The notes: generated by a model not told the origin, from the letters alone. 64,000 bases of DNA from Marsupella aquatica (GCA_973895155.1 OZ316897.1:18925111-18989110), one strand, 5' to 3'; positions 1 to 64,000 are shown, counted from the stretch's first letter. Numbers and translations: made by a program.

Positions 1-1107
1 CCACAAAGGGGTGGATAAAAGGTTCAGCTATGCTAATGAAAGGGAGGGTTTGGGGCAGAACCACTTTGATGGTTGACGTAACACAACGAAATGCGATATT
101 ATACAGGAACCACCTATACATCAATCCTAATGGTTCCTGTAACCAACCTAAAAAAGTGAATTGAAATTCATTCCAAAAGCTACAGTAGCATACAATTGGG
201 GTGGCCCACAAAAGGGGGGTCAGCAGCACCTGGCCAGAGGTAGTGGAGCGTGGAGCCCAGAAGTCCAGGGAAGCCTGCACCAGAAAAGTGGCAGGACCAA
301 CGAAGGAAGCTAAACCTGCAATTTCAGTATTACAGCAATGAAAGGAAATTATGGTAAAGATACTACTGGAGAAGTTCGTTGTATACATATTGAAACGAAG
401 ACAAAATAGTTACTATAACAATAAAAAATTGTGCTTTTTCCAGTTCATTTTTGCTCTCCCCTCATCCCTGTTTTCTGTCTTTCTGTGCACCCTCATTTTC
501 AGTTTTGTTCTTATTCAGAGTTAAAAGGGGCTACAGTAGAAGCTTCAATCTAGACCATAGCCTTGAAAAGTAGCGTTTGCATCTCATTCTATTAGTAAAA
601 TATAAAACGCTGGGAATCACGAAAAGCAATGGACTCCATGCTTTCGAGCCCTTTTTGGAATTTGATCGCAGCTGGGTGGCCTGACACCTGTGTGAAATCC
701 AATTGCTCGACGGATTTGTTCATGCTCGAGAAAGCAATGCTTAGTTGCGAAGGGTAGCGCCGGCATAGCTTAGCTAGCTCCAGTCCAGTTTATGATGTGT
801 GAGCGTCAAATGAATGATCCATTGCTGGTCTAGGAAATCTTGAGCTCATTCTTAAAGTCGTGGAAATTCATTGCAGTTTGTGTTACGGATTCCCCAATAG
901 TCATATCAGAGTACCTGAGACATCTTCTAAGCACACATCGTCTTGCTGGTTTGGGAGAATTCGATTGCTGAATTGGGAGGGAGTGAAAATCTTGCACACA
1001 GAGAAAGCTGGCGGGATCAGACGAGAATCGAATTGTTCTTAGTTAGACGGACGAGCTTGTTGAGAGGGGAGTTGTTTCAATCCAGGAGATCGATTGCTTC
1101 TGTCAAA

Positions 1108-2037
1108 ATGGGGCTGAGCAAAGTGCTGATCATTGGAGGGACGGGCCTCCTCGGACAGAATATTGCAAATGCGAGTGTTAAACTCGGGCATCCCACTTTC
1201 GCTTTGGTGCGATCTGTCACACCGAGCGATCCTGCCAAGGCCGAGGTGTTGAAGTCTTTAGAGGATCAGGGAGTAAAGCTACTGGTGGGCGATCTGTCTG
1301 ACCATGCCAGCCTTGTGGCTGCCCTGAAGCAAGTCGAGGTTGTCATTTCAGCTGTGAGTGGAGCTGCACTTGTGGACCAGGTAAACATTGTGGAAGCTGC
1401 GAAGGAGGCAGGAACGATCAAGCGATTTCTCCCATCAGAGTTTGGTTTTGACATGGAAAAAGTTGTGATGGACATTGCGATCACGAAACCTGCGTTCGAA
1501 TCGAAGGTGAAGATTCAACTTGCTGCCAAGGAGGCGGGCATCCCTTATACCCTTGTGGTTGGGTTCGGGTTTGCAAGCTACTATCTTGCACCGATTCTAC
1601 AGGAAACGATTGGACTGCCACCCCCTCGAGACGGAAAATTGGTGATATTTGGCGAGGGCAATGTAAACGTCGTTTTGGTTGACGAGAAAGATATCGGCAC
1701 CTTCATTATCAAATGCATCGACGATCCAAGAGCAGTGAACAAGACTATGCACATCAGGCCGAAGGAGAACGTAATTTCACAAAACAAGTTAACTGCTTTG
1801 TGGGAGAAAAAAATTGGGCATGTTTTCGAGAAGGAAGTTATGGATACGGCTGAAATCCTCAAATCGATTTCAGAGCTGCCTTTCCCGGCCAACTTTTATC
1901 GAGCTCTGCATTATCACTTAATTGTGGCTGGGGGCATGAGTGGAGAGCTTGATCCATCTAAGGAGTTGGAGGCTACCGCTCTGTACCCTGATGTTAAGTA
2001 CACTACCATTGATGAGTACCTTGACCGTTTTGTATGA
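1108..2037 (+). CDS. NmrA-like / isoflavone reductase-PCBER-PLR family (atypical SDR) oxidoreductase, intronless, 309 aa
   Basis: ATG at 1108 gives MGLSKVLIIGGTGLLG (GxxGxxG Rossmann motif), followed by 'IKRFLPSEFG' and C-terminal 'LYPDVKYTTIDEYL', all typical of IFR-like proteins. The ORF-track extension from 943 starts at TTG and is probably 5' UTR. Confidence 0.92.
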   Translation: MGLSKVLIIGGTGLLGQNIANASVKLGHPTFALVRSVTPSDPAKAEVLKSLEDQGVKLLVGDLSDHASLVAALKQVEVVISAVSGAALVDQVNIVEAAKEAGTIKRFLPSEFGFDMEKVVMDIAITKPAFESKVKIQLAAKEAGIPYTLVVGFGFASYYLAPILQETIGLPPPRDGKLVIFGEGNVNVVLVDEKDIGTFIIKCIDDPRAVNKTMHIRPKENVISQNKLTALWEKKIGHVFEKEVMDTAEILKSISELPFPANFYRALHYHLIVAGGMSGELDPSKELEATALYPDVKYTTIDEYLDRFV

Positions 2038-3126
2038 GTGCAGCCTTCTATTAGTGAGCTATCTGAGAGCGCATTGATGGCTTAGTCAGAAATCATCCTA
2101 GAATCCTATATCCGAGTATCATAGAATTCTATGCCAGTACAACGCTGCTGAAGATGATCTGTATAGCAAGACCACTTTGACCTCCTACCCAAAGAATTAG
2201 TTGTATGAAGAGGTGATGTCCATGGCGATTTTTTCAGCTGGAACTGTCGGATATCTCTGTCGTTAGCTTTCAAACTTTCCCGATATGTCGATGAGATTTG
2301 AAAATTTCTCTGGAGAATTCACTGATTGGGACACTGATCTTTCACTACACCTACGCCAAACCTTGGCGATTCACAACTTTTGTCGGTTGGCTGCTCCTTC
2401 ATTACAAAGCGTTAATGACAGATCTTATACATTTTGTCCAGACTCTTGCAGTAATTAACCAAGTCTGGCTCGTCTATTTGTCGGAAATGGCAAAAGGTTT
2501 TCAAGGATAAATGGTCAGGGTGTGATTAAATTTTCAAAGTTGGAATGCAATGATTTAGTGGGCCTCGAGTTTTATGCGCCAACTGTTCGAGAGGTTGGGT
2601 TGGAACTTCAAATTGTCAAGTTTTTGCAACCACAGCTACAATATAAATAGAGGCTGCCGGCTCTTTCAGAGTTATCAGCAGACAAGCTTTTCAGCAGGCT
2701 TCCTAGCTTTCATGCCAAGTGAAGGTAGTATCGCAAGTAGCTCTTCAGTCGGCTGTTCTATTTCAGGCCACATGAACAGCCGATGTTTCCGTATCTGTTT
2801 TATTGTCTACAGCGAGAATTAAATGAATCAACATACAAATGAGTGCTTGCCTTACAGCTGAACAGATTGGAATCAGGGGTTTAGGGAGACTTTTACACTT
2901 CAATCTGACGAGATTGATTTTTACAATTGTTGTGATGCGTTCGTTGTGATGTGATTTTTACAACTGCTGTTTCGTTCTTTGAAAATTTCGCATTGCTCGA
3001 AACAGTGAACTGCTAGATTGCTGTCGCCTTGAGATTGCGCTGATGTGGGAGGCCTCTTGTGGCAGGAGTCAAAGACCTTGCCCACATTTTTTCAACGTTT
3101 TCTTCGTAGTCACACAAATTGTGGGC

Positions 3127-6100
3127 TCAGCAGGGATCCTCACAACACTCATGGCGTTTCCAGGGTGGATCATCAGTAGGGTGGTAAGGTGAGGATGCAA
3201 AGGCAGGTGCTGCCCAGTCCACGCCTTCGCCGGCTAGTTCTGGCTTGAATATGGCCGACTTTGGCGTGAGGTAGCCAGGGGAAGATGGCAGGGTCCGGCA
3301 AAATCCACCAAATCTGGCGCTCATTTCCGATCCCAAGGTCCCGGCTTGCAAATTTGCAGAAGTGGGCCGCTCCTCTGCACTGTTCGGCCGCTTCACAGAT
3401 GGGGGTCTGCGTCCCATGTGCAATGTGTATCCAAAATTGTGAAATGGTCCAGTTTGTAAGAAATTTATTGAATGTTGTGAAATGCATAAAATCAAACTGT
3501 GCGAAAGACTAGTACTGTCATGTATCTACTGCAAATCATTTGGCATTTAACAATGGATAACTGATTGAAGCTCACAGATTTGAACAAGAATTTCCAAGAA
3601 ATCAAATACTCTCATGCTGCAAATGCAATTCAACATTTGGCCCACGATTTCTCGAGGACTCCTACGTGAGATTTTGACAGTTGACTTTTGTACTCTGCTT
3701 TAATCTTGAAACACATTTCAGTTACTGTGTGACCGCAACTTCTTTGAAGGATTCTGAATATTGACAGTGGAATTCAGGCGACTGTTTTAAAGAACTGTGT
3801 CTTAATGTCTTGTTTGACAGCGGAGAATTATTTGGTCCCTCATGGAAGAAACCTGATGTCATTAAATTGAGGCTGAAGATCAATCTACAGTGGCTTGAGG
3901 ACATTAATCCGATAAATTCGGGAATTTCAGCTCATTATTGAAGTATCGATTCTTCAAAACAGTTGCATATAATCTGAGTCTGGATGATTTCGACGTCCCA
4001 ATGACTCCCCATTCCAATCCGGCAGTTCATCAACATGAATGGGTCTCTCTCTCTCTCTCTATATATATATATAGGGACAGATTTAAGTACCTTGAAATAC
4101 CACCTTCCTCGTTTCTGAAGTTTGTCTTATCAAACGAATAAAATGGAGAAATCCAGTTGGGGGCCAGATTCCGGCTGACCGAAGGATCGTACGAGTAGAG
4201 GGGGGAGGCTGTGCCCGAGTTGTGTGGCGGTACAGGTGTCATGGGAGCTCTGCCTCCTACACTCGATCCATTCAGACATATTCACAGGACAACACAATCC
4301 GTGAATATGAGAGAATCCAGATATTTCTCTACCATTGTGTATTCAGCAACAATTTGAAGACAGGCAGTAATTATTTGGACAGTACAGAATGCACCATGGA
4401 TTAAACTAGATTTTCAAGTCCATTTGCTTTTTGGCTTCGAATGAAATTATTTATGAGTGCTCCAAACGCATTTCTCTCTTGTCAGGATATGAATGCTCAG
4501 GGTATGAAATTACCGGAGCCTCCAGAGCCAGTGGAGACGTACTCTCGCTCGAAGAAGTCGTTGGGTCCGACTGGAGCCCACCCAGGCAAGGATCCATATC
4601 CATGCATACCGAACGAAGAGGGAGAGCTCATCGTGGAAGGCAAATGATCCAAGGGCGTCATGTCCTCGTTGTAAAGGACTCTGGGTTCCGTGAAAGGGTC
4701 TAGATTGGGAGGGCTAGAACCTGGTCTGATGGGATCATCAATAGCATGGTCACTGGGTGTGATCTTCAAATCACATGGCAGGTCCTTGTTGTCCATGTCA
4801 TAATACCAGTAGCGGGTGTAGCCTTTCTCCGTTTTCTTCTTCTTGTATGGACATGGAGGATAAAATGAAACCCCATCTGGGAGCTTGAGTACGTTGGAGT
4901 AAATTTGGACCATATCAGCATCATTCCTAAGAGTTTTGGGTTGCACAGTGGACTTCCTGAAATCGAACCGACTACGTTTGGCAAGCCTGTGGGTGGCATC
5001 TATTAGCTTAGTTATGGGCTTGGGGGTCATGTGGAGTGGTGTGCCATCTCTGATGTCACTGCCTTTGATGTAAGCGCTGACCCTTCGCGTAGGAATGTCT
5101 GGAGCTCTGACTCTATTGACGAAAGCTCTGTATCGCTCCTCCGAATTAAGGTACGGTGAGTGTCTTCCATGTGTTAGGGGAGATTTATTCCAATCTGGCT
5201 TCCTCCTTGCCTTTGGCCGAGGAGGAGGTGGATGCAATGGCCTGTAAGTCCAGAATGAGGTACTTTTGGTTTTCGGTGTACACTGTCCTAGCTAGTAAGG
5301 ATTATGCCATCTATTCAGTTTAGACTTTTCCAGAGATGGAGCACATTCAACGGAAAATGGATCATTCATGTACAACAAGCTGAAGAAAAACCATTTTCAA
5401 CTTTCGGAACGATGATCGTTTACTAATCCCAGTAATGAATGGAAATTTACCTACGTCCCAAAAATAGTGGAACGACAGGGCAGGCTGCTGATTTTTTGAG
5501 TCAAGGAAGAGGGCTGTTCCACTTCAGACAGAGCCCTTAGAAAGGCCTGAGCCCAATTAAGTAGTTTCCAGAGGATAGGAGTTCAAAGGTGACCATAACC
5601 TAAATATGTGAGCCGTCCTACATATCCTCGTCCTACAGATCTTGCCCTAACCTTTTGACAGAAAATTGATACTTGCTACTGGGAGACGAGAGTATGCTCG
5701 GCACATATGGATGACCACGATTCCACGAGACTAGCAATCGATCGAATTTTTCCGCTCCATATGAGAATTTACCAAATCTTATACGCCCTTCTAGCTATTG
5801 TACCTTGCAACCCAATGAATCTAATTGACCTTCAATGTGACTCTCAATAAAACCTCACGGAGACACTTGAAAACCCATAGAGTGAAGCTTTTTCGTTAAG
5901 AAATTAACACTATACCTGCGGAGAAAAGCTGGGTGCATGTCTACGTCGTGTGGATTAAGCCTCCTTTTCCAGGGACTGTTTTGATGGATTATTCGAGCTA
6001 CCATTGCTTTGACATTGCGTGTGTGATGGACATCTACATCCATGGGTACACCCAAGCGGGGTTTGTAGCCTCGGTTCAGGGCCCTGTCTCTGATAAGCTT

Positions 6101-6286
6101 CAAAGTGCTTCGTCTGGCGGGTGGGATGATGTGCGCCCCTTGTTCCCAAGTTGAGAATCCCCTGAATGGTCCGTTGTTGATTTTCTTTACAGTAGAGTAA
6201 CAGATTTCCACCCCTTTCATGCGATCGTCCCATGGTTGGGGCCGACCTTCCCTGTAGTGCCCCATTCTGATATCTAGCTCGTGCAC
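3127..6286 (-). CDS. Multi-exon gene of unknown function (Pro/Ser/Arg-rich). Supported exons 5241-4514, 4256-4091, 3406-3127; 5' exons (5855-6286 region, possibly ~5451-5490) uncertain
   Basis: Canonical GT/AG sites with matching phases: donor 4513 to acceptor 4257 (phase 1, G|GA) and donor 4090 to acceptor 3407 (phase 2, AG|A). These join three ORF-track fragments in frame to a stop at 3127. Confidence 0.7.
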
Positions 6287-6764
6287 TCCCCAATAAACAA
6301 AGTTCTTATACTCCAGTTAGCTACTGGAGTAAGCGAGTAAATTGAAGATGCTGAACATTGCTTCTCAAGTCTTGTGGGGTTTTCGCCATTGATTGATACC
6401 CTCCATGGTTTTGCAAAGAACCCAAGAGCAATGTTAAATCATTGGAGTGGCTCTCACCTTTGTACCTTCATTGCACTCTCTGACTGTATTCTCAAACGAG
6501 AAACTTGGATTCGCAACTCTCATGATTGAGCATATCTTTCATTTCCAAGGCTGGCCGCAAATTTTAGTACTGTGCTGTGTGGTGATAGATTAAGAATCAA
6601 AGGAAAGTAGAATCAATGTCAATAAGAAAGGAAGCGGCACATGCTCTATTGGTTCAATGATTCCATGCTCTATTGGTTCAATGATTCGCCGTTAAATGAA
6701 CCAGGACCGGGAACACAGACCTTCCCATTCAACTTCAACTAACTGGATTTTCTCTCCACTGGAG

Positions 6765-7160
6765 CAGCTCCAATGCTTGAAATGCAGAATGATGAGGATC
6801 TAGTTCAGCAACTTACTCAAAATGGGCATTGATTGATTGATGGATTGATTGAGTGATTGAGTGATGGAACTTGGACACGAAAAAGCTCCAGTCCTTGAAA
6901 TGCAAAATGGTGAGCACCCCTTCACATTTGGCACTCATGATCTAGTTCAGCAACTTACTACACAAAATGGCATTGATTGATTGATGGACAGGGCAGGGCA
7001 GGGCAGGGCAGGATAGGAAAAAGCTCAAGTGCTTGAAATGTAGAAGGATGAGCACTCTTCCACACTTGGCACTCCTGATCTAGTTCAGCAACTTACTACA
7101 CAATATGGTCATCGATTGATGGACGGGACATTGATGGATTGAGGGAAATTGGACAGGAAA
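6765..7160. repeat. Three degenerate tandem units of ~120-140 bp (…cttgaaatg…gatctagttcagcaacttact…attgattgatgga) with ATTG and GGGCA microsatellites
   Basis: 'gatctagttcagcaacttact' recurs at ~6797, ~6938 and ~7077. Confidence 0.8.
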
Positions 7161-10091
7161 TATTGCTGTGATAAATGTTGTCCTCAGAGCACAGCATGTG
7201 GCAAGTCACATTGCGAGTCAGATCTTGGCCCAATCCTTCCTATTGCTTGCGTTGCACCTTGAATTAATTTTTCTATTGAATTCATTTCTGGCGCAACAGG
7301 GTACGGACTACAGATGGAGTCAATGACAATCACAAAGTTTTCACACAATTTTTAAGAATTTCGAGAACTGCTTCCTTCCATATTAAGGAGCGTTTCTTTT
7401 GTAAAGTCTTGACATGTTGAGTACTATTCACTACATAGAAAACTGCAATTATGTGCAGTGTTTGAACACGGCCCTTAAGGATGTTAAGATATATGAATTT
7501 GATTATACATAATCCGGCATGGCCTTGGTCCAATATAAACTATAGCCTCATGTTGACATTGTGACATGCTTAGCTTTCTTCTATCCCAAATTATTGTCTT
7601 GTTCACCACTTCAATATAAACATAGATTTCATCACTCTCTTGCACAGACTTAAATGTAGATATAGAAGTTTTCCTTTCTCAAAACATTTCTGAGTCATGG
7701 TTAGATATTAGGGGAGTGTGTTGGGATTAGATCGAGTTGCGTCCGTCCATCAATCCTCCTATGCAACTGTCTCCTGGGAGCCGTCTGTTGATCATCCAAG
7801 GTAGAGAAATTACATAAATGCTTGAAATTAGACTAAGAGAAGAGCACATGTCATCAATTTGGAGACCAGTTCCTCATGGCCAATCAACCAGAAAGAACAA
7901 ACTGCTGACAATTCATAAGAAAAACGGAGAAAAGGTCAAGAGAGTACCAAAGGAAAACCAAAACCCTAGTGAGTCCAAGCATTGAAAGATTGCTGGACTG
8001 CAGTTTTGAGGGTCCAAGATTACATTATCAACTTTTACAATTTCTTAATAAATCCTTCTTAGAGTCTCTAAGTGAATCGCCTTAGTAAAATGTACTGCTC
8101 TTCCTGTAGGATATCAAGACATCTCAAAGAACTGTCTACCTGAAACATTGAATGATTGTATTGTCTTTTGCATGTGTATGACACACACCCACATCTGCAT
8201 ATCTCTATAACATGTCTGAATTAGACCACAAGCAATTCAGAATTATCTCAATTCATGTTCAGAAGGAATTGTCATGTACCCCAAATGCCAGATATTCATT
8301 TAATGGTTGGGTAAGAACAATAGCCACTCAGAAAGTAAAGTACTCTGAGATGAATCCTATATGTGCATTGTGTAACTATCACCATTTGCTCTGTGTGGTG
8401 TTTAGGCAAGGCAATGAAAAAATAGAGACAGGATGCACAATAAATTCAAGTGATCCTTGTGAGGTCACTGCTTAAGTTGCACAATGTAAGCTTAGATTAT
8501 TTTGAAGAAATTTATACAAGGTAGTGCAAAAGGGGGCAAATATGAAGTCATTTTGAAAGCATATCCATGGGACAAACCAGATCAACTTTCCCATAGAGTC
8601 CAAAAACCAAATGTGGTGTAGTCTTTCATCAATCATCCATGATACTGCACAGGGTTTGAAGCCCCCTTCTAGTTTTTCTCAGGTACACCAATCACATAGA
8701 GTAAGAGGCCTGTAGTTTCTTACGCACAACTATCAAAGATGCAATACTGCAATAAATTGCATGTCCCTTGGAAAATGTGTCCCTTCAATTCCTGTTCCAA
8801 ACGAGATTCGCTAAAAAGGTTTTCATAAGGAAGAAAAATTTGCTTAGCTTACAGACTGTTATTCAGGTTAATTTTGTCAAACATGCTGTTCTTCACTTGG
8901 GTTCTTCCTAGCAGGGTTTTCCTAATACATTAGTTTCTATTGAAAGAAGATATTCAACATTTTGTGACTCCTCCCATCTTGTGCTGTACATTTAAATGAG
9001 ATTTGTTGTGTTACAAAAAGTGTGTGTGGTGTGTGTCCTGCTACCATTGTGACTGTCCCTATGACAATACCATCTTGACAAGAATAAAAAGGGAAAAGGG
9101 AAGACAGTACCAATCACATGTTGACATATGATGGTAACTCAAACCAATAACCACCCGTGCCCCTAAGCTTGTGTGGCCTGCAATATACCAAGATGTAAGT
9201 TGGGCAATATAGCCAATTTGGACATGCTATAGGCATCACCCCCATTGAAATCTTGGGGCTTCCGCAAAAGCTGCTCATCACGCACAAATAAACGTAGTCG
9301 GTGTTGTTTTATTGATTTTTGAGTGAAAACTTGAAAAGTATCCAAACGAACATTAGGTTGTTTAAACCAATCTTGAGCCTTACAAGAAAACATGAGGCCT
9401 TTTGAACCACTTTTGGAATATTCCAGCCATTTATAGGGGTAAAACAAATTCTTCTTAATAAGTTAGGGTGTCGGATCCCTCACCGTGTCACACATGATGG
9501 GGGGCTCCATATAGTGAGACCCCAAGATTGACAAAACTCTTTCCTCAGAGTATGCCTGTCACCCTAGTAACCTCATGATGGATGACCAGGCATGAGTAAG
9601 TATGTTTTTTGTTCTCATATTATTGGATTCAAGCCTCGGGGGTCTCATTTCCATAACTGACACATCACATGCAACAATGCAAAGTGTCATTTTATCGGTT
9701 GTAAAAACATTTCACAACAAAATAATGTGAATAAATATTATGGTCTTTAAATTCAGTTTTGCGCATTACATGAAAAGACAGGGTTTCTAGGGAATATTCC
9801 CAAATTAGTTAGTGGACCCCTACTTATGTATGCTACTGTGAATTTCAATATGCTACGGGTAGTTAGTTGTATGCATATTGAGATGAAGACCAAACAATTA
9901 CAATAAAAATAAAAAATTATGCTTTTTCCAGTTCATTTTTGCTCTCCCCTCAGGCCTCATCCCTGTTTTCTGTCCACCCTCATTTTTAGTTTTGTTCTTA
10001 CTCAGAGTTATAGGGGTCTACACTAGAAGCTTCAATCTAGACCATAACCTTGAAAAGTAGCCTTTGCATCTCATTTTATTATTAATAAAAT

Positions 10092-10347
10092 CAGCTTTTC
10101 ATTTATTTTGTCACTAAAGATGTTCTAATTCACAATACTGCCATTGTTTTTTCTGTATTTATAAAAATGTCATGATTTAGTATAAGGATGACAAGTTTAC
10201 CAAGGGAATTATATAAGAAAATAGTGGCATTTTTGTAAATACTAAAAAAACAGTGGCCATATTGTAAATTCAAACATCTAGTGACAATACCTAGTGACAA
10301 TGTAAAGTTGTTTGTAAATTCAAACATCTAGTGACAATGTGAAGTTG
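10092..10347. mobile_element. Mutator-like foldback MITE, 256 bp, upstream of IFR-like copy 2
   Basis: It is absent from the paralogous site in copy A, which has a single 'ttagtaaaat'. It is flanked by a 10-bp direct repeat with one mismatch (ttaataaaat 10082-10091, ttagtaaaat 10348-10357) and has long imperfect TIRs (cagcttttcat…ttgtcactaaagatgtt versus aacatctagtgacaatgtgaagttg). Confidence 0.75.
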
Positions 10348-10868
10348 TTAGTAAAATATAAAACGCTTAGAATGACGAAAATCAATAATGGACTCCATGT
10401 TTTCGAGTCCCTTTGCAATTTGATCGCAGCTGGGTGAACTGACACCTGTGTGAAATCCAAATGCTCGACGGATTGTTCATGCTAGAGAAAGCAATGCTTA
10501 GTTGCCAAGGGTACTAGCGCTGGCATAGCTTAGCTAGTTCCAGCACAGTTCATGATGGGGAGCAGCTCAATGATCCATTGCTGGTCCAGGAAATCTTGAG
10601 CTCATTCTTAAAGCCGAGGAAATTCATTGCGGTTTGTGTTAAGGATTCCCCAATAGTCATATCGGAGTACATGTGCCTGAGACATCTTCGAAACACACAT
10701 CGTCGTGCTGGTTTGGAAGAATTCGATTGCTGAATTGGGATGGAGTGAAAATCTTGCTCACAGAGAGAGCTGGCGGGATCAGACGAGAATCGATTGTTCT
10801 TAGCTAGACGAAAGAGCTTGTTGAGAGGGGAAGTGTTTCAATCCAGGAGATAGATTGCTTCTGTCAGA

Positions 10869-11797
10869 ATGGGGCTGAGCAAAGTGCTGATCATTGGAGG
10901 GACGGGCCTCCTCGGACAGAATATTACAATGCGAGTGTTAAACTCGGGCATCCCACTTTCGCTTTGGTGCGATCTGTCACACCGAGCGATCCTGCCAAGG
11001 CCGAGGTGTTGAAGTCTTTAGAGGATCAGGGAGTGAAGCTACTGGTGGGCGATCTGTCTGACCATGCCAGCCTTGTGGCTGCCCTGAAGCAAGTCGAGGT
11101 TGTCATTTCAGCTGTGAACTTCGCTGCACTTGTGGACCAGACAAACATCGTGGAAGCTGCGAAGGAGGCAGGAACGATCAAGCGATTTCTCCCATCAGAG
11201 TTTGGTTTTGACATGGAAAAAGTTGTGATGGACATTGCGATCACGAAACCTGCGTTCGAATGGAAGGTGAAGATTCAACTTGCTGCCAAGGAGGCGGGCA
11301 TCCCTTATACCCTTGTGGTTGGGTTCGGTTTTGCAAGCTACTATCTTTCACCGATTCTACAGGAGGCGATTGGACAGCCACCCCCTCGAGACGGAAAATT
11401 GGTGATATTTGGCGATGGCAATGTAAACGTCGTTTTGGTTGACGAGAAAGATATCGGCACCTTCACTATCAAATGCATCGACGATCCAAGAGCAGTGAAC
11501 AAGACTATGCACATCAGGCCGAAGGAGAACGTAGTTTCACAAAACAAGTTAACTGCTTTGTGGGAGAAAAAAATTGGGCATGTTTTCGAGAAGGAAGTTA
11601 TGGATAAGGCTGAAATCCTCAAATCGATTTCAGAGCTGCCTTTCCCGGCCAACTATATTCGAGCTCTGATGTATCACTTAATTGTGGCTGGGGGCATGAG
11701 TGGAGAGCTTGATCCATCTAAGCAGTTGGAGGCTACCGCTCTGTACCCTGATGTTAAGTACACTACCATTGATGAGTACCTTGACCGTTTTGTATGA
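10869..11797 (+). pseudogene. Second IFR/PCBER-like copy with a 1-bp deletion at ~10928 (929 nt versus 930 nt)
   Basis: Copy 1 reads 'aat att gca aat gcg'; copy 2 reads 'aat att aca at gcg'. The remainder (10964-11797) is an intact, near-identical ORF. A sequencing or assembly error cannot be excluded. Confidence 0.8.
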
Positions 11798-14090
11798 ATG
11801 CAGCCTTCGATTAGTAAGTGAGCTTTCGGAGAGCGCCTTGATGGCTTAGTGAAAAACATCCTAGGATCCCATATGTGAGTATCATAGAATTCTATGCTAG
11901 TACAACGCTGCTGAAGATGATCTGTGTAGCAAGACCACTTCGAGCTCCTACCCATAGATTTCTGTTCTATGAAGAGATGATGTCCGTGGCAATTTTTTCA
12001 GCTGGAACTGTCGGATCTCTCTGTCGTTAGCTTTCAAACTTTTCCCAATGTGAATGAGATTTGAATTTCTCTCTGGAGGATTCACTGATTGGAACACTGA
12101 TCGTTCACCGCACCTACGCCAAACCTTGGCGATTCACAACTTTTGTCGGTTGGCTACCCTTTCATTTGCAAAGCTTTAATGACAGATCTTATACATTTTG
12201 TCCAGACTCTTGCAGGAAATAACCAATTCTGGCTCCTGTATTTGCCGGAAATGGCAAAAGGTTTTCAAGGATGAATGGTCAGGGTGTGATTAAGTTTTCA
12301 AAGTTGGAATGCAATGATTTAGTGGGCCAAGACCTTCATGCGCCAACTGTTCAAGATTACATTATCAACTTTTACAATTTCTTAATAAATCCTTCTAAGA
12401 GTCTCTAAGTGAAATGGCATTAGTAAAATGTACCGCTCTTCCTGTAGGATATCAAGACATCTGAAAGAACTGTCTACCTGAAACATTTAATGATTGTATT
12501 GTCTTTGGCATGTGCAAGACAATAAGAAAACAAGAGGCCTTTTGAACCACTTTTGGAATATTCCAGATTAATAGTGGTAGAAACAATTCTTTTTAACTTT
12601 AGCTTGTCGGAGCCTTCACAATGTCACACATATGGGGGGCTGCATATGGTGACACCCCAACTCTTTCGTCGGAATATACCTGTCACCCTAGTAACCTCAT
12701 GATGAATGGCCAGGCATGAGTAAGTATGTTTTTTGTTCCCATATTATTGGATTCAAGCATGGGGTCTCACTTCCATAAATGACACATCACATGCAACAAA
12801 GCAAAATGTCATTTTATGGGTTGTAAAAACATTTCACAAAAAAATTGAATAAATATGATGGTCTTTAAATTCAGTTTGTGCATTATAAGAAAAGATAGGG
12901 TTTCTAGGGAATATTCCCAAATTAGTTAGTGGACCCCTACTTATATATGTTTTAATGCTTATAAGAAATCTAATCTCAAAACAGAAGCAAATTGGAGGCT
13001 CCGGTGGACCACATTTTGGTGGTCAATGGGAGTTTGGGTCCATAATTTGATGATTATAAGCCACAAATATTTGCTTGGGTATTGTTGTTTACATTTTTTT
13101 CCAGAAGGTACATTGTCACTGACCAAATCATCAGTTCTGTCCAAATCTTTTTCACCATAAACCCTTGAGACATTTGGCAGTTCAACCCCACACAATGTAC
13201 ACAAGCAAATTCACTGACTGTTGGGATTGGGGGAGGCCCAATCATTTCTAATTGGAGGGTTGGGAGGGTTGGATAATGCTTTGACACTACCAACAAGGTG
13301 CCCAATGGAGTAGAGTAGATACAGGAGTAGATATCATTTCTAAAGCCTTATATACTATTGTGATGCATATATGAACACTTAATGAATAGTTCATGCATTT
13401 GTATTTTCTGTTGCATGCAAGGGAGGCTTGTGCTCGATCTACCTTACTCCAGAGGCCTCTTATGTTGGGTTGCTGCACAGGTCTTTGGGGCTCTACAACC
13501 AATCCTTGATCATTTCTTACTTACTTGCACAGTATATCAAGTGTAAGCCTTATCCCTTGATGTCTGTCATCATGGCCTTCGTTAGACAACTTACAGGTGC
13601 GGGAACAGGTGTCTAGTGCACTACAGACGGCTAAAGCATTCACTATTCTTTGTAGGGGTGAAGCAACTGGCGTTATATAGGCCTGTTGTCAAATTCCTCT
13701 GCACGCTCGCCCAATGCAGTTACCATGAGCTTTACTGGGCAATTGAGTTTGTTGACAGGTAGCTTTTAGAACAAGAAGCCTTAAAGGATGGGTCTAAGGC
13801 CTTAATTCCTTTTTCCAAAAAATTATGATTTTTAGAAATGTAGTCCTAAAACAAGCAATAAAATCAGCATATTTGTTTGACATTCACCCTTTGCATTTTA
13901 AACTAGACTTTACATAAATGTTTGAGACAAAACATATTCAAAACTTGATTTTCATAGAATTGACCTGTCAAAAACAATCATTTATATCATAGTCTAGGCT
14001 CCAAGGCCATTGACATCTCAAAACTTGCAAGTAAAGTCTACTTCTATGCAACTACAACAACCCTAAAATGTCTTACAGAAATATCCTCAG

Positions 14091-17000
14091 CTAATCATCT
14101 CTTGTTTCCTCAACACTTCCAACAACTCCTGAAGAGTCAAGTCCTATGATTTCCTCCTCTCCAACTCCTATCTCTGGTATTGGTAGAATGGTCTCTTGAA
14201 CATCAACATCTAAATCCATCATGCCTTTGCCATCATCTTCCTCAATGTTGTCCACCAGGTTTAGAATTCTCCCTTTCAAGACACTGCTCTAGCGCTCATC
14301 AATTTCTACAGCAACACAATGTCTTCCTTGTGCCAAAGAGGAAGACAATCCTGTGCCTGACCCTGAACAAATATCTAGCACCCAGTCTCCAACCTGGCTA
14401 AAGTGGGTAACTTCCCAATCCAATAACACTCTTGGCTTCTGGTAAAAGTTCACCATCTTATTGTCCCCGTTGTGTTTCAACTTATTGGTCACAGCTGGAC
14501 ACACAACCACATTATTTCGAGACTCATTAGTCTCAAAATTGAAATGCTCCAAAGACTGTTTCCCATCCTGACTATGAAAGCCAATGGTGAAACACTCAAA
14601 ATTGTTGTTAAGCCTTGCACCTCCTGCATTCTTAACATTGTCTTTCACCCTGCAAAAACCAAAACTTGCATTATGGATTTGTTTCAAAATCAAACATCAT
14701 GAAATCATGAACACCAAAAAAACATATTCACCTTTTGAAATGTTTCTTACCAAATACAATTCTGGAAACCACCATTACACTCAGCTTTCAAGACAGTCTT
14801 GACAGCATCATACTGGTCAATACTATGATGAATGATAATTCGCCAAAGATTTGCCTTGGTGACAACCTTGAAGGACTGAACCATCTTGGTCACCTCTTCC
14901 ACACCCCATCCAACATTGTCTTCATGAAGACAAGCAGTCATTCCAAACCCATAAGGAATATTTGCCAAAGCCAATGTGTAAGCTCGTGATGGGATTACCT
15001 CGTGCAACCGCTGAGCATCGTGTGTAAAGATATCATAGTACACATCCCCAAACTATGGATGCTCAAAAGCATTAGGATGAAGTTCACTTCCCTGGGTCTC
15101 TTGGCAAGATTTCTTCATTGCCAACCAGTTTCGTGCTTGTGCAATATGTGCATTGAACTTATCTGGGAAGGACTTCAACTCTTTGCTTTCTTCATTCTCT
15201 CCCTTCTTTTTTTGGGAGCTGCTGTCTTTCTGAGAAAACAAAATTGGGTACATGAGATTCCTACATACTTAAGAATAAAACTGTAAAACAAATGCTCAGT
15301 CAATCTCAAATAAACTTACCCAAGTCTGGAAGACAAGAACAAAATTCTTCAGCACATTATCAGTGCAGTGTTCTGGGTACTTGGTTTTGCAATTCTTCCA
15401 ACTCTCTTCGTGAAGACAGGTAAGAAATGCTTTTTGAACTTGCATTTGGAATTTGTATCGTTGAAATTCCTGTCCCATCTCTTGAAGAGATAATTCCTTT
15501 GCCAAAACCCTTTGTAGCACTGGACAGATCATGTCCGGATCTTTCAATGCCTGCATGTGTCTCCACTCAGTAAACTTCATATCCTCACATAGCATTTTAG
15601 CATCTCCAGACTTGGACATCTTTTTCTTGGTCTTATCTCCTTTCTGTCCTTTTATCTCACAATTCTCCCATCTGTCAAAGATCTGCCGTATGAAAGACCA
15701 AACAAGATCCTTACGAAATGCCAATTGAAATAAATTATCATTGGCATTCAGAACCTCAAAATCTTTACGTACACCCCAGTCCTTTAGATTGATTTCAGTG
15801 GCACACTCCTTCTTGAAATCAACATTTGATGATGCTCCATTCTCTACAAATCGCATGTGAATGTAATTCACTCTTTGGATGGTGCTCATTTGTTGACGAA
15901 ATTCCTTGCTTCCTGGATAGACAAGCCTGCAAAGATCCAAGATTGCACTCTCCTGTACGACTTGTTGTTGGGAAATTGTAATGCCAGGTCTGCCTTTGCA
16001 CAAGTAGAATGATTTCCCCCAATCACGTAATAGTGGTAATCATTCGTTTTTGAGAAATCAAAATCAGCTCGAGTTGGGCACTCCTTGGGATCAACCAAGA
16101 GAACAAAAGGTGCTGCCAATGGACTAGCTCCAGCTGCTTTCATCCTTGTTGTCAACTGTGTAAGAAAGTAGGGTTGGATATGCCTTACTTGGTACACTGG
16201 CAACTCCAAAGATTTCTCTCGGACAGGTGGGTGAAGTTGTGCAATGTCAATTGTGATTGTCTCCTCTTGAACTCCACACCTCATCAAAATCCCTTCCTGG
16301 TACACCACCCGAGCATCCATAGACATAGATTGAGCCTTCTGCTCCAGATGAGTGGGGACTTTTTCCAACGTCTGCTTCTTGGATTTTGGTGGACTTGGTC
16401 TTGCACCTTGAGAACCCTCTGGTCCACGTTTCTTTGATGAAGTCCGAGTACCGGCAGTGCCCTGTGCTGATCCTCCAGTCACAGTTGTCCCCTCTTGTGA
16501 TCTTGCAATTTGTGAACCAGCACCAGATATTGGAGATGTAACAACCATCTTTCTCGCTGGGATAGAACTCGGACGAGATCCGGAAGGAGCAAAAGAAGGA
16601 CCAGACTTTGGTGGACGGGCACTGGCACTCTTCTATGCTACTTTTTGAAGAATCTCCCTAGACTTTCGAATTGCACTCTTCAATGTGCTGGCATGATGTT
16701 CAAACACAAAACCAGCAATGAGCTCTGCAATCTCATCTTAGCTTTCTTCTGCAGACAGATTCTTCACCTTCTCAATAATCATCTCAATGTCATCAGGCAA
16801 GTAACAATGTGCAGCTCTTCCAAAAAATCTCTCACTGTCAACTGCAATCAGTGTAGATGTCTCCTTTGTTGTGATCAGCATATTGAGGACATCAGCCCCT
16901 CGTTGAAAGACATCAATCCGGCCATAATTCACCCAACCAAGACCTCCAGAAGGCAAGGTCTCGTAGATGCACAACATCAAAAAAGGCTTCTTCCACGATT

Positions 17001-17103
17001 CTATACCCAATGATATTGTCCAGGAAGAGTTTCCAAAATCTGTCAAAGGATGCTCAACGAAAATAGTGTCTAACACCTTCTCCTGTGATTTTGGTTCAAC
17101 CAT
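14091..17103 (-). pseudogene. Spliced gene encoding an unknown N-terminal domain, a ParB/Srx-like domain, a helical linker and a beta-class N4-cytosine/N6-adenine DNA methyltransferase (N6_N4_Mtase-like); disabled
   Basis: The ParB-like 'YYVIGGNHS' is at ~16006-16032. MTase motif IV-like 'ALANIPYG' (14951-14962) precedes 'YQKPRVLLDW..HFSQVGDWVLDICSGSGTG....AQGRHCVAVEID' (motif X/I, ~14352-14375), which is beta order. Introns lie at ~15319-15230 and ~14750-14650. In-frame TAG stops occur at 14289, 15053 and ~16632, with a frameshift at ~15905. Confidence 0.8.
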
Positions 17104-17414
17104 TCTGACTTCCTAAAATCAAGTCCAACAATGCAAAGTCAGCTCTGTTTGTTTTTCAAGTTCAATTGCAGAATTCAGGTTCATGATTTCATGAAGCAAG
17201 GTTCTTACCTTGACAGTGGAGTTGGAAGTTGAATTTGCAGCGCCTGTTGTTCCCGCTTAGAAGAGTGTCACTGGTATTTTTATCCCTGATTTTGGCTTAG
17301 CTTATCTCCTTCACCTCCCTGGCAGATGCCTAAGCTGATCGACCCCTCCCCACTTAATGTCGTTTGCAATGTCCTCCCCAATTTGGACCTCGTCCCTTCG
17401 GCAATGGTCGATCC

Positions 17415-17945
17415 TCCCCAGGCCTTCGACTAAAGCTCCCTCTCTCGGCCTTTGACTATTGCTCCCTCCCTCGCAGCGCCTCGACAATTTTCCTCCCCCC
17501 GGCCTTAGCCAATTTCTTCCTCCCCCCCGGCCTTCACCAATTTCTTCCTCCCCTGGCGCTTTGACTATTTTCCTCCCCCCGGCCTCAACACTTTTTCTTC
17601 CCCCCGGCCTCCAAACGTTTTCCTCCCCCCGGCCTCGACAATTTTTTCCCCCCGGCCTCCACACGTTTTCCTCCCCCCGGCCTCGACACTATTTCCTTCC
17701 CCCGGCCTGCGCCTCGACACGATTTCCTCCCCCAGGCCTTTGCCAATTTTTCCTCCCCTGGCCGGTGCTTCGAGTAATTCCCCTCCCCGAGGCCGGCGCT
17801 TCTTCCCCGCGCCCCTGGCTGCGCCTCGACAATTTGTCCTCCCCCCAGCCTTTGCCAATTTTGCATCCCTCCCCTGGCCTTCAAAAATTTCTCCTCCCTC
17901 CCACGAACTTTGCCAATTTCCTCTCCCCAGGCCTTCGACAATCCC
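17415..17945. repeat. C-rich tandem array of ~30-bp units (consensus about cctcgacaattttcctcccccggc); G-rich on the minus strand
   Basis: About 15 or more visible copies of 'ttcctcccccggcct'. The overlapping PPPG/RPGGG ORFs here are by-products of the array. Confidence 0.9.
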
Positions 17946-20900
17946 TCCCCAAAAACTCTCTCCTGAGCGCAAACTTGCACGGCAGCTTTTGATCTTGCTG
18001 TCTCCTAACCAAATTTCTTCCACTCCCTTCCACGATTAATCCTCCATTCCATGACCGATCTGCGCCTCAACAGCCAGGAAATTACAGAGCTGCACCAGAT
18101 GTTGGTCCGCCCCCGATTTTCAGTTCCAGTTTAGGGATTCAACCCAACTCCTATTCAGACCACACGAATCACTGAGGGAAGAGCTTTCCACAGCACCAAG
18201 CTTCCGCCCACTATAGCTCTTCGCCAAGCTTCCTTTCCGTTCGCGCTTTGCAGATGCACACCCACACTCCAAGCACCTAACAATCCAATTTGTCTCAAAC
18301 TTAGCATTTTCTAATTTTTGGGGTCATGAATTCATGAAGCTTTCGCCCCTTCCACTTCAGGAATCCAGGAAGGTCGTAACCCTTCATGAATTCATGAAAG
18401 GGAATCAAGTATCATTTTGAAAGAATCTAGTGAAAAGTCAAAATTTGGGCCAAAAATAACCAATACCATGGGTAATAGAAATACAAGAAAAAACCAAGAA
18501 AACCCCTAAAAACAGGGGTCATTGAAAACATTTTTGGTTGCAATTGAATAGTCTCCAAAAACCTCAAAGAAAACATGGGGTAAAAATGACCAATGCATTA
18601 CTGATACACTATCTTAAGAGTTTGGCATGAAAACATATGCTAAAAGTAAAAAATAAAATTATGAGAAGCCTCACAATATTTCAGGAGAAGACTTCACAGG
18701 AATGAATTAACCAAGTTTGCAAGAACTCTAATGAGTATTAGAAACCTGAAAACATAAGTAAACTTGTGAGATTTGGAGAAATAATAAACTATTTGTTCAT
18801 GAAAGATTTCTTTCCTTGCCACTAATTCCTAATGAAGGGCGTGGCCCTTTATCTTATTTTATTGCTAATTAAGTTTTTGAGTTATTTCCAAAATCTATAA
18901 AAGGGGCTTCGTATTCATGACTCTATCTCATTTCGATTTTTCAGTTTGAGTTCATTTGGTGTTCTAGGTGTTCCCTTGTGAGTTTTGTGCAATTTTTGAA
19001 ATGGCAGCCTGTTATGAGTCAGACAATTATTCGGGTGGTATTTCGGATGATGTTTCCTTCCCGGATTGTCCTTGTCCTGTTACTTCTCCAGATGCTCCTA
19101 GTAAAACCACTATTTTGGAGATGCTTCCCCCAACTCCAATGAGTAAGTTGAAAGGAAAGGCTCTAAGTGTACCAAATATTCAGCAAAAAGTATTTGGTCC
19201 TTGTCTTAGTGAGCACTCTGACTCTTCGGACTCATTTGAGAGTACAAGTCCCCCTGGCCGTCAAGTATTATCGAATCCTTCTCAAAGGGGGGTTAAATTG
19301 GGTGTGCGTTCTGTAGGCCCTCAACATAGTGGAGAGCTGAAAAAGAGGACTCATGAATTCATGAAGGCCAGATCTGGAGATGTGCCAAATATGCCCAGTG
19401 AAAGCCCAAAAGTGGATTTTTGTGCACTCCGGGAAAGTCGTGGTGTGCAACATGCAACAATGAAAGAGAGTGAGTATTCTCGTCCTACATCTTTCAGATT
19501 TCAAGAAGGAGTGAGAGCGGAAACAAGGAGGCCGCTTGGAACTGAGACTAATTCAAACAAGGAGAGGATCAATTTGAGAAGATCTCCAGGGAACTTTGAT
19601 CGTTTGGCTGAGGTTGGAAGCGGATCTAAGTCGACATACAACAAGGGCAAGAAGAAGGTCTTTGAGGAGATTCCAAACAAGAGGCCAAGAGAGTCAACCG
19701 AACGTGGTTTCTTTGGGAATTCAGATCAAAATCGATCAAACTCACTCCTTTTGAGAGTGAAGGAAGAGCCATTGAGTCCTCAAGGGCCTGCTCGAGGGCG
19801 GGTGAGGAGGGGTTTGTCTGCATACCAACTTGATAAACTTGTGGATATATCTTCTTCAATCGAAGAATCTTCTTCTGAGAGTGATGGAGAGCTTGCAGAG
19901 AGAGAGTTATGATGGCTAATAAACGACCGTCAAATCTCAGCTTGTGTGAAACAAAGATGACAGAGGAGGATATCAAGAAGACAAATCGTAAGTACTGTTG
20001 TCAACGTCATTGTCTCCTGAGTCTTTCACCAAAACAAATTTGTGAAGCACGCTCCAAGTTTTTGAGGCAAAAATCTCAGGATCGATCTTTATCTTTGCAG
20101 TGGCTCGTCAAGCAAGACGGAAATGAAGAGGGGAGGTCCAATGTCACATACATGATTGGACAAAGAGATGTGTGTAGGAAAGCTTTCAAGATGGTCTTTT
20201 GTGTAGGAAATGAGAGATTGAATAGGATCAAGAAGCTAGGCAATCAAGATCTTGCTTATCCTAGACCGGCTGGTCGACCTCCATCTGTGAGAACATTGGT
20301 ATTGAGTTCTTGGTTGAAGTCTTTTTTTGAGACTCGTGTGGAGACTCTACCAAATAAAGATGTTTCACATTTGCCTGATAATTATTCCAAACTAGAAGTT
20401 TGGAAAATATATGATTCAAGCTATGTGATCACTGATGAGTCATCCAAAATATCATATCGGCAATTTTTGAAAGTATGGTCACAAGACTTTGGGCATGTGA
20501 AGATTCCTCATGTGAATCGTTTTAGTGCTTGTGCGGACTGTGAAGAATTCAAAATGATTCGAGACAAAGGAGTCTCAGAAACTGAAAAATGTAAGTCATT
20601 TTCATTTTTGTTGTTTTGAACATGTCTTTGTATTAGATTTGTCAGGAAATCAATTGAGTAATGGGTAAACATTAGGAATGAATTTCAAGTTAACAACTTT
20701 GCTCTACCATGGATTGATTGCAGGGAGAGGAGAAATAATGTTACAAAAACATCGAGAACAACAATCGAAAGAGCAGAAAAACTAGCAAAGCATCGAAAGA
20801 AATGTTTCACAAACCCAGAAAAATATTTGGGAGTTGTGATTGATGGAATGGATCAAAAAAAGACTAGATTACCCCATTGGCCGCGTCCTCCAAAATCCGT

Positions 20901-21743
20901 TGATGAGTCCTGTTTAATCCAAATGCATGTGGTTGGTTATCTTCTTTTCCACGGAGCACTATTTTCTAGGGTGTTCCTTAATTATCCAGTTCTCCATAAT
21001 GATGGAAATCTTACCATTACTATTTTACAAAGAGTATTCCTAGAATATCAAGAGAAGTATGGGGGCCTTCCACCAGTTTTTTACCTTCAGCTTGACAATA
21101 CAAGTAGGGAAAACAAAAACAATTTACTTTTCACATATCTTCACATGCTGGTACAAAAAAAGGTATTTCAAAAAATCAAACTTGGATTCCTCTTAGTTGG
21201 ACACACCCATGATCAAATAGATCAGATGTTTAGTAGGTTCTCAAAAAGGCTTGGAAGATTTAAGGCCTTTACCTATGATAGTTTATGTAAGATTATTCAA
21301 GAATCTTACCAACCCCAACCTGAAATTACCCTTTTAAATGAGACATATGATTTTTGAAAATTTGCTTTCTCAGAGCCTGCTTTGATCAGAGAAAGGATAC
21401 GAAATGTTACGTTTCATCACCAATATAAAATTTATTTTGCTTGTGAAGATGATCAAGTTCCAACACAATGGGGGAAGAAATTTTCCACCGACACGGTTTG
21501 GAAACCAGAAGGAGGTGTTAAATTGTTGAAAGAAGACATGCCACCAAAGGTGATTGGGTGCTCTGATGGGATGCCACTTATCAAGAAAGGAGACAAGAAA
21601 TGAGATGACGAAAGGGCGGGAAATCAAGCTCATGTATCATCTTCAGGAAAAATGACGTTGTCCAAAATGGATGATTGTTTGAATGAAATTCAAAAAGGTA
21701 TATTTTCAGCTCAGATATTATTCTCGGAAGAAGAAGTTGTTTG

Positions 21744-21924
21744 TGTTAAAACGGATGACCTAACCCTAGTTACCTAGCTTAACCCTAGTGTATAGGAGTT
21801 AAGGTAGTTACCATAACCGCCAACACTTGTACTATATATGGAGTGGTCTTTACTCCCTAACGTAATGAGAAGGTAGTGAGCTTGTTGGTGTATGAGTATC
21901 CAAGATTATGTTTGTTCCTTAATA
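21744..21924 (+). repeat. 5' LTR
   Basis: Direct repeat of 27372-27552. Confidence 0.95.
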
Positions 21925-22306
21925 CGTTATCAGCACGACCTCCCAACAGAGCTTTTACTTTCCGATGATTCAGAATGGCTATGGCTGCCCCTAAACATAG
22001 CTTCTGAATTATTTTAGCGAATAGTGGATTGCATGGTACAATTTCCTTTCGTTGTTTCCTCCAGAAACACTGACTCCCACACTCCAACAACGGCTCGGGT
22101 GTAACATTGTGAGCGGTCAATCGAGACAACAATTCCAGGCTCGGATTGACGCAAACACGAATAGAGATTGAGAATTGACCAGGGAAGTTTCCCGATCACT
22201 TACACACATAGATTATAAGTTTAAAATCCAATACAGATTTCCATAGAATCTTTCCTATCTAGACTGTCCTAATTCCAATAGCCACCAATCAACGAAGCAT
22301 AACACG

Positions 22307-25300
22307 ATGAATTCCATAGAGAAACTACAATTCAAGGCACTAGCAATCGATGGTGCAAATTATTTATCCTGGTCCTTGGATGTTGAGGCATCCCTTTCAT
22401 CCAAAGACCTCCAGGACGCGATACTAACTGATACTAGATTGACCCTACAGCAAAAAGCACGGGCCCTAGTATTCATTCAACACCACCTCGCCGAACCGCT
22501 AAAGATCCAATACTTAAATCAATTCAATCCACGAGTCCTATGGGAAGACCTGCAACTTAGGTTTGACCACATGCGCTTGGTCTCACTCCCCGCAGCTCGC
22601 CATGACTGGATTAATTTGCGGGTGCAGGATCACACGACTATCGCCAACTACAATGGCAAACTCTTCAGAATAACCTCCCAACTCGCGCTATGCGGCCATC
22701 CGGTTGGAGACGATGAGCAAATTGAACGCACCCTCTCCACATTCGCCCCAGGAAACCTTCTCCTGGCAGCTCAGTACCGCAACATGGCATTCACCAGATA
22801 TTCAGAGCTCATTGCCCAAATGTTACTGGCCGAGAAGCACCAATTGCTGCTCCTTGAGAACGCCAAAACATGCCCACCTGGAACCGCTGCCCCCCCACCA
22901 CAACCCGAAGCTAATTTCAACAGATCCAACGCAAGAGCAAGAGGACATGGACGAGGAAATTTTAGAGGGAGAGGCGGCAGAAATTCAGGTAGAGGCCGAA
23001 ACCCAAGCCAAGGAGGGAGGGGATATGGCCGACCGGAAAGGGAAGGCCAGAATTCCAGAAACCAACCTCGCGGAGGCGCATATCGAGGAAGAGGCCGCAA
23101 CGGAAACTGGGGCAGAGGATCAAATAACTGGAAAAGAGACAGAAGCAATCCAGTAGAATGCTTCAGGTGCGGCACCAAAGGGCATTTACAAAGAGACTGC
23201 AGGGCGCCCGCACATCTAGTGACACTATACAAACAAAGCCTGGAGATCCCAAGAAATGAAGCACACGGAAATTACATGGAGACCACAGAAGACATAGCAG
23301 CTTACATTCAAGACCCCGCGGCACCTGAGGTACACACCGCCCAATTGGGGTCACACCCATTACCACCGGACGATCACAACAACTGCATCGTCAACAACGG
23401 TACTTCTCACTCCATACTGCGCAATAAAGAATACTTTACCAGAATTACACCCTCACATAGGTCTATGACCACAATCACCAGATCCAACTATATCGAAGGA
23501 GGCCATGGCCCCGCACACGTTTGATTCCCAAAAGGCACTAATATATATATAGATTCAGCCATTTATGTTCCCAGGGCCACCAGAAATCTCATCAGTTTCC
23601 GAGACATACGTGCCAACAAATTCCACATACACACTGAAACTTGTAAAGACCAGGAAGTCCTCCACATCCTAGAAAACACTACATTAGGGCCCATAATCCG
23701 AGAGATCTTACCAATATTCCCACCAGGGTTATATATTACCCGCATTTATGCATTCCATACCGAAAGCACCACCCTGACTGCCACACAGCTATGGCACAAC
23801 CGCCTAGGACACCCTGGTACAAATATGTACCACAACATTCTAAAGGACACAGTTGGAATACCCCATGATGTGCACCCCTCAGCTGCTAGTAGACCATGTC
23901 TAGCCTGCTCCCAAGGAAAAATGGTGACCCGCCCATCACCATCTAAAACCATCTACACCATCCCACAATTCTTTGAAAGACTGCACGCAGATGTTTGGGG
24001 GCCTATAGATCCGCCCTCTGGCCCCTTCCGTTACTTCTTCGTCATTATAGACGCTTCAACAAAGTGGTCTCAGGTCTCCCTGCTCTCCACCAGGAACCTG
24101 GTGTTTTCCAGAATCCTGTCACACATACTCACTTTAAAACATCAATTCCCGGATAATCCAATTAAAACCCTCAGAGTCGATAATGCTGGGGAATTTACTT
24201 CCAAAACCTTTGACGATTTCTGTGAAACTGCAGGAATCATGACCGAGTATTCTGTACCCCATGTCCACTTTCAAAATGGAATAGCAGAGTCGGTCATTAA
24301 ACGACTACAGATGGTGGCCAGACCACTATTGATGCAATCCAACTTACCATCCGCTGCCTGGGGGCATGCCATCCTTCACGCGGCAGCCCTACTCCGATAC
24401 AGACCATCCTCATTCAACACTAAGACTCCTCATTTTTTGGCCTACGGCTTGCCACCCAATATCTCACACTTAAGGACATTTGGCTGCCTGGTCTTAGTAC
24501 CTATATTAGGCCCCAAACAAACTAAAATGGGCCCACAACGGCAGAAAGGCATCTATGTTGGCTTCGACTCCTCATCAATAATCAGATACCTGGAACCTCT
24601 AACATCAGACGTATTTTAAGCTCATTTCCAGGACTGTACATTCTTTGAAACGGAATTCCCAGGACTCACTAACCAAGCAGGCATGGGTGCTATGAGCGGA
24701 AAAGAACTACAATGGCTTATAGCCCACCCACTTACCAACGACCACCAAACAAGAGAGGCGGACGAGGGAGTTCAACGGGTCTTATACTTACAACAAATGT
24801 TGCTGAAACTCCCAGACGCATTCAATGATGCTGCCACTATCACTTGTTCGCATACTGAAGCAGCGAACACCCCAGCTTGAATCCAGCTAACCAAGACACC
24901 GGCAACCGATACCGCTGCCAGAGCCAAGAGAGGTCGCCACCTGCCAGATCACTAACAGAGACACCATCACAGGTACATGCTGAGAATGACAAAATTACAA
25001 TCAATTACATGCACACTGGCAAGACACTGAAGCGCAACCAGCAGCAGGTAGACGATACATTTGCTTTTCAAATTTCAGAGGACATAACTAATGATACACC
25101 AGACCCTATCACCGTTGCAGAGGCCCAATCCAGATCAGATTGGCCTCAATGGGAGATCGCTATTAACTCCGAACTAGACTCCCTCATAAAACGAAAGGTC
25201 TTTGGGCCTATTATACCTGCACCCATAGGAACCCACCTCACAGGCTATAAATTCACCTTTGTCAGAAAACGCAATGCCAAAGGCGAAGTAATCAGGCACA

Positions 25301-26914
25301 AAGCTCGCCTAGTGGCGAAGGGCTATACCCAGATCCCCGACCGGGACTTCGACCAAACGTACTCACCAGTCATGGATTCAATCACCTACAGATATCTTAT
25401 CACATTTGCATTACAGAAGAAACTAGTCATGCATATACTTGATGTGATCACAGCCTATCTCTATGGTGTTCTGGACACCGTCCACCATATACATGAAGGC
25501 ACCCCCGGAACTGATACAGAGATTAAAGTTCCACATTGAGGGGGAGAAAACTGGTACTAAAACCACAGGTCTACAACCTGGCGCACAGAAAATCCGCCCT
25601 GTAGGGGATTCCAATGCAATGACAAAGAAATCAGGACCTCCTGTCCCAAGACAGCACGACGTGCTTCACACACCTGAACAGAGGCATCTAATTTCCTCAC
25701 TGCCTCAGTCTGCTACACAGACGACTAAAAGAAAACCAGACCTTGCCGTCCAAGTGCTTCGGTCTATGTACGGCCTGAAGCAAAGTGGACGCAACTAGTA
25801 TCAACGGTTCAAAACTGAAATGCTCACATTGGATTTCGTCAACAACGACATTGCGCCCTGCTTATTTATTAAACAGGAACGAACCGAGTTCGTGATCATC
25901 ACAATATATGTAGACGACATCAGCATTTTCAGCACACCAACCATCACAACAAAAACCATTGACATCCTGAAGCAGACCTTCGAGATGAGGGACATCGGAG
26001 CTCCCACTTATTGTTTAGGCCTGCAATTCAACTACTTACCAAACGGAATCCTCATCAACCAATCAACATATACAAAAAAGGTCCTACGACAATTCAACAT
26101 GGATTCTTGTCACCCGGCGAGCACCCCGATGGATCTAAGATTGTTAGACGCCAAGAAAGACACATTCAGAAGATGCACAGAAGCAGAACCGACATTAGGA
26201 CCAGAGAAGCCCTACTTATCGGCCATTGGTGCACTCATGTACCTCGCCACATAGTCTCGCCCCGACATCTCCTTCGCCGTAAACCTACTGGCCCGCCACA
26301 GTGCAACACCCACAATCCGCCACTGGAACGGCATCAAGCGTATCTTCCGCTACCTTCACGGCACCACCGACATGGGGCTGTTCTTCTCCAAGAAATCAGC
26401 AAATACACTGGCTGGATACGCTGACGCCAGGTATCTCTCAGACCCTGATGACTCGAAGTCCCAAACCGGGTATGTATTCCTCCAAGGGGGCACGGCATTA
26501 TCATGGCAAAGCTGCAAACAAACACTTACAGCAACGTCCTCCAACCATGCGGAGATAATAGCGCTGTACAAAGCTACAAGGGAGTGCATATGGCTCAGAC
26601 ATCTAATCAATCACATCTAGAAACACAGTGGCAGACAACTCATCGATAAACCAACGATCATCTATGAAGATAACCGCCCCTGCGTCGACCAAATCGCCAA
26701 AGGATTCATAAAAGGTGACCGCATTAAGCACATAGCCCCTAAATTCTTTTACACTCATGAGCAGCATGGCGAAAAAGTCGACGTGCAATGGATCCCGAGT
26801 AAAGATAAGAGAGCAGACTTATTCACTAAACCCCTTCCACCAGCGCTCCACCGCGAACACACACAGGGCATAGGAATGCGGAGTATGGCCACTATACTCA
26901 AAGAAATCGACTAA
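22307..26914 (+). pseudogene. Copia gag-pol polyprotein, disrupted
   Basis: Gag 'LQFKALAIDGANYLSW', zinc knuckle CFRCGTKGHLQRDC, degenerate protease 'IVNNGTSHSI', integrase 'LHADVWGP…RVDNAGEF…NGIAES', RT 'KARLVAKG…YGLKQSGR…YVDD' and RNase H 'GYADA…IYEDN'. Stops at 23522, 24617, 24878, 25796, 26252 and 26618, plus a frameshift at ~25480. Confidence 0.93.
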
Positions 26915-27371
26915 GACCCACCCCGGAACGATATCGATCACTTCCCCATCCACGACGACTCGAGCTTCCACGATCGATGCAGACAACGGGCAACTCCAAA
27001 GCTCCACCATCGACTACGTGACATCGCGATTCAAACCACGCCGAATTCCACTGCGACAACTACGGACGAGACGTGACACTCAATTAGAACATCGACCTTG
27101 ACTTAGGTCCTTCGTTGCTCTACAAACTCACTGTAGCACTCACGAGGAGTATACACTCCATATAACGAGTATTTTTTTTACTTTACATAGCGTACACCTT
27201 TTTTCAATGGCACCAACCATATCATAGTAGTGGCACTCTTTCCAGGAGTGAAGCCTGGTTTTAAGGAGACCATCCTAGTGTTGGGCCACACAAAAAGGAT
27301 TACAATTCTAGAGTTAGCTCCCTCACAATTGTGATTGTATGCAACATAGCCAGCATCCAACCAAGGGGGAG

Positions 27372-27552
27372 TGTTATAACGGATGACCTAACCCTAGTTA
27401 CCTAGCTTAACCCTAGTGTATAGGAGTTAAGGTAGTTACCATAACCGCCAACACTTGTACTATATATGGAGTGGTCTTTACTCCCTAACGTAATGAGAAG
27501 GTAGTGAGCTTGCTGGTGTATGAGTATCCAAGATTATGTTTGTTCCTTAATA
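27372..27552 (+). repeat. 3' LTR
   Basis: Direct repeat of 21744-21924, preceded by a polypurine tract. Confidence 0.95.
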
Positions 27553-28869
27553 GTTTGGTGGACTTCTTTTTTTGAGGAACAAAGAGAATTCAATCGATCT
27601 CTCTTGCTTGAAGAAAGACCTTTGATCTCTCCATTTGAATGGCCCAAGGCACAAGGGGATACAAATGTTGAAGCTCATCTCGGAGCTGAACCTCTTACAA
27701 CTATATTGAATGAGGAAGAAATTGAAGAGAGAGTGTACGGTCCAACTAGAGAAACTTATGTTGGTCCATATCGAAATCAAGAAAAGATAGATGCAGAGAA
27801 GGAGAATATGGAAGGTGATTTTTCGGATTTGGAAATCAACACATTTATTTCTGTGGCCACAGAGAAGTCTGAATCATTTTGGGTGGCTAAAGTAGAAAAA
27901 ATTGTTCTTCGCGATGAGGCTCACATCCCAAAGATTATCTCAGTTTTGTGGCATGCTGCAAAGAAAGGATCCGACCCTTGGAAAGGAAAATATCTGCCAG
28001 AAGTGTTGAGTTACGAGAAGAAGAAAAGTGGACGAGGCAAGGGAACCTTGAAACCAGTTTGGTTTCGTCAAGACCTTGATCTGTCTTCAACTACGGTCTT
28101 TGCATATAATTTTATGCTAACAAGGTCTGATACTCTTTACAAGAAAACAATAGATCGTATTAAAATACGACTCTCAGAATTTCTCAAGGAGGAGAAAGAC
28201 CAAGAAGGTGAAGGTAGCATAGTTAGAAATTATGAACAAGAAACTTCAATGGAAGTTCCTCTAGAAATGAATGGTAGGAATTGAGATTTACCAATCTTAG
28301 CAATTTTGTCAAACAAGAGTATTTGCAATTTATTATTGTTTGAGTTGGTGGCAAACCATAAATGTTGTGAATGATGAATTCATGAATTCATGAATCATAT
28401 TGAAAGAAGTTTGACATTTTGAGAATGTCCATCTTGTGGGCAGTCTTGTTTGAGAAATTCAGAAAACAAAATATTAACTAAAAGAGGTACCTTCTAGAAT
28501 CCCATATATATTTGAAAGCTTTTGATATACTCGTCATTCCCTTTGTGTGAATGATGGTTTTTCTTGGTAAATGAACCCTAGGATCCTACAAATTGCAAAA
28601 TAATTCGGAAATCTTGACCCTCTTTTGAAAACTTTACATATTTGGGATGTCAATGAACTTTAGGGTGGTATTTCAAGGGTGAATTTGTTATTGAGCCGAT
28701 TGAATGTGTGCGAGTAATAAAGTGCAACATTGAAATATGTGGTATTTGCTTATTAAATGTTTCCCACAACCAGTTTTGTGATTTTGAGTAGTCAAAATGA
28801 TGCCCTATTTTGTGTTTTTTTGCAAGTTTTGAGTTCTTGCCAAAAAAAGAGCTTGTTTTTAGAAACCTG

Positions 28870-29520
28870 GAATTGCTGCCAACTTGGCTACCATCTTACC
28901 AGGTCAACACATTTACAAATTTATGGAGGCACAAAGAAATAGCTGCTTAAGTGGGATTTTTAAAATTTGAACCTACTGTAGACACTGAAAAGTCGGATAC
29001 ATAACTGCCCCTGATTGATTGGTGCAATAACATCTTGTCCCCACCCCAAGAAAACATGGAATCTAAATTGTGGGCCGAACAACTTGTACCACTTTAGCAA
29101 AGCACAGGGCCACAAAAGGGTTTAGGGAGACAAGTGTTTGGAACTTGCTGCCCACTTGACTAGTACCATCTTACCAGGTCAACACATTTACAAATTTATG
29201 CATGCACAAATAAGGTTTTGGGTTGGACCTTTTTGTTTTTGTCTAAATGTATCCACTGAAAAGTCAATGTTCACACCAGGATGCTGAGAATCTATTTAAG
29301 ATTTATATTAAAAATATCATTGTTTAGGTTTGGTTTTATGAGAATAACTAGAATTACTAGGTCAACACGTTGATGCATGCACAAATAAATATTTGCTTGG
29401 ATTTTGCAGTGCTTTCATGAACTTATGGGCTCCGCGACAAATTCAGTTACTTGGGTACCATCTCACTAGGTCAACGCAATATCTGCATGCACAAAAAAAT
29501 GTTTGCTTGGATACTATTAA
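28870..29520. repeat. Degenerate repeats (ccatcttaccaggtcaacacatttacaaatttatg…cacaaa…tttgcttgg)
   Basis: The core recurs at ~28890, ~29165, ~29355 and ~29457. A similar 'cacaaatatttgcttgg' lies at ~13062. Confidence 0.7.
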
Positions 29521-30040
29521 AATGTTTTATAAAAATGCGTTTTATGAAAACGACAAGAATGCCAAACCGGGAGAAACGATCTCACACAGCAAAGAAAATC
29601 CAATAAAGAAGAAAAAGGGAAGACCAAGAGGAGACCCGAGAAGACCAGAGGCATCCAAAAGCCAACGAATCCTCCACAACAACTACAGTAAAAGTACACA
29701 AAGGACCCCAACAACTTATACCCTATCGTTGGGACAACTTAAGAAAACTTGGGAAAACTTTTTGTTTGGGACGTACCAGGCCCACAAATTCAGGGGCACT
29801 GTCTCCCATGCAGATTCACCAACATCAACACTCCGCGTTTTTTGACTTAAGTTCTCTCCACTATAGTAATTTATCCCACGTACAATCATACACAACCCAG
29901 CGATTACACTTGATTATTGAGGCATTTGGGCCCTTCACGAGCTTTCACAGAACATGGACGGTCTTGGTCAAAGGATAGGACAAGAAAATGGACTGTTGAG
30001 TCAAAGGGTTAGCAATTAAGTCCTCGACTGAGTCCTCATC
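29520..30040 (-). mobile_element. Possible decayed 3' fragment of a LINE
   Basis: A stop-interrupted Trp-rich frame (NRWVVYDCTWDKLL*WRELK) is followed by a T-rich, UTR-like tract on the minus strand. Weak resemblance only. Confidence 0.25.
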
Positions 30041-30054
30041 AGAATTCGCTGGAC

Positions 30055-30316
30055 CAGTGTATTTTTAAGTTTTCTTATTTTTAGAGAGTGGCGAATTTTT
30101 GCTTCTCTAAGGGAGTAGATTCTAAAAACATTCTATCACATGTAACTGAATTAAATTGTGACCGTCAGATATCCTTAGATTTAAGGAGGACCATTAGATT
30201 CTGGCTAATGGGATCCATGATTTGGTGGAAGAGTGGCTAATGGTGTCAGAAAAATGTGGCGAAAGTTTTTTGGGGAAGTGGAATTTGGCTAAAATTCGCA
30301 TTTAAAAAATACGCTG
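30055..30316. mobile_element. hAT-type MITE, 262 bp
   Basis: TIRs are cagtgtattttt… / …aaaaatacgctg, with a perfect 8-bp TSD cgctggac at 30047-30054 and 30317-30324. Confidence 0.88.
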
Positions 30317-32913
30317 CGCTGGACTCCACTGCATTTGGACCGCTTAGCTTTCTACAGATGCCCAATAATTGGTCACAGGAGGTCTTTGGTGAGTCGATGA
30401 GGAAGGTCCACTTTTAATTTCATTCCAATAGTTCTTGCCCATACCAATATAATGCTGTCCAATAAGAGTTATGAGAATTCCCTTAAAAATTGTGGACACT
30501 GATATTACATGGAAGGTGCTTGGCCATACCAATATATTGTTTTACCATGAAAGTTGTGGACGTTGATCTTTGGCAAATAGGGCTTGGCCTTACCCAATAC
30601 AATGTTTTCCCATAAGTGTTATGGGATCTTGTCTCCAAGGTGGAGATTTCTGTTATTTGATACCCCTTAGCTTTCAATATAGTGATGGTCAATTGGTCTT
30701 TGATAAGTCTCTGAGAAGAACCAGGCACACAAATATATTGGCTGGCAGTGTGGCAGATAATGTCCGTCTTTTCTCTTATTCACCTGGGCTGTCTCATTGT
30801 CAATTCCATTAGGGCGTCTCAAATGCTAAAATACACGGGCTTTGAGTTGGGCCTAGACTTTGCAGTGCGGGATGCAGACTTAAAACGTCAGTACGCTGAG
30901 TTGGCGACCACACTTTTTCCTGGGCCTTTTTGCCCATGGAAGGCCGACTCACTACAAGCCCTATCAAAGTTTACCACCCTTGGTTACTTGTGCCTAAAAC
31001 CCACGTCCTGGCTGTAGTTCCGGCCATGATGTTTTCTGGTCTGTAGCCTGGGTCTATGAATGAGAAGTACAAAGATTGAGATGTTCTATTAGGGCATTCT
31101 CAAACTTTGAAGCTGTGAAAAAAAATGACACCCAAAAGTATTGGTTTGGTCACGTCAGGAGTGTGTGGACACGGATTTTTGTGTCCGCCACTTTTTTCTT
31201 GGGAATTCCTTGCCGACCGCAACCGGAGGCAGAAACACAAGGTTTGAGACACCTGGTTACTACAGCTCCTTTGAGAAGGAAACTCACTGATACAGACGAA
31301 CCTCTGTTGTCAAAAGAATAGTTACAGAAACTAACTGGCTGGGGTCAGTTGGCCAGGGGATGAACTTACCTAAAACCGAGAGCTGAGAGGCCCCAGGTTA
31401 ATTCAATCCCCCCTCCACATACAAGGGTTGTGGATGGTGAGTATGTGTGTGGGTGGGTGTAGTGGTGAGAGTACCTGTTTCTTTTGAGCCCTGGCTAGGC
31501 AGCTTTGGGCTCTGGTCCAACCCTCTGTCCCTCCTGGTCCTGGGTATGACCCCCCATACCCACCTTGTGGGCTACCCTACATAGGTGCATGCATGAGTTA
31601 TTATCTATCCTCTATTGGATTAGTCAGCTTTCGCTTTTCAAGGCACAAAAAAACAGTTCCAGGTGCAGGTGAATCAAATTCAGCATGTACCTCCACTGTA
31701 GCAAATTCCAGCTTTTGATTATCTTAGAGAGCTCCAAAAAGAATGGTTTGTGTGCGAGTAGGCTATGGAGTCTCTACCACCAACCCACTGCTGAAACCGA
31801 GTGATTCCTCTATAGTGATAATCCCATCCCTGGAGTTGCCGACAATCTGTGCCATTCCTCCAGAGGACGCTAGAGTATAGGACCAACCTTACAATAGCAT
31901 CAAACTCGTGCGCATAATTCTGTCAGCTGACTCTAAAGTCCGCGGCCTTCGGATTGCAACAACGGAAAGGGCAGTCACCTTTTGGGAACTGTACCTACCC
32001 AGGAAGAAGGAATAAAGAAGTAAGATTCCCTGAAAAGGCTAAGGAATCTGAGTTCTGGTGCCTTCCAGGGAAATTCCGATCAGCAGCGACTGCCATTGAC
32101 CGTGTTTTGTGACTTTATGTCACGAAAGAAGCCGTCCGAGGAAAGAGAAGTGAATCGACTTTGTCAAAGTTTCCAGGGGAGAGCATGAATTGACTTGATT
32201 GTAGAATTCAGGGCAGAGAGGACAACGGTCCAAACTCAGGGCAGAGGACCAGTGAAACACGGTCCTTGAAATTGAACGTCGAGAACCAGGAGGAGGCATT
32301 AAGAGAAGGGAGTTGAGTTGAGTGGAGTTGAGTTGAGTTGAGTGGAGTTGAAGTACACGGATTGCGAGTAAGGGTGTGGAATTGAAAGAGAGTAAAAGAG
32401 ATGAAGGAAAAGGGAGATGGGATCACGTGTGCATGTCTGCATTGTGACATTGTGTTGCTGTTGATCGCTCAGGAACTCGACCTGCGATTTTCACTTTTCA
32501 ATCACTTTTGCCAGGTAGTTTCGGATAATCACGTAAACGCGCACAGCTAGAGAGGGAGAGAGACGATCCAATTTGCCTTACTTTCTCTTCAACCATGCAC
32601 ATCCACAGATTAGTCGGCGAGAGACGATCCGCACATAGACATTGTATGACGGGCGCATGCTCCACCACGGTCTTGTCCGGCTGGATGCCTTGCCCAGAAT
32701 TACATCATAATTTTGGATACAGCTGAATTCTTGCAATCTATCTACCAGTAAGGAGGTATACCTGGACTGAGAGGGAAGATAGCATGAATGGGTTTCGGCA
32801 GCAGGTGAAGGTGTTCGTAGGAGAAGCTTTTGTCATTGCACGAGTACTATGAGACACCGCAACCTTGTTACTAATTCACATACAAGCAACGATTGCGCAA
32901 GAGAAGGGTAGCA

Positions 32914-35900
32914 ATGTGTCGTTCGGGACTAGGGACGGGTGGCAGGCCTTCTCCTGCCTGTCGCAGATTCTTGCCAAGGGATCCGTGGAGGTCCTTGGAC
33001 AGGTGCTCTGGTTTCGTTGCGGTGATTGTTCTCCTTGTGCTGTTCCGCGGAAGTATTGTATCTGTTGCAGGCTTGTCCTCGGATGGACTGGCCCTGATGG
33101 AGTTGAAGCAAGGGTTGGTGGATCCGGCAGGACTTCTCGATCGCTGGATGCTCACGGATGCCACGCCTTGCGCTCGTTGGTATGGTGTGTCTTGTCTTGC
33201 TGATGGGCTGACGGTGCATACTCTGAACCTCACAGGGGCCAATCTCTCGGGAACACTGTCTCCAAGCCTTGGCAGGCTGCCCGGCTTGGTGAATTTGGAC
33301 CTACACAGCAACAATTTCAGTGGTTCAATTCCCGCCGAGCTTGGGAATTGCTCGCAGCTGGCCTATCTGGACGTGGGGGAGAACCCGCTGACAGGAACCA
33401 TTCCAGGAGAACTGGGCAATCTGGTTCAGCTGTTGCATTTAAGAGTATATCAAACCCAAGTTGGTGGCAAAATACCAGACGAGCTTGGTAATATGACACG
33501 TCTTCAAACAATGATTCTCTACAACAACTCGCTCAATGGCACAATTCCGGACTCTCTAGGAAATTTGCAAGATGTGTCCGAGATCTGGATGACGAGCAAT
33601 CTCCTCTCGGGGAATGTACCTTCTTCGTTGGGCAATTGTAGGAATCTTAGCTTCCTGAGGCTGAACTTGAACAATTTGGAAGGAATCATACCCACCACGC
33701 TGGGAATGCTCAAAAACTTGGCCTATCTTCATCTGGCATATAATAACCTAGAAGGTTTGGTGCCTGCGGAGCTCGCTAACTGCAGCATGCTCCGTTACTT
33801 GTATCTCAACAACAACTATCTGGCTGGCAGCATACCACCTGAATTGGGCACGATTTTCGGGCTGCTGCAATTGTGGCTGTCATACAACAATCTCATCGGC
33901 GAGATTCCACCGTCCATTGGAAATATGACAAGCCTCTTGCTCTTGAATTTAGGCGAAAATCAGCTCACTGGTGGCTTACCTTCGACCATCGGGGCCCTTC
34001 AGCAATTGGAACGGATATATCTTTACACCAATCACCTTGATGGCGTCATTCCTCCAGAGATTGGCAACTGCACAAGTCTTCAACTCTTTGTAGCCACTGA
34101 TAATTATTTAGCTGGTTTTCTTCCGTCTGAGTTGGGGCAATTGCAACATCTGCAACAGCTATGGTTGTGGAACAATACATTGACGGGCCCGATCCCCTCG
34201 GAAATTGGAAATTGTAGCAGCCTTCGTTTCTTGCAGCTGTACCAGAACAGCTTGAACGGAAGCATTCCTAATGGAATTGCTTTTCTTCCGATTGAAGAGA
34301 TGGGTCTGTATAGTAATCAGCTTACAGGGGTTATCCCACCGGAGCTTGGTTTACACGGCAACCTTTCTCTCTTGGATCTCAGTGGCAATCAACTGTCGGG
34401 CCCAATTCCCGTTGGACTTTGCAATGCTTCAATGTTGGTGAAGCTCATATTACGCGGAAATTTGCTTGAAGGCGGAATTCCGGTAGAGATCGCCAGCTGT
34501 CCTACAATGCTTCGGCTTCGTCTCAGTTCCAACAAACTAACGGGAAACATACCAAAAGAGTTCGGTCACAACCCCCACATCTACTACTTGGAGCTGGGCG
34601 ACAACTCATTGAAAGGTAGTATTCCTCCTGAGCTGGGAGGCTGCACCAATTTGACCACACTTCTTCTGTACGGCAATCAGCTAACAGGTCCCATACCCAC
34701 CGAGCTTGGCTTGTTACCACTTCTGGAGACTTTGGACCTTTCCTCCAACAAGCTGAGCTACAACGTACCTCCTTCGCTCCCCAACGCGACTTCAATTTTC
34801 GCGTTGGATTTGAGCCACAACTCTCTGAACGGCTCTCTCCCTATGGAGATCTTTCACTGGACGTTGCTTGAAAACTTTAACCTGGAGGACAATCAACTGT
34901 CTGGTCAGCTCCCCGATTCCTGGGGATCCTTGCCGAAACTTGTTTCTCTTCACCTGGGAGGGAACGAATTTTCAAGTGAGATCCCCAGCTCTCTGGGCCA
35001 GCTTAGTACTCTACAAACGATCCTTGATCTCAGTAGAAACAAGTTCACGGGAGGAATTCCTCCCCAACTCGGCAACCTGAAAGAGCTACAGAGCCTGGAT
35101 TTGTCAGACAATGATCTCTCTGGGCCGATTCCTGCAGCGCTGGAAAATATGGTGTCTTTGATCCAAGTGAACCTGTCCTACAACAACTTTGTGGGTGCCT
35201 TGCCGCCGGGGTCACCATGGCAGGACCTCGGGAGAAATCCCACTTCTTTTCTGGGCAACCCGAATCTTTGCCTAGGTAGTACTTGCGCATTGGCTCCTTC
35301 AAGCCACAAGAAGGGGGCCTCCGCCGGGGTCGTTGCGGGAATTGCCGTGGGAGCCTGCATTGCAGTTTTGGCACTGGTTGTGATGGCGATTCTGACCATC
35401 GTCTGCTCCCGTCAGAAGAGGAGGAGCAGTGAGGACGAGGAACCGGAGTCCTTGCTGGAGATATGGTCTACAGACTTCAAGAGTCTCTCGGTGGAGACTC
35501 TCATGGCAGCTACGAACAATCTTAGTAAAAATAACATCATCAAAAAGGGGCAAAATAGCACTGTGTACAAAGCCATGCTACCCGAAGGATCCATTTTGGT
35601 GATCAAATCATTGCAAGACGATGCGGAGATGGAAGAAAGCTCCGAAAAAGCTTTCAGAACGGAGATAGAAACGCTGGGCAAGGTAAAGCATCGGAATTTA
35701 GTGAAATTGATTGGGTTCTGCAAGTTGAAGCAGCTGAGGCTGATACTTCTAGAGTTTGTTCCAAATGGAAGTTTGAGCGATGCCTTGCATCACAGCAAGG
35801 GGAAGTCCCTGGGAGATTGGCAATCCAGATATCGGGTGGCACTGGGGACAGCCGAAGCTTTGGAGTACCTACACCATGGATGCAACCCACCGATCCTACA

Positions 35901-36809
35901 TCGTGACATAAAGTCATCTAATGTGCTCGTTGACGAAAATTTTGAGGCCAAGGTTGCCGATTTCGGTGTTGCGAAGCTACGTGACATCACCGAACCGAGT
36001 ACTATTGCATCCCATGTTGTGGGAACTTATGGCTACATTGCTCCTGGTTGGTACCTTCTTTTTCTCCACCCGCCGAAATGGTAGACACGGTTTGTCAGCA
36101 TTGCGTCCCCTGTCATTAGAAAGGACAAATTAGATATCTTCTTCATTTCACTTGTCCTAGCAAGCACTCAGCCAACAAAACTGTTCCTTCGCGAGCCACG
36201 GCAGCAGTGGCATACCTTGCTTTCAAGCTGCTCAAGTCGCGATGTCCCTAAACTGCAAGTAGAACATCTTCCCTTTTTGACACATTTTCTCACTATTCGT
36301 CCCCTTCGTCACACTTACTCTCGCTAAACCTCCCTTTAGACAACTAAACTGCAAATACAAATTACTGATCTGACTAGTCGTTGATATGTACAGAGTATGG
36401 CTATACCATGAACATCAGCGAGAAGGTGGACGTCTACGGCTATGGAGTAGTTCTTCTAGAGCTCCTCACAGGGAAGACCTCGTTAGATCGTACATTTCCT
36501 GAAGGAATGGATCTTCCAAACTGGGTGTTCGCCAAGATTACTGAAGGCCAAACGATGGAGCTGCTACTGGACAGTCGGCTGCTAACAAATGGGAATGACA
36601 ATGTACTGACCGAGATGCTCCTAGTACTGAGGGTTGCTCTGTTCTGCGTGAACAAAAATCCTGCAGCACGGCCCACTATGAGAGAGGTTGTAGAAATGCT
36701 AGTGCAGGCCAAGTCTGGCCACAAAAGCAAAATAGAAGAGAAAGAATCTCTCGGTGAGGAAAATGTCGACCGCCTCGTTCTGCAAACGCAACTGGAATTT
36801 TTCCGATAG
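32914..36809 (+). CDS. LRR receptor-like Ser/Thr kinase (LRR-XI-like); exons 32914-36046 and 36394-36809
   Basis: Hydrophobic signal segment, LRRNT 'DGLALMELKQGL…W…C.RWYGVSC', more than 20 plant LRRs, 'GNPNLC', a TM helix and a kinase domain (HRDIKSSN, DFG). The conserved intron splits GYIAP|EY (GT 36047, AG 36393). Confidence 0.95.
36144..36249 (+). repeat. Dispersed repeat of ~105 bp; second copy at ~49386-49496
   Basis: 'catttcacttgtcctagcaagcactcagccaacaaa…gatgtccct' is near-identical at both sites. Confidence 0.9.
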
Positions 36810-38511
36810 TTTCGATCCGAAGAATTTGCCAGAGCTGCGACTTACAGAATTGCACATAGTCTGTTATTAGTGATGTTGTAAATAGAACCACCCAGAGGGG
36901 TCTGGACCTTGACATTTTTGATAATTAAGTGAATTGAGACCTCTTGATGTCAGGATCATTACAAGTGCCCCTTGGAAGTGCACCAAACAAATTTTGCCAT
37001 CTGTTGAAGTCTGAAACCTCTCGTTTTGAGCTGTAATCTACTCTATCATCGAAAGCGTCTCTTGTTCTTTTCTAAACTTTTTTCACGGTGTAGGTCAATC
37101 TGTCGATCAATTTTCTGTCCAACTTACATCAGAAAAAGATTGGTCCCATTATTGGACATATTGGATCCGATCCACTCTCTAACTAATCTGCTGCAGCTGC
37201 TTGACACTGTCTGCATTGCAGTTTTGACTCTTGAAAGTTTTCGTACATTTCCTTGAGTCTTCTAGTGCATTAGTATGGAAGAGTACTGAGGCACTAAGAT
37301 GGTCACTATCATCTCACCTGCATTCTTCATCGTTCCCCACCACACACCTACAACGAGGACAATATCCAGTAAGTCTGACTGCTCGAAATTGATTGGAGAA
37401 TTGGTGTGTTGACATGAAGTTCACCCGTAATGCATCTCACCTGGATGTGGCCTGTGGAACCTAAAAGGACACCAGCACCTGAGAACACTTAAGATATTGG
37501 AGAGGAAAGCTACTAAATTTCTATTCAGAGCTTCTGTCTATTAGAGACGAGACCTTCGTCACTGAGTTCCAGCCTATGTTGAAATTCGCAGCTTCCCAGG
37601 ACTTCACGCCCCAAGGTGTTCGCGCTCAATCGTTCCTCTGCCATGAGTAAGCATTATATCCTTGGCAAGAGTTTCTCGCCCTGTATTTGAAACGATAAAC
37701 GAGTAATTAATTGGTTTGATTGTATTTTTCATGTAATGTGAAGCGACCATTAAATAATGTGACCGAACCCTATATTAACCCTAACCTGAAGCTAGGTTAT
37801 GGAAATATCGTCATTGTTTTCATAGTTTTAGCCATAATGAGTGTTTACAGTTCGGAAGTAATTGTCCAACTTAGCAAGGCAGTAAATGGAGGAGAGCAAA
37901 TGAATAAGGACACAAAAGTCTGACCTACCTGCGTTTCAAGCAGCAGGATTCGCAGCACTTGCCAGGATCGACTTCAAAATTCTACCAGCTTGATCTTCCT
38001 GGTCGAAGATACTAGGGTCTGTCAAATTCCATGTCAGTGTTAGGTTTCCTAGAAGTAAGGCAGAAATTAACCGAATGTAACATATTTTGTCGAGTTGAAG
38101 TATACAAGGTAGGTGAAATTTTTCTATCCCATTACTCATCGGCGTTTATCGCTTTCTTTCCCCAGACCTCGACAAACTTGTAGAGCAAGTCCCAGGATGC
38201 ACGGATTCAGTTGCTACAGGTTGATTCAAGAATAAAGATCATGAGTATGAGAATGACTGACCCTTCTTGGATCCTAGTTTTCACAATTTGAACTGCATGA
38301 GCTGCAGGGCCAGCAGCTCTCATCTGCAGTATTGTTCATAGTCAACTAGCTGGGGCATTTCATCTCAAGCTCAGCATCTCATTCATTCGTCAACTTGTCT
38401 TTCACTTGAGTCCCTAGTGAATCGTGTCTCAGAGCTGAGCATTGGGATCTGAAGAATCTACGGCCAACACTTTTGAATGCCAAGAACTCCTTCTCCTCGT
38501 CCAGAATTGGT

Positions 38512-41500
38512 TCAGGAGGGACCAACAGGGCCACTTTTTGAGGGGCTCAGGTGGAGCTTGCGACGTGCTAACTTCTCATGTCCATGATGTTCTCTTCTTG
38601 TAAACTCCGGCTTTGCGTTCTGGTTACAATCTAGATAATAATGATGATCTACGAGGGGCGAACACGACAATCCATTCGAATCCACTCCAAGTAATGGCTC
38701 GAACGCCATTTTCCATTCCGGAGGGGACTGAGAAGGATTGGAACCACTGCTCCCGCTGTTTGTCGCTGTCATCGCAGGCATTCTAGTAAATTCTGACTCC
38801 TGGGCCCCATGTTGCGCCCCATGCTTTGCATCTCCACTACCCGAGCCTGGCCAGTCAAATGGGGGCGACATGCTTTGTACCTTTTCCAATGTGCTGGCCA
38901 CTTTGACTGGAGTTGTAAAAGTAGCGGACCGTGAGGCCGCCTGTAGCATACTAATTGTTTCAAGCTGCTGCTGCATATCTTCTTCCCACTCGGCTCGCAA
39001 GCTCTGCTGCTCTTCCATTCTGGAAAGAAGTTGTACTTTATCCACCATCATCCCGTCTGAGTCCGGAGAATCCGTTTCATATGCTTTCCGGAGATGGGTG
39101 GCTAGCCCATCTTCGAAGTGCTCCATCATGGTCAGCCTAGATGCGAGATCATTGAGAGCTTGCTGAATCTGGTTAGTGAAAGGAGATGTCGATGGAAATC
39201 CAAGCAAAGCATTCTCAGTGCGCTGCAAACGGCTCCTGCTGTCTGCTCGCGCGTCTATCAGGCTTGTCATTACGTTTTCTAGCCTCTTTTTGCTGGGTGT
39301 GTTGTCGTCATGCTGATGAGCGCATATATCTCCCGTTCTCTTCTCTGGGAACAAATAATGGAGACCCGCCATGCTTGACTCCGGCGACGAGAGCAATAGA
39401 GAGCCGTTGAATAGGTCTTCCCAGCTGGTGTTGGTGCCAGTGCCACTATGGCGTCTCCTCTCAGCCGGGCCTGGGATGTAGTCAAATGAATTTCTACCTG
39501 AGGTTTCAATTGTTGCTCCTACATTTTGATTGTGGCCTGCTTGCTGGTGAAATGGAATGGTGCACTCAGGAGAATGTTCAGACCTACTTACGTCCTGCTT
39601 ATGCATATCTGAAGTTTGTGGATAGCCATGGAAATCATGCATCATTCTCTCTTCTTTCCTCCGATCGGGGCATTCCCACTGTTTTCTACTGTCAGATTCT
39701 TTTTGTGCCTCGGTGATCAATGTTGACTGAAATTGTACACGAGGTTGTTCATATTTTCCTCTCTCTAGCACTTCGTGAAGCCTCTTCAATCTAGCTTTCT
39801 CTTCTTCTATTGAAACCTTTTCCCTCTGTAGCTGCTCAGCGGTCTGGCTGAGCTGCTGTTCTCTCTCCTTCAATTCAGCCTCTGCCTGTCTTTCTTTGTG
39901 AAAGGCAGTGGTCTCCATGGCTTTCATCCGCTCTTCTTCTACTAGCCTGGCAGCTTTTTGCAAAACTTCCATAGCTTGGGCCCTCTCCTGGAAAAGAGAA
40001 GCTCTCATACTGTCCACGTATTTCGCCTCGTTCAGAAGTTTTGCCTCTTTTTCCATAACAGAGGTTTCTGTTTCCTTCTGGAGCTTTTCCAGTCTTCTTC
40101 GTTCCTCTTCTAGTGCTTCTCTCTCCCTGCGCCATAAAAATGATAAGAGGATCAGAGGACGTGCTGTACTACAGGCCATCATGCAGCATCCTTGAAGTTA
40201 TCTAAAGAAATGGAAACGACAGCTATAATTTAATCGCAAAAATATTTGAAGAAATTCCTTAAACATATTGGCACTCCAAACTACAAGGAATTGTGGAAGA
40301 GGAAATTTGTTGCAGTCAGTTTTAAGCTCATCTTGCACCTGGAAGCATTTTGTGCTGTCTGCGCTGCATCTGCAACCATCTGCTTCGTCGCCTTCAATTG
40401 AGTAGTCAGCGTCTCCTTCACATCTTGTACAGCCCTTCTTGTTTCCTCCTGTGCAGGACAGTCCAGCAGTTAGGCTTTCGGCAGACTGAAACTGCTCGCC
40501 TAGGTTTTTCATCCCTTTCAACAAGAGCTACGCATATAATTGTGATACCTGTCTGGGCGCCTACACTTTCATAGCTGAGCTACAAACATACGATTTGAAT
40601 TGAACGGGTCCATCCACGATGTCTGTGAGCCAGCTTGGCACCTTCCTTGCCTCTACAAATTTAATTCTCGTACCGTTTAGCCTACACAACAGTTGCGAAC
40701 CTCACCAGTTCTTGCTGCTGAGATTTCAGATTTCCTCTCTCCTGCTCAATCTTCACAGCCTCCTTTTGCAAATTATCCTCCATTTGCTTCAGACGCCGCC
40801 TTGCCGCATCATCTTGGGAATTCTCCATTCGGTCAAATGCTACCATTCGGTGCAAGGATTCATCCTGGACTTGCAGAAAAGCTATGTTGTAGGTCCTCCG
40901 TGATATACTAAAATTGAGGTTCCGTGACTACTGTGATTGTCCGGAACTTCAATAATTACGATGAGGAAGAACATCCTTAATTTCATTAATTTAGTTTTTC
41001 ACGGTTCTACAACCAGGGTCTTACTTGCTTCACGAAGTCAACAAATGATGAAAGAGAAAGAGAGCAGACCATTTCCTTGCCAAGTATCTGAGACTCCCAC
41101 TTTCCTTGTCCTTCGTGAGCTTGCCAGTGATCCATAGCATATGGCTGGGAGTCTGCTGCTGCAGGCCTTTTTGGTCCAGCTTGTTGTTCTACTCTGGAAG
41201 AGTACAGACATTTTCTTTCTCTTTCTTCCAATTTAGTCTCTCGTTCTTCAACTTCCTTCTCCTTTGCTTTAAGTCTCGCCTCCCTCTCTTCAATTGTTGC
41301 CGCAATTGCCTCTGCTACTCGACGTTTTTCTTCGACATATTGTCTCTGCGCATCTAACTCTGCTCGAGCCCCATTCAACTGCGCCCGGAGCTCCTGTGCA
41401 TCTTTGTGGATGTGGCTCTTGCCCTGACGTTCCAGGACCTCCACTGATTCTTCTCTTTCTGCCAGTCTCGACTCTCTTAAATGTACTGCGTGCTCTCGTT

Positions 41501-44500
41501 CCTGGAGCTTAGAAAGCATTTCCGTTTTCTGCCTGTCTAGCTCCTCTCTGAGCCTAGCCTTACGCTGTGCATCCTCCCTGGCCTTGCGATCTTGTTCAGC
41601 TTTCCACTGTTGTGCATCTTCCTTCTGACTCTTTAAGAGATCTCTCTGATTCTCGAAGGCAGCTTGTTCTTCCCTTAACGTTTCCCATCCTGGTTAATAT
41701 TGGAAAGCACCAATTAGTCACCCAACGAGATAATAAAACACGAATTCAACCAAACCTTTGATGATGCAAAAGCATTGTTGTGCCTATCGTCCATCAACTC
41801 TGCGATCCATCGGATCACCAGCGGACCCTTCATTCCTTTTCGTTTTTCACCATGACTATATCCATCCCCAAGCTCTTACAGCACCTTGATCGTGTTTTTG
41901 TAGTGTGAATGCAGATGTGTATGATGTTGATTGATTGAATAAATTTTTATTATCTACGGAAGGCATTCAGCCCATGGTACCAAATGATAGAATGCTGGTT
42001 ATTACAACGCAATGTTTGGATAGGTCAGAGGTCTTGTTATAGGTACCTTTTTCAATTTCTTCCGATCTATTGAGACGGTCTTGCACCTGCAGCTCCATCT
42101 TTGACAAAGCCTGGCCGTGCTCCTCCAGACTTAGTGCCTTCGTCTTGAGGGTAACCTCGTAATCCAACAGCTCTTTTTCCTTGGCTAGATTCTCCTGTCG
42201 TTTCTCCTCCACCAGACGCTCTTTGTGTGAGATCTCCTCAGCGGAAGCAGTTTCTTCTTTCAAAGCCGCTGCGTGCTGCTCAACCTCAGTGATCATCTTT
42301 TCCAAATCTCTTCTCTCATTGGTTAGCGTTCCCTCCAATTCCTGCATGCAGAAAGAATCACTCGTTCGTAATCTAGAAATCCTTGCATCACATCTCCTTG
42401 GTGAGACGATGAAGTGTACAAATACAGTTTTTGAATTTATTACATGCTGCCTTCTAGTGATTGGTTTGCACTGACCTGCAGATCACGCTCTTTATCAACA
42501 ACTGCTTGCTCCCTCAATCTGACATTTTTCTCCTTTGCAGCAGTCTCGGCAGTCATTCTCTTCACATCAGACAAAGCTGATGCAATCTTCTCTTCCTGTC
42601 ACCGACAATGTAAAATGTATTGAGTTGATCATCTTGGTCACAAACTTGTACAGTAGAAGCTGCACATACCACCAGACTTGCCTTTTTCGTCGTGTCGATC
42701 TGTAGAATAGCTGGGTGGTAACCTCGTTGTAAACAATTTGAAGCCTGACGCTATCATTTAAGACAGTGGTGAATTCTTTTGGCTGATTTCACCATGTTTT
42801 ATTAGTCATTATATCAACAGTAGCCTTGGACCTCTTGCAATATATCGTCCAATGGCGACGGAGGTGGTATGAGTTACGGTGACTAATTTGGCTTAACAGC
42901 AATAGGACTTGCTACCGGGGGATCAACAATGCGCTGACCTAGAACTAACTTAAAACCAGCCTGGACCAAATACAAAGGTTCTGTGTCTACAAAGTTGTGT
43001 ACAATGATGATTTTCATGAAGATAAATCGAACTATGGATGCTAGGTACCTGGGAAACAAGCGTGCTTTCCCTACTCTTCAGAAGGTCCTGTTGTTGCGCT
43101 AGATTCCGAGCTAGAGCCTCCACCTTGCCCTTTGACAGTTCAACTTTGTTCCTTTGCAACTCTAACTTCGACGATGCCTGGTCCAGCTCAGCAACTCGAT
43201 CGATTATTTGAGCTCCCGCCTGCTCAATGTCAAGTTGTAGTTTTTTCTGCACATGGTATGCATAAGCACGAGGCATGCGATGCAAGCGAACTCTGACTTC
43301 AAGAGTTGCCATGGACAAAACATTTCAGCATTGTAACTTTGTATGAGGCGACGCTCCGCAATTTTTCATCGTGCAACTCATCCGAGAGGGATGACTTGCA
43401 CAGCAGAACTCGCATCTTCTAAGGCCATTATGACTAATTGCTCGCCATCGGATAAAGTGCATTCCGACCTATTTGAAAAGCGGAAGGAGTCAAAGCGACA
43501 GGCGGATGATATCAGCGCATGTACATAAAAATTAGATGCAACCGAAGGGGGACGAACAAACCAGCTCTTGGATCTGCATTTGGAGTTCCTCTTTCCCATT
43601 AGTGAAACTCTCAATTCTGCTTTGCAGTGTTTCTTCTGCTTCTCTTTGCCAGATTTGCAATTCATCTCTTTTTGTGTGAACTTCCTCAAACTCCCTCTCC
43701 ACCTCACGTCTGGCCACTTCAAGTTCCTCGATTTGGGCTCGGTACTCCTTCGCATGCTTGCGGACCTGAAAATGAATTGAAAATAGGTTTGTGTTTTTTC
43801 AACATTTGAGAAACTTGACGTGAAGAAATTAGAGCGAGGGGTATCCTACGTACTATACACCTCCACAGGGTATTGGTAGATTCTTGTCAGGAGAGAACAC
43901 TTATATGTCTCCCGTTTACCAAAGTTCAGCTATTTTCTAGGCGGTGGCTGGCTCCCTGGAAACCATATTTGTAGTTTTCGAATACCTCTTGTGAGTGCTC
44001 GTCATGTTTGGTTTGTAACTCCCTCTCTGCGGCCCATGCGCGTGCTTCCATTTCTGCGAACCGCTTTATCTCGTTAATTGCAAGCCTTCGTTCTTCCGTC
44101 AGCTTGTGCAGATCACTCTTGATTTCAACCTCTTTGCTTTCAAGGATCTTGGTCCTCTTTGCCAGGCTATCTTGCTTTGCTTTCAGTTCTTCCGTCCAAG
44201 TTTCTTGCTCAAGAATCAGCTTAGAATGCAAAGCTTCTGACCGGTCTTGCTCCACTTGGATTCTGGATTCAATTTCCCGCAAGGAAAACTGTTGTTGCTG
44301 CAACTCTTTCTCCTTCACTCGAAGTCTATCTTCCCATGCTTTGACTCTGTCTTCCACCGATTTTAGGTACTCATCAGCTTCTCTCCGTTCCTTTGAAACA
44401 CGAGCCCAGGCTTCATCCGCATTCTTCTTCGATGCTTGGGCTTCTACAATGGCCTCTTCCGAGTCTTTAATTCTCTTCCTTTCCCTTTCTAGCTCTGCCA

Positions 44501-47500
44501 TAGACTCTTTCGTTTTCAGCCTCTCAATCTCACAGTGCTCATGCATGGACTTCAAAAGTTTCTCCCTCTCATTGAGCTGCGCTGCGAGACTTTCTGCAGC
44601 CAGAGCCTTCTCTTCTAGCTCACTCTCGATCTCTCTCAGGGTCAGCTCTCTTGCATTAAGCCTGGCTTCGAAGTCTCTCTGTGAATTATTTGCCCTGTCG
44701 CGTTTTCTCTCGTTTGCGATCTTTTCCTTCTCAAATTGCTGCGCCTGTTTCTCCTGCTCCTCCCTCAATCGCTTGATTCCTTGAAGCTGTGATTCAGCAT
44801 CTCTCTCACGAGCTGATACTTGCCGAATCCTCTCTTGCACCTTCACACGCTCTTTGTTCACGAGCTCTTGATCATTATGAAGCCTCACCGAGGTAGCCCA
44901 CAATTCTTCTTGTAGAGCGCAAATCTCAAGAGCTTTGCCATCAATCGATGACTCATGAACGGATAGGTTTGCAGCTTTTTTCTGAACCTCAGCCAGTGAT
45001 ACCGCTGCTTCCTGCTCACTTTCTGAAACAGCCTGTACACAATACAAACAATTCCATGCCCCGTGCAGGTTCTGAATCAGCTTGGTCCCGAAAAAAAAAC
45101 TGCTTAAGCTTAGTCTGAACTGTAGCATATCGAATTGGTGTCGCCTCCACAGGAATGAGGTAGTAGGTGAGGAGGAATTTACCTTACGCCGCTCCTGCAA
45201 GTGAGTATCCCAAAGGACAAGGCTCTCTCGTTCTTTCGACAATGTTGTCCGCTCCTCTTCTGCCGTACGGGTTTGTTCCTCAGCGCATCTCATCATTTCT
45301 GCAGCTCTTTCAAACTGTTCAGCAGTGGCCTCCTTCGTGTTCATAATTTCCTCCTCGAAGCTTTTCATTCTCTCGGATTCTCTTTCTAAGACCACTGCCC
45401 ATTTCTGGAGGTGGGTTTCGCGCGATAAGAAACCAACAAGTCGCTCACAGACATTGATCACAATCTTGCACCATTCCGCACTGTCTCCGTTGGCCGCTAA
45501 AAGGTGAATTCCCTCCAGATCTATGGTAAAACCCATGGTCCTCGGCTTACTTGGGTCAAATCCGAAGAGCTGGTCTCGACAGGATTCGTTATCACATGCC
45601 TGCTTCAATTCATTCCACATCTCGTGCAACGCCTTTTCTTTCTTCTCCATCTGTGCGAGGACATCTCTGAGTGCAGCTACAAGCTTCCCCATGACCATCG
45701 TCCCCGATTCTACATTTTCAAGGGTGACTTCCAAGTCCCGCTTCTGTTGTGCATACCACAAGTAATCCAAACTTCAAGAACCGCATCCATTCACAGCTAA
45801 AATCAACCAAATCAGCATGTAGAGGACATCTCTTGCGTTTTTTCTTTAGGTAGTTTCCTCACCGTCACTTGGTCCTGTGTGCTCATCCCATCATGGGATC
45901 AGAAGCAGTCATTCACATAAATATCTTTTACTTTGCACTAACTTGACGAGACACCATGATGGATTACACGAGCGTGATGAAACGAGAGTCTAGAAACTAA
46001 AGCGATGGGTTTCGTGATTGAAAGAGAAAACATATATACTGCTTCGGAGCACGCAGCAACGACGTTCGTCACAACAGTACTAAAGGCAGATTTCGCCTAA
46101 TTTCTAATCCTCGGGTCTGATTTATACTATTGGTCAACGACCTACTCGATCCCCTCTTCAGTCCAATAAGCGTCCCAAGAGCATACAGAGGTTGGTGACC
46201 TCTCATGAGATCATTGACGACGCCAATTGTTTTTGATATTTACCCAGTCACATCCTGCACGTCCTACCAGTCTCCAAGGGCTGCAGATAGGGAATCCAAT
46301 CATTTGGTGCAAGCGGGACTAAAAGCGGCAAAACACAGCAGCTGAAATTCTGGAGATTAACTATCCCCTGTTTATTGGTGCTCCTTAAGTCCCACGGAAG
46401 CCGAATCCTGTTCGAAGTTCCTCCGTTGTGTTGCTTTCGAATTCCCACTTGACCAAAGGAGCTAAAACTCACGACAGCATTTAAAACTGCACGCTTCATT
46501 ATATTGTTGAAAAAGGAGATCAGCTTCGCTTCTACCTGCTCAAGGTGATTCACAGCTTCCTCCCGCTGAGACAAGGCATCCTCACATTTGGATAGTGCCA
46601 GGCGTGCTTCAGATAGCTTCTGCTGCTCTTCGAGCAACGTTTCTTCGGCCGTTCTCAGTTTTGACTCTCTTTTCGATAATCTCAGCTCCCATTCCACCTG
46701 CGCCACCAACGTCAACAGGCTCTCAGCTTCTCTGTGAATTGGAGTTTTTTCTCTACGACACGCTATTAGTGCTGTCGAGACCAGTCTACAAATAGGACAG
46801 CCACTACGAATCGAGGGCTCTGTTTCTATCCTATTACAGCCAATACGTGAAGAACAACGTTGCTTAAAGTGGATGCAATCTGGATGCAATCATATAGCTT
46901 TTCTCGAGTACCTTACTAATCGTGTGATCTAATTTGTGTTGTACCAGCGCAGATATCTCCTTCCGACCTTTCCAGTCCAACTGAGTATCAGACTTGAAAG
47001 GTTTACCAAATACAGGACCATAGTCTGTGGTACTCAAGCCAGTCCTTTGTTCTGTCACACTCCTTCTGTCTTCCGCGATGATCTATAGTACAGAGAAAAC
47101 TTCGGTAAAAAAAGAAATCTTGCAGGTCACCGAGAAATGAACTTTTGAAAAATGCTTCAATGACTACGAGGACTACTCATTTTGCTAGGCAATCAGTTTC
47201 ACAAGCAGGAGCTACAACACGGTTCAAGTCTATGTCATTGCAACTGCGAGTAGCCTGTCAAATGTGAGTAATCAATTACATCTAGTACCAAACAACTGTG
47301 GATGTCCACAATGGGGCCATTTCAATCTACATGATTGCATAGAGGGTTTCAGTACATTCTGGACGGACAGGGGATGGACAGATATGTCCTTTAACCTCTT
47401 CACATTGACTTTCATCGCCAGGATTCTTACATGACTGGAAACGCTTTTGTTGTTAGAAGGCCCTTCAGACAATACTCGATTTTCTTTCGGCATCGTTATG

Positions 47501-48640
47501 GAGTGATTCCTGACAGCCCCAACACCCACAGACATGCAAGGTTTGCACGTGCTTTCCGAAATAAGGTTACGTTGTACAATTTTTACCGAGCAAACGGGAA
47601 CAAAAATGATGTCTTTATAAAAAAATTACATTTGCTATTTAAACTCAAGTTCACGAGCAAAACCTTTGCTGGCTGCGTCTGGGGTTTGTGCCCGGCTCAA
47701 ACGTGGATCCATCTGAATGCAGCTCAGTTTCTCGTGCTGATGATGCGCTGGGTGTTACAGGTGGGGGAGACCGTGAGGACTGAGCAACTTCTGTTGATCC
47801 AAGCTCTTCCATTCCAACAGGTATCTGCAACCCAGGAGGTCCCTTACCAGAAGAGTAAGTGGCTGGATCAGGAGTAGGCGGTTTTGAAGATGTGAAGGCT
47901 CCAGGAGAATTTATAGAGGAAGACCACATATTGCTGGTTGTACATTCACGGATAGGTAACTTGGACTGACATGTAGAGTGTGGATTACAGCGGTTTCTAC
48001 TATCGATGGGAGTTTCGAGAAGGAATTCAGGTCTCATATGTCGCTGAGTATTTACAGTGAAAATATGGGCTGATGATGATGATGGTGGAGGCGGTTTAGA
48101 AGGTGTTCCATAACTTGGAGGGTAAGACGTATTCTTATCAGTGGACGAGGTGGGAGCTGTGAGATTTCCATTCGCTCGTGGAACGTCATGAGGACCTGGA
48201 CACTTTTCTGTAGATGGCGAGGTCGTGATTCTGGTAAATGTTGGACTACCAAGTAAAACAGGGTTTGCCGGCTGTGCAGCTGCAATAGAGCTGTGCCTTT
48301 CAGAGTTCGGAATGAGTGGCAATCGTTGCCTATGACCTGTGGACAAACCTTTATCAGGACTATGGGAGGAGAGGAAAGTAGCCGAACTTCTGGCAGAAGA
48401 TAACGACGCTCTGGGTGAGTTTCCGGCTGATCTCCTTTTGACAGTTTTGTGGCTTGAGAACAGGGGATTGGAGTAAGAAAAGGCAGTAGAGGGAACGGTG
48501 CGATCTAGTTCGCAGTTGTATGGCAAAGCCTGCTCTGCTGCTAAGCGTGTCTCCCCCTCCCACTTCTCGGATTTCTTCTGAAAGTGTAGCCACTGCAAAA
48601 TTTGAGGCCCCAGAGCACCATGAGTGGTTTGAAATTTCAC
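38512..48640 (-). CDS. Large multi-exon coiled-coil protein (E/R/K/Q-rich rod with Ser/Pro-rich disordered termini); function unknown, start codon not located
   Basis: Successive minus-strand heptad-rich exons bounded by GT/AG: approximately 48578-47660, 46717-46536, 45752-45183, 45031-43986, 43766-43562, 43227-43049, 42596-42477, 42341-42047, 41689-41094, 40905-40701, 40455-40338 and 40126-38512 (stop). Boundaries are approximate. Confidence 0.8.
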
Positions 48641-50364
48641 AGCAACGTCCGCTCGCCTTCAAATACAACGACCTGAAAGAGCCTCTAATTTCCACAGATG
48701 TGCCAATAGATTCCAGAATGCGAAAATTACAGGCGAATGCCAAGAAAGGAAACAACGCAATATTGACCACGGAGAAAGGCAATTGCGGAGCAAGAAAAGC
48801 GATTGTTGGCTACAATCCACGCGGTTAAAGGGCCCGTGGAATCAAGAGAAGTTCACGTCGGAACCTTTAAAGTCGGATTACGAAAAGGACAACAAGCAGC
48901 CAAGAAGAGCTGCATCATCATGTCAGGGGTAACTTCCGTCTTTGTTTGGAAACAGAATGCATGTTGCTGAGGAGAGCGACAAACCAACCGAGCAGGATTG
49001 CCAATACCAGCAAGGATACCTTGCACCTGAGCGAGATTTCTCAGCGTCCTATTTCGTTGCAATAAGCAACGAATTCGGCCTCGTTGAAACAAGTTCCAAA
49101 ACTCAACGCAGCTAACAGCTAATATCCACACTGTTGCGTTTTGGTTGCCCAATGTTAGAGATGTTACAGAGGATGTGTGATGTTGCGATTGATTCTGTTA
49201 CATCAGCGACCATGGTTGAAGCGACTTTCAGTCAAGATTCCCATTAACGTGATTACTGAGCAGGAACATTGGCTGCCATGGCCCAAAACAAAGTTAAGAG
49301 ACTTTTAGCTTTTGATAGGTTACTAGTGACTTGGGTCAAGTCTGCTGCGACAGTGATCTTTGAGCAGATAGGTAGGTTAGCAAAACATTTCACTTGTCCT
49401 AGCAAGCACTCAGCCAACAAAGCTGTTCCTTCGCGAGCCACGGCAGCAGTGGCATACCTGGCTTTCAAGCTGCTCAAATCGCGTCGCGATGTCCCTCGCC
49501 ACAGATATGTCTTCACCACCCGCGGTTAGCTTGGCATTGTAATTCTCATGCCCGCTCCCGGCGTACTCCCCCATGATTGATATCTCAGAAGTACATGTCT
49601 AATTCCAGTTTGTACATATCTAATTCGAAGGTAAATTACTAGTATCAAAATTGTCTCCGGCGCGAACACGTTCTCGGAGATACAAAATCTCGAAACAACG
49701 CAGAGGTTGCACTTCTGACAAAATTGACGAAGACTGACGAAAAACACTCGAAGCCACAGGCACTCTTGACGTGCACCGGACAGGAGGAGAAAGCAAGAAG
49801 CTCCCTCACGCCGCCAAACAGGCCAGAGGCGGATGGATAATCGTCTATGGAAAAATGATATTCGAACAGAAATGAACACAGCATTCCTTCTGAATAAAAT
49901 GTTCATGCGAAATCGAATCAAGAATTCGAGATCGTTGAAAAGAATACCCCGGTCAATCCCTGCTTAACCAAGAAGAAAAGCTCACAACACCCCTGACGAA
50001 GGGAATTACCATGCTCACGAACGCAAACAAAGAAACAGAAACATAATCCCTCAGACAAACCGCAATGTAGAGATTGTTGTTATCAAGAATAACAGTCAAT
50101 CCAGAATTGGCCGCAACTCTTGCTTGATAGACACAAGGCAAGAACGACAAATAATCTTTAGAGAAGAACGAAATGTTGCTAAAAATTGATACTAAGGAAA
50201 GAATTGTTCAACACGGGAGAGAGCGCGAGAGAGAATGAGGAATCGTGAACGAATTGGGATCACGACAGTGTTCCCTCTCGCCTCTCCCATCCCATCATCG
50301 CCTCAGAACGAGCCGCAGTGTTAACACTGATTACAAAGGAACGAACCATTGACAAGGGGAAAAA

Positions 50365-50740
50365 GAGAACGAATGAGAAATAGAGCAACCGAAAATTCCG
50401 ATCACAAAAGTGATCATCCCTCTGTCACTGTCCTCTCGCATCATCCCGTCAAACAAAAACAAAAAAAACCGGAATTGTCTACATTCTGACTGCACCAATG
50501 TGGAGAGAAGTGTAAGCTTCTGAAGAGTGTCTTGAACGAATCGTTCGCAACTGGGGAGAGAACGAACGAAAAAAAATAGAGCAACCGTGAAATTCCGATC
50601 ACAGAAGTGATCATCCCTCTGTCATTCTGTCCCCTCGCACCATCCCTGTCAAACACAAACAAAAAACCAGAATTGTGTACATTTCCTACTGTACCAATGT
50701 GGAGAGAAGCAAAAGCTTGTGAAGAGTTTCTTGAAGAGCG
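50365..50740. repeat. Tandem duplication of ~190 bp upstream of the coiled-coil gene
   Basis: 'aaatagagcaaccg…aattccgatcaca.aagtgatcatccctctgtca…accaatgtggagagaag' occurs at ~50378 and ~50574. Confidence 0.85.
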
Positions 50741-51409
50741 CGGTCGGGGGTTTTCAGCACGAGGCCGCCTGGAGGGCATCTGATTGGTTTAGACCAGTTT
50801 GCATTTCTTCGCAGCCAATCACAAGACTGTGAGTCAGCAGCGGCAGTTACGGAACTTGTGGGCTCTTTCAGTACGGCGCAACTGTATTGCTCTGGTACTG
50901 TACATCCTCTATAAGTGCACACTCTCGGGAAAGCGGATCCCATGTGCGCTAAACCAGGTTTTGCACCCTCTCAATTTGCACTTATCCACTTGTCTATTAG
51001 TGTGCATGATCTGTTTGAATGTTTGTTAAGAGAACAGTCTTGGGTGACTCTAAACACAAATTGAACATAGACGCCCTACATTTGGTGTCATACTCCATAA
51101 TTGCATTTTTAACTCTACTAGAAAGGGTCATGCACTTAAGGTTTAGGGTTTATCAGTGAATGCAATTTGATGGAGCATTGTGCTTATTGACCTTGCGGTA
51201 TTGTGCTTGATGGTTTTTGGAGTTTGGTAGCTGTTTGGGGTGTGTGTGACCCTCTGTGTGGTTTGTTGTCTGTCTCGCTGATCTTCACCTTAGTGATCTT
51301 CACCGTAGTGGTTTCTCTAATAAACACGTATTTCAAAAAAAAATTATTTTAAAAAATTGATAAGCACAAATGAACACTGATCAAGGGTTTTGCACTTTTA
51401 AAGTTTGTC

Positions 51410-51717
51410 AATCTGAACAATAACCTACATGGAAGAGTTCCTCTTGCTCTTGCTGCTGGGCCAGTGCGGGGAGTAAGCGTCAAGTATGGGCTACATCCTC
51501 ACTTATCTCAATCATGGAATTTCGAGTTCTTATTTGGGCGTGCTTTGGATATCTTGACATTCTCTAATATAACCCTCTAACTCATCGTGGATGAAGTTGG
51601 ACACCTGTTGGTACTTTTAGTTCCCTGTTCTACTTGGCCTCTCCCCCTATGTCCTCCTATTTGGGACCTGGACATGGTAAGCTGTGCGCACCCTTAGTCA
51701 GGCTACCAATAGAAGGA
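51410..51717 (+). pseudogene. Isolated duplicate of the last visible LRR exon and intron of the RLP4-like gene (matches ~59940-60248)
   Basis: 'ggaagagttcct…gctcttgctgctggg…gtgcggggagtaagcgtcaagtatgg…ccttagtcaggctaccaatagaa' is shared between the two sites. Confidence 0.8.
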
Positions 51718-52667
51718 AGGACTTCGAAACTCTGCTCGTTCTGCTACAATCAACTAATTTACTTATGAAAGGTAGTAAATGAGGTATTTCTTTACTTTTG
51801 TATTGTTAACTATTTAATTTACTCCCTTCGTTTTATAAAACTTCAATTGGTCAAAACAATAAAAACATGCATAATTTGGATCTCACATGGTTCCTACTGT
51901 TTTATGTAAGTGAACCCCCCTTTCCTCACTCATACTCTTCCTACCCATCAAGTGCAAATTAGTGTAGGGTTTTTTGGGGGTTTAGTGGAAGAACCTTTGG
52001 GGTTTTTTTATCCCAATTTTAGCATAATAGAAAGATAGATCTTTAAAACTAAGTTCTGGAGCCCAGAAAGGCATGGCTGTGTGGTAGCTCAAATGTTGTA
52101 AGTGACTGTACCCTCTTTGTGCGATTTAGTTCACAGATTTTTCCTTTAAAAATACAAGAAACAAACAAACGAAGTTCTGGAATATTCCAAAAAGATAGGG
52201 GTAAAATTCGTTCATAAAACCTTTTTTCCTCATTTTTGAGCTTGTTAATTATCCATAAACATTGCATGTGACATAGGAGGGCCCTGGGATAGCAGTGAAG
52301 GGCGTTGATCAGTTTTGGTACATAAACCATCATTGGTCTAACAATTGTATGTATTCACCGCTTGAAAAGATTATGCAGTACAGCAGAAGACTCTGATCCT
52401 TATCTAACATGTGACAAGTGTGGTGAAGCCTAGACTCTGATCCTTATCTAACATGTGACAAGTGTACTACGGATGATACAGCTAGCTGTATTATGTCCTT
52501 GTACCAAGAAGCATAGGAAAGGACATGTGGGCAAATTTTTGGAAGACTTGATGTCAAAAATGGTGGAACAGAGCTTGTATAGTTAGTTGTGTGGTTTTCT
52601 GAAGCAAAAGCAACCTCACCCCAAAGCTGGTAATTGCTGCATGAATTTCCGGATCTTTTGTGAACTA

Positions 52668-53112
52668 AGTTCTGGTAAGACTCCAGATTCCATAATGGGT
52701 TAAACTAAATATACGGAAAGATTCCAGATTCCATAATGGGTCAAACTCAATGTACAATATGTGTTTACAATATATCCGTTCTGGTAAGATTTCAGATTCC
52801 ATAATTGGTCAAAGTGAGTGTACAATATGTGTCTACAATATATCCATTCTGGTAAAATTTCAGATTCCATAATGGGTCAAACTGAATGTACAATGTGTGT
52901 TCACAAGTTCTACTAAGATTTCAGATTCCATAATGGGTCAAACTAAGTGTACAATATATATGTGTTTACAATATATCCATTCTGGTAAAATTTCAGATTC
53001 CATAATGGTTTAAACTAAATGTACAATATGTGTTTACAATACATCCCTTCTGGTAAGATTCCAGATTCCATAATAGGTCAAACGAAATGTAAAATATGGG
53101 TTTACAATATAT
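52668..53112. repeat. Minisatellite, unit ~60-67 bp (ttctggtaagattccagattccataatgggtcaaact.aatgtacaatatgtgtttacaatatatcc), about 7 copies
   Basis: 'cagattccataat' recurs at about 52684, 52724, 52793, 52861, 52922, 52994 and 53062. Confidence 0.92.
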
Positions 53113-53739
53113 GTTAACTACCAAGACAAAAAGACACTGCGTTTCAGATGATGCAAATGCACCAATTAACAGCCCAAGAACAACACATCCTACAGGTATT
53201 AAGGAAATCATAATACAACTCGACCTACTTTTGATGTAACTCATCCATGCTTCTGAAACTGTGCAAATTAAGGATGATAACGTAACTTGGTCAGACTGAA
53301 AACTCAAGCCCACCAAAGGGCAAAGCAAGTCAGACCTTCCTATCCTATGAGAATCAAGACAATGACAATTGCTAGCCCAATTAGTTTCACTGAGAAGTTC
53401 TGTAACCGGATCTTTCTACGCTCTACGCAGCTGCCTGCCCTGTCGCTGGAAAGTATTGGCCTACACATTCCAGGAGGCAATGTCAGTGAATACTTCTTCA
53501 GTAGAAGCGGTGCTTCGAAAGGAGAAAACCTCTGAAACTTGAGATTTGATCAATGCAATTCGCATTATTTTGAGCCTTGATCTACGCAGAATCGACGCAA
53601 ATTTGCATATGCTCCATAAGTTTGGAAGAGGACAATAATCAGGAAGACAGGAACAGATTTTTTCAGCGACAATAGGTACACAGATCCATCACTCGTAATC
53701 ACCTTTTTCAGCACTGTCGGTGGGCGTGCACTCAGGGGC

Positions 53740-55300
53740 AGGGCCCATCCCACCCCCATTTGCAGGGGAGGTCAAACGATCGCCCAACGATGCCACACTT
53801 CCTCCCAGGTCGCATTGGTGAAACGATCACCCCCATTTGCAGGGGATGCCACAACTTCCTCCCAGCTCGCGCCCCCATTTGCAGGGGGTGCGACAACTTC
53901 CTCCCAGCTCGCCCCCATTTGCAGGGGATGCGACAACTTCCTCCCAGCTTGCGCCCCCATTTGCAGGGGATGTGACAACTTCCTTCCTCGCAGCTCACCC
54001 CCCCCCATTTGCAGGGGATGAGAGAAAGTTGCCAAACATGCAGTTCTCGCCGAACATGAAGTCGTTCCAGGTGTCATTGCCTGCGCAATTGCTCACCTCA
54101 GATTCTCGCTGAACCTCTACTGCCTCTACTGCCCGCTGCATCTCGAATTCCTGAACTCGTTCAATCAATACTTGAACGAGGGTACTCAATTCCTGTATGG
54201 TTTGTTTTGTTCCGAGTATGAGGTTTATCTTTCTCGTAGCAGCTTCATCTGCGAGAGACTCCACAGTACATCTCCTAAATTGAGGAGGAACAATACACAG
54301 CAGCTTGTGTAAGGGTCCGATTCCGAAGTATTCTTTGAGTAACATAAGTTGCTCAGGATTTATAGTTTCGAATAAACAATCAATCTCACACTTGGTTTTG
54401 GAATATTTGCAAATAACACAGGGGTCCTAATCGAGAGCTAAAATTTGGACAGTCGAGGTGCAAAGAGAGAGCAAACAAGGTGCAGAGCGAGTATTGCTGT
54501 CGAGGTGCAAAGGCGAGACGAGTTGTAGAGGCTGCAAAGCGAGAGTGCTCTCGAGGCACAAAGCGAGAGCAGATGAGGTGCAGAGACTATAGAGCAAGAA
54601 TGTTGTCGAGGCGCAAAGAGAGACAAGCCGAGGTGGAGAGACAGAAGAAGCTGACACAGAAATACACATCCCATACTCGGGAACACTAAGCACCTCCCCA
54701 CTCCCCAGCACGTTGAGAATAACGTTGTAGGATCCGTTAGTCTCCGAGGGGCTACTACAGAAATACAAATCAGCTTTGAGAGATTCGTTCTATAGGATCT
54801 GTTAGGCTCAGCTGGTTCCCCACCGTCTGTCTCTTTGGAATGGTCGATCTCTCGTCTCCTCCTCTAGCAGCTCTTCAGAATACCTCTCTGCAGATTAGCG
54901 GTGAAGTAATGCAGAATATACCGAGCTACAGACTAGCAGTGAAGGGGGCTTTGAGTTTTCATGAGTGAGAAAGAGAGAGTATAGTTGTAGTCATCAGTCG
55001 AAGGCGGTGAAGAGGCTTGAGTTCGTGCTCCCGAGTGAGTTTTCTTACCACCATTGTTCGGACTCGTAAATGCGCATCGCATGGGCTGGATCTGTCCGTG
55101 AGGGATTGAATGAATGAGAGATCGAATCTGTTTGGTTTTGCGTTTGGGAGTTTTCGAAGAGAGTGCTGTTTGCAGCGTTAGTGGCGATTCCATAAATTTT
55201 GGTGGGATGAATTGAGCGTACAAATTTATGTGTATCCATCAAGATGCGATTGAGCTCTGGCACCGACGGCTCAGCCACATAAATTATCAAATGGTAACAA
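53740..55300 (-). mobile_element. Unclassified dispersed repeat / non-autonomous element; rearranged copies at 60250-62517
   Basis: 53790-54900 is homologous in both orientations to 60250-62260. A short ORF 'MLLKEYFGIG.L.KLLCI..PQFR.CTV…LGTKQT.QELSTLVQV' is present in two copies (54345 minus, 60548 plus). Limits are approximate. Confidence 0.6.
53750..54020. repeat. Tandem array of ~37-39 bp units built on the hairpin core CCCCC-ATTTGCA-GGGG (6 cores)
   Basis: Cores at about 53753, 53830, 53872, 53912, 53954 and 54002. Confidence 0.9.
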
Positions 55301-55987
55301 CCAATATTCTATTGCTACGATAGAACAAGGCGCAGGGCGCCATATAAGTAGGGAACGATGGATCCCTGGAAGAGGAAGAGATCAATGGACATAACGTAGT
55401 GACCTAGAACTAACAGCCTAGATGGCTACCGCATATCACGCATACTGGGCAACGTGATGTAAGGCAAGTAACGGTGATCAATAAAGATCACACTAGTGTC
55501 GTAGCCAGTCGCTTCTACACTACTTACGAGTAATAACTTCCAACAGTTTACACTCTCGAACTTTGCTTCGTGTGCAGGTAGATCCTGGCTTCTGTGTTTG
55601 AAAGAAGACATACGTTCATAGCGTTGGATTCCTCTGCGTCGAACCCTTTTGGGATAATTGTACGACTCTGGATTTGGTCAGACGACTGACAGCCGCTCTT
55701 GCTGATTAGCTGGAATGGACTGTCCCGGACCTACGGACAGGGGCGAACAGGCATAATCTTACTAGAAAGGGGCCCTTTCGAATTTCCCCGAGGACGGGCG
55801 GCTTGGACGTCTAGGCAAACTAATGAATCGGCTGTTTGGGGCTGGTGTGTAAGGACAGCGGAGGCTTGATTGAGAAGTACGCCAGTGGCGATGGAACGGC
55901 ATTGTTGACCCAGTAAGTAAGTCGGAGCATTTGGAGCTGCGTTTCAGAGAAGACTGCCCACGTCACAGGTGAAGGTGTTTGGAGACC

Positions 55988-58900
55988 ATGGGCGGTCCGG
56001 CACCAGGATCGTGTGTGACGGTGCTGCTGGTCGTCATCGTTGCTGTGGCACTCGCGGGTGGAGCTGCTCAAGCACCTTGTGAGCCCCTCTTACCTCTTAC
56101 GTAACTCTAACAAGCACTTAAGAAGCTGAGAGAGATAAGAATAAGATTTGGATTGGATTGCTGTTGGTTTATGCTGAGAAAATGAATGGAGTTTGATATC
56201 TCTTCTCAAATAAGAAAATTAAAAAATGAGAAATGGAAGAAGAAGGATCAACCAGCTGAAGAATTGTCAATGAAATGTTCTTCTGGCTCTGGCAGCCCCC
56301 ATCGCAGTGCGCATCAGCTGCGGGTCTTCTGTAGACTACACGACGACTGAGCACTGATGGAGCAAGGATCATGGGTGTTCGGGAGGGAGTGTGGGCAACC
56401 TGACTACGGAGCTGGCAACGCAATCGGGGTTTGCGAATCTGCGGGTATTTTTCGAGTGCTGATGGGCCAAACAATTGCTACAACATTTCTGTGCCCGGTG
56501 GACACTACCTCATCAGATTCTTTTTCGGCTACGGGCAAGCGGACAATGGTGACCGGGAACCGCAGTTTGACGTTTCCTTAGAGGGCACAGTAGGTTTCGC
56601 CCTTAAGCCCGGATGGAGCAGCAGGGATGACACCAGGTATGCCGATCCCTTGGTATACATCGATGACGAGGCAGCTATGGCCTGCTTCCACAGCACAGGT
56701 CACGGGGACCCAGCTGTGGTTACTCTCGAGATAATGCAATTGTATGAGAATGCGTATGACCAAGGATATGGGCCTCAAAACCAAAGTTTCTTCTCATTGC
56801 GACTGCCAGAGTGAGCTGTGGTGCACTAAAATCTGCTTCCGGAACCTCCTTGGGGGCTGATCCCTGGGGTGGAGATCGTTATTGGTCGAAGGATGATTAC
56901 ATATATCAGGGAATAGGTGTTTCCTCTGTGGAGACATCTGAGCGCATAAGGAACACCAATGTTCCCCCAAATTTCTACCCAGAGGCTATTTATCAAGGTG
57001 CGACTATCACCACGAGGAATGGAACTGTTTCTGATGCCTTTAACATTGAGCCGAGTCAAAACTACTCAATATGGTTACACTTCGCCGAGATTGGAGCTCT
57101 GGTGACAGGTGCTGGCCAGAGGATTTTCAATGTTCTGTACAACGAACAAAGTCTCTTTGATAATGTAGATACTTGGGCTCTGGCGGGAGGTGCCAATGCT
57201 GCTGTCGTCCTCAATCGAACTGTACTAGCAGATGGCAAGACTTTGACCCTTAGGTTTCAGCCGGTGACCGGTGATATCTTGGTCGGTGCAATTAAAGTCT
57301 ACCAGATCATGGAGCGCGAGTTACCCACGCAAAGTGACGAAGGTATTTACTTTATCAAAGCCTATGTTGTTGCCAGGTATGAATGTTTTTGCCTCTTGAA
57401 GAATGTAGATGAGCATGGTGTCTCTCTTCTTCAAAGCACAAGTCAAACCTTTCTAGGAGAATTTGAGTTAAATATCGATGAACCTCGTTGTACTGCCTGA
57501 TTGTGTGCCAATGGACTTTATACTTGACAGTCGCCAACGAAAAGAAGTGAATGCTTGGTTGGACTCTCACACTAATATCTCATTGAATCGAACTGAATTT
57601 TTTCTATGATTTTCTTCCTCGCACTTGTATTGTTACTTTGGCAATCATGAGTAGCGAAATTATCATTTGACTGGCATTGCCTTTACTTGGCGTGTGGCAG
57701 TATGGGCATTGCAGGCTTTAGACCGAACTTGGGCATTCCTGCACGTATGGGATGGATTGGTGATCCTTGTGTCCCCCAACAACATCCTTGGAATGGCATC
57801 GATTGCAGGGTTGACCGTGGTCAGCAGCTTTGGTTGAGCGATGGACTGTAAGTCTCCACAGCTTGCTTTCTTAGTCAAAATTTTGTCAGACGGTGTTAGT
57901 CCAACCATTGTCCATGACAGACAACTTCACAAACCTAACATTCCCAATGCACATTGAAGTCCGTGATCAACCACAAAGATCTAAGAATCTGAGATTACTT
58001 TTTGGAATCCTCGAATATTTGTCAAAATCAAGTATGTCAATTTATTCTTGGAGTGACGTTAAGTTGAAAGCTAATTTCGACTCTTGTATGGACCACAAAT
58101 CATCCAGGTTGCAGAGGGGGTGACCCCTTGCGTTATGCTTGCGTATAATTTGCCATTTATTTACTTTCTCTTGTTTGCTTGCTGTTCGGATGTACATATG
58201 AGTGTCTTAGATTAGAGTACGTTCAAAAGTCCAGATGACTGAGTTTGTTTTGACGTGTCTTGTCCAGTGTTCTTTCATGGATGGGATCCTTAAGTCTCCC
58301 CAGTTGGTTGTAATGGAACTTCAACTATGGTTGCCGTCTTAATCTAATTAACTTGTTACTTTGATTCTTCATGATCGATGCGGTGATTTTCTACTAGATG
58401 GCATCTAAATTGAATCATGTTCTTTAAGATACTTATTTTTGTTCCTCTCAAAACTCCTGCAGGGTTGCTGAACTCGAAGGTTTGAAGGGGGTGATGACCG
58501 ATGATTTTTCTTCACTTACTTGTATTGAGCATATGTAAGCTCTCCATTATTTCTTTGAGCTTGTGCTAAAATGGGGTTTGTCAAATGCAGAGATACCCAT
58601 CAACCGCACCAACGGTTCAATTATTCATTAGTTGTTCTTCCTGCTAATAGCAGCGCCTGCTACGACTTTGTACAATGAGGATTACTGAAGAACCTAGTAG
58701 CTCACATACTTTTTGTAGGTTTTTTGGGCTCTCTGTACCAGCGATCCAAAATGTCACCTCTAGAAAATAATAGGGTTCTGAGTCTGTTGCATGGCTAACC
58801 ATGCTGCTGTATCTGTTAGGTATCTGCATTTAAAACTTCTTCATTTTGTCCTATTTTTGTGTCCTTCACGACAGAATGTAGCATTAGAAATAGACGACTG

Positions 58901-60014
58901 AAGGTTTTGTAAACAAATACCCAATGGGGGAACGAGATCGTAGAGTCGAGAGCTAATAAAGAACTTCTGCAGCAAACGATCTAGTTCCCATACGAAGGGG
59001 AGAGTATCTTCCATACCAGGGAGTTGACGAGGTCGTATTAGGGAGCACATACGTTTTAACTTGTGCTTTGCGCCCGAGTATCTTTTCCAAACTTTAGAAA
59101 CTTTAGAACGTAGCATTTAAAAATGGAGCGCATTGTCTTAATTGTCTCTTAACGATAAGAATTGAGAGTGATAGTTATCAGTAATGCGAAACGTTTAGTT
59201 ACGGTCCAATTTGTTGTTGCAGAATTATGAAGAACAACTTTCTCCAAGGCCCAATACCTGCCTCCCTCGGCAATCTTACCAGTCGCACCATTCTGTAAGC
59301 ACCCAACGGCCATTCAGCTTACTGAAATTTCACTTTCGAGGAAATGGTGATGAATTAAGATTGGCATACTTGCGAGCTGGATAAGATATTTACTTATCGA
59401 GTTTGGAGAATTGCTACCGAATGAAACGATCAAGTCTGTAATCGTAGACAAAGGGTTGAGAACATGATTTGGATCAGCTGTTTCCCAAGAGAAAGGGTTG
59501 AGAACATGATTTGGATCAGCTGTTTCCCAAGATCTCTGCATAGTGTTTTTCATTTTGCGTCCTGTGGAGATTTAGACTTCCAGCCACATTTCATGTAGCT
59601 TGTGGAATGACCTATGGTTGCGTGTCTTACTGTTTTTTGTTGCACACGCAGTGATCTTTCCAACAATCAATTGAACGGCTCAATCCTAGAAAGTCTTGGA
59701 ACCCTACCCGAGCTTACGGAATTGTAAGCGGTGATAGCCGTCTTTTGTTCAACGCACTTTGAAGATCTTTGACCTTCACCTAATCTAGACTTAGGATTTG
59801 ATCATATATATCTGAACGCTCTTGTAACTATTGAATCTTTTGGTCAGTTACAGATAAAATGAGTTCATGCCTACATGAGACTATAATAGACAAAGGTTCC
59901 TGTGGACCTTATTCTTTAGTGGCTTTTTGGTGTTTTCAGATATCCGAACAATAATCAACTAATTGGAAGAGTTCCTGCTCTTGCTGCTGGGCTGGTGCGG
60001 GGAGTAAGCGTCAA
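55988..60014 (+). pseudogene. Malectin-like domain plus LRR receptor-like protein (RLP4-like), disabled and 3'-truncated
   Basis: Signal-peptide exon at 55988-56078. Malectin-like motifs 'VRISCG', 'GGHYLIRFFFG', 'DPWGGDRYW' and 'YSIWLHFAEI'. LRR exons of ~72 bp at ~58462, 59223, 59652 and 59940. There is a stop at ~56356, frameshifts at ~56400 and ~56800, and a repeat insertion begins at ~60250. Confidence 0.85.
59449..59533. repeat. Perfect ~41-bp tandem duplication in an intron
   Basis: 'aaagggttgagaacatgatttggatcagctgtttcccaaga' occurs twice. Confidence 0.9.
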
Positions 60015-60737
60015 GTATGGCCTACATCCCTACTCGTCGCAATCATGGAATTTCGAGTTCTTCTTTGGGCATGCTTTGGATATCTTGACATTCCTACTTT
60101 AACCCTCTAACTTATCCTGGATGAAGCTGGACACCCGATGGTGCTTTTTGTTCCCTGTTCTACTTGGCCTCTCCCCCTAATTTCTCCTATTTGGGACCTG
60201 GACATGGTAAGTTGTGCGCATCCTTAGTCAGGCTACCAATAGAAAGAAGGATTTTGTCATGAAGTCTTCTTTCTCTTTGCGACTCGACATTATTCTCGCT
60301 TTGTAGCCTTTGCACCTTGTCTGCTCTTGCTTTACGTCTCGAGAATATTCTTGCTCTGTAGCCTTTGTAATTCGTTTCGCTTTGTGCCTTGACAGCAATA
60401 TTCATACTGCACCTTGTCTGCTCTCTCTTTGCACCTCGATTGTCCAAATTTTAGCTCTCAATGAAGACTCCTTGTGTTATTTACAAGTATTCCAAAATCA
60501 AGTGTGAGATTGAGTGTTTATTCGAAACAATAAATCGTGAGCAATTTATGTTACTCAAAGAATACTTCGGAATCGGATGTTTACGTAAGTTGCTCTGTAT
60601 CATTTATCCTCAATTTCGAAAGTGTACTGTAAAGTTTCTCACAAATGAAATTGTCACCAGAAAAGCACATCCAATACTCGGAACGAAACAGACAGTCCAA
60701 GAGTTGAGTACCCTCGTTCAAGTTGAGAAAAAAGTTC

Positions 60738-62256
60738 AGGAATTCAAGATGCAACGGGCATTAGAGGTTTAGCAAGAATCTGAGGCGAGCAATTGTGCAG
60801 GCAATGGCACCTGGAACAAGTGCATGTTTGGCATCATTCTCGCCTCCCCACGAAATGGGGGGCGAGTTGGGAGCACTTTGGCCTCCCCTGCAAATGGTGG
60901 CGATCATTTTGCCAATGCAACCTGGGAAGAGTATTTGATAAATTGAGGAGGAACACTACAGAGTAGCTTGCTCAAGCGACCAATTTCAAAGTATTTCCTG
61001 AATAAGAATAAATTGTTCATGATTTACCGTCTGGAATAAATAATTGATTTTACATTTGATTTTCGAATGTTTACAAGTAACACAAAGAGTTCTCATGGCG
61101 CAAAGAGAGAAGACGAGGTCACCAAGAGAGAAAACGAGGTGCAGAGTGAACACTTGAGACGTAACGAGAGAAGACCCAAAGAGAGAAGACAAGGTGCAGA
61201 GTGGACACTCGAGACACAAAGCGAGAAAATGAGGTCGCAAAGAGAGAAGAAGACGAGGTGCAGCGACAGAAGAAGTTGACACAGAAATATACATCCTATA
61301 CTCGGGAACCAAACATTACGAAGCATATTCCCATTCCCAGCACGTTGGAAGATTTCTACATGACTGATAATAACATTGTAGGATCCATTATTGTCTCCGA
61401 GGGGTTACCACTATCCCACTATGAGTACCGCTAATTTGTACAGAGGTATTTTGAAGCGCTGCTAGAGGAGGAGACGAGAGGTCGACCATTCCAAAGAGAC
61501 AGACGGTGGGGAACCAGTTGAGCCTTGGACACAACGGATCCTATAGAATGAATCTCTCTGAGCTGATTTGTATTTCTGTAGTAGCCCCTCAGAGACAATA
61601 ACGGATCCTACAATGTTATTATCAATCATGTAAAAATCTCCTAACGTGCTGGGAGTGGGGATGTGTTTCGTAATGTTTGGTTCTCGAGTATGGGATGTAT
61701 ATTTTTGTGTCAGCTTCTTCTGTCGTTGCACCTCGTCTTCTCTCTTTGCGACCTCGTCTTCTCTCTTTGCGACCTCGTCTTCTCGCTTTGCGCCTCGAGT
61801 GTCCACTCTACACCTTGTCTTCTCTCTTTGGATCTTCTTTTGTTGCGTCTCAAGTGTCCACTCTGCACCTCGTTTTCTCTCTTGGTGACCTCGTTTTCTC
61901 TCTTTGCGCCATGAGAACCCCTTGTGTTACTTGCAAACATTCGAAAATCAATTGTTTATTCCAGATGGTAAATCATGAATAATTTATCTTACTTAGGGAA
62001 TACTTTGGAATTGGTCGCTTGCGCAAGCTACTCTGTAGAGTTCCTCCTCAGTTTATCAAATACTCTTCCCAGGTTGCATTGGCAAAACGATCGCCGCCAT
62101 TTGCAAGGGAGGCCAACTACTCCCAACTTGCCCCCCATTTCGTGGGGAGGCGAGAATGATGCCAAACATGCACTCGTTCCAGGTGTCATTGCCTGCACAA
62201 TTGCTCACCTCAGATTCTTGCTAAACCTCTAATGCCCGTTGCATCTTGAATTCCTG
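60738..62256. repeat. Long inverted repeat: arms ~60738-61408 and ~61581-62256, spacer ~170 bp
   Basis: The arms are reverse complements along their length (for example gaattcaagatgcaacgggcattagaggtttagcaagaatctgagg versus cctcagattcttgctaaacctctaatgcccgttgcatcttgaattc). Symmetry resumes at 62474-62517 versus 60695-60738 after a ~215-bp insert. Confidence 0.9.
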
Positions 62257-62519
62257 CATAATCCGTTTTTAACCAAAGCGGTTTGCTAGGGGCAAAACCA
62301 CAACAAACACGGCTGATGATAAAATACCAGCCGGAGACACGTGGATTATCTCAGGCAACAGCCCGAGAATCGGCAAAATGAAAAACCAGTAAACATTCAT
62401 TTTATATTACGTTTTACTCACGGGTTCTTGAGATCCGCGCGATGGGGGGCAGCTTGCGTTACCCCTGAGATTTAACTTTTTTCTCAAGACTTGAACGAGG
62501 GTACTCAACTCTTGGACCC

Positions 62520-64000
62520 TCGGAGTACATGGCTACTTTAGGTTGATGAAGCTTATAGGCTGGAATGGATACAATACAGTCTGTAGCAAGTGTCCACCCA
62601 CTTACAGGTCATATTTGAGTGAGAACAGTAAACAACATTACCTGAGTAAAATTTGCTTAAACATCAAGGTCCATCTGGGCTTCATCTTCTTGTGGGAGAG
62701 GTTTCTAAATTTGGAAATCCCTCTCTAGGAGGTATTTGCTTGGTCAATCCCCAAAATGAAATTTGTTACTTGATCGACCTCTTGAGTTCTATCAACGGTC
62801 CAAATCTGAGATCGAAAGGTCCATCAACGGTCCAGACTGGTGAAAAGCATGGAGGGGGTTGATTAAACCACACCTGCCACTATAAAAACCTCATTTCATG
62901 TCTCACTACATACCAGGCCCGTGACCAAAGGGGTTTGGTCACAAAAGCTGAACTTTGTATATATATTATGATGACCATTTCTTTGACACCAATTTGTGTG
63001 TATTACAATGGTAAGAGCATGTCACTTGGGAGGACAAGGTCTTGTGTTCAAAACTTGTTGCCAGGTGTGGACAGTTTTGCTCGGGCAGGCGCTCGGGCAG
63101 CATCGGGCAGGCGCTTAGGCAGGGTCGGGCAGGCGTTCGGGCAGAGGCAAGGACAAGTGTATAGGTGTCACGACAAGTGCCCAACATGCATTCGAGGATG
63201 GCAGATGCTCAACAAGTGGCAGCTTGCGAGCGGTCGCCTCGTGCACCTCCCGGGTCTCGCGAGAAGAACCCTCTCTATATAAGGAGGGACTTTCACTTCC
63301 ACAAGTCATTCCAATCTTTCTTCTTATTCGTTTCTTTCTTTCCTCCTCATTCGTTCTCATTTCTCCTTTTTTCCATTTTTTTGCCAAAGCGATCTCCAAG
63401 GCATTAGTTGGGGCATGCGGCACCATAGGTGTTGCTTGCAACCCACCTTTTTCTTAGGTGGTCGTGGAGGGACGCGCTCGGCCAATAGGGTCGTTCATAG
63501 ATAGTTTGTGGGACGGCAAGAGTGTAAGGGAGAGAAACTTTAGTCGGTGGTAGCGACGACATAGTCGTTGTTACAAATCCGTCTTTTGCTTTTTTACCTA
63601 AGCAGTTTTGTCCTCTTTTTCTTTTAGGGAATTTCTTTATTTTGAGAGTTTAGCAATGGGGGTGAAAGAGGTTGCCGAGATGTGTGAGACAGTGATCACA
63701 TTCGCCAAACGGGATGATAGATTTTCTGCAACAACACGCATTGAGATGGAGAGAGTGGTACGTGCATTGGAGGCTATGGCTCATATGGAGACACATCCAC
63801 CAATGACTGTTGCCTCGGTTGCTTCATCCTCAAAGCAAGTGCCTACACCTTTCAGTGCACCAAAGCGGCCTCGAAGGAATGAGCCCACTTTGGCAGTAGA
63901 TGGAGAATTTTGTTCGGGAGGAAGAAAGCAAGCACTACTTGATCGAGCACGACTGTGCGTGCACCTGTTGGAGTGGTTTGAGAAGATTCCTGGTAATACT
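62520..64000 (+). mobile_element. Probable 5' end of another transposon; ORF from ATG ~63656 (MGVKEVAEMCETV…) runs off the window
   Basis: It begins abruptly where the inverted-repeat arm stops. It contains repeated 'atcaacggtcca', a 'cgggcaggc' repeat, a TATA-like 'ctatataagg' and an open frame to the window edge. The family was not identified. Confidence 0.35.

Follow-up and report, generated by a model that had tools for sequence, protein, structure and literature searches.

Several described systems come close to the element analyzed here. Self-specific anti-silencing by way of internal motifs has a precedent in VANC of Arabidopsis VANDAL transposons (PMC5735166). The element in our window (the whole 64-kb stretch of DNA that was analyzed) resembles VANDAL as an apparent DNA transposon with a second gene, short internal noncoding motifs, and a tandem array (PMC5735166). 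However, VANDALs belong to the Mutator-like elements, and the abstract on VANC does not present it as a DNA methyltransferase (PMC5735166); the accessory protein here combines a predicted ParB fold with a methyltransferase, and its motif is a 14- to 16-bp palindrome conserved across lineages. Marchantia DN4MT1 and bdelloid N4CMT are, like the enzyme here, eukaryotic beta-class amino-methyltransferases of prokaryotic origin (10.1101/2021.02.12.428880, PMC8885841). As far as these reports describe them, both are host genes with a (T)SPPY motif that write 4mC, N4CMT with a chromodomain and DN4MT1 without an added domain (10.1101/2021.02.12.428880, PMC8885841), whereas the present family is multicopy, transposon linked, ParB fused, and D-x-P-Y.

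DNMT retrotransposons and Dam-domain DIRS elements also carry a methyltransferase with possible self-methylation, one of them in a charophyte (PMC5890265, PMC4738411). These are retroelements, with DNMTs of the C5 type and with DIRS adenine domains that are described as likely inactive (PMC5890265, PMC4738411), whereas the carrier here appears to be a DDE-fold DNA element with conserved catalytic motifs. Fungal TET/JBP transposons likewise have a separate DNA-modifying gene and a proposed escape from methylation silencing (PMC12730594). However, they erase 5mC, and the available text on them mentions neither a ParB domain nor a palindromic site (PMC12730594); our element is predicted to encode an amino-methyl writer, in a plant. 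Phage and prophage ParB-N6_N4_Mtase proteins (ParB-terminase loci; PHROG 67, 498, and 3008) share the order of ParB domain followed by beta-class amino-methyltransferase, but the plant protein is encoded with introns and adds an N-terminal domain and a long helical middle region, and phage records match its methyltransferase part only (23 to 29% identity in the best 25 of 301 records). The protein P0117 matches phrog_67 (E 1.8e-17), and its ESM Atlas look-alikes (0.86 to 0.87) are phage PF02195-plus-PF01555 clusters, a lead only. A search for a close prokaryotic relative of the plant ParB-methyltransferase found none, and a literature search found no description of such a transposon.

We best read the window copy as a dead member of a two-gene plant DNA transposon that amplified recently. 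A DUF7869 gene on the plus strand and a ParB-methyltransferase gene on the minus strand lie head to head with 1,897 bp between their start codons, matching the placement and the spacing of about 1.9 kb given by the initial annotation. The features are as follows.

13776-13796, no strand: left boundary (approximate) of the multicopy unit (contig depth, X1 and X2)
14091-14649, minus: methyltransferase last coding exon with QKP (14433-14441) and SAM-binding motif I (DICSGSGT, 14352-14375); natural stop 14091-14093 (PF01555, PHROG)
14697-14710, no strand: palindrome in the last methyltransferase intron (14650-14750); same intron in L001 (4375) and L002 (3215)
14751-15229, minus: methyltransferase middle coding exon with catalytic motif IV (NIPY, 14951-14962)
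15320-17103, minus: methyltransferase first coding exon, with weakly PH-like N-terminal domain, disordered linker, ParB/sulfiredoxin fold, and helical region
15880-16281, minus: predicted ParB/sulfiredoxin-fold domain, in which GGNHS occupies 16006-16020; approximate limits carried over from P0005 residues 323-455 (homolog model)
17181-17194, no strand: palindrome within the intron predicted in the methyltransferase 5'-UTR (17113-17208)
17412-17949, no strand: C-rich tandem array, 15 copies of units of about 25 to 29 bp (repeat detection in the spacer)
18324-18397, no strand: palindrome pair in the divergent spacer (18324-18337 and 18384-18397); spacer pairs also in L001 (1233/1273) and L002 (316/358)
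18896-18920, plus: TATA-like box, 13 nt, then a TCATGA half-site, 5' of the transposase start; the single such match in the window
19001-20590, plus: transposase exon 1, with MAACYE start, low-complexity region, and Cys-rich region (intron limits from sequence)
19351-19364, no strand: palindrome inside transposase exon 1
20724-21743, plus: first part of transposase exon 2, with the DUF7869 core (profile match, homolog model)
21744-27552, plus: copia LTR retrotransposon inserted within the transposase gene (LTRs, target duplication)
27558-28284, plus: transposase C-terminal part, in register across the copia element; stop 28282-28284
28380-28393, no strand: palindrome directly 3' of the transposase stop

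The plus-strand gene (ATG at 19001) matched DUF7869 with an E value of 4.1e-48. Its motifs DGMDQ (20842), QLDN (21088), and GHTHDxxD (GHTHD at 21199) form a candidate acidic triad, and D207 was nearly invariant across 61 rows. The model of the homolog P0144 (pLDDT 81.5), to which the window piece is 53% identical, aligned with PFV integrase (Z 9.3, rmsd 3.0, 132 aligned) and Mos1 (Z 8.6, rmsd 3.6, 158 aligned). On this model, the DUF7869 protein has an RNase H-like DDE core and is the predicted mobilizing enzyme. We take its LDN..ENKN and GHTH..D motifs to resemble the DDE core of Sola transposases. Sola elements have terminal inverted repeats and a 4-bp target duplication; we found no terminal inverted repeats or target duplication between 12000-14100 and 28284-33000, and the right end is unmapped. 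The element would extend at least to the palindrome at 28380-28393. Sola is rare in plants (PMC12973397). A literature search under the name DUF7869 found no papers. By eye, the Riccia DUF7869 proteins P0166 and P0190 have a comparable C-terminal stretch.

The methyltransferase gene starts at ATG 17103 and has GT-AG introns; both coding introns are at identical places in L001 and L002. The beta-class amino-methyltransferase call of the initial annotation was borne out: the last exon (14292-14696) scored 31.8 bits against PF01555 (cut-off 26.7, E 1.8e-7), a cut-off also passed by 5 of 30 homologs, and matched phrog_3008 (E 8.8e-11) and phrog_67 (E 3.1e-9). Beta-class order was defined as motif IV (D/N/S-x-P-Y) ahead of an FxGxG-like motif I; NIPY precedes DICSGSGT on the minus strand, and L001, L002, P0117, and P0089 share this order. 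The NIPY form of motif IV, however, is not general. At 14962, all contigs of runs X1 to X3 read the DIPY base, and L001 and L002 are also DIPY-type. Thus, NIPY is a peculiarity of the window copy, and the family motif IV is D-x-P-Y, present in L001, L002, Chara, Adiantum, and P0117. Across the family it varies as DIPY, DFPY, DLPY, and DAPY, with degenerate DIPR and DIPH; S-P-P-Y is absent from every member in which motif IV is present. The nearest solved relatives are DpnA-type enzymes, CcrM, and M.MboIIA, and adenine enzymes make up most of the top PDB and NCBIfam matches, none of which is strong. N4C activity is not strictly incompatible with D-x-P-Y. In bacteria, DPPY marks N6A enzymes and SPPY marks N4C enzymes (PMC8885841). 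Because the family motif IV is D-x-P-Y and not NIPY or SPPY, the predicted mark is likelier to be 6mA than 4mC, and the suggested connection to 4mC, DN4MT1, and N4CMT is not supported.

For the ParB part, the annotation held by fold and failed by profile: PF02195 matched none of 9 window pieces or 30 homologs, but the P0005 model (residues 323 to 455) aligned with PadC (Z 9.9, rmsd 2.8, 94 aligned) and, as second-best fold match, KorB (Z 8.1, rmsd 2.8, 92 aligned). The top eight rows of this search were all ParB/sulfiredoxin fold, and the next row scored 4.9. Foldseek with the same model placed sulfiredoxin on top with a weak E value of 0.11. By these models, a ParB/sulfiredoxin fold is present in the plant protein. 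The helical region that follows, where a palindrome-binding helix-turn-helix domain would be expected in CTP-clamp ParB proteins, was modeled at low confidence; a conserved palindrome that could serve as its site is present. CTP-clamp ParB proteins (Spo0J, KorB, and PadC) have a GxxR nucleotide-binding motif with arginine. In 32 listed rows, the arginine place held S, T, C, or another residue after G-x-H, never R. Because this arginine is replaced, and because one phage ParB is reported to activate a DNA-modifying enzyme without needing its nucleotide-binding residues (PMC13229309), CTP clamping by the plant domain is doubtful.

The window copy is dead, as had been proposed. The methyltransferase gene has four premature stops (16738-16740, 16633-16635, 15053-15055, and 14289-14291) and, in its first exon at about 15903, a 31-bp deletion that shifts the frame. 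The transposase has stops at 21355-21357 and 21601-21603, a 2-nt frameshift near 19897, a frameshift near 20775, and the young copia insertion. The LTRs of this insertion (181 bp each) differ at 2 sites, and a 5-bp target duplication flanks it (21739-21743/27553-27557). Sibling contigs more than 99% identical to the window lack five window-copy lesions (14962, about 15903, 19897, 20775, and 21601). The CG observed/expected ratio of the window methyltransferase gene was 0.28 versus 0.68 in the host-gene part (0.72 in L001 and 0.76 in L002). With CG so strongly depleted, the window lineage probably did not evade 5mC, a point against an anti-silencing effect.

The family shows signs of amplification. 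In X1, flank contigs had depths of 19 to 24 and element contigs 163 to 187 over both genes, spacer included; the rise from 13776 is about 7- to 10-fold, recurs in X2 and X3, and is one of depth, not copy number. At the left edge, X1 depth was 19.4 for contig 12915-13796 versus 173 for contig 13776-14285. X2 went from 66 to 1129, with 13508-13796 mildly elevated (167), which leaves the edge approximate. The X1 element contigs are near identical to the window (1 to 4 differences per 470 to 650 bp). No single contig or read of X1 to X3 covered both genes. The last exon is 73 to 81% identical in amino acids among the window, L001, and L002, while pS is 0.65 to 0.93 (saturated), and the methyltransferase is, by these alignments, under purifying selection. 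Because depth rises over both genes together and the layout recurs in L001, we regard the two genes as one mobile unit, as the annotation had suggested; it is very probably a two-gene transposon whose amino-methyltransferase is maintained by selection.

Recurrent divergent linkage, which the annotation had raised, held in part. Only two of six loci reach far enough upstream for it to be visible. L001, an unrelated contig, repeats the divergent layout and ends short of the transposase core; its divergent ORF start shares 13 of 21 residues with the window transposase (score 65, with the next of 1,336 Met-started 21-mers at 32), and BLASTP of the two N termini was weak (E 0.064). L003, a distant, degenerate relative, has no transposase within 2.8 kb upstream or 4 kb downstream. 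Relatives are present in multiple copies in Chara, Riccia, and Adiantum. Among the matches listed, none of 8 methyltransferase-family tags in Riccia adjoins any of 10 DUF7869 tags (the closest 31 apart), and none of 5 in Chara adjoins either of 2.

The best clue to mechanism is an internal palindrome absent from the initial annotation. The 8,810 bp of element contain six TCATG-N4-CATGA sites, versus one in 49,375 bp outside; the 7 copies in the window compare with 0.11 expected (0 of 100 shuffles). L001 has four copies and L002 three, at matching intron and spacer places; the other four of the six loci have none. In the window, no palindrome is close to the left edge as mapped at 13776. The TATA-plus-half-site arrangement occurs once in L001, with spacing 12, upstream of the divergent ORF, and in 0 of 5 other loci. 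The central four bases of the palindrome vary between lineages, unlike a fixed parS. The spacer tandem array is rich in CG and CCG. No such array was found in either L001 or L002.

By analogy, control of the element is likely VANDAL-like, with the ParB-methyltransferase binding and marking its own copies. The ParB-fold protein would likely bind TCATG-N4-CATGA on these copies (a transposase or host factor is the alternative), and the amino-methyltransferase, judging from motif IV and the nearest profiles, would likely write N6-methyladenine there. The palindrome may be a parS-like loading site, or its CATG cores the methylation target. The mark would then counter host 5mC silencing, so that the shared divergent promoter and the transposase stay active. 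We put forward this whole chain, from palindrome binding through 6mA to countered silencing, tentatively, at somewhat below an even chance.

The protein might instead act as a KorB-like autorepressor that lowers both divergent promoters from the palindromes and limits copy number and host damage, with methylation as a timer or lock of repression. KorB, the second-best fold match, is a clamp acting with KorA on DNA (PMC13229309), sites cluster at the promoters and beside the TATA box, and family depth is modest (about 7- to 10-fold in X1). However, fold likeness alone does not prove function, further sites are found in a distant intron, within the transposase ORF, and beyond its 3' end, and a conserved catalytic methyltransferase would be superfluous for repression; we consider this unlikely. 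Rather less likely is a transposition cofactor, in which the second protein bridges ends that lack long inverted repeats, as in two-gene Harbinger or Spm, and hemimethylation after replication gates transposition. Dam methylation state gates IS10 transposition in this way. The lack of terminal inverted repeats in the intervals searched and the persistence of gene linkage across saturated synonymous divergence fit a cofactor, as does Spm, which requires TnpD plus TnpA (10.64898/2026.08.24.746577). Against it, the palindromes are internal with none at the left edge, and the many listed Riccia DUF7869 genes without an adjoining methyltransferase tag may move without one.

A 4mC writer would occupy cytosines that the host otherwise 5-methylates. 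PF01555 spans both chemistries, two eukaryotic 4mC writers with this fold are known, and the spacer array offers CG and CCG, but the missing S-P-P-Y, the mostly adenine (if weak) best matches, and DN4MT1's TSPPY without added domains make this more doubtful still. Least probable is chance linkage, with the methyltransferase a passenger from another mobile element or a multicarrier cargo and the palindromes serving as binding sites for the transposase or a host factor. L003 and the nonadjacent listed tags of Riccia and Chara would suit it, and fungal TET/JBP genes move among transposon superfamilies (PMC12730594). However, L001 shares layout, start motif, TATA plus half-site, and palindrome places despite saturated synonymous sites, and raised depth is unbroken over both genes and spacer. 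If the ParB-methyltransferase does recognize the palindrome, the element would mark itself and likely stay active despite host silencing.

The minus-strand methyltransferase gene is spliced and runs from an ATG at 17103 to a stop at 14091 in three coding exons, with GGNHS, NIPY, QKP and DICSGSGT all lying where the initial annotation had placed them. The last exon matches PF01555 above the cut-off (E 1.8e-7), which bears out the amino-methyltransferase that had been proposed, and also matches phage DNA methyltransferase families. The nearest solved relatives were DpnA-type enzymes, CcrM and M.MboIIA, and every match was weak. The accompanying claim of a ParB domain stood as a fold but not as a Pfam family: Pfam sees no ParB domain in the window pieces or the homologs, whereas the fold was found in a model of P0005, a protein homologous to the first coding exon. 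This AlphaFold model, made from a 13-row alignment, had a mean pLDDT of 57.5, yet mostly 70-88 across the ParB-fold domain. In a fold search of the model, residues 323-455 matched the ParB/sulfiredoxin fold (PadC, Z 9.9; KorB, Z 8.1), which filled the top 8 rows; the next, unrelated row had Z 4.9. A sequence profile of the ParB exon gave zero matches in the PDB. The arginine of the GxxR motif is a nucleotide-binding feature of ParB, and it is replaced in the ParB-fold domain of the plant methyltransferase family.

The N-terminal domain of the protein (window 16740-17103, minus strand; P0005 residues 27-154) was confidently modelled. A PH-like identity was rejected, since the many PH-fold matches were all weak (best Z 4.9). 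Going by the model, this domain could dock on chromatin proteins. At 16713, contigs from sequencing runs X1 and X2 diverge from the window with an identical loose end; a sibling copy probably carries a further insertion in the methyltransferase gene there.

Motif IV, the catalytic motif, reads D-x-P-Y in L001 and L002 (metagenome loci with diverged relatives of the element), in Chara and Adiantum, and in the homologous protein P0117. At 14962, every aligned contig from runs X1, X2 and X3 reads a base other than that of the window copy. Thus, the N of the window's NIPY is a private change. In the available portions of the respective sources, SPPY is the mark of most N4C enzymes and DPPY that of bacterial N6A enzymes (PMC8885841), and the DN4MT1 motif is TSPPY (10.1101/2021.02.12.428880). 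The suggested link to DN4MT1 and N4CMT is not supported by this comparison, with D-x-P-Y in the family against TSPPY in DN4MT1. Judged by this motif, the family is outside the DN4MT1/N4CMT group.

The plus-strand open reading frame (ORF) begins at 19001, carries DUF7869 (E 4.1e-48) and ends at 28284. The start codons of the two genes are 1,897 bp from each other on opposite strands, in agreement with the head-to-head layout of about 1.9 kb noted before, and both genes are broken, so that the window copy is indeed dead. A model of P0144, a DUF7869 homolog (61 rows; pLDDT 81.5), matched the cores of DDE integrases and transposases (Z 9.3 for PFV integrase and 8.6 for Mos1) and also RNase H-like folds. 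A DUF7869 sequence profile gave zero matches in the PDB, and an ESM Atlas search that excluded its own family returned only unnamed eukaryotic clusters. The ORF is split by a plus-strand copia element (21744-27552) with a 5-bp target duplication and long terminal repeats (LTRs) of 181 bp that differ at 2 positions. Internally, the copia element has several stops and frameshifts, and its LTRs have, as in the Bianca lineage, TG...TA ends and not TG...CA. The transposase C terminus (27820-28150, plus strand) holds a conserved beta-rich stretch, FWVAKV...VLWH, found by eye in Riccia homologs too; it had zero Pfam, PHROG and NCBIfam matches.

We then asked whether the two genes travel together. A metagenome scan reduced 97 candidates to 6 loci, L001 to L006; upstream sequence was short in L002, L004, L005 and L006, leaving L001 and L003 informative for linkage. 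In L001 the methyltransferase gene is complete, and an ORF on the opposite strand, 1 kb upstream of it, starts like the window transposase (13/21 residues identical; BLOSUM score 65). The next-best score among 1,336 Met-started peptides compared with the window transposase start was 32. BLASTP by itself gave E 0.064 for this ORF against the window transposase, and the L001 contig stops before the transposase core. No transposase match was found in L003, a distant, degenerate relative amid retroelement pieces. Among the matches listed (120 of 167 in one of the searches), none of the methyltransferase-family and DUF7869 locus tags were adjacent in Riccia (8 and 10 tags) or in Chara (5 and 2 tags). 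Two-gene linkage is demonstrated for the window's subfamily.

The element lies in plant nuclear DNA, probably that of a seed-free land plant to judge by the named homologs, with NmrA-like genes, an LRR receptor kinase, and malectin-like and LOB pieces around it:

931-2034 and 10808-11794, plus strand: two NmrA/isoflavone-reductase-like genes that look intronless (PF05368)
4500-5291 and 5858-6316, minus strand: two ORFs between the NmrA genes, 264 and 153 codons, no Pfam match
32875-36081, plus strand: LRR receptor kinase, a host gene
38515-46889, minus strand: long multi-exon coiled-coil host gene, no Pfam match
53998-54426, minus strand: LOB-domain piece
56404-56811, plus strand: malectin-like piece

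Bacterial contamination was rejected, because spliceosomal introns are kept in three elements and plant genes lie on either side. AT-rich blocks at 9384-9832 are repeated about 3,120 bp on, at 12524-12949, as a local duplication; 12756-13131 is also high in depth and therefore holds a further repeat.

Contig depth was compared for 4 of 6 runs, over window 10500-21750 only; depth is not copy number, and no contig bridged both genes. In X1, flank contigs had depths of 19.4 and 23.7, and element contigs had depths of 173 (13776-14285), 187 (14347-14918), 163 (15902-16554) and 167 (20803-21275). These four element contigs differ from the window by 1-4 letters each, and a more diverged spacer contig had a depth of 89. 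The same step was observed in X2 (66 versus about 1,110-1,130) and likewise in X3. In X6, a different organism, conserved exons of both genes were deep and the flanks little covered. At least five lesions of the window copy are absent from sibling contigs (14962, a deletion near 15903, 19897, 20775 and 21601, among the 40 of 836 substitutions listed). Thus, the element family is young and probably includes intact copies. The search for terminal repeats or a target duplication gave nothing above chance, with 1,085 weak candidates and none convincing. At the left depth step (13776-13808), a short hairpin, its arms placed by eye at 13778-13783 and 13795-13800, adjoins TTAA; a partner on the right side was not found. 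At 28868-29512 a motif of 25-50 bp recurs in 3-4 dispersed copies, one of which is like 13065-13084 in direct orientation. The copies may be subterminal repeats, belonging either to this element or to a different one.

For TCATG-N4-CATGA, a palindrome that the earlier sequence-only reading had not noticed, the window has 7 occurrences versus 0.11 expected (0 of 100 shuffles): 6 in 8,810 bp of element versus 1 in 49,375 bp outside. The element sites lie in the last intron, in the predicted 5'-UTR intron, as a pair in the spacer, within the transposase ORF and directly past its stop. L001 has four (ORF, spacer pair, last intron) and L002 three (spacer pair, last intron); the remaining 4 of 6 metagenome loci have none. 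Synonymous sites are saturated among the window, L001 and L002 (pS 0.65-0.93), and amino acid identity is 55-82% over four regions and 73-81% in the exon with motif I, the SAM-binding motif. Intron sequence around the palindrome is otherwise unconserved, and its offset within the intron is about 13 nt different in the window. That the motif survives saturated synonymous divergence implies that the intronic palindrome is under selection. In both the window and L001, the transposase ORF is preceded by a TATA-like box and, 12-13 nt beyond the box, a TCATGA half-site; this combination occurs once in the window. The sole palindrome outside the element (59865-59878) is in noncoding DNA and probably due to chance. 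In L002, the first spacer site is embedded in a perfect palindrome, about 30 bp long (306-335), that shares 17 bases with the tandem array of the window.

When 1.84 billion representatives were searched with the ParB piece, 74 relatives emerged. The 20 proteins examined included 6 from Riccia sorocarpa, 4 each from Chara braunii and Adiantum nelumboides, 1 from Exaiptasia, 1 from Ptychodera and 1 further Riccia protein that came from a separate search. In a ParB-domain tree of 32 rows, from which 4 proteins were left out for want of the anchor motif, copies group by lineage, the pattern expected of transposon cargo. Reading origin or transfer from this tree was rejected, since long branches meet. 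No close relative of either gene was found in viral and prokaryotic genome collections. P0109 (Exaiptasia) and P0115 (Ptychodera) have the same ParB-like domain without methyltransferase motifs, and DUF7869 is present also in Branchiostoma. The element family or domesticated remnants of it may reach marine animals.

Operators of KorB and parS sites are palindromes of similar size. It is most likely that the second protein would recognize the palindromes via the helices that follow its ParB domain, or methylate their CATG cores, and would write 6mA on its own element, so that host 5mC does not close the divergent promoter. The same logic applies to VANC, whose targets are motifs of the VANDAL family to which it belongs (PMC5735166, in part). 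However, CG is strongly depleted in the window methyltransferase gene (0.28) but not in L001 (0.72) or L002 (0.76), and this depletion counts against simple escape from silencing. Alternatively, the ParB-methyltransferase protein might repress its own element or serve as a transposition cofactor, the enzyme might write 4mC, or the methyltransferase gene might be loose cargo.

A phage ParB assists a DNA-modifying enzyme without its nucleotide-binding residues (PMC13229309, in part). Therefore, by analogy with the phage protein, the ParB domain of the 6mA-writing candidate may serve to retain the protein on DNA and not to act as a CTP switch. In a more specific version that we consider unlikely, an old streptophyte DNA-transposon lineage would carry a phage-derived load-and-write system, in which a clamp of ParB fold would be loaded at parS-like palindromes in introns and promoters and the fused enzyme would lay 6mA over the element.

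Transposons with chromatin- or DNA-modifying enzymes are an already known kind. In the accessible portions of these sources, retrotransposons carry DNMTs (PMC5890265), DIRS elements have adenine methylase domains that are likely inactive (PMC4738411), and fungal DNA transposons carry TET/JBP and oomycete elements SET genes (PMC12730594). A land-plant ParB-fused beta-class clade was not found in the accessible part of PMC4738411, nor was such an element mentioned in those of PMC12344493, PMC12973397, 10.1101/2021.09.26.461848 and 10.64898/2026.08.24.746577. No description was found in the literature outside Repbase Reports, subscription papers and supplements. What appears to be new is that a DNA element of DDE fold combines palindromic sites of its own with an amino-methyltransferase that is fused to a ParB domain and keeps its catalytic motifs.

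The existence of a genuine 6mA writer for DNA in land plants is disputed, and to our knowledge, transposon escape from 5mC silencing is understood in few cases only. Both questions become testable, because the element offers a concrete enzyme, a candidate site (TCATG-N4-CATGA) and probable near-intact copies. Eukaryotic mobile DNA gains a protein of ParB fold together with a palindromic site in cis, and Chara, Riccia and Adiantum have many unannotated genes for an "N-4/N-6 methylase" that are probable transposon cargo. If the load-and-write system were true, it would be a programmable tool, since the mark would follow a relocated palindrome, and land plants would have a transposon-encoded, locus-confined adenine methylation system.
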